64,000 nucleotides of DNA from the NCBI RefSeq assembly GCF_035084215.1, contig NC_090335.1, positions 47,988,001-48,052,000 of the forward strand. Direction: 5' to 3'. Of this stretch, positions 1 through 64,000 are shown piece after piece (positions within the stretch are counted from its first letter, which is position 1; every line of letters begins with the position of its first letter). The stretch comes from Heptranchias perlo (taxonomy: Eukaryota). The position numbers were made by a program, and so were the translations under genes. The notes under the pieces were generated by a model. It made no database searches and was not told the DNA's origin. It saw nothing but the letters and a program-made list of their open reading frames with translations.

Positions 1-83
1 TTCCTGCCGCTCTGGTAAACTCTTACTCTTGCTCTCACTCCGTCCTGTTTTTATCCCCGCTCCGCTCTCACTGTTTCCCGCTG

Positions 84-600
84 CTTTTACCTAAGGAAGG
101 ATATACTTGTCTTAGAGGTGCAACGAAGGTTCACTAGATTGATTTCTGGGATGAGAGGGTTGTCCTATGAGGAAAGATTAAGTAGAATGGGCCCATACTC
201 TCTGGAGTTTAGAAGAGAGGTGATCTAATTAAAACATGTAAGATTCTTAGAGGGCTTGATAGGGCAGAGGCTGAGAGGTTGTTTCCCCTGGCTAGAAAGT
301 CTAGAACCAGGGGGCATAGTCTCAGGATAAGACATTTAGGACTGAGATGAGGAGGAATTTCTTCACTCAGAGGGTTGTGAATATTTGGAATTCTCTACCC
401 CAGAGGGCTGTGGATGCATAGTCATTGAGTATATTCAAGACTGAGATCGATAGATTTTTGGACTCAATGGGAATGAAGGGATATGGGGATCGGGCAGGAA
501 AGTGGAGTTGAGGTCGAAGATCAGCCATGATCTTAATGAATGGCGGAGCATGCATGACGGGCTGTGTGGCCTACTCCTGCTCCTATTTCATATGTTTCTT
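84..600 (+). mobile_element. CR1 LINE 3' fragment
   Basis: [36 protein letters not shown]-like coding remnant followed by the CR1 3' UTR. Confidence 0.85.
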
Positions 601-949
601 ATGAAGGGCAGGGAGTACTCCATGTGCTGGCCACGTTCGTTCCTCAACCACCACCACCAAAAAATAGATTAACTGGTCATTCATTTTATTTTCCGTTTGT
701 GTGATCTTGCTGAGTTTGTTTATGTAACAGCTGTGACTGCTCTTCAAAGGTAATGCTTGAAATGTGCTATATAAATGCAAACTTTCTGATTCAGATATAA
801 TATGGGTGCCCTTCTACTCTGCTACAACTAGTATCTTAACTCCAACCTTCCCTTCCACCCGTCCTCCATAACATTGCAAATTTTTCATTTATCACACCAG
901 CTGCCATTATAGCCTTTCTAGGTTTGTCATATGTAGACAAAAAGCTAGA

Positions 950-1165
950 TTGTGGAAACCTGAAACAAAAACAAAATGCTGGAAACTGCAGGTTTTTAAT
1001 TTGCTGACTTACCTGTGAATCCACTTGGGCTATTTTTCTGTTAAAGATGATCTATGAATGCAAGTTATTGTCAGGCAGGAAAGAGCAGACGAGATAACAT
1101 TTCAGGTGTGGACCCTTCATCTGAAATTCTGATGAAAGGTCCACATGTGAAATATCAACCAAATT
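950..1165. mobile_element. Degenerate inverted-repeat element with a decayed hammerhead core (Penelope-derived family)
   Basis: aaatgctggaaa...tttcaggtgtggacccttcatc / ttctgatgaaaggtccacatgtgaaa; same family as 46305-46557. Confidence 0.5.
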
Positions 1166-1979
1166 GTAGGTAGTTTTCTGTAGTAAGCACATGCTCTTGG
1201 GAATTGTGTTGAGACTGAAACACTTGGAACCCTTACAGCTAGAGAGGAGACTCGGCCATTATTTTGGGCTGGATTCTAACCCAGGTCCTAGAAGTGAAAG
1301 GATAGTGCAACACTTTCACTACATCACCCTTTCAGTTATTATAGTATCCTTACCCGTGTACATTTGACTTGAAATTAAGATCGCAAAGCCCCAGTTGACA
1401 AAAGTTAATGGTTTTTAACGTTTTAAATTGTCTGCCAGAGAATATTTTATGGCCCCCCCCCCATGTTGAATGATTTTATGGCCATAGGCTGACTGGTTAA
1501 CTGGAATACAATGAGTGGAGATATGTATTTTCAACTGGAATTAATATTTCTAATCTGAGAGAAACTAGTCTAAATTGCTTTGTGATATTAGTTTTGTCAC
1601 AGTGATGCTGTAGCTGTTGTATAGGATTTTTATTTCTAGTGGTATTTCTCTAGACAAGTGTTACAGAACAAAGTGTGCTTACTGTGCTTCGTCAGCACAT
1701 GAATCTGTTGCGGATGGTTTGTAAAACACTTGTACAGGGGGTTCCCTGCTTGTGAACATAGTGCAGTAAGTGTGCCGTGTTACTGAAATTACTTCACTAA
1801 TCTGGCGAAAGAGGAATTTAATTGTTTGAGTTTAGTTTCCAGGAAAAAGAAAGCCACGATGTTCTGGGCCAGTGGGAAAGTTAGAGAAGACATCGATTAG
1901 CAATCACTAGTTCAGGAAAGCACTGAAGCTTTGTTGCTGGATCCAATAAAAGGTTGGAACTATTGTCTGTAGGTACAAT

Positions 1980-2707
1980 AGGCTGGATTTTGCTGTGAGC
2001 GGCGAACAAAAGCGCCAGCCCTTCATTAGGCTTGCACGGCAAGTTACTGTAAGTTAGAGACCCATTCAGCACGGCACCCTCTACAGGGCATCTAGGACCT
2101 GTGTGAACAGGACAAGCAACTGTGTGCCTCCTTAACCAATCAGATTGAAGAATCATTAATGAGCAGCAGAGAGACTGAACCAGGAAGTGCAAGTGAGAAT
2201 AGTAAATTCAATATCAAATCAGGTACAGAAAGCAAAATAAAGAGAAGGAAAGAAAGATTGGATTAAGAGACAGCAAGAAAAGGTAAGAACTTTTTAAAAA
2301 AAAAGAAATGTCCAACAATAATTAAAAGCTGAAGGAATGAGACTCCACACTTGTAAAAGTAAATTTTCAGTGCCAGAGAGGTTGTTTGGCAGTAATTAAG
2401 ACTTACCACACCATTAAAAGGGTACTTATACTGGAATGGACAAGCCCTAATTTTTTTTGGCGAGTTTAGTTTGTATCTATGAGGTAAGTACAGGAACTTC
2501 ACGTTGTCCAATGTATTTGAATGGTGAGTCAGACTGCGAGATGCCGTTTTCGCACAGCTTTTTGGAGGAGTAGGGCATCTCGGACAACTTCCAGATTTCC
2601 GCGTTTAACTGCGCATGTACGGTTGCTGGAAGTTACTGTCCGATTTGCACATAAATAACGGTGAGCGCTGTTATCCTCACCGTTATTTTTACAACAAAAT
2701 CCAGCCC
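1980..2707. mobile_element. Non-autonomous Harbinger-like element (MITE)
   Basis: TIRs (a/g)ggctggattttg ... caaaatccagccc; AAT on both flanks (3-bp TSD). Confidence 0.75.
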
Positions 2708-3044
2708 AATATGTAGGAAGTGCAGTAAGTACAAGGACTCAAGTATGTAAAAGTTTGGAGTAAAGAATTTACATGTTTTGATTCAAACAGAAGCAGATTT
2801 TAGATTTTAGAATTACATGTGATGTTCCAACCAGGTGCAGTGAGTCTGAAAGTTATACATGAGTGCTTTTTATGTTTCAGTGCTGACTTGATTTCAAACT
2901 TGTCAGTGCTGTTTTGGTTGATTTAAAATACTTTAATAGTGCAACTGAATGAAATGTGCCTTCAAAGCAGTATAGTCTATTAAAATGAATGAATTCTTAT
3001 TTAAATTTCTTTAAGAAGCATATGCTGCACCTTGTAATTGTCAG

Positions 3045-3477
3045 CCATTGCTCAGTGCTAGCACTCTTGCCTCCTGAGTCAGAAGGCTGTGGGTTCAAGT
3101 TCCACTCCAAAGACTAGAGCACAAAATCTAGAAGGAGATGCTGCACTGTCGGAGGTGCCATCTTTCGAATGAGACGTTAAAACGAGGTCCGTCTGCCCTC
3201 TCAGGTGGACGTAAAAGATCTCATGGCATTGTTCGAAGAATAGCAGGGGAGTTCTTCCTGGTGTCATTGCCAATATTTATCCCTCAACCAACTTCACCAA
3301 ACAAAACAGATTATCTGGTCATTATCACATTGCTGTTTGTGGGACCTTGCTCTGTGCAAATTGCCTGCCATGGTTCCTACATTACAATATTGACAACACT
3401 TCAAAAGTCCTTAATTGGCTGTGAAGCGCTTTGGGACGTCCTGAGGTCGTGAAAGGTGCTATATAAATGGAAGTCTT
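3045..3477 (+). mobile_element. tRNA-derived Deu-domain SINE (SacSINE1/AmnSINE1-like), full length
   Basis: A/B-box-like head (gctcagtg...ggttcaagt), Deu-like core (gcactgtcggaggtgcc..aggtggacgtaaaagatc) and tail gtgaaaggtgctatataaat. Partial copies at ~605-785, 3900-4130, 30480-30720(-) and 36290-36410. Confidence 0.8.
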
Positions 3478-3535
3478 TTTCATGTCTTCACTCTAACTCT
3501 TTTCTTGATTGTGTGTGTTCTCGTGTTTCTTGCAG

Positions 3536-3647
3536 GAACCTTGTGTTTGCTGAAGACAGGAGTGAGAGATGGAGCCACCAAAGGAAAGAGTTTCTATCTG
3601 TGCGGAAACCAGCATAGCTCACCGTGTGCATTCACGCAGCTTGCTGA
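3536..3647 (+). CDS. TTF2: TTF2 exon 2 (GRF zinc finger)
   Basis: tgcag|[37 protein letters not shown]|gtatgt. Confidence 0.92.
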
Positions 3648-6600
3648 GTATGTATTGCTTGTTCTGGATCACAATATAGAGGAGGAAGTAGGAGTTATGT
3701 TTTGTTGAGAAATTTTTGAGTTGATACATTTTACTCAAAGATGCAATCTTTAGAATCCAGTTAGAAATTTTTGGAGCCAAGCAATGTGGAGATTCGCAGG
3801 TTGCAAGTGTTGGCAATACTGTAACTGAAAATTTAGTGAATTTAAGCACCATACAAACTTCTGTCATTGGTCAGAACATTTGTGCCTGTGACCATTTCAA
3901 GGCCCTGTAGTGATTTAGAAAATAGGGGAAATTTTCCAGGTGCCCTGACCAACATTTATCCCTTAACTAACATCATGAAAAACCGATTAACTGGTCATTT
4001 ATCTCATTGATGTTTGGGACACTTTGCAAATTGTCTGCCACATTTGCCGATAAAACAACAGTGTCTGTACTTCAAGCAGTGTCTGTACTGTAAAGCACTT
4101 TGGGATGTCCCGAGGATGTGAAAGACGCTTGTTACAAATTTCAGATCTGCCTAAAATATTCTCTCGGGTTCAGCGGTGCTGGTTATTCCTGTGAGCGGTT
4201 CCCACGTCTTGTGTTTAGGGACATGTCTATATCTAATTATACAATAGCATAACCTGGGGGTGTAACAATAGGACCCCTTTGTGATCCGAACCAGATAGAG
4301 ACTTTTGCATGTGCCATTTCCCAGTCTTTCAGTTGATGGACTGAGAAATACTTTAGTGAGAAGAAGTCAGATATGAATCACTAAGATGCTTTATTTTACA
4401 GACAGCAAGTGAGCATACAGAGTAACAGGTCTAATCAAATTTCACCTTAATCTATCTCATTTTAGTTCCTGTCTCGTGATTAACAAAATGCTACTATTTA
4501 GTTAACTCCAGATGATAAGGGTGAGGTTGGTGGGTGGGATGTATTAAAGCTATGTAGACAAATTTGTGGAATATTGCTATTTGCATACCACTTTAAGCTG
4601 AGGCAGTAAGAGTCAATAAACTCATCCCAGACTCATTGGGCTCGATTTTAGCACCCGCGATCGGGTGCGTTGGTGGCGGGGGGCTGCGAAAATCGGGGAT
4701 TCCCGGGGCGGGTCGGGAGCGCGGTTCCAACCCGCCCACTTCAGGGTTTCCCATTGACGTGCTCACATGCGCGCGCAGCCCCCGCATGTGGGACTCCCGC
4801 CGGCAATTAAAGCCAGTGGGGTGCCACTTAAGGTATTTATTTAGGTATTTCAGGTCGTTTAGAGACCTGATTAACATGATATTTTAGGAGGGGTGGGATT
4901 TTGCAAACAACTAGGACTGTTTCCCGTACTGGGGGAAACACTTCCAGTTGAAATGGACTTGTTGCAGCCATCAGCCTGTGGCAGCTGCAAAGGTCCATTT
5001 GACAGGTGTGGGGGGAGACCCTCACTCATTGCAGGAGGCCACTCTGTCACTTTGGACAAAGTTTGGCCTCCACCACCCTCCCCCTAACAATAAAATTCAC
5101 CAACTTGCACACTTACCCCGGTGTCCAGACACATTTACCTACCTTGCGGACCCCCTCAAATGTACATCTTCCGGATGGGGGCCGCCGTAGCTGCAGTCAT
5201 GACCTCCTCGGAGGACGAACAGCATCACCAGCCTCGTCGGCCACGCCGTCCACCTCTGACACGTGGAGCTCCACAACACAGTGCTGTGACACATCCATCT
5301 GCACAGCAGGAGGGAGGGCAACCACAGAGAGAGATGCGTCGCAGAGGGCACTACCCTCGCCACAGGGTCCACAGACCGGGGCTCAGCTTCCTGGACCTCT
5401 CTGAGCAGCAGTGCACACGGAGGCTCAGAGTCACTCGACATGTAGTCGTGGACATCTGCAGCCTCCTTCATGCCGAGCTGCTCCCGGCTGGCCCGAGCAC
5501 CATCTTCTTACCTGTCGCTGTCAAAGTCACCACTGCCCTCAACAACTTCTCCTCCGCATCCTTCCAGGGTGCCACCGGGGACATCACCAACGTCTCTCAG
5601 TCGTCTGCACAAAAGAGCCCTGCAAATACACCTACACCCACTCTGCAGTGACACAATGGGTGGCATCAGTTGTGGGTCTTCATTGCGATCCTCAGGAAAG
5701 GGCATTATTGCACAAACCAGACAAGATTCGCAAAGACATGGCAGTAGTGGTGCCAATATAATATGTAATGTGAGTTGATCAGAAATTAAATATAAGTAAA
5801 AACCATGACAAACCCTGAAACACCCTTGTGCATCCCCTTCATGCTTATGACACGTTTGCCTTACGCTTCCTACTGCACATATATGATGCATGCCCTGTGG
5901 CTGCAGCACAGGTAGTGGCAGGTTGAGTGAGGCTGACTGTGAAAGAGATGCATGAGAGGGTGAGTATGAGATAGAGCCATGAGATTGTAAGAAGATTGGG
6001 TTGGGTGGTAGTGGCGGGCTGAGTACTGGCGAGGTGAGTAAGTGCAGGTAAGATGAGGATTAGATTTGAGTGGGTGTGAGGGGTGATGTGACAGAGTAGT
6101 GTTGGCTGTGCAGAAGGAGATGTGGGGTGGGGGCGGTGATGTGGCAGACAGAGTGTAGGGGAATGAGTAAGCGTACTCACTTTGGCTGACCTACTTAGGC
6201 CGTTGCAGCGCCTCCTGCACTGTATGCAGGTGCGTGATATGTTAGTGGTGCTGGTGACCTCCCCTGCCTTCTTGGTGGCAGAGGCAGGCCGCTTCCTCCC
6301 GCCCGCCGGGGGAAAGATCTCTGTCCTCCCCCTCCTCCTCACCCCATCCAATAAGAGCTGGAGTGAGGCATCATTAATCTGGGAGCAGCCTTCCCCCTGG
6401 GCTGCTCCATGCTGTAATATTTCCTATTTCTTGCAGCATCAGTCAGTGGAGGACTGCCCCTTTAAATAGCGCTCCTCCAGCTGACAGACCTTACTGCGCA
6501 TGCTCTGTCACACTACTCCGTCACATCACTCCTCACACCCACTCAAACCTCATCCTCATCTTTCCTGCACTTACTCACCTCGCCAGCTTAGCAGTGGGAA

Positions 6601-9600
6601 ACCCAGAAGATCAGGTAAGTGGATCCAATCAGCCTGCGATTGTGCGCGGAGCAGACTGATTTCACCGGGCGCGTTACCCACGCGCCCAATCGACCCCCCG
6701 ACGCCATGGTAATATCGGGCCCGTTATGTCAAGATGGTCCCATTCATTCTGAGAATAGTAGTAGATAGTTTCTAGGGACACACACCCAGGTGTGTGGAGG
6801 GTACGGTAATAGGCTTGGTCAGCACCTCTGGCCCACTCGAGATGGGGAGGGATCGGGAATCAAGCCCCAACAAGAGGATAAAGATCCACTGTTGCTTGTT
6901 AGCAGGCTGAAAAAAATTACTTTTCTTAGTCTTTTTTCTCTGGAACCTAGCCAGCTATCTAAGCCAAGGTTGGCTTTCTTCTTAAAGGTGACCTGCCTGG
7001 ACCTTACTGGCTTCCCTCTCAGCAGACCTCACCAACTGATTGACCAGCACATGGGTCTTTATTCTCTTGTTTCCTAACCCACATGAAGTTGGGGTTTGAT
7101 TCCCGATCCCTCCCCCTGTCTTGAGTGGGCCAGAGCTGCTGATCAAGCCTATTACCGTACCCTCCACACCCCCGGGTGTGTGTCCCTAGAAATCTGTCTC
7201 CTGCTAGTCTCAGAATGAAAGGGACCATCTTGACATAATGGGCTCAATTTTAACTGTGAAAAGCAGGAGGGTTGGGGGTGGGGGGGCATTGAAAATTGCT
7301 ACCATTTCAGACCCGCCTCCAACCCGGACATTTCCGGTTTTCACTAGGGTGGGAAGAGGGGCAGGTGACCAACCTGCTCCTAGGAGGTGGGTCGGGCCTT
7401 TAAATCTTTCAAGGTGGCTTCGGGCCTACATTTTTCTGGACTTCCCGATTGCAACCCCAGGGGGGCTGGGATTCCCAGGCCTTCTGTTTCACGCCTCGTG
7501 AAAGGAGGTGAGAAGGCCCGAGACTAACAGGTAGGTGCCTAGAAAGGCACAGCTTGTGAGCCCGGAGGAGCAGCAGTGCTTCCCCCAGGCCCAACAAGCC
7601 TACCTGCACTGACCCCCTAAGGATCGCGGATCCCCAACCCCAATCCTCCCCCTCAACGATCGTGGACCCCTGCGATGACCCCTGATCCTGACAGCACCCC
7701 TCCCCCGGTGACGGACCCCCGATCCCTCCCCCCATGACTCGCGATCTCCGTGCCTCCTGTGCGCGCACGCCCCCCCCCCCTGGCATCCATACAAACAAAG
7801 ACTTACCTGCAGACTTACCTGAACACATCCTCTCCCTGGCTGGTCTCCCATCCGACTGAGACCTGCCTGTCGTTCAGGCCAGTCAGTTGGACGGGAAACC
7901 GACAAAAAAAAATTGTCTACATAGCTTTAATACACATTTCCTCCCCCCTCTCCCCAACCTCATCCTTATCCTCTGGAGTTAACTAAATAGTAGCATTTTT
8001 AACATGAATTAAACTAAGATACTCCCATGGCGAACTGGTCAGAAATCCCAAAAAGCACCAGTGCTGGATAAATGTAAGTTCTTTCTTTCAATTGTAGCAT
8101 CAAAATTCATCTTTATTTAAAAATAGTGACAGTTACATCATGAATGCTGCACATATACAAAGCCAAATATAATGCTCCTACCACGCCCTCAGTTGGGACT
8201 ATAAGTAAATTTTTGGTGAAGTAGTTTCATTTAGAGCATTTATTTTTAGTTACCCCCTGTTTCCTCTGATACTGCGGCTCCCACTAACAGTTACTGTAAT
8301 GGCTATATGTTTTCTGCACTAAGTCACTCTATTGTCTTTCTTTCCCAGTATTCCTGTGTCTCACTGCCTGGTACACGAAGACTCAATTGTAGAACTTCAG
8401 GCAATCTCTAGAAAATCAGACACCCAGTCTTATCGGTATGATTTACTATTCCTATTGTGTAAGCAACTCCACTTGATATTTCCCATAATGAGCAATGAAA
8501 TCAACATGATACTGAATCCTTTTGTGTTTCTTATCCTGAGGGGCAGGAGAGTGGGAGAATGATGTCATTTTTACATTGGGATGTTAGTACTTGCGCATTT
8601 TTCTTATAGCTTTGCATCTTGAAACTTGTTCTAGTGGCTGAGACGCATTTACCTAGTAGGCCAGCATAGTTTCTTGTTCATACCAGGATTTGGATCTTTC
8701 TATCCTATGGATATGATCTCTTTTCCCAGTGGAGTGAGCTGGATGTGATGCATAGCCTTTTCTAATTTCTAAGTTTGGCCATTCAGCCAGAGGACATAAT
8801 TTAAATAAACACTGTCAAGACATTCTTGTCATTGTGAATTACTCCAACAAAGCACCATAAAAATTGTTTTCTCTCTGTGGTTCCATGATAGAATCACTCT
8901 TGTGTGCATAGCACAGCAGGTAGCTCCATCACTGGAATTGGTTCTGTCTTCTTCCATACATAGAGCCTATGATATGAAAGCATATGTTCGCTAATTGGAA
9001 GGAAATTTAATAATTTCCCTCCCAGAGCAGGAATAATGAAAGTGTGATTGAGGCACAGCATTTGCAATCGATTTTGATTTGTAATGTTTGTCTTATGCTC
9101 TTCCTGTAGGTTATATTATCGCTGTGTGAAAGGGAAGGCAGATAAACTGAAATGGTGTGGAAATGTGCCCTGGCAGGTATGGATATTTGATAGAAGTTTG
9201 TACTATAGCATTTGGCAGTAGTTAAGATGTTGTAATGTTGATAACCCATTATATTAACACCAGAAACTAAAGGCATGGAGTATCATTATTTTAAGGAGTT
9301 GTGGTTCTTAATATTGCATTTTTGGACTGGTGTTAAAATAAGGTACTGGATAAAAATAGATTTAAAAACGTTACCTGCACATCAACTCTGCTGTCTGAAC
9401 AGAGAGCATTTGATGCTTGCACGAGATGCAGAAATGGAAAAATGTTCCCCCAGCACTGACACTCCTCACTTTAATAAGAAAAGATACAGATATTATATTC
9501 CACATGGATTTATTCAGCTGGGTTTTCACATAAGGTGCAGCTTTTCATTTTTAATAAAAAGTAGATTCTCTCCAATATGCGTTCATTTTTTGGACATGCC

Positions 9601-12600
9601 CAAGAAATATTACTTGTTAATATTTCTGTTTTTCAGGAACCAAATTCAAAGCTGTCATCAACCGAAAGAAATGCCCATCATGTTGCAGGGCAGCCCCACC
9701 ATCTTAAGAAGCAAGAACGAAATCCTTTCCGAGTTCCAAGTGAGAATGCGAAGCCATCAATGTGGAAAGTTGCCACTGATAGCTGTACTAGCGAAGAGAC
9801 TGAGTCTGAAAGAAACAAGAAGCATAATGAGGATGTAGGCGAGACGTTGAAGTTGAATGGTTTGCCAGTAAGTGATGAGGTAGCGAAGAAGTCTCATGAT
9901 GGATTCAAGATCAAGGAAAAGTTATCTGGTGAGGCTAAAAAACTTGCTGTTAAGGACTCCGAGTCCCAAAAAGAAGCAATTCATCAGCTTAAGTGTGATG
10001 CCAGAACTGAATCTAGCAGAAAGGAGAAAGGTCACAGTTTACCATGTTTAAAACCATTAGGCTCCATGACACCTGACAAAGGAAAATTATCAAAGCCATC
10101 CCAGACAAAAGAGAAGAATGAAGTGCAATTAGGATCTGAGAAAGAGCATGTTCATAAAGAATTATCTAAGCGCTCATCACACAACGGAAATGCTGCAACC
10201 ATCGGCAGTGCACACTTGGAAGGGGAACAACTAAAGGACAGACAAGCATCAAGCAATAAAAATGAATGTAGTTGTGAAAATGAAAAGTCAAGTACCACTC
10301 AAAAATGCTGTATGACCAGGATACCCCGACAGACCCAACCAAAAAATACTCAGGAAAACCTCTCAGAACAGACACAAGGAGCCATAGTTGAACACAGTGC
10401 TACTGGACGCTGTTCAGTTCTTTCTACATATAGCACTGATTCAAATAGGAAAATAAATGAGGAAAGTAAATCATATGGACAAATTCAGGCTGAGGCACCT
10501 GTTAGTATTGGAGGAGAAAACAGCCATACCACATTAGAGCAAAGTATGCCCAGCAGTCAGTCAGCATCCAAGCAGACAGCAGCTACGAAGAAACCAAATA
10601 TAAGTAATGGACAGAGAACAATCACAACCTTTCCTGGATTTGAGTATGCCTCAGCCCCTGTGGAAACCAAGAAAGCTGTGGCACTGCACAACCAGCTGAC
10701 TGCTCAACTTAAACAGAAAAAGGTAACAGTCATGAGCAGAGGGAACATAAAGGGACAGTGATATTATGTGATTTTTATCATTCTTTGGGATGTGGGCATT
10801 GCTGGCAAGGCTAGCACTTATTGCTCATCCCTAGTTGCCCTTGAGAAGGTGGTGGTGGGCCTTTTTGAACAGTTGCACTCCATGTGGTGAAGGTACTCCC
10901 GAAATGCTGTTGGGTAGGGAATTACAGGAGTTTGAGCCAGTGACAATGAAAGAATAGCAATATAGTCCAAGTCAGGATGGTGTGTGACTTGGAGGGGATC
11001 ATGGAGGCGATGGTGTTTCCATGTACCTGGCGACTTGCTGCAGCACATCCTGTAGATAGTATTTTATCAATAAATGATCTCAGGTAGGGAATTAAGTGCA
11101 CAGACTATAGATATATTATGTTACTGGGAATACAATCTGAGTTTAAATTTCATCTGCAGTGTTGATGAGGTTAATGTAGGAATCCACAATTGTAGAAAGA
11201 TTCTTCTCAAAAGCAAAAGGAAGGTGGCACATAAAACAGGTGATGTAAAGTTTTTAAAAATTGTATATTTTTTAAACTGATTTGTTCTGAAACCATATTT
11301 TTTCTCATACACACGGACCTATTCAAAATAGGAGCATTTCAGTATACTGCAGATAGTTTTATGAATGGATATTTTCATGTTCAACATAAATTATGTGAAA
11401 ATCTTGTTATTTTGAACTGGGGGAACCTGGAGGATTCAATTTTGTATTAATACTATTCTGTGTTTATAGAATAGCTTTAATTATAGGGAAATATCAGAAA
11501 TAATCCACTGAATTCTTAAATCAAGGAATATTAGAAAATGTTAATTTTTGTAATTCCTATTTCCCATCTTTCTTTGTTTATCATCTGTTGACATGACAAC
11601 CATCACACATGCTTCCCCTTCAATCAGGATGGTGAAGTAACTTGGGTGTGGACATATCTCTAGCTGATTTTTAATATCACTTCTTTGTTAATCAGTATAA
11701 GTGTAGGGTTGCAAATGTACCAATGTCGACGTTAACCTGCCTTGCTTCTAACTGGGAGTCCTCCATCTAGCAGAATGGCTGAGAGTTGACTTTACCATCT
11801 GATTGAAGTCGGCACAGTCGACTTACATTAAAATCTGGTAAGCAGATCTTCTGCTTTCTGGTTTGAGAGGTAGGAATGGTGACTTTGGAACTGCAACGCC
11901 AATTGGTATGCTAACTGCTATTAATTCCAAGGTGGGTTTCAAATGGCGTGTAATTCTCTCTATACTGGTTAGTTATCAATTTGTTACATTCTGTTAAATT
12001 CGTAACATGCCTGTTTTGATAATTCAGTAACACAATTTGCTACATTCGTGATTGGCCAACCGGAAATAAATACTTCCTGTTTAAATTTAGGAAGAAAAAT
12101 GATAGGAATAATAATGCTTGTCAGTATTGCCGTTTTCATGTCTAAATATTTAATTTTTCAGAATACTCTGCGAACAGTGAATGTTGCTGCCCTCCCTGAT
12201 AAAGGTCAGAGGTTAATAAATCAGGTCAAAGACCTGGAGGATGCTCTCGGTGCACTGTGCTTGTCTGCTACAGATGAAAAGGAGAAAGGTACTATGTTGA
12301 GCTCGCTAAAATTAATGACTAGATTTTCTTGAATGGGTGAGCAGGACATTTTCAAAGTTACCGGAGCTTTTTTATACTGTGTTAATTTAAATCTAATCAT
12401 CTTGGATGAATCATTGCTGAGCCTTCTGATTTTTAATTTTAGAATTGATTCCACCAAAAGAATAAGTTTGTTACTTCTTTTGAATTCCAAATTCTGCAGT
12501 CTACACATAATGGGCATCAGTTTATGAGTTCATCCTGCCAGCAGGGAGCTTCACCCACTTGAACATAAGAACAGGAGTAGGTCATTCAGCCCCTCGAGCA

Positions 12601-15600
12601 TGTTCTGCCATTCAGTTAGATCATGGCTGATCTGAATCTTAACTCCATTTACCTGCCTTGGTTTCGTAACCATTGATACCCTTGCCTAACAAAAGTCTTA
12701 TTAATCTCAATTTACCTCAATAGCTTTTTGGGGGAGAGAGTTCCAGATTTCCACTGCCCTTTGTGTGAAGAAGTGTTTCCTGGCAGCGCAAACTGGAAAT
12801 TTGGGTGCATTCTATCCACGATTTTCCAACCAGACTGAGTTTGAGCTGGCAGCGTGGACTTGTAAATTTACCCTCAGCAAGATCCAGGAGGTTAGAGACT
12901 CCTAAGCACCAAGATGCTCTGCTGTGAAATTATATGATGTGAATTCCTACACAATTTGTACATCTAATCTCAATGAAGCCATCAAGCAAGGTACTTCGCT
13001 GAGGCCAGGTACTTCGTTAGTGGAAGCCAAGTTGGTAATCATGGGTTTACGTACAAACTGACATGTACTGCCAGTGAAGCTATAAGGATAATTGAACTCA
13101 AATTCTAACACTGTCTACTCTCTAGGAGAGGAAGCAACAAACAGCCAGACCAATCCCTTCGATAAAAGTGGCACCATCTTATTAAATAAACCTATACCCG
13201 ATCAGGGTCCCAGATCTGATGCAACAACTTCACGTTTCAATGATGCTTCTTCGCTGGGGTCAAGTCACTTTTATAACCAGGTGTACAGAGGTAAAATATC
13301 ACAAGAAAGCATTCTTTTAAGAACAATTAGAATCACAGAATGTTACAGCACAAAAACAGGCCATTCGGCCCATCAAGTCAGTGCTGATGTTTTTTTCCTC
13401 TGGGCCATCTTGCCTATTCCCGCTGCTGCTGGTTTCCCATGCCTTTTAATATTCCTCTTTTTCGTGCAACTGTCTAATTCTCTTTTAAAAGCATTTAAGG
13501 ACCATTCAACATCAGTTTGTGCCAGAGTATGATACCTTCTGTTCTTCAACTTGCCCTGGACAAGTTGTTCTTTTTGGCAATCAACTGCTGGTTTCTTCTT
13601 TTTGTCCCCATTAAACTCCTAGTAATTATGTCTCAAATCAGCTCATAGCTTTCTTTGGATATTAGACCAGACAACATTTTGATGCTCCTTTATCTCTCAG
13701 GCTCAGATATGACTAAACCCCTCAACTGGATTTTGGTCATGTAAACCACCCCACAGCAAACATTATATAGAGAAACAACTTAATGTAAACTTTAATTGTG
13801 GATTGAAAACTCTTATTGCTCAGTTGAATCCAAATAAGAACATAATGGATTTTAGCAATGCTTCAGCTTCTTCACAATTATAAATAAGGTGCAATTGTGC
13901 TTTAGTTTTAAAAAAAAAATTACACCACTATTTACCTTGGAGGAATGTTGCTAGGAATATTATATTTCACCTTATCAACTGCTGTCCTGAAAAATAAATA
14001 TTATAGTCTGTTTTTTAAATGTCAGAATCTTCCTTCTGAGCTGTAAGATTCTAAGAATCCTTCTGTGCTGCATTGCAAGACGGTTTGAAATCCTGCTACT
14101 AAATTGTAATTACTGTCAGGTGGCTAATACCGTTAATACTTCAGATCAATACCCCTGCAGGCAATGGTAATGGGAATTCAATTTAGCAGTTCCAAACCAT
14201 ACAGCCACACAGTTATTCCTGCCAGAAAACCAGTATTGGTATTGAACAATGTTACCTTTTTATCTTTATCTTCTCTTTGCTTTTTTAATTCTTCAGTTAG
14301 AACAGTGTTGTCCAATAGAAATCGCTGACTAGCCACCTGCGTGACTACGGCAACACCATTTTAGCCACATGCACTAATTGTAGTGGAAAATGCCTTGCAC
14401 ACAATGCAGGTAAATTTACTTTAGGTGTATATTATCTACCATCATTGTGTGAAACTGTGCAGTCTTTCTCATTCATCATAGTTCGGAATTCTGGCATGAA
14501 TTTATTAGACACACAACATCTTTGTGCAGCTTCTAGATTTTTGTCCAGCAGTTGTGAGCAGTACTTTGACTTCCTCCGCCTGATCGCTTCAAATGTTGAC
14601 TTACACAACAGGATGTGTCAGTCCCACCCCTGCTCTCGATTCGTAACTCAGTTGGAGCTGCTCGTAATTGGTTGGGCTTGTTTTTCCTGCTGACCTGGAG
14701 CAGATATTCCAAGTGGTCAAGTTGCACACCATTTTAGCAGATAGCCAATAAGTAATAACCAAGGAAGTAAAGCACATACAACGATCAAAAAAGGCTAAAG
14801 TACTCATGCATACGATATACGAATATAAGTGTTGAGATCACAAGCCCAACAACGGTCTATTACTCTTTTTTTTAATTTACTAATCTCCTTCGTAACAAGT
14901 GGCTAGTGGCGAATGTATTGGACAACACTGAGTTAGAATGCCACAGACTGAAAACATCTTGACTGCTACTGATGCCATTTTGCACTTTTCACAAAGTGAA
15001 TATATTTGAAACAAAATCCATTTGGTGATGGCTGCTGGAAATTAAAAATTGCCGCTGGGTGCTTGGAATTCCTGAAGAATTGTGCTAGTGACCTAGCAAG
15101 TTTTATCAGCTCTCTGTGCAGATGTAGAATTGTAAATAATGTACTTGCAAAGGTAGGCTCTTTATAAATTGGTCTGTCTCGCAGAGTAGTGGGTCTCAAA
15201 ATTAAGGCTGTGGACCCTGTAGGCAGCAGTACCGTTCTATCACAAAATCCACCATTAGAGGCTGTGTAGCTGTTCACATTTCCTTTTCCACGTTTGATAG
15301 CACCTCTATTATCCAGACTCCAGTTATCTGCTTTTCCAATTACTTGTAAGAATTATTGCAAAATACTGCCTTGTGAGCGGCATCAGTTCACTGCTCAGCT
15401 TTTATATATATTTCATCTCCTTGTCTCTGTTGAATAAAGCCATATAATTTCTTTTGTTATTTGTAGTGTAGCAGTCGTACCATACTCTGGAATTATCTAC
15501 CAATTTCTATTGTCCACAGGGGGCTCCTCCACTATGGCAGATAATAAAGGTTCCGCTATAGATGCATATCTGAGGCTGATAGGAAAAATTCTATACAAGG

Positions 15601-18600
15601 AACTAGAAACATAGAAAATAGGAGCAAGAGTAGGCCATTCGGCCCTTCGGGCCTGCTCCGCCATTCAAAATGATCATGGCTGATCGTCTCACTCAGTGCC
15701 CTGTTCCCGCTTTTTCCCCATATCCCTTGATCCCTTTAGCATTAAGAAACATATCTATCTCCTTCTTGAATACATCTAATGATTTGGCCTCCACTGCCTT
15801 CTGTGGTAGAGAATTCCACAGGTTCACCACCCTCTGAGTGAAGAAATTTCTCCTCATCTCGGTTCTAAATGGCATACCCCGTATCCTGAGACTGTGACCC
15901 CTGGTTCTGGACTCCCCAGCCTTCGGGAACATCCTCCCAGCAACTAATCTGTCTAGTCCTGTTAGAATTTTATATGTTTCGATGAGATCAGTGTTTTATA
16001 TGTTTTGATAGGTGTCAGAATGTGGTCCTTACTTTCAAGTAACTCCTTGGCTTCACACACTCTACTTTTATGCTCCTCTTGCCTTACATCCCCATGTGCA
16101 TTCTCTACTCTCTAACACCAGGATTCTCTTCGTCACCCACTCCTGTCCTTTGGAACCTCTTGCCCAGTTCCTTCTGCCTTGCCAGCCCCTTCCTTGCTTT
16201 CATACACCTCCTCAAAACTTCTCCTTAGCCATGCCTTTGTTCCCCCAACCCTAATCCTCTCCATTTTTGCCCCCAGCCGCTCGACATTCTCTGTTTAGTG
16301 CTCCTTAAAGTAAAGTGCTTTGAGACATGAGTTCTTTAGAAATGCAAGGTGTCGTAAAAGTCTGGTCTTGCTCTAATGGATCTCTTGTTTATTTCAAGAT
16401 CTGTGGTAGAATCTGAACTTCCTAGCAAATTTAAACTTGAGCTTGGTATTGAACTTGTGTTGTGTGGAGAGTGTTCTGATATTTAAATTTACTATTGTGT
16501 TTCTTCCTTTCCCCTCCCCCACACTTTTGTCATTTGAGGTTCCCACTCTATAACACTTTTTTGATATTATGTGTAAAGAGTTGAGTATTCGATGCAACTA
16601 ATTTATGTTGATGTTATTCTTTGATTGAACCACACACTGTGTCTCCACCCACACCCCCCCCCTCCCATTCCTCGCTCAACATTCAAATACAACTTCAATT
16701 ATTTAAAAATATTTTAAACAAAAAATTCTTTATGGTATAATCACAAGTCAGGAGAAGTTTTCTTTTCATTTTTCCTCAATATGCCGCAGGGCAGATAAAC
16801 TTTCTTTTGTTCTGCCTGGTATAGTTGGGATAAGTTTGAACAATTTGTCGCATGGACCCATCTTGCCCTCTACAAGTGTTGTCTTTGAGTGGAATGATGG
16901 TCAGCCGTTTCCCAGGGAGGTTATGCTAGAACTGTATAAAACATTGGTTAGGCCAAAACTTGAGTACTGCGTACAGTTCTGGTCACCACATTACAGGAAA
17001 GATGTGATTATACTAGAGAGGGTACAGAGGAGATTTACAAGGATGTTGCCAGGGCTGGAGAATTTTAGCCACGAGAACAGATTGGATAGGCTGGGATTGT
17101 TTTCTTTGGAACAAAGGAGGCTGAGGGGAGATTTAATTGAGGTATATAAAATTATGACGGGACTAGATAGAGTGGATAGGGAGGACCTGTTTCCCTTAGC
17201 AGAGGGGCCAGTGACCAGGGGGCATAGATTTAAAGTAATTGGTCGAAGGATTAGAGGGGAGCTGAGGAGAAATCTTTTCAGCCAGAGGGCGGTGGGGGTC
17301 TGGAACTCACTGCCTGAAAGGGTGGTAGAGGCAGAAACCTTCAACTCATTTAAAAAGTACTTGGATGAGCATTTGAAGTGCTGTAACCTACAGGGCTACG
17401 AACCAAGTGCTGGAAAGTGGGATTAAGCTGGATGGCTCCTTTTCGGCTGACATAGGTACGATGGGCCGAAAGGCCTCCTTCTGTGCCGTAACTGTCCATG
17501 TTTCTATTTTGCTGCCACAGTTTAAAACAAGGTTAGATGAAATTGAGATAAAATGGCTCATTTTATTAGAAATGTGAAAGAAGCAAATTATGTGGGGAAG
17601 ACAGAGGAATTTGACTGTCCTATATGCAAACAATGGGGATTTCAAGTCCAAATTTTGTTTTTAAGTACAGATTGTAAAGTGTTTTAAAGTTGCCCATTCT
17701 TGATTCCTCTAATCCCACAAGGAATGGAAATCGCTTTGAGAATTGTGAATTATTTATTTCTCTTAATTTCAGCAAATTCTCAGCAGCAAAACCTATACGG
17801 AGGACGAATGACAGAGGATCGACTCCGCACCGTCAAGAACATGACCAGTGAGGCCATTGACCAACTCCACAAATCATTGGAGTCTTGCCCAGATACATCT
17901 GATGAGGCTGAAGATCCACCATATCTCAAGGTAATTGTAAATTAGATTATATTGTTCTGTTTAAATTTGCAGCTTGGTGTACTTTTTCCATTTGGAATTG
18001 ATTTTGGTGATGCCCTGATATTCTCAGCCATGTGGTTCAGTCCTTTAAAGCTGCTTGGCAGGGATGGGATGGGTTTGATCAGTTCTCAGTCAGGGATCCA
18101 TCTACCTCTTTTGCATGTACGCCTTGTGAGTAGATATTATGGGGCCATTGATAATAGTTATAGAGTTGTCTGGATAGGCCCACTTTGCAGCTAAAGAGGA
18201 TTGTGTGATAGTGAGAGAAAATGTTTTGTCCTTCTAGAAATAGCCTAAATGAACCTGAAACGGTAACTGTTTCTTTCTCCACAGATGCTGCATGACCTGC
18301 TGAGTATTTCCAGCATTTTCTGTTTTTATTTCAGATTTCCAGCATCCACAGTATTTTGCTTTTGGTTAAATGAAGTGTTTGTTGTTTCCCACACCTGCTG
18401 CAGTTACGCATAACAAAGCCTTGTTTCCAAAATGTATGTTTGTTGATATCAGTATAAGTAAATGGAGTGCTGAATTCCTTGCTGCTTTCAGAATATGTAG
18501 GGTATGTAATTTCTGAAACTTCTGCAGAATTCTTTTATAGGCTTTCAAACTTTAAATGTCATAAATTAGAGTTGTAAAATATTTCCACGTAATTTTTGAA

Positions 18601-21600
18601 ATTACTTATTTGATAAGGGTCTTCAAAAGATGGAAAGTAAAAAAATATATATATCTTTTCAGTTATCTCCTATCAATAATGTTAGCCAACACCAGTTTTG
18701 CAATCATGTAAAATGACAGGATTATACTGAAAAATTACATTTCTTCCTGTCAGCCAATACTATTATAAACCTCAACCTGTGTCACACACCAGGAAGGAGA
18801 TTTTCTCCCTCAAAAGTTATGATACCCAGCACAAGTCAGCAGCCATGGTGGTCATCGTAGGCAGTAATGGAAGATTTATGTGCCAATGAGGGGGTAAACA
18901 CAACAACTTAAAAGCTGAAGTGACTGTAAATCTGTGTATATTATTAAAGTTCATGGATGTTAACAAGCAATAGGCTTGTGGGGTATGGATGGTAGTTATA
19001 AACTTTCCATACATGTCATTATCAGAAGCTCAATTATGTGGTAGTTTTGTAAGCGGGTTGGCAACTTTTCTATATTTAATACAGAGACTTCCAAAGTTTT
19101 CAGTAAATTCCATCTGCCCAAATTTGAAATTTAGGACAAACGGGAAAATCTGGACAGCTGGATTTTACAAAAAAAGTCAGTGTAGGCAGTAATGGAACTT
19201 TGTAAATGGGCTCTGTACTAAATATGGTAAATTGGCATCGCTGTTGTATTGCATTGCCAACTTTCTGTAGAATGAGCTTTACTAAAGACATTGTAACTGT
19301 TTCATTTCAAGATTCTATTTTGAGAATACAGTAGAATTCTTTTTTTCATGACACCTCCCCACCCCCACCCCCATCTATGACATACACTCCCTTTATTCAA
19401 GAATTTCAATTAATCAGTACATAAAGAGGATAATTTTTGTGGTAGCTATACAAGAGCTGTAGTAAATCCGCCTTAAGTTTGTTTGAGTAATGACAGTACA
19501 ATACTGACTCGATTGACCGCCTTCAAAAAGCATCACTTGTGGACTGACATTAGGAGGCTATACAAAGTTTGCTCAGACCATGATGCTATCAGTCCTCATC
19601 ACATTCAAATGGAATTAGAATTCTATCCATTGCTTTTGTTTAAACTATAAATCCAATAAAAGACTTTGAAGTACGAGTTATAAAATAGGCCTATAAAGTG
19701 GTAAAGTCAGTGTTACAAATTCATAGGTCTATAGTAGATTTTCTTCTGGTCTTAAGTCATGTCCGTAAGCAGACCTCGCGTCTTCTATGATATGGAGAAC
19801 ATCTTTACTATCCAATATCTAGTTAAACTATAGCGTGATCCAGGGATCATAACAATAAGCCCTTGTTGCCTGTGCTACATACGGTGATCTTTCATACGCT
19901 GCTGCATGTCGTCCTCTCTTAGAAGACGGGCTGAAAAGCAGTCTAGTGAGATGGGGCCGGTTGTAAACCAGCAAACTAGTTTATTTTTCGTAGAATATAT
20001 GAATGAACATAATACAGTTTTGTAGTGAGATACATTTATTTACTTTCACTCCTCATACCATAAAAAAAACAAATGCGCAACTTGCCTCTAGTGTAGGCAT
20101 ATGTCACTGTTGTGAACTCTGATTCAGTGGTGTTAGAAGCAGACAAATAGTAGCCCACTACAGTGAGCCCTTAACGTAAAAACACAAACTCTCCTGACCA
20201 GGATAGAGGTCATCCTTTTGCATCCTGCAGCTGCCTGAATAACCTTCTGGTATCTATGTCCTGATTTTTTTTTTAAAAGCCTCTCACCCCGACTCAGAGA
20301 TCAAAAGAATTTGTTAACACCAAGATGCTAGATGTTTTCCTGATTGGCCAGACATTGCTAACAAATTCATAATTGTTTGGAGTCTGTACAAAAAAAAACT
20401 ACCAATGGACAGCCCACTATTGGGTTTGCTGGGGAAACTACTTCTTTCAGGCAAGCTTCTGCCCAAAATACAAGTTGTTTATCTCCAAGTGATTTTCATG
20501 GAAAAGTGGCCAAAAAATTCCAAGCCATGACACATAGCAATCTCTGATGTAACTGGCACTAACCTTTTTCTTGCAGGCTGTACGTGTTCATACTTCAGCC
20601 TGGAACCTTTTAGCCTCCTTGACTGCCTAGAGGGCCAGATCTGTGTCTCTGACCGCCCTAGACTGTTTCTTCCAGAAAACGTTAGAAACAAAGGTGACCT
20701 CTGCCCCCTCCCTCAACTCTGGCAGCACTGTGGACCAATACTTGTTGCAAAATTTAAGTTACCACCTTAAATGACACCCAATCCCCCCATGGTGTGAAAC
20801 CTGGAACCTGCATTGTCTGCCCTGCTAAGCCCCCCTGCAGTTCTAACCCTAGGGTGTGGACTGCTATGGGATGTGCTAAACGACTTCCCTTTGTTTCAAA
20901 GCTGGCACAATTTGTGAAAGTGCACAATTTGATGTATAGTTTTATCTAGTTACAATGATGTGAGCTTATTCTGTTTCATTCTATATTATAGACAAAGCTG
21001 AAAAAGATACTTGATGCATAAAATGTTGAAAACATTTTTTTGAATCTGTCCTTTACAGGTCCCATTGCTAATTCATCAGAAACAAGCATTGGCGTGGTTA
21101 CAGTGGCGGGAGAAGCAAAAACCATCGGGTGGAATACTGGGTAAGAGACCTCTTTTTTTAGGAGGCTTGTAAAAGCTGACCTGATCATGGAAAAATATGT
21201 ACTTTGCATAAAGGGTGGTAGAAGGCAAACAATAAGAATCTTAATTCAAAATAGTGGTTCTCCCTCGTCTTTGCTTATGGCAACTCAAATGATATGCTGT
21301 ATAAAATGACAGGAGCATTCTACCACATAATACACAAAATATTTTTACTGCTAAGTAAATGGCCCATTATTCATACATACCCTGGGAGGAGGGGGTGATA
21401 CCCAGAATGTTTATAACAATTGTCCCTTGTGCTAAATGAAAGTTGACTGGATTCTGGATTGGGATCAGATGTCTGTCCATATTTAGTAATAAGCTAATTA
21501 GGAACAAAAGGGAAGAGTATAAATGTAAAATATTTACACTATTTACCTTTTTTAGCGGATGACATGGGTTTGGGGAAAACTCTAACAATGATTGCACTCA

Positions 21601-24600
21601 TCTTAGCACAACGGTGCAAGGGGAAGAAAGAAAAAGAGAAAAAGCTAGAGGAGTGGATCTCAAAAACCGGTAAGAAGTGGAGATAATTGCAATGATTTAA
21701 ATAACAGGAAAAAAAACATGCACTGTGGATTACCATGGGTCTGTCAACCCCGAGAGCAGAAGCCATGACTTTTTTTGCTGACTCTAGTCCTGGGGTGGGG
21801 CTTCTGACTGAGGTGGGAGTGCTACTGACTGAAACAAGATGATACTTGGCTCGATGATAGCACCTTCGTCTTTGAGTCAGGAGATTGTGGGTTCAAGCTG
21901 CACTTCAGAATTTGAGTACTTTGAGGCTTACACATCGATGCATTACTGATGGAGTGTTGCACTATTGGAGGTGCTGTCCTTCTGATGAAAAGTTAAACTG
22001 GCAACCTGTATGCCTGTTCAGGTGGAAGTAAAAGACCCCACTGCACTATTCGAAGAAAAGCAGGAGAGTTCTTCTGGTGTCCTGACCAATATACTTGCTG
22101 TAGCAGGATCTTGCTGTATGTATAACAAAAGACTGTACTTCAAAAGTCATTTATTGAATGTGAAGTGCTTTCGGATATCCTGAGGTCTTGATTAAGGTGA
22201 TATGTGAATGCAAATTTTTTATGCTTACCATGTAGTCCAGCAGGGTGTACATTATGTGCACATATTTGGGTTGTTTAATTTTACCATCCTGTGCATTGTA
22301 CAGATCATTAAGTGATCACAGTCACCAGTGAGAACAAAAACAATCTATGAATCCAAACACTAATTTGTCATTAAAATTAAATTTTTATAACAGAGAAAAA
22401 AAGTGGTTCTGTAACTTAAAAATGCAAAATTATTGTTCACCTTATAAGTTAGCATCTGTTTATATAGATCAAATCTAAGAGTGAAACTTTTTCATAAACT
22501 TGAAACTGCAGTACTGTACATCTTCCAGGGAGACTGGTGGTTGTAGTTTTTTTTAAACTGTGAATAATTATGTTCAGTGAAATGAGTTGATCCTCTATTA
22601 TATTCTGTATGCAGGCAGTTTTAAAAAAAAAAGCTATACACTTTTTAATTACACTAATTAGAACAAGATTTTTATTTAGGAAATTACGTAAAACAACTTT
22701 CTGATGTTAGATTTTGGAGGTATTTTTAGTTAACACATTAATTAGGGGTTAAACTGGTCTGTTTAAACTATCCCATTGCTTTAGCTGCATCTTTTTTTAA
22801 AAAAAGTTACCTTTTGCAACCACATTTCTTTCCTCAACACTTGCTTTTGCTCAAGGACGGAAAAATATGACCATTATGGTCGGTTAACACCACTGACCAT
22901 ACATGTTGGCGTTATTGAAGAGCTTTAGCTGTATAATGTGTTTGTTAGAATTGCTTGCAAAGCTGGTGATGTAGGAGAGTAATGTAGTTTAAGAAACAAT
23001 AAATCTTTCCTGCATTTGCAATTTAGAAATAAAAGCCTTTTTTAAAGGGTATACCTTGTAGCTTACATGCAAGTTTTCTGTAAAACTTTGGATTAGATAA
23101 AGTACCACAAAATAATTTGTGATGCATTGCATTCTATGTTGGGATTTGATTAAACCACAATGGTTAAACAATTTTCTAACCACCTTTTACAGAAATGCTA
23201 CTTTAGGGACAACATTTGTTTTGCTGGTGTATAGATTGTCCAAAAAGATTCTATAATGAGTAATAGTAGAAATGCAGAGTGAAGTTTTGCCCATATCAGC
23301 ATGGTGTTGGCATGATATCCAGCAAAACCAAGATTGATTCTGTCACCGCTGTCTGGTCATAACCTAATATTACATTCTAACGCCCTTTTCGCAACAGATA
23401 GCACGTTTGTGAACTCCTGTGGGACACTCATCATTTGTCCAGCATCTCTAATCCACCATTGGAAGAAGGAAATCGAGCGGCACGTCTGTGGAAGGAAACT
23501 AAGTATATACATGTACCATGGGCCAAAGAGAGAGAAATCAGCAAAGGCGTGAGTACCTGGAGCACTGTAGTATCCCTACTGTGAAAGTACAATACCATTT
23601 ACAGCTCTGAATATAAAATACTATATTCAGCATTGTATATGCAATATGGTATGCAACTCAGTATTTAATGCAATATACGGAAGACATTTCTATAATATAA
23701 AGTTTGTTCACCTATTTTATTAGAGTTGCGATAAATATAGTTGCTGATCGATCTTTCCAGATTGATATGCTAATTTAACCACCTAATGGATCACTAAATT
23801 TTTAGCATGGTTTTATTAATATTAGCACAGGATTAGATTTGTAAACTTGGGGCTGACCAGACCGCTTAGGCCTCACATACAGGTTCCCTGATATCATGTC
23901 ATATCATGAAATAGTATAATGTAGGTTATTCCTGACATGGGTGAGTTTTTGTTCTTGGATGCTATTTGAGGAAGGCATTAAGCAAAAGCAAGGCACCCCC
24001 ACCACCACCCCCCCCCCCCCCACCCTCCACTCCCTCCCTTAGAGCCACGGAACATTAGTAGGCAAGTCAATCTGTGGTCACCAGAAACCAGGTTAGTACC
24101 AGAATTGGAAGAGGACTGGCACCAGGACACTTGTTTGCCTTATCAGTCAGAGAACAGAGCATAGCAGGGGGACCTAATGAATGGGAAGAAATGTCTCGCA
24201 TAGCTGGAGAAGTTGATGTTGATGAGCAGCTGTGCCCAGGAAGAGAAATTTAACCTTAAACTAAAAATACCATAAGTGGCATTTCTATTAACCGTAATCT
24301 AAGGTATCACAACATTTTCTTATAGCCTTTCAGAATTTGATGTTGTTGTGACAACATATAGCCTTGTTGCAAAGGAGATCCCAGTGAAGAAGGAAAGTGG
24401 GCAGTGTGCAGCCAAAGATGAGGAGGCGAATGTAAGTTAAGAATTTTGCGCAGTGATGTGGTTAGTGATCCCACTTGTAGATTTGAGTAGTATGTAATGC
24501 CTTGCCATCTTCTCGGGTACGCTGCTGCTTTTATGAGTACCCTGCAATTACTGCTTGCTGGAATGATCACCCAACCAACAAATACCAGATCATAATTTCA

Positions 24601-27600
24601 GAATAATTCTGAGCACCTGTGGTATTTTGACAGTGGGATAGCTCACTTGAAATATTTTTTGGAATAAGTGGGTCAGGCAGATTATCAGTGTGCTTTCTAA
24701 TGGGGTAGTTGCAATTTCTATGCTATCAAAAGAGACCATGAAATGATGTTCGTTGTTTCCATAACAGAAAATCTGTTGATCCGGTTAAGGCGAGAGTAAG
24801 CAGTGGTGTACTCCATCTCTTCAATCCAACCATGTTCCATTGAAAACCACACACATACCTTTTGTTCTTATGCTGATTTCAGGCGTTGGCTGAGATAAAG
24901 TCTTCACATTCTCCTCTGCTGAAGTTAGTATGGACTCGGATCATCCTGGATGAAGCTCACAGCATTAAAAACCCCCAAGTACAGACAGCAATGGCTGTGT
25001 GTAAAATCCAGGCTAGAGCACGCTGGGCAGTCACAGGAACGCCCATTCAGAACAACCTTCTGGATATGTACTCCTTGCTCAAGTAAGAAGACAGACCAGA
25101 GCATCCTGGCGTTAAACTTTATTATTAAATTGTGTTCTTTGGACACTTCTATATTTTTGCTAGTATTATGCCCATTAATGACGAGAGCATTTAAAAATTT
25201 ATCATAACATTGTTTCCATTTCTTGAGCTTGTTCCCCTCTTTTTTTACATCTTCAAAATTGTTTTAGATATTGCTCCCAAGTTATGTAGTTGAGACTAGT
25301 TATAGTTAATTGTGGAGCTTGGGATGATTCTAAATTCTCATAGCTCTGCTTTCTAACCTTTCCCTATTTGTTCAGGTTCCTTCACTGTTCCCCATTTGAT
25401 GAGTTCAAGCTCTGGAAGAATCAAGTGGACAATGGTACGAAGAGGGGTGGTGAACGTCTTAATATTATCACCAGAAGCCTTCTGTTGAGGAGAATGAAGG
25501 ACCAGCTTGACACAAGTGGCAAACCTCTGGTATATCAGTCTCTCTTTCAATTTTGACAAAAAAGTCACTATTTATACTGCAAGTTTAGCATTGATCGAAA
25601 GTGATTTTGGCTTTGCGCCAATGCTAAACTGCAGTGTAAAGCTGGCTTTGGGGCCCAGCCTGACTCCATGAAGTGGGTTCTGTGTCAAACCTGTTTACAT
25701 AGTTCTCACGGGGATCTATTTGCACTTTGTAAACACTTCTAATCTCAATTTAAATATTTAGATGGATGTATGGATTCTCCCCCTCTGCTTTCTAGACATT
25801 TAAGTTTTTAACTGCTTGAAGAGGGCTCTGTCTCTACCTGTATCCAGATATGCATACAATTCTCTCCTGAGAAGGTAAATGAGAGCCAGCGAATGTAAAC
25901 AAACTTTTGCCTGGCTGGAACCTAAACTGCTGCAACTAGTCTCAGATAGTAGCTGCTGTGTAACTGCCTTTTAAAGATCTTATTTATTACAAATATATGA
26001 TGTTTATTTTGGAGGAAACACCCAATTGTTTCACCAAAACTTAGTTTCTTTTGAAACCTAATCAGACTGTGACGCTGGGAATGAATATTTATGAAAATAT
26101 AGTATTATTGTAAACTTCAGGATGTACATGGACTTCTTCTGTAACAAAATTGTTCATGCATGTGTTTTGTTTTTCCAGGTTGCCCTGCCTCAACGATTTA
26201 ACCACTCTCATCGACTAAAATTGTCAGAGGACGAGGAAGCTGTTTACAATGTCTTGTTTGCTCGTTCCAGGTATGTTTGAGGAATTGTGTGCTCTGATAT
26301 GCAAGGTGCTATCACTGCTTCCAACTATTTTGATAATCCTGTCCATTACCAGTACAGATTTGGTGCATCTCTCCTATTAAAAAGATGATCGTGTCCAATT
26401 TTTTTTGTGGTTTGGGGGGGAGGATCGACAAAAGGACAAGTGTCATCTTTGTCAGAATGAAATTAAGCACAAGTGACCCAATATATTTCAACACAATTGT
26501 ATTGTTCAATTGTGTATTTGCAAGCCAAAGTAAAAAGGTTTGTCAAATATTTTTTCATGAAGATGGTGAACCCCCTAAATAAGGATTAGATGGCTCAAGT
26601 GATTGAGCTATTCACTTGTGACAAGAGGTTAGTGAGCTTCAGTCACTGGTTCATAGTTGCCACAAAGATGCTATAAGCCAGGACTGCAAAGCCTTGATCA
26701 CAGAGAGCCGCCTTGTCACTTTTCTTTGTGGGCCAAAGAGGTCGCCTAATGTGGAAATCTGCCAATTGCATTAATAGTTTTGTTTACATCTTTCCTATGC
26801 CCTCTGCTAATATACTTTCACCTATAGTTCCTGTACTGTGCCACTCAACTGCCAAAGCTCCCATTCATGGCAGCTGCTGAAACATGATGCTAAACCTTAA
26901 GAAGATCACTCTCTGCACGCTGTACAACTTCAGTGCAAACAACCTTTTAATAATTCTACATCGGTGTAAGCACCTATAGTTTGTTTCTCCACTGCTTCCC
27001 CAAAGCGACAGTGTGTGACATATATCATCTTACACCTTATTCTCGCAGCAGGAGTACATGATGTATCTGGCTGCTCCATAAGAGCTTCTTGGAAATGAGG
27101 TGACTCAAATCTCCGGCAGGTGAGATCTAAGTACTACTGCAAACTCCACCACATCTTCACCTGTGGGACGGCTTGGCTCTGCGCACTTTCTAGCATATGT
27201 GCAGGCACCAGAGTGGAAGAGTCAGTATATGCAGCCATTCTGAGAAGCAGTACCGTGGTTTATGCCTATTTAAGTTATCCCTCTGCTGCTGGGAACTGCT
27301 TCACTGTGGCACTGATTGTTGTGACAGCAGACATAATGGCACCAAAACGATCAGTATACCTGCCTCATGGTTCGTTCTAGTTGAACCCCCAGAGGTGGTC
27401 TGTTCCAACCTGGAACCCAGGTCTCTATGGTGTGAACCATAAACAAAAGATGGTTGATTATTCCCCTTTTTTAGGTATTGAAATATTCTTTAAATAAAAG
27501 TTATATTCCAAATAACAAACTACTGCTAGGCTGCCCTTTGGACAAACCTGTGCATATTACAAAATTTGTTATTTTTTTAATGGTACAATGCTGTTAATTA

Positions 27601-30600
27601 TTTACATTCTTTAAATAATTTCATACAAAAAATGTGATTGTTCTCATTTTTTAAAACTTAGTGGGGTTAGTTGTGATACATTTTGAACTGTCATGTTTTA
27701 TTAATCCCCATGCTGTAAATTTCATTGCAGTGTAGCAAGATTTTCCTTTTAGCCTCTATTAGCCTCATCATTGAACATTCCACCAAGGTGCCTATTCTGC
27801 TGCACTGAACTAGAACCAATTGATGAAATATTTTGTAGGACCCAGCAAAAGATAACATCGTTCTCCACTGACAGTCTCTTAAAGACACGCAGCCCTCTGA
27901 TTTTTCCTAGTTGCAGTTTGTTCATTTATCCATTGTATACGGAACTATTTTATTACCTTTTCCCTCTATAGATCAACCTTGCAGTCATATCTGAAGAGAC
28001 ATGAGGGCAAGGATTACAAAGCTGATTCATCACTGGGTGCTGATAATCCCTTCAACAGAGGTAAAAAAGCAAATTAAGTATTACCCTTTCGCTACAGATT
28101 TTAAAAAACTGCATATGCAATTAATTTGAAGTAAAGATAGAAAATGCTAGAAATACACAGCAGATAGGTCAGAGTCTGACTAAGGATCTGTACCTGAAAA
28201 TCAGCTTAACTTTTCCCTTTGCAGACACCGGAGCTGTTGTATATTTCTAGCACTTTCTGTTTTTATTTCATCTTTTCATTAGATTGTGTTGATGGAAAAT
28301 GCCTTTATGACTAGTAACATTTTGTTTCTGTAGAACTGTGTCTAAGTTTAGCTGTTGATGCGTTTTAGATGGGTGAGAAATTACAGAAACCTATTTAGAA
28401 ACAATTTTGATCTTAACTTGTATGATCTTTTAATTCAAGTATGTAGAAATGATCATGTGACTGATCATCTAACTTGAAAGATTTTAGTTATGTTTTAAAA
28501 TTGTGAATTTTTCTGGATGTCAATACTGGGTAATGAAACATTTACTACTCTTGTCAACTATTGTTGGCATCCATTATTGCTAGACCAGGTTTAGGACTAT
28601 CATATGTAAATTAAACATTCACCTACTCTACCTAATATTGCTACTTTCAGAAAGATAGCCCCTTATTTGTGCCACAGTAATTTTTTTCAACACTAGCCAT
28701 TTTTTTAATGGATGCTGAGTGAGATTATCAATTTGTGCCAAATTACAAGCAGTTTTGTACTCTGTACTTCTGGGAACTGAGTTAAGACTGCCCATCCTTT
28801 TTTCACATGGGGCCCTTACAACTAGCAAAAAGAGACAATGTCAGCCGGATGGATTGAAGTCCAAATTCCAGAGGTGAAAGTGATGTGGTAACCTACTACA
28901 TCAGTGCTTTATGATCTAGGTGTTCTCTCATTTTCTATTAAGGAAACAGCCTGCTGGAGAGATGTATTGTGTAAGGTTTCTGTCAGAAAAGACCCCCTCA
29001 GAATGCCTAAAGGATTTGGCTTTGTCCAGCCATTACTATGTTGAGCTAAGATCAGTATTACTTCATTCCAGATGCTGATTTTTGATGCTTCAAACTTAAC
29101 TTACAAATTTTTCGATCTTTGTTGCTTTCTTCATCCCTTTTGCCTGTTGTTCATGGTCTAATGTGTGCAACAAACAATGTTTGTCTTTAGATACTTGAAC
29201 TCAGTATTTATTCTGTAGTTTATTTTAATGTCCTTTGTGATTTTAAAGTTTTGCATATGTGCCATTGTAGAAATCATATTGCTGAATAATATACAATCTT
29301 TTTTTTTAAAAAAAGGTTCATGACCATTTTGCATTTTGATTTCTCTTGTTTTCATTCAGTAGCTCGAGAGTTTGGAATTGAGTCTGCCAATGGTGGTCCT
29401 TCCTCATCCCAGAAGGCTTCTCACACTTCAAGTACTGTCCACATCTTATCCTTACTGCTCAGGCTTCGACAGTGCTGCTGTCACCTCTCTCTGCTGAAGA
29501 TGGTAAGAAATGATTGCCCCCATGTATGTTGAGAACCACATAAAATACAAAAGAATGTGCAAATGAACAAATGCCACCTTTTAAAATGAAAAATATTCAC
29601 AGTGTAAACATTTCTGAGGATAGACTTTTTTTTTAAGAAATCCAAGTTTGCAACTTTGTGACTGGGGTGCAAGTGGAGGAATCCTAATAAAGATTAGATA
29701 TCAGATTTGTCCCTTACCTTGGAGAGTTCTAGTGGAAGATGTGAATATTGTTCCATTCAGTAATTGAATCTTCCTTTATGTAACACACGGCTGAAGTTGT
29801 GCCTGGCTGAAGACTGGACTCCAGACTGCAATCAAGGCTGCATTGATCCAATGAACATCCTTTTTATGGTGGCATTAGCATGATCAAAAGATGATCATTT
29901 TTCCATCAGTACTGTCAGAGAGCAGAGAATTAAAATTGGCTATCTTCTGCCAGCACTCAGGTTTGCTTAGCAGGAGCGAAAAGAACACACAAGCAAATAC
30001 AGATGGTGGAGGCCATTCGGTCCATCTAACTTGTCTCCTCCAAAAATGAAATCTGCAACTGCATCCACCAACATATTTTGGCTATATTTCTATTTTTAAA
30101 ATGATGTTTGTCTTGAATTACAGGCACTCAGTCAAACAGAGATGGAATCTGAGGGCATCACCCTCTCACTGGAGGAGCAGCTGAATGCATTATCATTGTC
30201 AGAGGTCACAACCTCTGACACCGAGTCATCGGTTACCCTGCATGGTACCAGCTTCAAAGCAAACCTGTTTGAGAACACTAGGAAGAGCACTAAGGTATGT
30301 TGGAATGTTTCAGAGCATTAAATTGTGAAATTATTTCTTTCCAAGCGGAATTTGAGTAAAATATACAATTTTTATAAACATTTTGCTGTGTTCATGAACA
30401 AAAGAAAGAGCTTGCATCTTTGACTGTGTTTCTCTGAAGCACTATGAGATGTTTTCTACGTTAATTGCGATACAAGTGCAAGTTGTTGTTGTTATGTCAT
30501 CACGGTTTTGGTATCCCAGTAACTGCCTCACATTCAGTGAATTACTCTTAAAGTGCAGTCACTGTTATACAGAGGATTGTGGCAACCGACTTGCCAAACG

Positions 30601-33600
30601 GCAGTATCCCACAAAATGAGATGAATGACCAGATAATCTGTTTTTTGATCGTGTTGGTTGAGGAAGGAGCATCATTCAGGAGACTGGGAGTACTTGCTGC
30701 TGTTTGAATAATGCGAGTCCTTGAATCCACCCAACATTACATAACCAATCCTCAAGTATTCATGTGGACCATTTTAAACTTAAATACCAATTACATTTAT
30801 TATGTATGATAGGTCAGCCTAAATTGAGATTTAAATGGTGGGGAAAATACTGTTGAAGTTAAAATAACTTTGCAAAAGATTGCAAGAGAATGATTACACA
30901 ACAACCTGTATTTATATACTACCTTAACGTAGAAAAACGTTCTAAGGAAAAATGGACCCTGAGCCAAAGGAGAGATTAGGAGGAGTGACCAAAAGTTTGG
31001 TCAAAAAGGTAGGCTTTGCGGAGGTGGAGAGGCAGAGGAAATTCTAGAGCATAGCACCTAGATGGCTGAAGGCACAATTGCCAGTGGTAGGGTGAAGGGA
31101 GGGGGGGATATCCAAGAGGTTGGAGTCAGAGGAATGTGGAATTATAAGGCTGGAGAAGATTACACGGGTAGAGAGGGATGAGGCCATGGAGGGATTTAAA
31201 TGCAAGAATGAGAATTTTAAATTTGAGGTGTTGGATGACCAAGAGCCGATGTAGATCAGTGAGGACGGTGATGATAGGCTAGCGGGATTTCACCTGGGAC
31301 AAAATACAGGTATCAGAGTTTTGGATAAGCTGAAGTTTATGAAGGGTGGAGGGTGGGAGGCCGGCCAGGAGGGCATTGGGGTAATTGAATCTGGAGGTGA
31401 CAAAGGAATGTAAGGGATTTGGTGGAAGATGAGCTAGGGTAGGGATGAAAGTGGACACTGTTAGCGCTGGAAGCAAGTGGTCTTCATGATGGAGAGACTA
31501 TGGGGCTCGAAGCTTAGCTCAGGATCAAACATGTTGCCGAGGTTGCATACAGTCTGCTTCAGCCTAAGATGATGGTCAGGGAATGGGAGAGATTCTGTGG
31601 CAAGGGTTTGGAGTTTGTGGTGGGTGCTGGAGAAAATTACGGCTCATCCAAGATTGGATGCTGGACAAGGAGAGGCAATGGAGAGGTCGAGAGGTGGTGG
31701 CAGAGGTAGAGCTGGGTGTCATCAGTGTACTTGTGGAAGATGACCCTTATCTACAGATGATGGCAACATGTACTCAAGAAAGTGCGGCCAAGGTTAGATC
31801 CTTGGAGAAATTGGAGGTAACCGTGCAGGGATGGGAAGAGAAACCATTGCTCAACATGCTCAGGCTCCAGATATTAAATAAGGCACAATTTACTCTAAGC
31901 TTGTTGTAAGCTCAAGCATAAAGCCTTAAAGGATACATAGCTTATAAATTATTTCAGTCAATAAAATAAAGAACTAATGACTTGTTGAAGTTGCCAACTA
32001 TGGACCACAAATGTATCGGTTGAATAATTTGTTTTACATCAATTTTCTCTTTACATTCTGTTCCTATTATTGTCAGATCTCTGCACTATTAAAAGAACTA
32101 AAAGCAATAAGAAGTAGCCCGGAACCACAGAAAAGGTACATTTCCAAGAAGGCTTCATTTTTCAGGAAATGAATTAGATAATGGGAAGTTTTTTTTGCCA
32201 AGTATAATGAAAGCTGTGCATCTTTGTATTTTTCTATGAAGCACTATGGCTGTGGAAATGTTACTGAACATAGAGACCTGAAATTCCACACTGCAATTTG
32301 CATTAATAAATAGAGATTTAGGCCTGCCAGTACTCTGCAGAGCTGAATCGCTATAAAATGAAGGGTCAGCTCAATTAAATATCTACTGGTGGCTCTCGTG
32401 TAAGTGGAGAGCACTATGCTGGGGATTTTTGCAAATTAAGAGTGCAGCATTTAAAAAGCCAAGTCTGGCTAAAGATTGTAACAGCAGGCCACGGGGAGTA
32501 GCAGGTAAGTAGAAAAATGCTTGGCTCCCTGAGTTCATTGCCCATTAGCTGCATTCGATGGGGTAGGGAAATAGAAGGGGCAACCCTGACATTAAGAAGC
32601 TCACCCTCTATGGGGAACATGCATTGGAGCTGCTGGGGATGCATTCTCTGCTCCAGCTGTGTGGGATGGTGAAGGCGGTAGCCCATTGTTGGTACCAAAT
32701 TAGTGCAGCATATCTACCGTGTGATTTTTGTTCCATTTTTCAATAATGTCCCCAATAGAGGATCTGGCAAAGACAAGACAAAAAGGAACAAAAGAAGGGC
32801 ACAACATTTTATTGAGATGGACCTTCAAACCCTTCTGTGTTTCAGAAAAGGATAGAGAATCTGCTGAGTCCCAATGGGAGGGGAAAAAAAGTCATGTGGA
32901 GAGAGGCCAACTCTCTTGCCCCCAGAACTGCAGACCAGTGCTGCAAGAAATGCAATGGCTTGATAAGGGCAGGCAAGGTAACACACTGGCTGTTCTCTCT
33001 TCTTCCTGGGGTAGCAGCATGCTTTTCATCCTCTAAAATTAAGAGCAGCACAAATAACACTTCATGTTGGACTCTTGATTAAGGGGGGCACTAACTCAGA
33101 ATCTTACAATTTGTGTCCTCATCTCCCCTAGCAGCAATTGCCCATAGAATCTTAACCCCTCCCCCCCCCCCCCAATCACTTTACCACCGTGATATCAGCA
33201 GGTTCCCTATGACAGCTATCTAATGCCATCTTGGAAACAGCACTCAATTCTAATTCACTTTAACTTGTTTCAAGATAAAGTTGTACACAATGCCCAGAAG
33301 AGATGGGTGGCCACGGGGCATCCCCGACATGAAGGAGCTCACCCACTATGAGAAATAGGCCATGAAGCTGCTGGGGTGGCACTCTACTCTAGCTGTGAGA
33401 GATGGCTGGGCTGGTGGCATAGTGCCACCGCCACGTTTGCAGGTGCCCACTTACACGGGCATCTCTGAAGCAACAGAGAAGCGCAACCTTCCACATCCTT
33501 CTGTCTTTTTAAATCCGAGGGAGTTATGCTTACGCATTCTTTGCTTGTACTCCCCTTTCCAGTAGATCCAATGCAGCAATGGGGACAAATGATGAGAATG

Positions 33601-36600
33601 ATGATGAACAGAAAAGAAGAGAAATCATTCTTGTGGACTGTGAGGATGACTATGCTGAGGGGGGTAATAACGAGAGAGAGGATGTGATGGTCATGCTGTG
33701 CAGAAAAGTGCATCAGTCACCTGACATATGCATGGCCAATATTACACAGATTCCCACGTGCCTGCCTGAAATGACCTGGTGCCATAAACATTGAGTGCGG
33801 TTGTGACCTTTTTAGCCACAAACAGCTGCAGGGCAGATGACCATGCCTACAAGCCTTTATGCAGCTCTTCTATTGCCTCTTTGGTGACATGCATCCTTCA
33901 ATATGCATTCCCTCACTAAGGTATTCATAGGACCTATGTTACATATATATTTTTTGGGGGTGGGGGGAGGCAATATCTTGTAGGGTTCTTCCTCAAATGC
34001 TGCCTCACTCTTCTTTCCTACATCCTCTCCCTCTCCTCCTCCTTCATAATAATGGCATATATAGGTATGTTCATAGAGAATGGCATGTATGTTCCTGAGA
34101 AGCACTCCTTTGGTGGGAGAGGGAGGCAAAATATCAAGGTGGTCTTGCACTCCTACAGACGTGATGTGGAGATGCCGGTGATGGACTGGGGTTGACAATT
34201 GTAAACAATTTTACAACACCAAGTTATAGTCCAGCAATTTTATTTTAAATTCACAAGCTTTCGGAGATTTTCTCCTTCCTCAGGCAAATGTTTCAAGATC
34301 TCCTTGAAGCCTACGCATTTATACATATTGAACAATAAAACATGGTGTTTACAGACTGCCCCTGCAACTGCCCGTTGCCAAGGCAATCACCGTGTTCAGA
34401 CAGAGAGGTGTTACCTGCAGAACCTCCGAATACACATTCAACAAAAAAACAAACAGGGAAAAAAAACAGAGAGAAAAAAAAAACACAGAGAGAGGCAGAA
34501 ACATCCGGAAGGCAGAGAGAGCCAGCAAATGACCCATTATATTAAAAACAGATAACATTTGTTCGCTGGTGGGGTAACGTGTAGCGTGACATGAACCCAA
34601 GATCCCGGTTGAGGCCGTCCTCATGGGTGCGGAACTTGGCTATCAATTTCTGCTCGACAATTTTGCGTTGTCGTGTGTCTCGAAGGCCGCCTTGGAGTAC
34701 GCTTACCCGAAGGTCGGTGGATGAATGTCCATGACTGCTGAAGTGTTCCCCGACTGGGAGGGAACCCTCCTGTTTGGCGATTGTTGCGCGGTGTCCGTTC
34801 ATCCGTTGTCCGTTCATCCGGTGTCCGTTCATCCGTTCATGCAGACGCTGCGACAACGGATGAACGGACACCGCGCAACAATCGCCAAACAGGAGGGTTC
34901 CCTCCCAGTCGGGGAACACTTCAGCAGTCATGGACATTCATCCACCGACCTTCGGGTAAGCGTACTCCAAGGCGGCCTTCGAGACACACGACAACGCAAA
35001 ATTGTCGAGCAGAAATTGATAGCCAAGTTCCGCACCCATGAGGACGGCCTCAACCGGGATCTTGGGTTCATGTCACGCTACACGTTACCCCACCAGCGAA
35101 CAAATGTTATCTGTTTTTAATATAATGGGTCATTTGCTGGCTCTCTCTGCCTTCCGGATGTTTCTGCCTCTCTCTGTGTTTTTTTTTTCTCTCTGTTTTT
35201 TTTCCCTGTTTGTTTTTTTGTTGAATGTGTATTCGGAGGTTCTGCAGGTAACACCTCTCTGTCTGAACACGGTGATTGCCTTGGCAACGGGCAGTTGCAG
35301 GGGCAGTCTGTAAACACCATGTTTTATTGTTCAATATGTATAAATGCGTAGGCTTCAAGGAGATCTTGAAACATTTGCCTGAGGAAGGAGAAAATCTCCG
35401 AAAGCTTGTGAATTTAAAATAAAATTGCTGGACTATAACTTGGTGTTGTAAAATTGTTTACAACTCCTACAGACAGTCAGGAGCAAGTCCAAGACTCAAA
35501 GCTAGAAAAAACATCATTCCCAGCTGCAGTAATCACTACTCAAACTTTCAGCTGTCCTCAGCCTCAAGAGCTCCTCGCTTTCGCCAGTGTCAGCTGATCC
35601 TAGCAGCAGCTGTGCCTTTTTAAATTTGTTTTGGGGATTTAGGTGGCACTGACAAGGCCATGTTGTTGGCCATCCCTATTATGCCTGAGAAGGTGGTGGT
35701 GGGTCTTCTCCTGGAACTGTTGCAATCCTTGTGACTGTGGTGCTCCCACAAAGTGTTAAATAGGGAATTCTGGGATGTCAGGATAGCGTATCACTTGGAG
35801 GTGTTTCCACGACATTGCTGCTCTTCAAAAGCAAAATACTGCAGATGCTGGAAATCTGAAATAAAAACAGAAAATGCTGGAAAAGCTCAGCAAGAGAGGC
35901 AGCATCTCTGGAGAAACAGTGTTAACGTTTCAGGTCGAAGACCTTTCGTCAGACCTGGAAGATGTTAGAGTGCTGCTCTTGTCCTTCTCGTTGACAAGAG
36001 GTCGCAGGGGAGGGAGGTGCTGTTGAAGTAACCTTGGTGAGTTGCTGCAGTGCGTCCTGTGGATTATACATACTGCAGCCATATTGTGTTGGTAGTGAAG
36101 GGGGTGGATTTTGAGTCCAGTAACAGGGGCAGCAATCAACTGAACTGCTTTATCCTGGAAGGTGTCGAGCATCTTGTTGCCACACCCATACAGACAAGTG
36201 GTGAGTAGTGTATTACATTCCTGACTTGAGCTTTGTAAATGGTGAATAGGCTTTGAGAGTTATGGGGATGTGCTACTCATCACAGCAAATTGACTGTTGT
36301 GTTTGCCTATGTTACAAGAGTGACTATAATTCAGTGGTAATTCATTGGCTGTAAAGTGCTTAGGGGACATCCTGAGGACATAAAAGGAGCTATATAAAAT
36401 GCTCTTTTCTCATTCAATTCACTCACCAATATTTTCCATGTCTGCCAGTTTGATTGTGGTAGAATCAGTATCTGAATTGGACCTTTATGTATGCAACTAT
36501 TTGTATTATCTTGTGCTGTCTCTTTCACTTTCCCATTTTCAATAGTTTCTTAATGTACAAACAAATCAAATGTTGAGGCTGTGTTTACCATTTTGTTGTA

Positions 36601-39600
36601 TGTAACTATTGGTCATTTCTCTCTCAGTGTAATAATTTCTCAGTGGACCAGCATGCTGCGCGTGGTGGCAGGGCACTTGGATCGAATCAGCCTGACCTAT
36701 GTTACTTTGGATGGCTCTGTGACTCCTAAACATCGTATGGACTTGGTGGAGGAATTTAACACTAACCCTAAAGGACCTCAGGTACCAGCTGGCTGCTCTT
36801 TTGGGTTTTCTTTTGGGGGAGCAGACCTATAAAAGATCCACAGTTCCAGAATACTACGGGAGCTTTGTTTTCTTTCCAATTTTCTTCCTTGAAAGAGCTG
36901 ATGGGTGGTAAAGTACAATTGTTGGCATTCCTCTAGTAGCTTACAGATTTGTGGACTTTGAGTGAGGTTAGGCTGGGCTTAACTTTGGTGCATACACCTT
37001 CCCCTTAACCCCCCCCCCCCACCCCGGCAAGTAGCCTTCCAGTATTTACAGTCTAACCTCGCATAGAAAGAATGGATACTTGGGTGAAGTACTAGAACAC
37101 TGCTGGCACCCATGGGACCATACCCCAGCATCTTTGAGAGGAGGAAAGGAAAATCTTCACATTTTGCACAGTGGACAGTGGTTTGCATGCAGTGGTTTAT
37201 ATATCACAAATTTCAACAATGGGGCCCATTGCTAAAAATTTAATTTAAGTTCAGTCCGATGACCTGTTGGGAATTCTACTGAGAGAGTCAAATCGACTTT
37301 GTTAACTGTTTGTTATGTGCACTGATTATTTAAATATGGCTGTCATGTGTAGTTTCTATGACTTTGTTATCTTGGGCACACTTCCTTTCTAAATGCTTTC
37401 TCTCTTATCACAGGTCATGTTGGTCTCTCTGTGTGCTGGGGGTGTGGGTTTGAATCTCATTGGAGGCAACCACCTTTTCCTGTTAGATATGCACTGGTAA
37501 GATTAATGGTCAGCAGTAATGCAGATGGTCACAGACTATATTAAAATGTGATATTGGAAGGAAGGACACCTATTCCTTGCTGGAATGTTTGACAAATGCT
37601 GCTGAGCGGCTTTGGTTGCCTGCTATTCATTGAAGTAGCAAGCATTTTGAGCTTGACATATTAACACCTGTGATGTATTTGTATATTTGTTATATTTAAT
37701 GTAAGATTAGTTTTACACTGCTGCTTAGAAACAACTACCTGATTGCAAACATTTTAATCTCCTGTATTAATTCCTATTAATACCACAATACTTCAAATGT
37801 GTGCCTGGCAATTTTGGCATGATTTACAGAAGTCATTAGATATAAGCGACCAATTATTTGCATGTCTCAATTCAATCTGATTAGCATCCTCGATTAATGC
37901 ATTTCTTTAACATGTGCTTTTTAAAGATGGGACTTATGGAGCTGAATTTTACCTTCATTCATAGTAACCCTTCGGTTCTTGAATTGTTAAGGAATTTCTC
38001 CCTTTTTAAAATTTAATGAGTAATTAATTTCCTCCACTCGTTAGATTCTTCTGTTTACTCCAACTCATGCCCATTTCACGCACTGCTCCCTTAGATAAGA
38101 AGGCAGAAAGGTAACCTAGCTCCAGACCTCAACCAATGCTGCTCTGCTATCACATTAGAATCCTTTGTTGACTCTCTGAGTTTATTTGAAATGGTTTTTC
38201 CTACCTTTTTGGTAGTGAAGCCATCTCTGATCAGTGCTTGACTTCTCCCCCACCCACCCTGTTTCCCCATCCCATAGCTCAGCTGAGATTAGGGGTTCTC
38301 AGCCAGGGACCTATGTCCTAGCATTTCATCACAATTTGCTACCAGAGTAGCTTTAATTAACCAAATTCAATAATCTTATTAACAAAATTGATAGTTACCA
38401 ATTTGTATGACTGTTTAATGTATTGATAATGTGAATTGTTTATGAAGCCAACACTATTGGAACTGTGTATGCTTTCAATGTGTTTTATGCATCTTTTTGT
38501 CAAACTCCTTCACATTTCATTTGTCTCATGGTAGTACCTGCATGATATTTACAGGAGATGGTCACAGATTTGCTAGTTTGTCAGAAAAATAATGTCTTGA
38601 TGAATCTAAAACTGATATGGTATTAAAATTAATGGAGTCAACAAAATATATTGATTTATTGAATCCCTTCTGGACAGGTCAAACTCATGTATGCACTCAA
38701 TTGTGTTTTTAGGAATCCAGCACTGGAGGAGCAGGCATCTGATCGAATTTACCGTGTAGGGCAGCGCAAGAATGTCACTGTGCACAGGTAACTGAGAAGA
38801 CATCACACTAGAGATCCTGCATTCCCTTTCTGAGGGAGTGGAAATAAATGGGAAGGATAAATGAAAACCATTCAATCTAATTTTAATTTTGCATGACATT
38901 GATGCATTAGAAAATGAAATTCAGTACTAATTATGTTCAAACATACAGCTGCAATGCATTTGAATGAACCACCTGCTGGTTTATAAATCTGTCCTAGTAT
39001 ATATTGCAAACGGCTTCACAAATCAGGAAGTGGGACACCTGGCAGCCACTTCCATGACTACTCCGTGCTCCTAAAATTTCTCTTAGAGCAATTTCTCCTT
39101 AGTTTACCCGAGCTGCTGCTGCTTCTACTTTTACTGCTTAGAATTTAAACTTAAAAATGAAATAAAATAAAAACCTACATATATGCTCATTGTGCAATTT
39201 TTTTTTTTGCAAATATACTTTTTATATTCACATTAAATTTAGAATAGTGGGAGTCAGAGTAACAGCCAGATAAGTCAGGTGTGGGACGAAGAACAACTGA
39301 GGGGGAGGATGGCAGCAGTATGGACAGCAGGAACCTTGAGAATTCGGTTTGATACACCAGTTATAATGAAATCATTCTCTTTTTGAAAATTAGAATACTA
39401 ATTGAAGATGCATCTCTTGGATCAGTGAGTGCCACCAGCAGTAAAGCACTTTAGTATCTGCATTCTCAGTTCTTTTGAAAATGTTCATTTGAGTTCATGT
39501 ACAGAAAACCATCTACATCAGGGTGTAAGGCCTTGTTGAAAAGGACAGTGTGTGTTTCAGGTCAGGCTCATAATCTGCAGTCCCTGAAAATACAGCATTC

Positions 39601-40013
39601 TGTTTGAGTCGGTGTCCTTGATCGCTGTCAATTAAACACCAGTTTCAGATAGATCTGACTGTTTATTGCAGCTGAAGTTAAAACTTGTTGCTTTCTCAAT
39701 TTCATCAAATTATGAATAATATTTTGCTATCAAAATGCCTAATGCAGTGAAATTTTGGGGCAAATGAGATTTCACTATAAAAAGGTTATGCTGCAATCGG
39801 AAATGGTAATAATGACTTTTTTCAAACAAAATTATTGCTTTACTAAGAAAAATTGCTTCTCCCTCCAGGTTTGTGTGTGAGGGAACTATTGAGGACAAAA
39901 TCTTTGAACTTCAGAAGAAGAAAAAGGAACTAGCAAAGAAGGTGCTATCAGGAACTGGAGAATCATTTACCAAGCTTACACTGGCCGATCTTCGAATTCT
40001 ATTTGGTGTGTGA
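3536..40013 (+). CDS. TTF2: Transcription termination factor 2 (SNF2-family ATPase), exons 2-23; exon 1 lies upstream of the window
   Basis: 22 GT-AG exons join in frame (3620 nt, phase-1 start): 3536-3647, 8349-8435, 9110-9176, 9637-10722, 12162-12288, 13126-13290, 17773-17930, 21059-21140, 21556-21669, 23398-23548, 24326-24431, 24883-25082, 25376-25529, 26179-26270, 27972-28060, 29360-29502, 30124-30294, 32077-32135, 36628-36781, 37414-37496, 38713-38787, 39869-40013. N-terminal GRF-type zinc finger ([20 protein letters not shown]), [54 protein letters not shown], and C-terminus [13 protein letters not shown]. Confidence 0.96.
4638..6722 (+). mobile_element. PIF/Harbinger DNA transposon, internally deleted
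   Basis: TIRs gggctcgatttt / aatatcgggccc. Plus strand carries a HARBI1-like transposase N-terminus (5176-5620: [39 protein letters not shown]). A convergent Myb/SANT-like ORF lies on the minus strand (~6180-6410: [18 protein letters not shown]). Confidence 0.85.
7240..7905 (+). mobile_element. Second, truncated Harbinger-like element
   Basis: Starts with TIR gggctcaatttt directly after AAT; GC-rich subterminal region resembles the 4638 element; right end missing. Confidence 0.65.
8349..8435 (+). CDS. TTF2: TTF2 exon 3
   Basis: cccag|(D)[28 protein letters not shown](R)|gtatga. Confidence 0.92.
9110..9176 (+). CDS. TTF2: TTF2 exon 4
   Basis: tgtag|[22 protein letters not shown]|gtatgg. Confidence 0.92.
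9637..10722 (+). CDS. TTF2: TTF2 exon 5 (long charged, low-complexity linker)
   Basis: Core of ORF 9577..10761; ttcag|EPNSK...[13 protein letters not shown]|gtaaca; phases match the neighbouring exons. Confidence 0.9.
10783..11045 (-). mobile_element. LINE 3' fragment (CR1/L2 clade)
   Basis: gggatgtgggcattgctggcaaggc..cttgagaaggtggtggtg motif, also at ~35630-36270, ~47745 and ~57015. Confidence 0.6.
12162..12288 (+). CDS. TTF2: TTF2 exon 6
   Basis: [29 protein letters not shown] (conserved LPDKG motif). Confidence 0.92.
12560..12782 (-). mobile_element. CR1 LINE 3' fragment
   Basis: aacataagaacaggagtaggtcattcagcccctcgag CR1 3' UTR in reverse orientation. Confidence 0.75.
13126..13290 (+). 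CDS. TTF2: TTF2 exon 7
   Basis: tctag|[12 protein letters not shown]...NQVYR|gtaaaa; phase 1-1 fits the neighbouring exons. Confidence 0.8.
15605..15990 (-). mobile_element. CR1 LINE 3' fragment
   Basis: ORF 15693..15932: [29 protein letters not shown]. Confidence 0.88.
16912..17505 (+). mobile_element. CR1 LINE 3' fragment
   Basis: [24 protein letters not shown]...WNSLPERVV; ends in the CR1 3' UTR. Confidence 0.9.
17773..17930 (+). CDS. TTF2: TTF2 exon 8
   Basis: [12 protein letters not shown]...[12 protein letters not shown]...EDPPYLK|gtaatt. Confidence 0.92.
18250..18365 (+). mobile_element. Fragment of the Penelope-derived short repeat
   Basis: cctgaaacggtaac..ccacagatgctgc..ttccagcattttctgtttttatttcagatttccagcatc. 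Confidence 0.65.
21059..21140 (+). CDS. TTF2: TTF2 exon 9 (Q motif)
   Basis: [27 protein letters not shown]|gtaaga. Confidence 0.93.
21556..21669 (+). CDS. TTF2: TTF2 exon 10 (Walker A)
   Basis: [19 protein letters not shown]. Confidence 0.94.
21848..22215 (+). mobile_element. Deu-domain SINE, diverged
   Basis: Same head, core and tail as 3045-3477. Confidence 0.7.
23398..23548 (+). CDS. TTF2: TTF2 exon 11 (motif Ia)
   Basis: [19 protein letters not shown]...YMYHGPKR|gtgagt. Confidence 0.94.
24326..24431 (+). CDS. TTF2: TTF2 exon 12
   Basis: [19 protein letters not shown]|gtaagt. Confidence 0.92.
24883..25082 (+). CDS. TTF2: TTF2 exon 13 (DEAH and motif III)
   Basis: [14 protein letters not shown]...[20 protein letters not shown]. 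Confidence 0.95.
25376..25529 (+). CDS. TTF2: TTF2 exon 14
   Basis: [14 protein letters not shown]...[18 protein letters not shown]. Confidence 0.93.
26179..26270 (+). CDS. TTF2: TTF2 exon 15
   Basis: VALPQR...[18 protein letters not shown]. Confidence 0.92.
27972..28060 (+). CDS. TTF2: TTF2 exon 16
   Basis: [12 protein letters not shown]...DNPFNR. Confidence 0.9.
29360..29502 (+). CDS. TTF2: TTF2 exon 17
   Basis: [24 protein letters not shown]. Confidence 0.93.
30124..30294 (+). CDS. TTF2: TTF2 exon 18
   Basis: [18 protein letters not shown]...[10 protein letters not shown]. Confidence 0.92.
30895..31870 (-). mobile_element. L2 LINE 3' fragment
   Basis: [33 protein letters not shown] is the typical L2 ORF2 C-terminal region. 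Confidence 0.8.
32077..32135 (+). CDS. TTF2: TTF2 exon 19
   Basis: [19 protein letters not shown]. Confidence 0.9.
32640..32985 (+). mobile_element. Decayed Harbinger Myb/SANT-like ORF remnant
   Basis: [19 protein letters not shown]|gtaa parallels [18 protein letters not shown]|gtga of the 4638 element; element boundaries unclear (~32.27-35.6 kb). Confidence 0.55.
34251..34287 (-). ncRNA. Minimal hammerhead ribozyme, mirror copy
   Basis: Exact reverse complement of 35375-35411. Confidence 0.75.
35375..35411 (+). ncRNA. Minimal hammerhead ribozyme (Penelope pLTR)
   Basis: ttgc-CUGAGGA-aggag.aaaat.ctcc-GAAA-gc-UU-gtga; palindromic AAGCUU stem III. Confidence 0.75.
35826..35960 (-). mobile_element. 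Penelope-derived short repeat with hammerhead core
   Basis: Minus strand CUGACGA-aaggtc.ttc.gacct-GAAA-cg-UU-aac (35921-35955); nested inside a LINE fragment. Confidence 0.65.
36628..36781 (+). CDS. TTF2: TTF2 exon 20 (motif IV)
   Basis: [11 protein letters not shown]...[18 protein letters not shown]. Confidence 0.94.
37414..37496 (+). CDS. TTF2: TTF2 exon 21 (motif V)
   Basis: [27 protein letters not shown]. Confidence 0.95.
38713..38787 (+). CDS. TTF2: TTF2 exon 22 (motif VI)
   Basis: [24 protein letters not shown]. Confidence 0.95.
39869..40013 (+). CDS. TTF2: TTF2 exon 23, terminal coding exon
   Basis: [50 protein letters not shown]. Confidence 0.95.
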
Positions 40014-41713
40014 GTCTCGAAGAGAAAACAGTCCTGAAATCTAATTGTTTATCAGTGGAGCATTCTAACAAATCTCATTCTTACAGAACTATAGTTAAGG
40101 GGCCAGTTAGAACTTCTGGATGTCTTAAACGTTTATGTCAAACATAATATGGATGTTAGTGTGTAATTATGATGGCCTACAAAAACTTTATAAGTTTATG
40201 AGTCATTTATATATTTGGTGTGTAAGTTTCTTTGTTTCAAAAATGAAATACATAGCTGCTTCATCCCTGTCTGGAGCCTGATATCCTCCACATGATTGGA
40301 TCTTAAAGTCTGGCAAAAAAGGGAGTTTTTTTTTAAACAAGAGATTACTTGATTTTTATCAGGTATAAAAACAATTCCCAATGAAAATGAAGATGTGCTT
40401 TATCAAAGTAAATACGATTTCAGTTTGGTCAGAATGTTGCTTTCTTAACTTGGCACTTGTCATTCTTTATAGACTGAATGTAAGCAGGGAAATTAATCAT
40501 TAAATTATTTTGACTCCTTTCTGCAAAATACTTTGGAAAAGATTTTGTGATCTGGTTTCTTTCAATAACTGATTCATTTCACACTTGCAGCATCTTTTAA
40601 AATACAGAACAATTCTTTAACCAAGCATGGCTTTTACATTGAGAAAATATTTGTGAATAATGCAATGAGTTAATGCTCTGTCCCTGAGGTGTGTGAGTTT
40701 GAATCTAGCTCAGATTGCAATGGAAATCCCCTTTGCTGATGTCAGTGCTCTTTGTGAAATGAGTTTTAGGCAGACTTGACACAATGGCTAATGATTTTGC
40801 TGCATTGCCCAAAGCTGCCAACAAATCAGTACAAATTGACAGTAAATTTTCAGTCTTGTTGGGTGGTTGGTGAGGCTAGGTTCAAGGCACATTGTTGGAG
40901 CAAAGCAGAGAGAGGTTTATTCTGCACCTGCAAGCTGGAAATATTTCAGAATGACACCGGATGGCCAAAATAAGAAAGTGTTCTACTCCACAGAACTGGC
41001 CTCTTTCATCATATAAGCACAAACAATCACCAAAATGTAACTTTAAATAAAAATAATTGTGATTTACTCCAACCTCCATTCTGTGAACCTTCATATTAGA
41101 ATTGGGAGCTTGATTTATATTCTGTTTAAAAATGAAATGTCATTGTGGTCCAATGCCTTTTATCTACAGAGTCTAAAAAGGACAGGTAGATTATTAAAAA
41201 AATTCTCTAGTTTATAACTGATAAAATTCATTATTCGAAGTTAATCCAGAGTTTCCAATTCGCATCTAACCATTGAAAATCTTCCATTTGTTTAAACTAG
41301 TGCTTTTCAAACTTCTGTATGGAGGATCCCTTGCAAATATTGCAAAAACTCCACAGGACCACCAGTCCTGACTTATGTAAAAGATATCGGCTACCGAAAG
41401 AAAAGCGATGCTGTCATGGTAGAAAACATTTTTATTAGTATACAGCAAAATAAGCATCAGTCACCAAATATGAGCTCATAGGATCCCAGTTTGAAAACCT
41501 GTGGTTTGAGCATCATGTAATAGGTTGAATTAGTTGAAGTACAGATTGTTTTTCTGCTAAAAAGATTTGCTCTGATGGCTGGTCTTGTGTAACCTGTTGA
41601 GATGTCCTCCATTTTATTAATTCCATAATGCATGCATTTCCTGCAAGTTGACAGTTATCAATGTTTACAGACAAAAATGTTTTTTTTTCTGTTTGCAGTG
41701 TATACAGATTCTA

Positions 41714-41719
41714 AATAAA
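41714..41719 (+). terminator. Candidate TTF2 polyadenylation signal
   Basis: AATAAA about 1.7 kb after the stop codon; another AATAAA near 41046; the region is AT-rich, so chance matches are likely. Confidence 0.35.
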
Positions 41720-43454
41720 ACTATTGGAATAGCACTCTTATTTAATGGATTGCAAAGTGAACCCTAAAACATATTGAATTTTTATGAAGTAAAGAAATGA
41801 TCATTATAAACAATTAGCATTAAAACTGGAACTTGTAACAAAAAGTCATTTCATATTATTATTTATTCCGATCTCCCAAATCTCTACCTTCCAGAAGGAC
41901 TGGAGCTGGCAATGGTATGAGAGCATTTCAGAAATGAAAAAGGACACATTACAATCATGCAAATGTTTATTACACAAAAACATGCTAAATAATTTAATTA
42001 CTTACCGTTTAGTTAGGAATCTGAACACAGATCACTGCCATCAGTAATAAACTCATTCCCACAAAGATGATGAAGTAACGTATGATTACTGGGACGAAAC
42101 GGTCATCTGTAACTACAGTACATACGGTAAGATCACCCTTCTGTGATACTAGCTTGTCAACCAGTTAACGCACTCTCAGGAAATTATTTTGCTGCTTTAT
42201 TTTTTAAACTGAGGCATTTACTTTAACTGGGTTGACACCTTAGTTAAAACAACAAATTCAGGTCTGTCATAGATAACTTCAGGTTTCAATGGCATTAGTC
42301 TCTCCCCTAAATGATCTGCGCATCTTTTAATGGAGTTGACTCGTGCTACCCTGTATCTACTTGTAGAATAGCATAGCCAAGGGTGCAACAATAGTATCTG
42401 CTCATGATCTGAACTTGTTATTTATTTTACGTGTGCTTCATTAATCTTGTCGAAGGTGGATCGAGCAATCACATGGTGAGACAGGGCCAGATACGAATCG
42501 TAAAGCTGCTTTCTTACACAATATGAGTACACATAACACTTAATTCAGTTCAACTTATCTTCATATATTAATACAAAATAACGCACCAAGCTTCCCCACA
42601 TCAATAATTCAGTCTCAGTGAAAACTCTTGCAGCTTTCTGTTTTAAAAACCTGACCGTCTGCCAGTGTCTTTGTCTCTGTTTTTATCTCCCTCTGTTCAT
42701 GGTGATCAAAAAGTTTCAATGTGACTCACTCCAACAGAGATAATTAGATATCATAGTCATTGCAGGGCCTCAGCGTCTCAATTACCAAGCGAAGTCAATC
42801 ACCAGTCAATCTGACAATGTATATGATTTACTGCTTCTAAGAATCGGGTGTAGGAAGATGAAATACTGAGGCAAAAAATCATTTAAACTGACTTGCATTT
42901 TTATGGAATAATTATATTATAAATTACATTAATCTGGCAATTCTGTATTAGCCAAAATCCTGTGGTTTAGCATATTACTGCATGTCATTATACTGAAACA
43001 AGCATTTGAAAAGTTCATAAATTTTGTCTTTAATTTGTCGTCTTATAGATTAATAGCGTCTGTCAACATGTCAGTTCAGTTTGTAGATAAATATATCACT
43101 GTGTAAAGTATCTGAATCTGTGACTTTAAATGGAGAACTAATTGTTTTCCGTGTACATAGGCCCTAAATCTAAAAAATTAAAAGGTCTGTACGATTACCC
43201 ATTAATACAGTTGTAATCCCTAGCTATATATTATGTTGTTTAAACTGACTGACTTGCACACTAACATTGTATGGAATATATTTATCAAAATGTTACTCCA
43301 GAGCCCATATCTCTTACTGACTGGTTGTCTATCCAACTCTCCATCCGCTCAGTCTTTTGTCAAGATTGCTGGCCATTTCTCTGGTCAGTCCCTGTTTCTG
43401 ATTAGCTATCCCTGTGAGCGTGTTACTGCCATTTCTCCCAATGTATGCTTATAA

Positions 43455-43896
43455 GAACATAAGAAATAGGAGCAAGAGTAGGCCATATGGCCCCTTGAGC
43501 CTGCTCCACCATTCAATAAGATCATGGCTGATCTTCGACCTCAACTCCACTTTCCAGCCCGTTCCCCATATCCCTTGATTCCCCTAGATTCCAAAAATCT
43601 ATCTATCTCAGCCTTGAATATACTCAACAACTCAGCACCCACAGCCCTCTGGGCTATAGAATTCCAAAGATTCACAACCCTCTGAGTGAAGAAATTCCTC
43701 CTCATCTCAGTCTTAAATGGCCGACCCCTTATCCTGAGACTATGCCCCCTAGTTCTAGACTCTCCAGCTAGGGGATGCAACCTCTTAGCATCTACCCTGT
43801 CAACCTCCCTCAGAATCTTGTATGGTTCAATGAGATCACCTCTCATTCTTCTAAACTCCAGAGAGTATAGGCCCATTCTACTCAATCTCTCCTCAT
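43455..43896 (-). mobile_element. CR1 LINE 3' fragment
   Basis: ORF 43541..43885: [30 protein letters not shown]. Confidence 0.9.
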
Positions 43897-45153
43897 CAAT
43901 TTCACTATTTGTCTATGTAGTAACTCATTTATCTGTGTACCTGTACCCAATTTTACTGCTATACTTGTGTTCTTATTAACTATAAATATACAATATTAGA
44001 ATCATACATGTTTATATTCTAATTAGTTCTGCGGTTTGCATTGTAGTTATAAGAAACAAACATTTTCATTATAACAAAACGTATTTAAAAGAAACTTGCT
44101 TTTAATTATAAGGAGCTATCCTATTTTATCAGATGTGCTATAAGCTGCGGTGTAATTTACTTAAGTAACAATAGTATTAATAGTCTAAACACTATTAATA
44201 TTCACATTTTAATTAGAATGTCATTTTATATTGTACTCTAAATGGACGTACAGGTAGTACTTTGGTAGTACATGAGGCGACCCAGTTAAACGTTGATTAT
44301 TACCTGGGAGGATTTTTATCATAAGTTATGATTGATTGGATATTATGTAAGTATCCCTTGAAACTGATACTGGTAGAAATTCTATAATTGTCCTTTATAC
44401 AGAATATGTAAAGCACAGCAGTAATATTTTATGAATGCAATTAGTAGCATTCGGATTGGAGTCAATTGTTCTTTTCTGGCAATAAGAAGTAAATAAACCA
44501 GGGCATAATTTTCAATCATAAATGCTCTCATTGTTATAATTAGAGTAAAACAACAGAAAATGTCCGTCAAACAGTACGTTTATCTCTCATTAAGGACAGT
44601 TTAAAATATCCTGTTCCCCATGTATTACCACGCTGTACTTTGATACGTAGTTCACTGTATATCAGTATTAAACATCAACTACACAAAAGGCAGTTATCGA
44701 AATAACGATAGCCCTACACTTAGAATTCAGACGGTAAAACTTGGGACATGTAACAAATATGTCAGTTCTAACGAAAGGTCATGGACCAGAACGTTAACTC
44801 TGTTTCTTTCTCCATAGATATTGCCTGACTTGCTGAGTATTTCCAGCATTTTCTGTCTTTATTTCACAAACATAGTGTTTATCGATTCAATTTCATCTTT
44901 TATAGATCCAGTCGAATACTTCGGTGTGCAAATGTTATCGAAATATATTTCTAATGAATATCGACCAGAAATACATTTTAACACAGTTACAGTTCATTTC
45001 TGATAAAAATGCAGATTGGTTTTAAGCAAGTTTGTCATCTGTACTGACCTGTATCTCTTTTATATAAATACCGTTGAGTATCCGCTCGCTCATAAGAATC
45101 CGCCGTTAAAAGATTGTTACCCTCATAATTGTACATATCGACCTGATCGACTG

Positions 45154-47040
45154 TCAGCAGAGCAGTCCTTCCTTGAATCGAACTGTAGCACACAGCAACT
45201 TATTTATATCTAATAAAGTGTGTTTATCAATTTTACCTACTGTGCGTGATCCGAATATTGTGCCTTTTCCATTTATGCATAAAACATTTATATTTGGCAT
45301 TCCACTAGTTGGATGTGGATTAACAGTAACTGGGAGTAGCGAACTGTGGGATTTATCCCCTTTTTGTAAACAACTTACCTCCGCTGTGACTGATCTTTTT
45401 CCTCACTGAGCCGAGGACTGTAACGTGTTGTACCTGACAGGTGACGACCGTTCCCCGGTCCAAGTGAGTGTCTCTAATCCACAGCCGGGAGCTCAGGTTG
45501 TAGGTGCCGTCACTGTTTACAGTCGGGGAGCCCTGTTCTGTTTGATAGGAGACATTTCCCGCTACAATCCAAGAAATGTTCAGATCTCTCGGGAAAAATC
45601 CCACAGCCACACAAATCAGAGTCTGAATCCCAGCAACTTCATTCTCTGGATCCGCAGAGAGATAGACTTGAGGTTCCGCTAAATAAACACATCAAAATAA
45701 CTTAAATTACAACAATCTGAGTTATAGCAAATATATAAAGAACTGTGTAAAATATTTAAATTTATGCATTTTTGATATTAAATGGGAAACTGCAGAATCA
45801 ATTTGATTAGATTGTGTCTCAATATACAAATCACCAGATACATATAATAAAATATAACACACATGTAACAATGAAAAACGGGCCAGAATAATATCCCGTG
45901 ACTTCACAATAAGTTTCTTTCGGGCACAAATTCCGTTTGTTTTCCTTTGGATCAATATCGTCAAGAAAACTGAAATAAATTGACAATACTTAGTTCACAA
46001 AATCCGTTTTGCTATTTGTAATTCGCTTCTTACATAAATAATATTCAGCCGTTAATATTGGTGTCAGCATTCTACAGTTTTGTCTCTTGGCTGTTTTTCT
46101 TCAAACGAAGTTTTAAAACTATATGAAAGTCCCTGCTGTTGAATGGTTATTGTGGAATTAAAGCTAAACGCTGGTGTATTCAGCCTAGCTCCCAGTGCAC
46201 AGAACATGTCAGTCCCAGATTAGATGTGTGTGCGGCTATTTCTGTTTCCTTTGCCCCATATATTGAATTATTTCAGTTTTAGTTAATCTAATTACCATGG
46301 ATCAAAAGCAAAATACCGCGGATGTTGGAAGTCTGAAATAAAGACAGGAAATGCTGGAAACACTCAGCGGGTCAGGCAGTATTTGTGGAGAGAGAAACCG
46401 GATTAACGTTTCAGGTCCATGACCTTAGAAACTTAAATCTCTCAATTCTTCCAGTTCTGATGAATGGTCATCGACCTGAAACGTTAACTCTGGTTCTCTC
46501 TTCACAGATGCTGCTTTACCTATTGAGCGTTTCCAACATTTTCTGTTTTTATTTCATAATTACCTTGGATGTTCAGTTCTGTTTCTTCTCCTGTAAAGGT
46601 TCTCCCGGGTCGAGGCGTCTCTTTAAGAACCAGGCAGTGGTAAGTATCTGAATCTTTCACAATCACCTCCCGAATGACAAGCGAACCCTCAGACACAGAC
46701 ACGCGAGAGCTTTGATTGAGGAAATTCTTAGTTTCGTTGCCTCTGATGCCAGGATTGTCTCTTGTTCTATACCAGTAATATCTCACCGAATCCACCTGCT
46801 CCTCTCCGGGTAACAGGGTGCAGTTGATCCGAGCTGTCTGTCCTCTCAGGAGGGACAGAGCTGAAGGAGACTGGATCACTTTCAGACCGACAGCAGGCCC
46901 TGGGACATAAAATTACAAGTAGGAACATAAAATCAAAATGATCTGAGTACAACTAGAATAAATGTTAACTGGGGTAAAAGAGAACGCTTACCTAATACAA
47001 GGAGCCAAAGTTTGAGAACAATGATTCTAAATGGACCCAT
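45154..47040 (-). CDS. Non-rearranging VJ-C1 immunoglobulin-superfamily gene, copy A (antigen-receptor-like, NKp30/PRARP-like), ~246 aa
   Basis: Leader 47040-46992 (MGPFRIIVLKLWLLVL|gtaagc). V exon 46899-46564 (VIQSP..INC..YYWYR..DSDTYHC..RTFTGEETELNIQ|gtaatt). C1 exon 45678-45379 (TLICVAVGFFPRDLNISW..NSDGTYNLSSRL..VTCQVQH|gtaagt). All introns are phase 1. The tail exon 45209-45154 (DINKLLCATVRFKEGLLC*) is less certain. Confidence 0.85.
46305..46557. mobile_element. Inverted-repeat Penelope-derived element with hammerhead in the V-C1 intron (copy B at ~55579-55831)
   Basis: Two inverted arms; + strand gtt-CUGAUGA-atggtc.atc.gacct-GAAA-cg-UU-aac at 46454-46488 and 55728-55762. Confidence 0.7.
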
Positions 47041-48504
47041 ATTGCTGAAGCCACCGTGTCACCGGTTGGTTAGACCTGGTAAGCTATGCAAAGTTAAGAT
47101 CGTTGGGACATTATTGCGGTTGTAAAGAATAGTTCGTCATATCACACTAGCTGCTGGTGGCCAGGGGCCCCAGCTAAATAGGAGGGGGCTCGCAGTAAAA
47201 CTCCCCCTAACGCAGAAAAATTGCATTCAACCGCTGGATCAGTTTAATTTAAGCGTAGTATATTGTGATATGATTTACTTCATTATCAATGCAGTGTGTA
47301 AACATCCTGGGCCTATTCATGCATTTTACTACATGCTTGTGTTTTAATGGATATGGGAGGAAGCCCCCCCATGTTCTTGGTGCCCATGGTACCAAGTGAA
47401 AAAAGCTAAGGGAAGTTGAAAACTCTATATAACATGCACAGAGCAGCAGTAAATAACATTTTTTTCAAATGAAAATGAAAGTTGACCAAAGACAATGACA
47501 CAGAAATGAAGAATCTAGGTCGCTAGAAATAAAAATGTTGACTTAGTTGCTGATCAGAGGCTTGAGATAGTTTACTGAAGTGATCAAATACATAACTTCA
47601 CAACACTGCAACTTGTTTCAAAAAACATGCCAAATAGTTGTTTAATTTTGTTAAATGTAGCAATGGAATATTTTTATTTGTTGATGAACAATCATTTATT
47701 TAAATAGGTGAGAAAGCTACTTTGATTTTTTTAAAAGTCATGCTCAGGATGTGGGCATCGCTGGCAAGCCTGGCATTTATTGCCCATCCCTAGTTGCCCT
47801 TGAAAATAGTAGTTTGATACAACTGAGTAGCTTGCTGGGCCACTTCAGAGGGCAGTTAAGAGTCAACTACGTTGGTGTGGGACTGGAGTCATATGTAGTC
47901 CAGACAAGTGTCTAAGGAAGGCAAGTTTCCTTCACTGAAGGACATTAGTCAGCTAGTTTTTTTTATGACAATCCCACAGCTTTATGGTCACTTTTACTGA
48001 TACCAGCTTTCTATTTCCAGATTTTTTAAAAAGTGAATTCAAATTCTCGAACTGCCATGGTGGGATTTGAACTCACTTTCTCTGGATTATTAGTCCAGTA
48101 AGATAACTGCAATGCTACCATACCCATAATAATAAGTCCTGAAAGGACTCGTTACTAACTTGTATAGGACCGGTTGGTAAACCTGTTGTTTCACCACAGA
48201 TTCCACATTGTTGGTAAAGGGTTTTGGATTTGTATTAATTCAAAGGCAACTGTGTAATTTGGGAGTCAGAACTCTGATCCGAGTTCCCATCGCATTGAAA
48301 CTAAGAGGGTGAGACCAGCTCAAAGAATTCCAATGGACCCCCAGGAAACTTAATGATAAATTTTAAAAGTCTTTTAAGGCGCTTTTACAATGGCACTTAT
48401 TCAGTTTGGGTCGCCAAAGAATAGCATCCATGTGTCTTCCCCCAGCCTTTAGATGGCTAAAGCCTGTTCCCTGATCCCAATGGAAGAATTATTTCAGTCT
48501 AAAC

Positions 48505-49345
48505 CAACACATAGAATTACATAGAATTTATAGCACAGAAACGGGCCATTCGGCCCCACTGGTCAATGTCGGTGTTTATGCTCCACATGAGCCTCCTCCT
48601 TCCCCACTTCATCTAACCCGATCACCATATCCTTCTATTCCTTTCTCCCTCATGTACTTATCTAGCTTCCCCTCAAATACATCTATGATATTCACCTCAA
48701 CTACTCCATGTGGGAGGAGGCGCGTGTGGAGCATAAATGCTAGCATAGACCAGTTGGGCCGACTGGCCTGTTTCTATGCTGTACATTCTATGAAATTCCA
48801 TGTAAAGTTCCACATTTCAACCACTCTCTAATTTCTCATGAATTCCTTGTTGGTTTTATAATGAGTATCTTATTCTTATGACCCCCAGTTTTGGACTCCC
48901 CCACAAGTGGAAACATCTTCTATATGTCGACCATATTAAACCCCTTCATCATTTTAAGGACTTCTATTGGGTCACCCCTCAGCCTTCTCTGTTCTAGAGA
49001 AAGGAGCTCCAGCCTGTTCAGTCTTTCCTGATAGTTATAACCTTTCAGTTCTGGTATCATCCTTGTAAATCTTTTTTGCACCTTCTCCAGTGCCACGATA
49101 TCCTTTTTGGAACACGGAGGCCAAAACTGTGCACAGTACGGCAAGTGTAGTCTAACCAAGGTTATATATATGTTTAACATAACCTCTCTGCTTTTCAATG
49201 TTATTCCTCTAGAAATTAACCTTAATGCTTTGTTTGCATTTTTATGGCCTTGTTAACTTGCAATGCTAACTTTAATGATTTGTGAATCTGTACCCCTACA
49301 TCCCTTTGCTCCTCTACCCCATTTAGACTCTTATTTTCCAAGGAA
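48505..49345 (-). mobile_element. CR1 LINE 3' fragment(s)
   Basis: ORF 48920..49198: LVRLHLPYCAQFW..LEKVQKRFTRMIP. Confidence 0.85.
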
Positions 49346-51299
49346 TAATATAGCCTCCAATCTTTTTTTAACTAGATAATCAGCTACTTTTCCAACAAAA
49401 TATCTGAAACAAAGTCAATTGTCTTTGCTTTCTTCTACATATCCACTGCTGTGGAGGCTAGTCTTGATCTATAGTTTTACTTTGTTAGTTTCTTCAGTGA
49501 GTTTGTGGCAGCATCTTTTGCCAGTGGGAATAGGGGAGTAGGGGCTTTTCAATGCATTATTCCATTTATTTGAACATTATGTTTATTAGGTTGTGCTTTG
49601 CTCCTACAGTGTTATTGTGTAAATCTGTTCTGAACCTATTAACTGCATGTTTCTCTGGAAATTAGCGTGCTCTAATTAGAGATGTATCTACACCACCAGC
49701 ATCAAAAGTCCATACCAAAAAAGTTAAAAGGACAGAAATAAATAGAGGAGTTGACTTTGTGGATTGCAGTTGTATTTCTTTCTTATGCTGCATTTAAGAG
49801 CTCAGTCTGAACATAATCTGATCAGCTATGTGGTTAACAAGTTGACCCAACCACTTAAAAGCTTGTGGATATTGGATGTAGAACTGAGAGGCTATTTGGT
49901 AAAGGACGTTAGTAGCAATCTGAAACTTGTGAACTTTCAGTGTAGGCTAGTGACTAAGGCATCCAACCAAATTGAGAGCTTACAGGTATGCAAGATACAC
50001 ACAATGGTTTTCAAATTGTCGTCTATCTGAAATGTGTGACAAATTGGTCAAAGAGATGACATGACACTTCAGAAAACATTTGTTTACATAAACAGCATGC
50101 ATCTGGTGTCTCACCCAGTTCTAGTTTTCTTAAAGTAGAATTGTCATCTGCTGAAGTTTTAAAAGAAAGGCTGAAGCAGTACACACTGACATGGCAACAT
50201 CAATATCAGTGACCACATTGTTATTACAAATTAACTATTTAAAGCAGAAGGGAAAAATGATAAAAATAAATCATTCTGAAGTAGTATGAAATTATTTAGA
50301 TGGTCAACGTAATGAAGTTTCAACAGAAATTTTGCAAGCACACCATTCTTAAGTGCTTTAGGAACTACCCAAAACCTCCTCAACATGATGACAATGTTCT
50401 TTTAGCACACAGGTTTTTGAAAACTGCAGCAACATATTGCACAATGTTAAAATTATAAAATATCAGCAATAATTTCTCCTAGGTGGAAGCTAAAATCTAT
50501 GCAATCCATATTATTCCTCAGAACATTTTGTAATACACATAACTATATATTTTAATAAAGATAATGTATTTCTTAGGACTAATGGAACTCGCAAAACTAA
50601 ACTAATGCAAATTGCAAAAGGAGCAATTCCAACTGCCACCCTGAGCTGTGAGATGATTGCTTTGAAATGTTGCTGTGTATAATAGTTACTTTTCATATTT
50701 TGCTATTTAAGCTATTTACTTATTGTCTCTCTAATAGCATTTTCTGTTAGTGACTCAAAACAATATTGAAAGGGTTATATTTCAGTTCATTGGAGTTCTT
50801 ATAGGACTTTTAATAAAATACAGACTACAGTTAGTTGGGAGATTGGAAATTGACACATCTCAGGTTTCCCAAAGGCGTGTGCTTGCCACTCTCAGGTGGC
50901 TCATTGGGGAGAGGGGATCACTTCACATGTTGCTCCAGCAAGTCTTTTGAATGGTCCATTCACCAAGGGGCTCTATTCGTGGTGTCTGTGGAAATGTTCC
51001 TGGGCTTTTCCTTCTATTTTCCCAGATGAGAACAAGGTGAATAGACAAAGGATTAACTTTGAAAAAGTGAACAATTGCAACAAAAATTGTCCAAAAAGTG
51101 CATAAACAAAAATTTATGGATATTTGATATAATGGTGAACAAATATGTCCTTAGATTAAAGATGAGATGAGAATGATGAGTGTAACATATCAAAACTTAA
51201 GTGATGAATTTTAATTTCCAGAGACATCTATTGGCTCAGTGATGATCAATTTGGTAGCATTAGTTTTAAACGTACCGTTTCTTCTCTAAACTGTAAACA

Positions 51300-51965
51300 A
51301 AGAGTATCATAGAATGGTTACAGCATGGAAGGAGGCCATTCGGCCCATCGAGTTCATGCCGGCTCTCTGCAACAGCATTCAAGTTAGTCCCACTCGCCTG
51401 CTCTATCCCGTAGCTCTGCAAATTTTTGCCCTTCAAGTACTTATCCAGTTCCCTTTTAAAAGCGACGATCGAATCAGCTTCAACTACCCCCTCATGCAGT
51501 GCATTCCAGATCCTAACCGCTCACCATGTAAAAAATGTTTTCCTCATGTCCCCTTTGGTTCTTTTACCAGTCACCTTAAATCTATGTCCTCTGGTTCTTG
51601 ACCCTTCCGCCAATTGGAACAGTTTCTCTCTATGTACTCTGTCCAGACCCTTCATGATTTTGAATACCTCTATCAAATCTACTCGCAACCGTCTCTGCTC
51701 TAAGGAGAACAACCCCAGCTTCTCGAGTCTATCCATGTAACTGAAGTCCCTCATCCCTGGAATCATTCTAGTAAATCTCTTCTGCAACCTCTCTAAGGCC
51801 TTCACATCCTTCCTAAAGTGCAGTGCCCCAAAACTGGACCAATACTCCAGTTGTGGCTGAACCAGTGTTTTATAAAGGTTCATCATAACCTCCTTGCTCT
51901 TGTACTCTATGCCTCTATTTATAAAGCCCAGGATCCCATATGCTTTCTTAATCGCTTTCTCCACA
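51300..51965 (-). mobile_element. CR1 LINE 3' fragment
   Basis: ORF 51521..51964: KAYGILGFINRGIEYKS..RFTRMIPG; partial duplicate at 58250-58670. Confidence 0.9.
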
Positions 51966-52694
51966 ATGGAAGGAAAGAGTTGAAGGAGACTTCAAATTGC
52001 ATTCTGGGTTTATTAAAGAGAAGGAAGAGGTACTTCATAATTTTCTTGAAATAGGTTTAAATTCGGTGTCGTGTTTTTTGAGTTTTTACACATAATGGAG
52101 GTGAAATTGGACCTCGCTTTGCCCATTTTGCACGCAGAAAATGGGTGCAAAGAGGTCCAATTTAGTACTCCAACCTCCCATGCCCAAACAGGTTAGGAAA
52201 CACATCCAACACCATATTCGTTCGGTGGACCAAGTTAACACTGGGTGAGATGACATTCAGTTCTATTTGTAAAGTGCTTTATTCCTCAATAGGCAAAATT
52301 TATAGAGCATTTAGTATGACGAGAGACACTTGGCACAAACAGTGCAACTTCTCTATGTAGCTAACTTGCAACTGAAAATCTCTTGCCCAGTGTTGACAAC
52401 TCTGAACTTGACAGTTGGTGGGATCTCCTCTATTTTGTGCAGACTAAACATAGGTTGAACGACTACTTTGCCAAAGACCTATGTTCTGTTTGCAAGTGTA
52501 ACACTGAGTTCCCTATTACTTCTCTTTTGTTTGGTCCTTAACACCACTACAGTGGATCTCAATGAAAATTCCAGAAATAATATCTCATCTTTCTCCTGTG
52601 CACTCTGCAGTCTTTTGGTCTGAACACTGACTTTAATAACTTAAGACCTTAATTATACCCTCCATTTCCTTTACAGCAGTGCTCTGGTGATGTT

Positions 52695-54433
52695 CATAGA
52701 ATCATAGAAAGCTACGACACGGAAGAAGGCGATTAGGCCCATCATACTTGTGCCGGCCAAAAAAGAGCTATCCAGCTTAATCCCACTTTCCAGCACTTGG
52801 TCCATAGCCCTGTAGGTTACGGAACTTCAAGTGCATATCCAAGTACTTTTTAAATGAGTTGAAGGTTTCTGCCTCCACCACCCTTTCAGGCAGTGAGTAA
52901 CAGACCCCCACCGCCCTCTGGGTGAAAAAATTTCTCCTCAGCTCTCCTCTAGTCCTTCTACCAATTACTTTAAATCTATGTCCCCTGGTCAATGACTCCT
53001 CTGCTAAGGGAAATAGGTCATCCCTATCCACTCGACCTAGTCCCTTCATAATTTTATATACCTCAATTAAATCTCCCCTCAGCCTCCTTTGTTCCAAAGA
53101 AAACAACCCCAGCCTATCCAATCTTTTCTCATAGCTAAAATTCTCCAGCCCTGGCAACATCCTAGTGAATCTCCTTTGTACCCTCTCTACTGCAATCACA
53201 TCTTTCCTGTAATGTGGTGACCAGAACTGTACGCAGAACTCAAGCTGTGGCCTAACCAATGTTTTATACAGTTCTAGCGTAACCTTCCTGCTCTTTTATT
53301 CTATGCCTCGGCTAATAAAGGAAAGTATCCCATATGCCTTTTTAACCACCTTATCTACCTGTCCTGCTACCTTCAGAGATCTGTGGACATGCACTCCAAG
53401 GTCCCTTTACACCTCTCAGTATCCTTCCATTTATTGTGTACTCCCTTGCCTTGTTTGGCCTCCCCAAATGCATTACCTCACACTTCTCTGGATTGAATTC
53501 CATTTGCCACTTTTCTGCCCACCTGACCAGTCCATTGATATCTTCTTGCAGTCTACAGCTTTTCCTCCTCACTATCAGCCACACAGCCAATGGTGCTGGA
53601 CGATTGGAGGACTGCTAATGTGGTACCATTGTTTAAAAGGGGAGAAAGAGATAGACCGAGTAACTATAGACCAGTCAGTCTAACCTCGGTGGTGGGCAAA
53701 TTATTGGAATCAATTCTGAGGGACAGCATAAATTGTCATTTAGAAAGGCACGGGTTAATCAAGGACTGTCAGCGTGGATATTTTAAGGAAAGGTCGTGTC
53801 TGACTAATTTGATTGAATTTTTTGAGGTGACTTCTTGCAAACTTCTTGATCAAGCCCCCCACATTCAAATCCAAATTATTAATATACACAACAAAAAGCA
53901 AGGGAACTAGTACTGAGCCTGGCAGAACCCCACTGGAAACAGCCTTCCAGTCGCAAAAACACCCGTCAACCATTACCCTTTGCTTCCTGCCACTGAGCCA
54001 ATTTTGGATCCAACTAGCCACATTCCCTTGGATCCCATGGGCTTTTACTTTTTTGACCAGTCTGCCATGTGGGACCTTGTCAAAAGCCTTGCTAAAATCC
54101 ATGTACACTACATCAAGGGGGGTTACCCTCATCGACCCTGCTTGTTATCACCTCAAAAAATTCAATCAAATTAGTCAGACACGACCTTACCGTAAAATAT
54201 CCACGCTGACAGTCCTTGATTAACCCGTGCCCTTCTAAATGATAATTTATGCTGTCCCTCAGAATTGATTCCAATAATTTGCCCACCACCAAGGTTAGAC
54301 TGACTGGTCTATAGTTACTTTGTCCATCTCTTTCTCCCCTTTGAAACAATGGTACCATGTTAGCAGTCCTCCAATCGCCCAGCAACACGCCTGTAGCCAG
54401 GGAGGATTGGAAAATGATGGTCAGATCCTCTGC
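52695..54433 (-). mobile_element. CR1 LINE 3' half, the duplicated part of the 59410 element, with an internal inverted insert at 53590-53830
   Basis: RT motifs DVVYMDFSKAFDKVPH, SGVLPGS, and ORF 52777..53259. Confidence 0.9.
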
Positions 54434-56308
54434 CCTTCCTTGAATCGAACTGTAGCACACAGCAACTTATTTATATCTAATAAAGTGTGTTTATCAATTT
54501 TACCTACTGTGCGTGATCCGAATACTTACTATTGTGCCTTTTCCATTTATGCATAAAACATTTATATTTGGCATTCCACTAGTTGGATATGGATTAACAG
54601 TACCTGGGAGTAGCGATCTGTGGGATTTATCCCCTTTTTGTAAACAACTTACCTCCGCTGTGACTGATCTTTTTCCTCACTGAGCCGAGGACTGTAACGT
54701 GTTGTACCTGACAGGTGACGACCGTTCCCCGGTCCCAGTGAGTGTCTCTAATCCACAGCCGGGAGCTCAGGTTGTAGGTGCCGTCACTGTTTACAGTCGG
54801 GGAGCCCTGTTCTGTTTGATAGGAGACATTTCCCTCTACAATCCAAGAAATGTTCAGATCTCTCGGGAAAAATCCCACAGCCACACAAATAAGAGTCTGA
54901 ATCCCAGCAACTTCATTCTCTGGATCCGCAGAGAGATAGAATTCAGGTTCCGCTAAATAAACACATCAAAATAACTTAAATTATAACAATCTGAGTTATA
55001 GCAAATATATAAAGAACTGTGTAAAATATTTAAATTTATGCATATTTGATACTAAATGGGAAACTGCAGAATCAATTTGATTAGATTGTGTCTCAATATA
55101 CAAATCACCAGATACATATAATAAAATATAACACACATGTAACAATGAAAAACGGGCCAGAATAATATCCCGTGACTTCACAATAAGTTTCTTTCGGGCA
55201 CAAATTCCGTTTATTTTTCTTTGGATCAATATCGTCAAGAAAACTGAAATAAATTGACAATACTTAGTTCACAAAATCCGTTTTGCTATTTGTAATTCGC
55301 TTCTTACATAAATAATATTCAGCCGTTAATATTGGTGTCAGCATTCTACAGTTTTGTCTTTTGGCTGTTTTTCTTCCGTCGAAGTTTTAAAACTATATGA
55401 AAGTCCCTGCTGTTGAATGGTTATTGTGGAATTAAAGCTAAACGCTGGTGTATTCAGCCTAGCTCCCAGTGCACAGAACATGTCAGTCCCAGATTAGATG
55501 TGTGTGCGGCTATTTCTGTTTCCTTTGCCCCATATATTGAATTATTTCAGTTTTATTTAATCTAATTACCATGGATCAAAAGCAAAATACCGCGGATGTT
55601 GGAAGTCTGAAATAAAGACAGGAAATGCTGGAAACACTCAGCGGGTCAGGCAGTATTTGTGGAGAGAGAAACCGGATTAACGTTTCAGGTCCATGACCTT
55701 AGAAACTTAAATCTCTCAATTCTTCCAGTTCTGATGAATGGTCATCGACCTGAAACGTTAACTCTGGTTCTCTCTTCACAGATGCTGCTTTACCTATTGA
55801 GCGTTTCCAACATTTTCTGTTTTTATTTCATAATTACCTTGGATGTTCAGTTCTGTTTCTTCTCCTGTAAAGGTTCTCCCGGGTCGAGGCGTCTCTTTAA
55901 GAACCAGGCAGTGGTAAGTATCTGAATCTTCCACAGTCACCTCCCGAATGACAAGCGAACCCTCAGACACGCGAGAGCTTTGATTGAGGAAATTCTTAGT
56001 TTCGTTGCCTCTGATGCCAGGATTGTCTCTTGTTCTGTACCAGTAATATCTCACCGAATCCACCCGCTCCTCTCCGGGTAACAGGGTGCAGTTGATCCGA
56101 GCTGTCTGTCCTCTCAGGAGGGACAGAGCTGAAGGAGACTGGATCACTTTCAGACCGACAGCAGGCCCTGGGACATAAAATTACAAGTAGGAACATAAAA
56201 TCAAAATGATCTGAGTACAACTAGAATAAATGTTAACTGGGGTAAAAAAGAACGCTTACCTAATACAAGGAGCCAAAGTTTGAGAACAATGATTCTAAAT
56301 GGACCCAT
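54421..56308 (-). CDS. Non-rearranging VJ-C1 IgSF gene, copy B (tandem duplicate with its 3' end fused to a CR1 LINE), ~244 aa
   Basis: Leader 56308-56260, V 56167-55838 (6 nt shorter than copy A), C1 54952-54653. Putative tail 54476-54421 (DINKLLCATVRFKEGQRI*), whose last codons come from the LINE. Confidence 0.8.
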
Positions 56309-59300
56309 ATTGCTGAAGCCACCGTGTCACCGGTTGGTTAGACCTGGTAAGCTATGCAAAGTTAAGATCGTTGGGACATTATTGCGGTTGTAAAGAATAG
56401 TTCGTCATATCACACTAGCTGCTGGTGGCCAGGGGCCCCAGCTAAATAGGAGGGGGCTCGCAGTAAAACTCCCCCTAACGCAGAAAAATTGCATTCAACC
56501 GCTGGATCAGTTTAATTTAAGCGTAGTATATTGTGATATGATTTACTTCATTATCAATGCAGTGTGTAAACATCCTGGGCCTATTCATGCATTTTACTAC
56601 ATGCTTGTGTTTTAATGGATATGGGGGGAAGCCCCCCCATGTTCTTGGTGCCCATGGTACCAAGTGAAAAAAGCTAAGGGAAGTTGAAAACTCTATATAA
56701 CATGCACAGAGCAGCAGTAAATAACATTTTTTTCAAATGAAAATGAAAGTTGACCAAAGACAATGACACAGAAATGAAGAATCTAGGTCGCTAGAAATAA
56801 AAATGTTGACTTAGTTGCTGATCAGAGGCTTGAGATAGTTTACTGAAGTGATCAAATACATAACTTCACAACGCTGCAACTTGTTTCGAAAAACATGCCA
56901 AATAGTTGTTTAATTTTGTTAAATGTAGCAATGGAATATTATTATTTGTTGATGAACAATCATTTATTTAAATAGGTGAGAAAGCTACTTTGATTTTTTT
57001 TAAAAGTCATGCTCAGGATGTGGGCATCGCTGGCAAGCCTGGCATTTATTGCCCATCCTTAGTTGCCCTTGAAAATAGTAGTTTGATACAACTGAGTAGC
57101 TTGCTGGGCCACTTCAGAGGGCAGTTAAGAGTCAACTACGTTGGTGTAGGACTGGAGTCATATGTAGTCCAGACAAGTTTCTAAGGAAGGCAAGTTTCCT
57201 TCACTGAAGGACATTATTCAGCTAGTTTTTTTATGACAATCCCACAGCTTTATGGTCACTTTTACTGATACCAGCTTTCTATTTCCAGATTTTTTTAAAA
57301 GTGAATTCAAATTCTCGAACTGCCATGGTGGGATTTGAACTCACTTTCTCTGGATTATTAGTCCAGTAAGATAACTGCAATGCTACCATACCCATAATAA
57401 TAATAAGTCCTGAAAGGACTCGTTACTAACTTGTATAGGACCGGTTGGTAAACCTGTTGTTTCGCCACAGATTCCACATTGTTGGCAAAGAGTTTTGGAT
57501 TTGTATTAATTCAAAGGCAACTGTGTAATTTGGGAGTCAGAACTCTGATCCGAGTTCCCATCGCATTGAAACTAAGAGGGTGAGACCAGCTCAAAGAATT
57601 CCAATGGACCCCCAGGAAACTTAATGATAAATTTTAAAAGTCTTTTAGGGCGCTTTTACAATGGCACTTATTCAGTTTGCGTCGCCAAAGAATAGCATCC
57701 ATGTCCCAGTCTTTAGATGGCTTAAGCCTGTTCCCGTACCCCAATGGAAGAATTATTTCAGTCTAAACCAATACATAGAATTACATAGAATTTATAGCAC
57801 AGAAACAGGCCATTCGGCCCCACTGGTCAATGTCGGTGTTTATGCTCCACATGAGCCTCCTCCTTCCCCACTTCATCTAACCCGATCACCATATCCTTCT
57901 ATTCCTTTCTCCCTCATGTACTTATCCAGCTTCCCCTCAAATACATCTATGATATTCACCTCAACTACTCCATGTGGGAGGAGGCGCGTGTGGAGCATAA
58001 ATGCTAGCATAGTTGGGCCAACTGGCCTGTTTCTATGCTGTACATTCTATGAAATTCCATGTAAAGTTCCACATTTCAACCACTCTCTAGTTTCTCATGA
58101 ATTCCTTGTTGGTTTTATAATGAGTATCTTATTCTTATGACCCCCAGTTTTGGACTCCCCCACAAGTGGAAACATCTTCTATATGTCGACCGTAATAAAC
58201 CCCTTCATCATTTTAAGGACTTCTATTGGGTCATCCCTCAGCCTTCTCTGTTCTTTTACCAGTCACCTTAAATCTATGTCCTCTGGTTCTTGACCCTTCC
58301 GCCAATTGGAACAGTTTCTCTCTATGTACTCTGTCCAGACCCTTCATGATTTTGAATACCTCTATCAAATCTACTCGCAACCGTCTCTGCTCTAAGGAGA
58401 ACAACCCCAGCTTCTCGAGTCTATCCATGTAACTGAAGTCCCTCATCCATGGAATCATTCTAGTAAATCTCTTCTGCACCCTCTCTAAGGCTTTCACATC
58501 CTTCCTAAAGTGCAGTGCCCCAGAACTGGACCAATACTCCAGTTGTGGCTGAACCAGTGTTTTATAAAGGTTCATCATAACCTCCTTGCTCTTGTACTCT
58601 ATGCCTCTGTTTATAAAGCCCAGGATCCCATATGCTTTCTTAATCGCTTTCTCCACCTGCCCTGCCACCAGTAAGGTACAAATGGAAGGAAAGAGTTGAA
58701 GGAGACTTCAAATTGCATTCTGGGTTTATTAAAGAGAAGGAAGAGGTACTTCATAATTTTCTTGAAATAGGTTTAAATTCGGTGTCGTGTTTTTTATGTT
58801 TTTACACATAATGGAGGTGAAATTGGACCTCATTTTCCCCATTTTGCAGGCAGAAAATGGGTGCAAAGAGGTCCAATTTAGGGCTCCAACCTCCCATGCC
58901 CAAACAGGTTAGGAAACACATCCAACACCATATTGGTTCGGTGGACCAAGTTAACACTGGGTGAGATGACATTCAGTTCTATTTGTAAAGTGCTTTATTC
59001 CTCAATAGGCAAAATTTATAGAGGATTTAGTATGACAAGAGACACTTGGCACAAACAGTGCAACTTCTCTATGTAGCTAACTTGCAACTGAAAATCTCTT
59101 GCCCAGTGTTGACAACACTGAACTTGACAGTTGGTGGGATCTCTTCTATTTTGTGGAGACTAAACACAGGTTGAATGACTACTTTGCCAAATTCTCATGT
59201 TCTGTTTGCAAGTGTAACACTGAGTTCCCTATGACTTCTCTTTTGTTTGGTCCTTAACACTGCTACAGTGGATCTCAATGAAAATTCCAGAAATAACATC

Positions 59301-62300
59301 TCATCTTTCTCCTGTGCACTCTGCAGTCTTTTGGTCTGAACACTGACTTTAATAACTTAAGACCTTAATTATACCCTCCATTTCCTTTACAGCAGTGCTC
59401 TGGTGATGTTCATAGAATCATAGAAAGCTACGACACAGAAGGAGGCCATTAGGCCCATCATACCCGTGCTGGCCAAAAAAGAGCTATCCAGCTTAATCCC
59501 ACTTTCTAGCACTTGGTTACGGAACTTCAAGTGCACATCTAAGTATTTTTAAAATGAGTTGAGGGTTTCTGCCTCTACCACCCTTTCAGGCAGTGAGTTC
59601 CAGACCCCCACCACCCTCTGGGTGAAAAAATTTCTCCTCAGCTCTCCTCTAGTCCTTCTACCAATTACTTTAAATCTATGTCTGCTGGTCAGTAACTCCC
59701 CTGCTAAGGGAAATAGGTCATCCCTATCCACTCGACCTAGTCCCTTCATAATTTTATATACCTCAATTAAATCTCCCCTCAGCCTCCTTTGTTCCAAAGA
59801 AAACAACCCCAGCCTATCCAATCTTTTCTCATAGCTAAAATTCTCCAGCCCTGGCAACATCCTAGTGAATCTCCTCTGTACCCTCTCTACTGCAATCACA
59901 TCTTTCCTGTAATGTGGTGACCAGAACTGTACGCAGAACTCAAGCTGTGGCCTAACCAATGTTTTATACAGTTCTAGCGTAACCTTCCTGCTCTTTTATT
60001 CTATGCCTCGGCTAATAAAGGAAAGTATCCCATATGCCTTTTTAACCACCTTATCTACCCGTCCTGCTACCTTCAGGGATCTGTGGACATGCACTCTAAG
60101 GTCCCTTTACACCTCTCAGTATCCTTCCATTTATTGTGTACTCCCTTGCCTTGTTTGGCCTCCCCAAATGCATTACCTCACACTCCTCTGGATTGAATTC
60201 CATTTGCCACTTTTCTGCCCACCTAACCAGTCCATTGATATCTTCCTGCAGTCGACAGCTTTTCCTCCTCATTATCAGCCACACAGCCAATTTTTGTATC
60301 ATCTGCAAACTTCTTGATCAAGCCCCCCACATTCAAATCCAAATTATTAATATATACAGCAAAAAGCAAGGGACCTAGTATTGAGCCTGGCAGAACCCCA
60401 CTGGAAACAGCCTTCCAGACGCAAAAACACCCATTACCCTTTGCTTCCTGCCACTGAGCCAATTTTGGATCCAACTAGCCACTTTCCCTTGGATCCCATG
60501 GGCTTTTACTTTTTTGACCAGTCTGCCATGTGGGACCTTGTCAAAAGCCTTGCTAAAATCCATGTACACTACATCAAGGGGGGTTACCCTCATCGACCCT
60601 GCTTGTTATCACCTCAAAAAATTCAATCAAATTAGTCAGACACGACCTTTCCTTAAAATATCCACGCTGACAGTCCTTGATTAAACCGTGCCTTTCTAAA
60701 TGATAATTTATGCTGTCCCTCAGAATTGATTCCAATAATTTGCCCACCACCGAGGTTAGACTGACTGGTCTATAGTTACTCGGTCTATCTCTTTCTCCCC
60801 TTTTAAACAACGGTACCACGTTAGCAGTCCTCCAATCGTCCAGCACCACGCCTGTAGCCAGGGAGGATTGGAAAATGATGGTCAGATCCTCTGCTATTTC
60901 CTCCCTTGCTTCTCTTAACAGCCTGGGATACATTTCATCCGGGCCTGGCGATTTATCTACTTTCAAAGGTGCTAAACCCTTTAATACTTCCTCTCTCGCT
61001 ATGTTTATCCCATCCAATATTTCACACTCCTTCTCCTTAACTACAATCTCTGCATCGTCCCGCTCTTTTATGAAGACAGATGCAAAGTATTCATTTAGAA
61101 CTGTACCCACGTCTTCCACCTCCACACATAGGTTACCTCTTTGGTCTCTAATAGGCCTACTCTTTCCTTAGTTATTCTCTTGCTCTTCATGTTTTTATAA
61201 AACATCTTTGGGTTTTCCTTAATTTTATTTGTCAGTATTTTTTCATGCCCTCTCTTTGCTTTCCTAATTTCCATTTTAATTTCACCCCTGCACTTTCTAT
61301 ACTCCTCTAGGCTTTCTACAGTATTGAGCTCTCGGTATCTGACGTAAGCTTTCCTTTTTTGCTGTATCCTACCCTGTATGCTCCTTGTCATCCAGGGAGC
61401 TCTTGATTTGGCAGTCCCACCTTTTTTCTTTGAGGGGACATGTTTGTTCTGAACCCTCACAATCTCTCCCTTGAATGCCTCCCACTGCTCTGACACTGAT
61501 TTACCTTCAAGTAGCTGTTTTCAGTCCACTTTTGCTAAATCACTTCTCAGCTTAGTAGAATTGGCCTTTGCCCAATTGTTGGGGAAAGGCCAATCTTACC
61601 TGTTCTATCTTTGTCCTTTTCCATAACAATGCTAAATCTAACTGAATTATGATCACTACCAGCAAAATGCTCTTCCACTGATACTCCTTTCACCTGCCCA
61701 GCTTCATTCCTAAAACTAAGTCCAGAACTGCCCCCCCGCCCCCCCCGTCTTATTAGGCTTGCTATGTACTGGCTAAAAAAGTTCTCCTGAATGCAATTGA
61801 AGAATTCTGCACCCTCTATACCTTTTACACTGCTTGCATCTGGTATGGACTCAATGGGCCGAACGGCCTCCTTCCTGTGCTGTAACCTTTCTATGATTCT
61901 ATCCCAGTTAATATTAGGGTAGTTGAAATCCCCTACTATTACTGCCCTGTCGTTTATGCACTTCTCAGAAATTTGCCTACATATTTGCTCTTCTATCTCC
62001 CTCTGACTGTTTGGGGGTCTATAGTACACTCCCAGTAGTGGTGATTTTTCTAACATATCATCCCTCCTCACAGCTGTAATTGTTTCTTTAACCAATATTG
62101 CCACCCCCTCTTTTTTTATCCCCCCCTCTATCTTGTCTGAAAACCCTGTAACCAGGAATGTTGAGCTGCCATTCCTGCCCCTCTTTAAGCCATGTTTCAG
62201 TAATAGCTAAGATATCAAACTTCCACATGTCTATCTGTGCCCTTAGCTCATCTGCCTTATTCACTATACTCCTTGCATTGAAGTATATACCAATAATCAC

Positions 62301-62719
62301 GGCCAAACTCTTTTGTTGTCTATTTTCTAACCTTTGTTTCCTCTGCTTTCCAAACTTAATTTTTTCTCTTCCATTTCCAGCTCTGCTCATCTCCCTTCTG
62401 AATCTACGCTCAGGTTCCCATCCCCCTGCCAAGCTAGTTAAACCCTCCCCAATAGCACTAGCAAATCTCCCTGAGAGGATATTGGTCCCGGCCCTGTTGA
62501 GGTGCAACCCATCTGGCCTGTACAGGTCCCATGTACCCCAGAACTGGTCCCAAGGCACCAGGAATCTAAAGCCCTCCCTCCCGCACCATCTCTCCAGCCA
62601 CGCATTCATCTGCTCTATCCTCCTATTTCTATACACACTAGTACATGGCACTGGGAGTAATCCGGAGATTACTACCTTTGAGGTCCTGCTTGTTAATTTC
62701 TTTCCTAACTCCTTAAAAT

Positions 62720-63104
62720 TGTGCTACACTAATGTCACGCTACACGTAACCCCACCAGCGAAAAAAAGTTATCTGTTTTTAATACAATGGGTCATTCTCT
62801 GTCTTTCTCTTCCTTTCGGATGTTTCTCTCTATCTCTCGGTCTGTCTTTTGTTCTGGCCGTTTGTGTATTCGGTGGTCCTGTAGGTAACATCTCTCTGTC
62901 TGAACACTTTGATTGCCTTGACAACGGGCAGTTGGAAAGATTATCTGTAATCACCAGGTATTGTTCTCTGACTATAAATGCGGTAACCTTCCATGGAATC
63001 CGAATCCCACACTCACCTGACGAAGGAGAAAGCCTCCGAAAGCTTGTGATTTTCAAATAAAACAGTTGGACTATAATCTGGCGTTGTAAGATTCCTTACA
63101 TTAA
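62720..63104 (+). mobile_element. Penelope pLTR fragment nested in CR1 ORF1
   Basis: Homologous to 35070-35455; TSD tccttaaaat at 62710-62719 and 63105-63114. Confidence 0.85.
63013..63049 (+). ncRNA. Minimal hammerhead ribozyme (Penelope pLTR)
   Basis: tcac-CUGACGA-aggag.aaagc.ctcc-GAAA-gc-UU-gtga, with a Watson-Crick stem I (tcac/gtga). Confidence 0.8.
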
Positions 63105-64000
63105 TCCTTAAAATCGGCCTGCAGGACCTCATTCCTCTTTCTACCTATGTCGTTGGTACTGATATGGACCACAACCTCTGGCTGCTCACCCTCCCCCTTC
63201 AGCATGTTCTGCAGCCGCTCAGTGACATCCTTGACCCTGGCACCAGGGAGGCAAAATACCATCCTGGAATCACGTCTGCGGCCGCAGAAACGCCTGTCTG
63301 TTCCCCTAACTATAGAATCCCTTATCACTATTGCTCTCCTGAGCTTTCTCCTCCCCCCGTACAGCCGAGCCACCCAAGGTGCTGTGGACTTGGCTCTGGC
63401 TGCACCCCTTGGAGCAACCATCGCCCTCTAACCAGTATTCAGAACTGAATACTGGTTAGAGAGCGAGGTGCCCTCAGGGGACTCCTGCACTACCTGCCTG
63501 CTCCTCCTTGCTTGTCTGGCGGTCACCCAGTCCCTCTCGACCAGCACGCTCTTAAGCTGTGGGTTAATCACCTTCTGAAATGTGCTATCCACGAAACTCT
63601 CAGCCTCGTGGATGCACTGCAGTGACGCCAGCTGTTGCTCAAGCTCCAAAACCATGAGCTCCTCCAGCTGACGACACTTCCTGCACCTGTGGCCGTCCAG
63701 GACATGGGAAGCATCCTGGAGTTCCCACATGGCACAGGATGTGCACTCGACGAGACGGAGGTGCCCTGCCACGCCTCGATTTATTAGATTAACTAACTTA
63801 CCAGAAATAAACTAACTACTTAGAAAAAACCATTCACCAGCTACTCACCAATCAGCTCCTTCCCTTGTGCTGACATCAGTTTAGGTGTTTTCTTTGTTTT
63901 TGTTTTGTATGCCTCTCACCGCTGCCCTCCAATCTCCGCTCTGCGCTCTATGCTCTCTGCTGCTCTCTGCTCTCCACTCTTGCCGCCGTCTTCCGTTCTC

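What the first reader, a model, noticed from the sequence alone, without database searches (positions are those of the whole stretch)
34149..35474. Apparently perfect 612-bp-arm Penelope palindrome inside TTF2 intron 19
Seen: I found no mismatch between arms 34199-34810 and 34852-35463, even in homopolymer runs; the mirror-image ORFs in the track agree. The spacer is 41 nt, the TSD is 12 bp (actcctacagac), and only the left arm has an extra 38-nt terminal extension (34161-34198). Established: Penelope-like elements often insert with an inverted pLTR. Inference: a very recent insertion from an active family. TTF2 pre-mRNA would fold into ~600 bp of dsRNA (substrate for ADAR, Dicer or dsRNA sensors), and the DNA could extrude a cruciform.
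Basis: partly seen in the sequence, partly recalled or inferred. Interest (0 to 1): 0.7.

Follow-up and report, generated by a model that had tools for sequence, protein, structure and literature searches.

The report
Young Penelope palindrome in shark intron
This perfect mirror-image repeat in a shark gene's intron is a real insertion of a Penelope-like jumping gene, missing from another copy of the locus and so likely very recent; it has the usual landing shape of its family and is ordinary, though its sister copies suggest that both cut DNA ends likely copy one RNA.

Summary
In detail: 612-bp arms without a mismatch and a 12-bp target duplication, in TTF2 intron 19. Sequencing contigs of one sample show both the filled left junction and the empty site, so the insertion is likely heterozygous and very young. 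It is two head-to-head 3' fragments of a Neptune/Nematis-type Penelope-like element: endonuclease end, hammerhead motif, and a 37-nt tail on one arm. Intact 902-aa copies exist, and 12,673 places match its end exactly. The shape is the family's normal one: 61 of 80 sampled ends have an inverted partner, and 21 of 44 long young palindromes have identical arms, up to 2.5 kb. The '41-nt spacer' is 14 nt of element plus a 27-nt stutter of templated snippets. Across copies one arm has the tail and the other not, both arms share the source allele (43 of 43), and either may be the longer (18 vs 16). This fits both cut strands priming on one RNA better than fold-back. The architecture is published; earlier notes of this scan, in this genome and others, already propose the same mechanism. 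Editing, small RNAs, cruciform formation and any effect on TTF2 are untested.

The parts
32077..32135 (+). TTF2 exon 19 (upstream of the insertion)
   Evidence: P0001 residues 1044-1062 tile here; AG before and GT after
34149..34160 (+). left copy of the 12-bp target site duplication
   Evidence: a single copy in the empty allele of run X4
34161..34161 (.). one extra base, in neither the element nor the empty site
   Evidence: sister copies match 649 of 650 query bases; overlap -1
34162..34198 (-). 37-nt tail; in full copies it ends at the A of the ORF start codon (unit 3050-3086)
34199..34810 (-). tail-bearing arm: 3' fragment of the element, unit 2440-3049, antisense to TTF2
   Evidence: 99.5% to the L031 unit; identical to L002 over 649 nt
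34248..34290 (-). mirror copy of the minimal hammerhead motif
   Evidence: core at 34283 on the minus strand
34811..34837 (.). 27-nt junction filler: snippets of the neighbouring element sequence, read as three backward slips, then a 3-nt microhomology join (decoding inferred)
   Evidence: second longest filler among 44 long young palindromes
34838..35463 (+). tail-less copy, unit 2426-3049 (626 nt), sense to TTF2; last base shared with the duplication
34839..35120 (+). C-terminal 93 codons of the GIY-YIG endonuclease, cut just after the YIG motif; cannot encode a working enzyme (inferred)
   Evidence: no Pfam hit for the fragment
35372..35414 (+). minimal type I hammerhead motif: helix I, CUGAnGA core, extra base, helix II, GAAA, palindromic helix III; predicted cut after 35407
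   Evidence: 18 variants: 94.9% of cells paired, 4 of 11 pairs with two-sided change; layout as in PMC4209133; no Rfam hit
35463..35474 (+). right copy of the 12-bp target site duplication
36628..36781 (+). TTF2 exon 20 (downstream of the insertion)

Best explanation
This is one insertion of a Penelope-like retroelement, two head-to-head 3' fragments inside a 12-bp duplication and absent from another copy of the locus, likely made when both free ends of one staggered DNA cut primed reverse transcription on the same RNA at two start sites about 37 nt apart. Shown: the anatomy, the empty allele, the young family with intact RT plus endonuclease copies, and the rules that sister copies follow. 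Inferred: the endonuclease cut both strands 12 nt apart; one 3' end primed at the tail end (unit 3086) and the other at the short site (unit 3049); both copies stopped in the endonuclease region 14 nt apart; one end slipped back three times on a short internal repeat and then joined the other through 3 matching bases; host repair filled in the second strands. The insert is likely a passenger: it would fold into about 610 bp of double-stranded RNA in TTF2 pre-mRNA from this allele, like many others in this genome, and no selected function is proposed.
For: Identity and youth. One tail end plus one short end in 79 of 81 inverted pairs that passed the filter in 138 loci, and in all 44 long ones. 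Duplication 12-14 bp in 49 of 53. Both arms carry the same allele at the family polymorphism at unit 2909 in 43 of 43 (24 T/T, 19 A/A); about half would be mixed if the arms were drawn from the pool. The tail arm reaches further 5' by more than 15 nt in 18 of 43, the short arm in 16 of 43, and a short arm longer than the tail arm cannot be a fold-back copy of it. 5' ends lie within 15 nt of each other in 9 of 43, window included, against 0.6 expected and a maximum of 5 in 20,000 permutations. Each end also occurs alone with its own duplication: 4 of 10 single short-ended and 5 of 9 single tail-ended copies. In vitro a lizard relative extends both target strands, starts at two adjacent internal sites that bound the tail, and is predicted to be a dimer (PMC11167929, parts 1-3 of 4 read).
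Against: Shared alleles show one source, not one RNA molecule: fold-back or later gene conversion between arms gives them too. Two loci have arms that differ at a non-CpG-flagged variant also seen elsewhere: L042 at unit 1063, and L149 at 2591, where the C allele forms a CpG and may simply have decayed. The near-equal cases lean only weakly the way a leading and a trailing enzyme predict (6 short arm longer, 2 tail arm longer, 1 equal). The filler reads as three backward slips in either polarity, so it does not say which strand made it. Only 1 of 17 private variants shared by both arms is A>G, so my sample gives no RNA-editing barcode. The in vitro data are from another clade (Poseidon), with start sites inside the ORF rather than at its start. 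The central junction was not seen in read data.
Confidence: 0.6

Rival explanations
1. Fold-back (self-priming): one DNA copy, or an antisense RNA, folds on itself, is copied into a hairpin, and the endonuclease trims and inserts it, leaving the tail on one side.
For: Proposed in print for these elements (PMC3846280, passages read; 'EN-mediated resolution' in PMC8557442, passages read). It explains shared alleles and the excess of near-zero loops, such as L050 with both arms from unit 1505.
Against: The unpaired 5' part sits on either arm about equally (18 vs 16 of 43), which needs a trim of either polarity; short-ended single copies have their own duplication (4 of 10); loops of hundreds to thousands of bases are common.
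Confidence: 0.2
2. Two primers but two templates from one source: two units of one tandem transcript, or two RNAs of one locus, are copied from the two cut ends.
For: Tandem sources exist (L031, L033). In L042 the tail arm stops about 65 nt before the place where the other arm would start in a tandem RNA, and the arms differ at two sites.
Against: It does not by itself explain why 9 of 43 pairs stop within 15 nt of each other, nor the almost strict one-tail, one-short rule (79 of 81).
Confidence: 0.15
3. The palindrome, or its perfect identity, is an assembly or polishing artefact.
For: No listed contig covers the central or right junction; three of the DNA runs may be the source of the assembly.
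Against: Different flanks on each side, a duplication that matches the empty allele exactly, the left junction in X1-X3 and X6, and the same shape at 61 of 80 sampled ends.
Confidence: 0.03
4. The insert has a regulatory effect on TTF2: the long RNA hairpin is edited or diced, or alters splicing or 3' end formation of this allele.
For: Predicted 612-bp duplex; a guessed-RNA run holds the filled junction (X6 record 28); a pyrimidine-rich AG at 34283 and AATAAA at 34334 and 35418 lie in the insert.
Against: It lies 2.0 kb from exon 19 and 1.15 kb from exon 20; those signals would be paired inside the duplex; palindromes with arms of 500 bp or more stand at 8 of 80 sampled ends; no allele-resolved data were available.
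Confidence: 0.1

Closest known systems
Canonical insertion form of endonuclease-bearing Penelope-like elements (Craig et al. 2021, PMC8557442, passages read; Arkhipova et al. 2013, PMC3846280, passages read)
   Same: 5'-truncated copy with an adjacent inverted copy, 30-40-bp tail at one end only, target duplication, hammerhead motif in the pLTR. In Adineta Pen2a: 31-bp tail, 9-bp duplication.
   Different: Here both halves are short stumps reaching into the endonuclease gene and no full ORF lies between them; the duplication is 12 bp; the junction has a 27-nt templated filler.
Neptune/Nematis clades of Penelope-like elements (features from PMC8557442)
   Same: [quoted passage not shown]
   Different: No tree against named reference elements was built, so Neptune versus Nematis is not settled.
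Poseidon_Ac of Anolis carolinensis, in vitro (Frangieh et al. 2024, PMC11167929; parts 1-3 of 4 read, supplements not read)
   Same: Two adjacent start sites bounding the tail; both strands cut and extended; hammerhead motif; predicted dimer.
   Different: Its start sites lie inside the ORF (main site 111-118 nt in); here the tail ends at the start codon. The text read does not link the two sites to inverted insertions.
LINE-1 twin priming (recalled; not read here)
   Same: A second target end primes on the same RNA and gives a 5' inversion inside one duplication.
   Different: L1 twin priming gives non-overlapping inverted parts; here both parts start at the 3' end and overlap almost wholly, giving a palindrome.
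Minimal type I hammerheads of metazoan Penelope-like elements (Cervera and de la Pena 2014, PMC4209133, passages read)
   Same: Extra base before helix II, G10.1-C11.1 pair, palindromic helix III.
   Different: Cleavage not tested; the two copies face opposite ways, so a transcript of either strand carries only one sense copy, paired with its complement.

Membership tests
Endonuclease-bearing Penelope-like element | Single ORF with RT and C-terminal GIY-YIG nuclease in full-length copies | tested here: met
   902-aa ORF in L031, L032, L033, L042; RVT_1 E 3e-10; nuclease by motif only, no Pfam hit
Endonuclease-bearing Penelope-like element | [quoted passage not shown] | tested here: met
   motif at residue 790 has both cysteines; histidines follow downstream; feature as in PMC8557442
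Endonuclease-bearing Penelope-like element | Tandem or partial-tandem copies forming pLTRs | tested here: met
   3,086-nt tandem units preceded by a partial unit in L031
Endonuclease-bearing Penelope-like element | Inverted 5'-truncated copy, 30-40-nt tail on one end, target duplication | tested here: met
Endonuclease-bearing Penelope-like element | Hammerhead motif in the pLTR | tested here: met
   core and helices by pattern and covariation; Rfam gave no hammerhead hit and the folding z-score is 0.07
Endonuclease-bearing Penelope-like element | RT groups with PLE/telomerase RTs in a tree | not tested
   no named reference sequences were fetched; a DKG motif is present at residue 296
Neptune/Nematis clades | CX2-5CxxC linker between RT and nuclease | tested here: met
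   CX4CX2C at residue 753
Neptune clade (versus Nematis) | Phylogenetic placement of the RT | not tested
   no tree built
Currently active family | Intact ORFs, near-identical copies, presence/absence polymorphism | tested here: met
   transposition itself not observed
Functional dsRNA/editing substrate | A-to-I changes or small RNAs assignable to this locus | not testable with these tools
   only contigs were available and arm sequence is shared with thousands of copies
Fold-back DNA transposon (MITE) | Terminal inverted repeats of a cut-and-paste element with fixed ends and no retroelement origin | tested here: not met
   arms are variably 5'-truncated RT-element sequence with unequal outer ends

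The most novel reading that the evidence does not exclude
Penelope-like elements integrate by two-ended priming on one RNA: a dimer cuts the target 12 nt apart, both 3' ends start reverse transcription 37 nt apart on the same molecule, and the one-sided tail is the spacing of the two active sites. This insertion would record the trailing enzyme stalling 14 nt behind the leading one and stuttering on a short template before the two copies were joined.
Probability: 0.45. Interest if true: 0.6.

Novelty: new member of a known kind. Interest (0 to 1): 0.3.

Why it matters
The locus itself is an ordinary young, likely polymorphic insertion, useful as a presence/absence marker and as an allele-specific test of what a 600-bp intronic hairpin does to a shark transcript. 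The family matters more: how Penelope-like elements make their inverted copies and one-sided tail is called unresolved in PMC8557442 (passages read), and thousands of near-identical copies in one genome give counts that separate the models. My searches found no paper proposing two-ended priming on one RNA, but the library lacks most subscription papers and older reviews (PMC522041 not held), and earlier notes of this scan already state the idea.

Tried and rejected
Rfam scan: only hairpin-shaped microRNA look-alikes far below their thresholds, no hammerhead. Folding z-scores of the hammerhead region (0.07) and of the 3' end with tail (-1.63) are not significant. Pfam did not recognise the nuclease fragment or domain. 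PDB sequence searches with exon 20 and with the 902-aa ORF gave nothing. The protein atlas gave no result for either sequence. Laying DNA contigs over the arms was swamped by other copies, so the central and right junctions and any editing could not be read. The self-repeat filter missed palindromes with short spacers, the window's own included; replaced. BLAST missed 4 of 80 anchors; the k-mer chaining recovered them. Copies of a roughly 96% subfamily appear to stop at unit 2964 or 2982 only because they differ from the reference unit there, so short copies were left out of the 5'-end tests. The RNA-editing barcode lead from earlier notes was checked: 1 of 17 private shared variants is A>G, in a sample chosen for near identity. 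A search for work on intronic palindromes and editing in sharks gave nothing relevant. MITE origin and assembly fold-back were considered and rejected (see rivals and membership).

Full report
OBSERVATION. The inverted repeat is exact: 34199-34810 and 34852-35463, 612 nt, no mismatch, 41 nt apart, the longest of 41 inverted pairs in the window. The host is TTF2 on the + strand: the downstream exon is 100% identical over 51 aa to a shark TTF2 (P0001), and nearly all of the 120 listed hits (of 346) are named TTF2. Tiling P0001 on the window gives 22 blocks from residue 10 onwards; the insertion lies between blocks 18 and 19, that is in intron 19 (32136-36627) if residues 1-9 form one more exon.

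REAL AND POLYMORPHIC. Nine runs hold part of the left flank; eight carry the same sample code S1, and three may be the source of the assembly. All are contigs, not raw reads. X1-X3 each have a contig from the flank into the tail, to 34185. X4 has a 697-nt contig that joins 34148 directly to 35463, with a single copy of the duplication. Among the guessed-RNA runs, X5 shows the empty site and X6 shows both the filled junction (record 28) and the empty site (record 29). The simplest reading is a heterozygous insertion in S1; a sample code that covers several animals, or mosaicism, is not excluded. X5 also holds a contig spliced from 32977 to the exon at 36628, which suggests that it is RNA. The central and right junctions were not among the listed contigs and rest on the assembly.

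WHAT IT IS. A search of the genome with the tail-bearing arm gave 40 places at 99-100% over its whole length, and an exact 98-nt pattern of its end has 12,673 matches against 0 for the control. Tandem copies give a 3,086-nt unit with a 902-aa ORF: RT (Pfam RVT_1, E 3e-10), a CX4CX2C linker, and a GIY-YIG nuclease with two cysteines inside the core. By the features in PMC8557442 (passages read) this is a Neptune/Nematis-type Penelope-like element; no tree was built. In unit coordinates the left copy is 2440-3086 on the minus strand and the right copy 2426-3049 on the plus strand. The 37-nt tail ends at the A of the start codon, and base 34161 is extra. Each arm carries a minimal hammerhead motif laid out as in PMC4209133 (passages read). 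Over 18 variants 94.9% of cells pair and 4 of 11 pairs change on both sides, above all 500 shuffles, although relatedness alone can give that; Rfam and folding energy do not detect it.

THE SPACER. Fourteen of the 41 nt belong to the right copy. The other 27 (34811-34837) are snippets of the adjacent element sequence, which holds a short internal repeat; they read as three backward slips and a 3-nt microhomology join (decoding inferred, and valid in either polarity). Among 44 long young palindromes most junctions lie between a 5-nt overlap and a 6-nt filler; only three have longer fillers (17, 27, 53 nt).

HOW COMMON. I fetched 80 loci from the first 100 listed matches on contig C1, merging neighbours and skipping three repeats of a duplicated block. 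61 of 80 have an inverted partner arm, 57 of them with a duplication of 10 bp or more, and 8 of 80 have arms of 500 bp or more (in a few loci the script took a neighbouring end as anchor). Scaled to 12,673 ends this is roughly a thousand long palindromes, a rough extrapolation. Of 44 long young palindromes, 21 have identical arms over their whole overlap upstream of unit 3030, up to 2,496 nt. Arms differ at 25 substitutions in 58,030 overlapping bases. A perfect 612-bp pair is therefore the expected state of a young copy.

MECHANISM. 138 loci were mapped on the unit: the window, 18 and 14 loci, 80 and 25. Inverted pairs were kept if both arms were close to the unit, both outer ends lay at or beyond unit 3038 and both flanks were inside the fetched stretch; 81 passed, and pairs failing these rules were dropped. 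79 of 81 have one tail end and one short end; most loci were found by a tail-bearing query, so the informative part is that the partner is short. Duplications are 12-14 bp in 49 of 53. Among 43 pairs with both arms reaching upstream of unit 2900: both arms share the allele at the common polymorphism 2909 in 43 (24 T/T, 19 A/A); the tail arm is longer by more than 15 nt in 18, the short arm in 16; and 9, the window included, stop within 15 nt of each other against 0.6 by permutation. Single-arm copies end at either site with their own duplication: 4 of 10 short-ended, 5 of 9 tail-ended (L148 dropped as a palindrome with a 788-nt filler, the L142 match judged spurious). A fold-back of the first DNA copy cannot give a short arm longer than the tail arm, nor a tail from a short-ended template, without a further trimming step of either polarity. 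Two primers on one RNA account for all five rules and agree with the in vitro behaviour of a lizard element: both strands extended, two start sites bounding the tail, predicted dimer (PMC11167929, parts 1-3 of 4 read; supplements not read and may bear on this). Against: shared alleles cannot separate one RNA from one cDNA or later conversion; L042 and L149 have arms that differ at variants seen elsewhere, one of them a possible CpG decay; the near-equal pairs lean only 6 to 2; and only 1 of 17 private shared variants is A>G. The published alternative is self-priming, perhaps on antisense RNA (PMC3846280, passages read).

CONSEQUENCES FOR TTF2. The transcript of the filled allele is predicted to fold into a 612-bp duplex, and X6 holds the filled junction. 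Editing, small RNAs and allele-specific effects could not be tested. A DNA cruciform is less likely than for an unspaced palindrome: in yeast, breaks at Alu inverted repeats fell about 80% at a 9-bp spacer (PMC8053094, passages read); how that transfers to a 612-bp, 41-nt-spaced repeat in a shark is inference.

NOVELTY. The architecture is in print (PMC8557442, PMC3846280). Searches found no paper stating the two-primer reading, within a library that lacks most subscription papers; of 10.64898/2026.07.22.740005 I saw only a term search, and of the other listed papers only titles and abstract starts. I had noted the two-primer idea before the look-ups showed 282 earlier notes in at least 34 genomes on this architecture, several with the same mechanism and several from this genome. 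These are unchecked AI notes and not independent support. Verdict: a real, young, ordinary member of a known kind; interest 0.3.

Noticed in passing
window 62732-63100: Older copy (75% identical) of the 3' end of the same family, with its own hammerhead core at 63017.
   Followed up: no
window 46280-46640 and 55550-55910; fragment at 35820-35990: Short imperfect palindromes of another repeat family with hammerhead-like cores (46457, 55731, minus strand 35952). The first two are near-identical and lie in what looks like a local duplication of about 45478-46648 and 54752-55922.
   Followed up: no
window 32977 to 36628: A contig of run X5 splices a cryptic donor inside intron 19 to exon 20; the upstream piece has stops in the TTF2 frame.
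   Followed up: partly
L034 (G000:C29:44970000-44979900, near the contig end): A 3,144-nt tandem repeat in which each unit holds the same palindromic insertion beside TTAGGG repeats, plus a different hammerhead-like motif.
   Followed up: no
L052-L129 (contig C1): Most tail-bearing ends belong to miniature palindromes with arms of about 70-130 nt whose 5' ends fall at unit 2932-2988, upstream of the predicted ribozyme cut.
   Followed up: partly
L071, L088, L114 junctions: Nested small palindromes and repeated snippets at the centre of miniature insertions.
   Followed up: no
L148:3137-3924: A long palindromic insertion with 788 nt of non-element DNA between its arms; source not traced.
   Followed up: no
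L041, L050, L152, L157, L158, L161: Palindromes with arms of 1.0-1.9 kb and almost no unpaired centre (5' ends within 0-13 nt); these are better candidates for DNA hairpin fragility than this locus.
   Followed up: no
L079 and L143: Two separate insertions have the same 12-bp duplication, which resembles the tail end; possibly the same target inside a repeat.
   Followed up: no

What the first reader, a model, noticed from the sequence alone, without database searches (positions are those of the whole stretch)
45154..56308. Pair of germline-joined VJ-C1 antigen-receptor-like genes directly downstream of TTF2
Seen: each copy has a leader exon and a single V exon (INC, YYWYR, DSDTYHC) that runs without interruption into a J-like G strand (RTFTGEETELNIQ). 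A C1-set exon follows (CVAVGFFPRDLNISW, NSDGTY, TCQVQH). I see no RSS or separate J segment. There are six N-glycosylation sequons. Established: C1-set domains are largely confined to Ig, TCR, MHC, b2m, tapasin and a few relatives. Human TTF2 lies on 1p13 among IgSF genes (CD101, VTCN1, PTGFRN, CD2, CD58, IGSF3), on a chromosome carrying an MHC-paralogous region. Non-rearranging VJ-C1 genes (PRARP/VJC1 type) have been proposed as remnants of the pre-RAG receptor. Inference: this is a chondrichthyan member, or a new family, of such primordial receptors with light-chain/TCR architecture but invariant specificity.
Basis: partly seen in the sequence, partly recalled or inferred. Interest (0 to 1): 0.9.

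Follow-up and report, generated by a model that had tools for sequence, protein, structure and literature searches.

The report
Shark SIRP-like activating receptor gene pair
The two antigen-receptor-shaped genes are real, but they belong to a shark and ray family of paired "on/off" immune receptors that resembles mammalian SIRPs: one copy is an unannotated activating member and the other is a truncated duplicate.

Summary
Two minus-strand copies, about 98% identical in a 9.27-kb tandem unit, each carry a split leader, one uninterrupted V exon ending in a J-like strand, and a C1-set exon. There are six sequons and no RSS.

The genes belong to a pan-chondrichthyan family that NCBI auto-names "SIRP-like", "SHPS-1-like" or "Ig kappa-like". 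Its members come in two forms:
- inhibitory: V-C1-TM with a tail of ITIM/ITSM-like tyrosines;
- activating: V-C1, a TM helix with a conserved Arg, and a very short tail.

It matches the Arg-bearing TM of sawfish and stingray activating forms. Copy 1 is therefore an activating member, absent from the protein collections searched. Copy 2 lost that exon at the duplication junction and runs into a LINE.

The abundant spliced mRNA in public runs comes from a third, inhibitory paralogue, Heptranchias perlo "Ig kappa light chain-like", which is 96-97% identical and lies outside the window.

V and C1 trees group sequences by taxon, not by signalling type. This points to ectodomain homogenisation, as in SIRPα/β.

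The closest solved relatives are SIRPα and UrIg2, about equally. SIRP orthology is unproven, and TTF2 synteny in other species could not be tested. The scan has flagged similar VJ-C1-ITIM genes elsewhere in this genome.

The parts
46992..47040 (-). Copy 1 leader exon (ATG at 47040; MGPFRIIVLKLWLLVL plus the first base of Gly). This is a split leader.
   Evidence: Sequence and GT donor. The joint 46898|46991 is seen in the paralogue's RNA contig.
46564..46899 (-). Copy 1 V exon with a germline-joined J-like G strand (…DSDTYHCLVLKETPRPGRTFTGEETELNIQ). Phase 1 at both ends.
   Evidence: Pfam V-set E 2.3e-10. RNA joint 45678|46564 with GT-AG on the minus strand. No RSS.
45379..45678 (-). Copy 1 C1-set exon (…CVAVGFFPRDLNISW…TCQVQH…SHSG).
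   Evidence: Pfam C1-set E 2.1e-15. PDB hits to IgG CH3, UrIg2 and SIRP C1 domains.
42006..42106 (-). With the split codon it encodes DDRFVPVIIRYFIIFVGMSLLLMAVICVQIPN*, with an Arg in the helix. Stop TAA at 42011-42009.
   Evidence: Found by a hydrophobicity scan. AG acceptor in phase 1 and GT donor. tblastn to the sawfish activating form P0087: 64% over 28 aa, E 3e-7. The same TM type occurs in Hemitrygon P0106 and Mobula P0107. The donor is used in an RNA contig (X1 record 1).
41400..41640 (-). Copy 1 3' UTR exon. Its 3' end lies beyond the stretch that was laid. AATAAA at 41618 and 41436.
   Evidence: A 1300-nt RNA contig joins 42005 to 41639 with GT-AG on the minus strand and no mismatches. 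PolyA signals.
56260..56308 (-). Copy 2 leader exon, identical to copy 1.
55838..56167 (-). Copy 2 V(J) exon. It has an in-frame 6-bp deletion plus Q>R, I>T and K>E relative to copy 1.
   Evidence: Pfam V-set E 4.3e-11. Codon comparison.
54653..54952 (-). Copy 2 C1-set exon (Q>E, V>F, A>E, L>W relative to copy 1).
   Evidence: Pfam C1-set E 4.8e-17..
54434..60861 (.). Second tandem duplication unit. The first unit is 45167-54433. The junction at 54434 lies about 220 bp downstream of copy 2's C1 exon, so copy 2 has no TM exon and runs into a LINE reverse-transcriptase ORF.
   Evidence: Self-blastn. Sequence. No TM-like exon in 47100-54650.
3478..40013 (+). Neighbouring gene with TTF2 architecture (GRF zinc finger, SNF2 domain, Helicase_C), convergent with copy 1.
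   Evidence: Pfam Zn_ribbon_GRF, SNF2-rel_dom and Helicase_C on exon ORFs. The best PDB match is RAD5. The last coding exon ends at 40010.

Best explanation
The locus holds one activating member (copy 1) and one 3'-truncated duplicate (copy 2) of a chondrichthyan family of non-rearranging VJ-C1 paired immunoreceptors. The family resembles mammalian SIRPs. Copy 1 encodes a signal peptide (split leader), a V domain with a germline J-like G strand, one C1-set domain, a TM helix with a conserved Arg, and a five-residue tail. By analogy with SIRPβ, LILRA, FcαRI and GPVI, the Arg would pair with an acidic residue in an ITAM adaptor (of the FcRγ, DAP12 or CD3ζ type) and deliver an activating signal. 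A third paralogue lies outside the window: Heptranchias perlo 'Ig kappa light chain-like', P0096. Its ectodomain is 96-97% identical, but it carries a different TM and a tail with LHYAFV, TEYAVL, VHYSTV and TIYVSL motifs. That paralogue would recruit SH2 phosphatases and inhibit. Both forms presumably see the same, unknown ligand. Within each species the ectodomains are kept alike, most simply by gene conversion. Copy 2 arose by a recent 9.27-kb tandem duplication that left the TM exon behind. Shown here: exon structure, domain identities, family membership, the conserved Arg-TM exon, splicing of the family's leader-V-C1 exons and of copy 1's last intron, and taxon-wise clustering. Inferred: adaptor pairing, opposite signalling, a shared ligand, and gene conversion.
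For: 1. Domains and exon structure: Pfam V-set and C1-set on both copies, with phase-1 exons and intact, identical splice sites.
2. Orthologues: phmmer against 1.84 billion representatives finds orthologues at 54-72% V identity. They come from Pristis, Scyliorhinus, Hypanus and Narcine and are auto-named SIRPβ1-like or SHPS-1-like. Further members occur in Mustelus, Heptranchias, Mobula, Stegostoma, Hemiscyllium, Heterodontus, Cetorhinus, Hemitrygon and Callorhinchus.
3. Inhibitory tails: conserved tyrosine motifs appear in alignment A1.
4. Activating forms: Pristis P0087, Hemitrygon P0106 and Mobula P0107 have an Arg-bearing TM. The window exon 42106-42006 matches it, with the Arg conserved (tblastn E 3e-7).
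5. Taxon-wise clustering: V and C1 trees cluster by taxon, with activating and inhibitory forms interleaved. Pristis act+inh has support 99/97. The window copies plus Heptranchias_inh have support 99 in the C1 tree and are nearest neighbours in the V tree.
6. RNA: a spliced leader-V-C1 contig has depth 561, 44, 33 and 38 in four runs. All eight of its differences from copy 1 equal P0096 residues. A contig identical to the window shows copy 1's last intron spliced out. A V-exon contig carries the copy-1/2 base at 46860 and ends at the exon boundary.
7. Nearest known relatives: the family profile against PDB gives SIRPα V+C1 69.9 bits plus 43.8 bits for its third domain. ESM Atlas features are nearest to SIRPα clusters, score 0.96 with 210 of 256 features shared.
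Against: A complete leader-V-C1-TM mRNA from copy 1 was not observed. The C1-to-TM joint (45379|42106) is not among the listed joints. The low-depth contigs over 41400-45339 also cover intron sequence, so they may come from pre-mRNA or contaminating DNA. The runs are Logan contigs from one sample, and their RNA status is only a guess. No protein matching the window's copies is in the 5.8-billion-protein collection, so the gene is apparently unannotated. Since the duplication, the two copies differ by 7 nonsynonymous and 2 synonymous changes, which gives no sign of purifying selection. The J-like motif is degenerate: G-E-E replaces the G-X-G seen in the orthologues. No shark ITAM adaptor or ligand was examined. 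SIRP orthology is not established: most members have one C1 domain instead of two, Arg replaces Lys in the TM, and UrIg2 scores almost as well.
Confidence: 0.72

Rival explanations
1. Both window copies are non-functional by-products of segmental duplication. Only the inhibitory paralogue elsewhere is a working gene.
For: The abundant mRNA carries the paralogue's variants, not the window's. Neither copy has a matching protein in the public collections. Copy 2 lacks any TM exon and runs into a LINE. The exon divergence of 7 nonsynonymous to 2 synonymous changes equals the non-coding rate.
Against: All reading frames and all splice sites are intact in both copies, and the only indel is in frame. 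Copy 1's TM exon keeps the Arg, the phase and the stop seen in rays that diverged long ago. Its donor is used in an RNA contig, and a V-exon contig carries the window-type base at 46860. At about 2% divergence the duplication is too young for decay to show.
Confidence: 0.17
2. One reading: a relic of the pre-RAG antigen receptor. It would be a third UrIg-type lineage on the chromosome-1-type MHC paralogon, with invariant specificity and a secreted or light-chain-like product.
For: It has a VJ exon, a C1 domain and a split leader, as in UrIg and UrIg2 (PMC12227049). UrIg2 has the highest summed score against the family profile, 128 bits over four domains. The V exon alone hits lambda VL, VNAR and TCRα best. 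The locus abuts a TTF2-type gene.
Against: The architecture is that of a cell-surface paired receptor with one C1 domain and either an ITIM/ITSM-like tail or an Arg-bearing TM. It is not a multi-C antibody-like chain. Over a single V+C1 stretch SIRPα (69.9 bits) is at least as close as UrIg2 (65.0 bits). No membrane-proximal Cys for an interchain bond is present. Copy 1 has a TM exon, so a secreted product is not predicted. Synteny with TTF2 in other species and paralogon membership were not testable.
Confidence: 0.1
3. An ordinary germline-joined shark immunoglobulin light-chain cluster.
For: NCBI auto-names some orthologues 'immunoglobulin kappa light chain-like'. The V exon's best PDB hits are lambda V domains, E about 1e-5.
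Against: Similarity to VL is weak. Orthologues carry TM and signalling tails that no light chain has. The C1 exon is no closer to CL than to CH3, SIRP or UrIg2. The family is conserved as a receptor from chimaera to rays.
Confidence: 0.01

Closest known systems
SIRP family (SIRPα/SHPS-1, SIRPβ1, SIRPγ; structures 2WNG, 4I2X)
   Same: Both have an N-terminal non-rearranging V domain with a J-like G strand, followed by C1-set domain(s). Both have paired inhibitory and activating members: a multi-tyrosine YA-x-[LVI] tail versus a basic TM residue with a very short tail. Ectodomains are nearly identical within a species. The family profile aligns over the whole V+C1 of SIRPα (69.9 bits) and to its third domain (43.8 bits). 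SIRPα clusters are the nearest ESM Atlas neighbours. NCBI auto-names most members SIRP-like.
   Different: There is one C1 domain instead of two; only myliobatiform rays have two, through a lineage-specific exon duplication. The TM carries Arg instead of Lys. The locus is next to TTF2, whereas the human SIRP cluster lies on 20p13 (from memory). CD47 binding is unknown. Sequence identity is low, and UrIg2 and Ig domains score almost as well, so orthology is unproven.
UrIg / UrIg2 (non-rearranging elasmobranch VJ-C genes; PMC12227049; PDB 9DMX)
   Same: Both have a single-exon VJ domain, a split leader and C1-type domains, occur in elasmobranchs and do not rearrange. The UrIg2 V(part)+C1 stretch scores 65.0 bits against the family profile.
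   Different: Nurse shark UrIg2 has nine C domains and forms disulfide-linked dimers with an Fc-like C2-C3. UrIg is MHC-linked and UrIg2 is linked to the antigen-receptor complex. The present family has one C1 domain, signals through ITIM-like tails or an Arg-bearing TM, and lies next to TTF2.
[quoted passage not shown] 2019, J Immunol 202:1992)
   Same: As recalled from the abstract, and cited in PMC10751288: non-rearranging VJ genes with a V-C1 combination in fish, amphibians and reptiles, and a cytoplasmic ITIM.
   Different: The nearest non-chondrichthyan V-C1-TM proteins (Rhinatrema P0039, Polyodon P0068) reach only E about 1e-4 to 1e-5 on the V exon and form a separate clade.
Other paired immunoreceptors with an Arg in the TM (LILRA/PIR-A, FcαRI, GPVI, NKp46/NKp30)
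   Same: An Arg in the outer third of the TM helix, a very short tail, and an inhibitory ITIM-bearing counterpart with a like ectodomain.
   Different: Those receptors use C2- or I-type domains, or a lone V domain, not VJ-C1. The resemblance is functional and rests on recalled knowledge, not on a test made here.

Membership tests
Chondrichthyan SIRP-like VJ-C1 paired-receptor family (NCBI auto-names: SIRPβ1-like, SHPS-1-like, Ig kappa light chain-like) | High sequence identity of both the V and the C1 exon to family members. | tested here: met
   96-97% to Heptranchias perlo P0096/P0102, 73-78% to Heterodontus, and 52-72% to other sharks and rays. The window copies group with Heptranchias_inh in both trees.
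Chondrichthyan SIRP-like VJ-C1 paired-receptor family | Exon plan: split leader, one VJ exon, C1 exon(s), TM exon, all in phase 1. | tested here: met
   Copy 1 has leader 47040-46992, V 46899-46564, C1 45678-45379 and TM 42106-42006. Copy 2 lacks the TM exon.
Chondrichthyan SIRP-like VJ-C1 paired-receptor family | A signalling module: either an ITIM/ITSM-like tail or a TM helix with a conserved Arg and a short tail. | tested here: met
   Copy 1's TM exon encodes …VPVIIRYFIIFVG…, aligning with the Pristis, Hemitrygon and Mobula activating forms. The inhibitory tail is absent from the window.
SIRP family (vertebrate SIRPα/β/γ) | A V domain with a J-like strand followed by two C1-set domains. | tested here: inconclusive
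   VJ and C1 are present, but with only one C1 domain. Hypanus and Mobula have two through duplication.
SIRP family (vertebrate SIRPα/β/γ) | Closer in sequence to SIRPs than to any other VJ-C1 protein. | tested here: inconclusive
   SIRPα V+C1 scores 69.9 bits against UrIg2 at 65.0, lambda at 49.7 and CH3 at about 46. The Atlas's nearest clusters are SIRPα. No phylogeny with named references could be built.
SIRP family (vertebrate SIRPα/β/γ) | Conserved synteny with the SIRP locus, and CD47 as ligand. | not testable with these tools
No binding data exist.
Rearranging antigen receptors / germline-joined IgL | RSS-flanked V and J segments or, if germline-joined, a light-chain C domain with no TM or signalling exons. 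| tested here: not met
   No RSS is present. The TM exon and the orthologues' ITIM-like tails argue against it.
UrIg/UrIg2 | A VJ exon followed by multiple C domains (three unique ones plus repeats), linked to the MHC or the antigen-receptor complex. | tested here: not met
   There is a single C1 exon followed by a TM exon, and the neighbour is a TTF2-type gene. UrIg2 features are from PMC12227049.
Ig C1-set domain | A Pfam PF07654 match above the gathering score. | tested here: met
   57.3 and 62.5 bits against a cut-off of 21.

The most novel reading that the evidence does not exclude
This family is the cartilaginous-fish representative, or the sister, of the SIRP lineage. If so, a SIRP-type system of paired inhibitory and activating VJ-C1 receptors, with homogenised ectodomains, already existed in the common ancestor of jawed vertebrates. 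Its position next to TTF2, on the chromosome-1-type MHC paralogon, would make it a third surviving non-rearranging VJ-C1 lineage. The other two are UrIg in the MHC and UrIg2 in the antigen-receptor complex. All three would descend from the proto-antigen-receptor region.
Probability: 0.2. Interest if true: 0.7.

Novelty: new member of a known kind. Interest (0 to 1): 0.5.

Why it matters
Paired receptors with VJ-C1 ectodomains, such as SIRPs, are the closest non-rearranging look-alikes of antigen receptors. This work shows that a family with the same logic spans chimaeras, sharks and rays. One ectodomain is coupled either to ITIM-like tyrosines or to an Arg-bearing TM helix, and the two forms are kept alike within each species. 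That dates the design to at least the crown chondrichthyan ancestor. It also offers a tractable system for asking what such receptors recognised when Ig, TCR and MHC were young.

On the practical side, the work identifies an apparently unannotated activating gene and corrects inconsistent automatic names (SIRPβ-like, Ig kappa-like, TCRβ-like, Ig heavy chain Mem5-like). It also supplies a linkage to a TTF2-type gene that can be tested against the MHC-paralogon hypothesis.

Tried and rejected
Synteny of the orthologues with TTF2 and the genomic place of the inhibitory paralogue could not be examined.
- The exons were not joined into a spliced protein. All searches used single exons or public orthologue proteins.
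- An AlphaFold2 model of the paralogue with the 11-sequence alignment had mean pLDDT 41.7, so no fold search was run.
- An ESM Atlas search with the cytoplasmic tail alone gave no usable hit.
- Six literature searches found no description of this family. The PRARP paper, the UrIg 2023 paper and the Flajnik-Kasahara review are not held.
- Rejected TM candidate at 27325-27354. It is an 11-residue hydrophobic run followed by SQQ and a stop, lying inside a TTF2 intron.
It is not hydrophobic and not similar to any family exon, and no joint to it was listed. The contig ends at 45199 are what a 31-mer assembly graph gives at the duplication boundary at 45167.
- No TM exon for copy 2 was found by tblastn or by a hydrophobicity scan.
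- My first codon comparison was in the wrong frame. It was redone.

Full report
**1. What is in the sequence**

- Copy 1: leader exon 47040-46992 (MGPFRIIVLKLWLLVL plus one base), V exon 46899-46564, C1 exon 45678-45379.
- Copy 2: leader 56308-56260, V exon 56167-55838, C1 exon 54952-54653.

All exons are in phase 1. The last residues of the signal peptide lie in the V exon, which is a split leader. Every leader, V and C1 splice site is identical in the two copies.

Pfam gives V-set (E 2e-10 and 4e-11) and C1-set (E 2e-15 and 5e-17), all above the curated cut-offs. The V exon runs without a break from FR1 through …DSDTYHC…RTFTGEETELNIQ to its GT donor. No consensus RSS heptamer or nonamer lies in either copy. 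Each copy has six N-X-S/T sequons. The window contains no N.

The copies belong to a tandem duplication: 45167-48995 equals 54434-58254 at 97.9% identity. The duplication continues as 51558-53591 = 58250-60291 after a 2.56-kb indel, through LINE fragments.

On the plus strand, exon-sized ORFs carry a GRF zinc finger (3478-3648), SNF2-related motifs (21.5-26.3 kb) and Helicase_C (36.6 kb). The last coding exon ends at 40010. This is the domain architecture of TTF2. The receptor genes are therefore next to TTF2's 3' end but convergent with it.

Every search used single exons or public orthologue proteins.

**2. The family**

A phmmer search with the V exon against 1.84 billion representatives returned four strong hits at 54-72% identity, followed by a steep drop. 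They are:
- Pristis pectinata XP_051870357, "SIRP beta-1-like";
- Scyliorhinus canicula XP_038658211, "SHPS-1-like";
- Hypanus sabinus;
- Narcine bancroftii.

Word-indexed searches with these proteins and with their alignment added members from eight more elasmobranch genera: Mustelus, Heptranchias, Mobula, Stegostoma, Hemiscyllium, Heterodontus, Cetorhinus and Hemitrygon. They also added a Callorhinchus fragment, and nothing outside Chondrichthyes. The automatic names are inconsistent: SIRPβ1-like, SHPS-1-like, Ig kappa light chain-like, TCR beta chain-like and Ig heavy chain Mem5-like.

Most members are V-C1-TM. The TM is of the …YYFSLLSLILIVPFCLWII… type. The tail has four conserved tyrosine motifs: LHYASV, TEYAVL, VxYSxV and TxYASL (alignment A1). 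These fit ITIM and ITSM consensus patterns, which I know from memory. Myliobatiform rays have a duplicated C1 exon.

A second form exists in Pristis (XP_051869794, P0087), Hemitrygon (P0106) and Mobula (P0107). It has the same ectodomain, then …DNYLIPVIVRHFIIVVGISLLLLAVICIHTSR or a similar sequence: a TM helix with an Arg and almost no tail.

**3. The missed exon**

The first tblastn, run with inhibitory orthologues, found no TM or tail exon in the window. However, a hydrophobicity scan had flagged an ORF at 42164-42012. It proved to match the activating-type TM: tblastn with P0087 gives 64% identity over 28 residues, E 3e-7, with the Arg aligned.

The exon is 42106-42006. It has an AG acceptor in phase 1, so the split codon reads Asp. 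It encodes DDRFVPVIIRYFIIFVGMSLLLMAVICVQIPN, has its stop at 42011-42009, and ends in a GT donor. A further intron, 42005-41641, leads to a 3' UTR exon with AATAAA at 41618 and 41436.

Copy 1 is therefore an activating-type member. The duplication boundary at 45167/54434 lies between the C1 and TM exons. Copy 2 consequently has no TM exon and runs into a LINE reverse-transcriptase ORF.

**4. Species and transcripts**

Heptranchias perlo "immunoglobulin kappa light chain-like" isoforms X1 and X2 (P0096, P0102) are 96-97% identical to the window's V and C1 exons, but they carry the inhibitory TM and tail.

Four public runs were laid on 41400-47300. They come from one sample and are held as Logan contigs, and their RNA status is only a guess. 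They contain a spliced contig with joints 45678|46564 and 46898|46991, GT-AG on the minus strand, at depth 561, 44, 33 and 38. Its eight differences from copy 1 (leader I>N; V A>V, Q>R, F>L; C1 A>E, Y>H, L>W, plus one silent change) all equal the P0096 residues. Its 550-720 nt downstream of the C1 exon do not lie on 41400-45376.

The abundant mRNA is therefore the inhibitory paralogue, encoded outside the window. This confirms the splicing pattern of the family, and it suggests that the window comes from the same species.

Evidence for the window's own copies is thinner:
- A 1300-nt contig identical to the window joins 42005 to 41639. This shows that the TM exon's donor and the last acceptor are used, but the contig also retains sequence upstream of the TM acceptor.
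- A 234-nt V-exon contig carries the window-type base at 46860 and ends at the exon boundary.
- Low-depth contigs also cover intron sequence, so they could be pre-mRNA or contaminating DNA.

The C1-to-TM junction was not seen. No protein matching the window's copies is in the 5.8-billion-protein collection, so the gene appears unannotated.

**5. Evolutionary pattern**

Maximum-likelihood trees of the V exon and the C1 exon group sequences by taxon rather than by signalling type.
- Pristis activating and inhibitory forms are sisters (support 99/97).
- Hemitrygon activating, Hypanus inhibitory and Mobula forms interleave.
- The window copies group with the Heptranchias inhibitory gene (support 99 in the C1 tree).

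The Arg-bearing TM exon is nevertheless shared between a hexanchiform shark and batoids. The two signalling modules are therefore old, while the ectodomains are kept alike within each species. The simplest reading is gene conversion, as described for other paired receptors (for example Siglec-11/16, PMC5701461). This is an inference; no conversion test was run.

Since their duplication, copies 1 and 2 differ by 7 nonsynonymous and 2 synonymous changes plus an in-frame 6-bp deletion. That rate equals the non-coding rate, so selection cannot be read from it.

**6. Comparison with known families**
- The V exon alone hits lambda VL, VNAR and TCRα at E about 1e-5.
- The C1 exon alone hits IgG CH3 at a per-domain E of about 2e-8, and also UrIg2.
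- With the family profile, the best single stretches are SIRPα V+C1 at 69.9 bits (whole V and C1, plus 43.8 bits for its third domain), UrIg2 part-V+C1 at 65.0, lambda at 49.7 and CH3 at about 46.
- ESM Atlas features are nearest to two SIRPα clusters, score 0.96 with 210 and 205 of 256 features shared.

The family works like SIRPs. Membership in the SIRP family remains open: most members have one C1 domain rather than two, Arg replaces Lys, the locus differs, and UrIg2 is almost as close.

It is not UrIg or UrIg2, which have multiple C domains and lie in the MHC or the antigen-receptor complex (PMC12227049). It is not an IgL.

More distant V-C1-TM proteins form separate clades: Callorhinchus LOC103180135 with Pristis XP_051870431, and Rhinatrema with Polyodon. 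They may include PRARP-type genes, but that paper was not available.

**7. Mechanism proposed**

Copy 1 would be a surface receptor whose TM Arg pairs with an ITAM adaptor. The inhibitory paralogue would bind the same ligand and recruit SH2 phosphatases. Copy 2 is a V-C1 cassette without a membrane anchor. It may be inert or may give a soluble product. Because the C1 donor and the V acceptor share phase 1, it could also be read through into copy 1. All of this is inference from architecture.

**8. Limits**
- The AlphaFold2 model was of low confidence (pLDDT 41.7), so no fold search was made.
- No paper describing the family was found in six searches, but key subscription papers are not held.
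- Other first-stage notes report several VJ-C1-TM-ITIM genes elsewhere in this genome. I did not test them.

Noticed in passing
window 43370-43960, 44749-44945, 46325-46521: Repeat-derived stretches draw very deep and variable contig coverage in the public runs, up to about 2e5. The first holds the 3' end of a CR1/L2-like LINE ORF (43541-43885, minus strand). The last lies in the V-C1 intron and shows 'goes back' and 'opposite strands' joints typical of dispersed repeats.
   Followed up: no
window 48996-51557: There is a 2.56-kb indel between the two duplication units: present in unit 1 and absent from unit 2 at 58254/58250.
   Followed up: partly
window 53591-53830 vs 60848-60609: A 240-bp LINE piece is inverted in unit 1 relative to unit 2 (98% identity), a rearrangement at the edge of the duplication.
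   Followed up: no
window 60574-63772 (-): A long non-LTR retrotransposon has endonuclease and reverse-transcriptase ORFs split by frame changes. Its 3' part is the sequence that copy 2 runs into.
   Followed up: no
window 40010-42006: The TTF2-type gene's stop (40010, plus strand) and copy 1's stop (42009, minus strand) are only 2 kb apart. The 3' UTRs of the convergent genes may overlap: RNA contigs run past 41400 towards TTF2.
   Followed up: partly
P0102 (Heptranchias) and P0101 (Heterodontus), isoforms X2: Predicted isoforms of the inhibitory gene skip the TM exon (…SHSG|DSSIHDKN…). That would give a soluble V-C1 protein carrying the cytoplasmic tail sequence.
   Followed up: no
P0003/P0088 (Hypanus), P0097 (Mobula): Myliobatiform rays carry two nearly identical C1 domains (V-C1-C1). 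This is a lineage-specific exon duplication, and the two domains cluster together in the C1 tree.
   Followed up: partly
P0031 (Callorhinchus LOC103180135), P0057 (Pristis XP_051870431), P0039 (Rhinatrema), P0068 (Polyodon): Two further V-C1-TM receptor clades have tyrosine-motif tails, one chondrichthyan and one osteichthyan. They are distant relatives of this family and possibly PRARP-type genes.
   Followed up: partly
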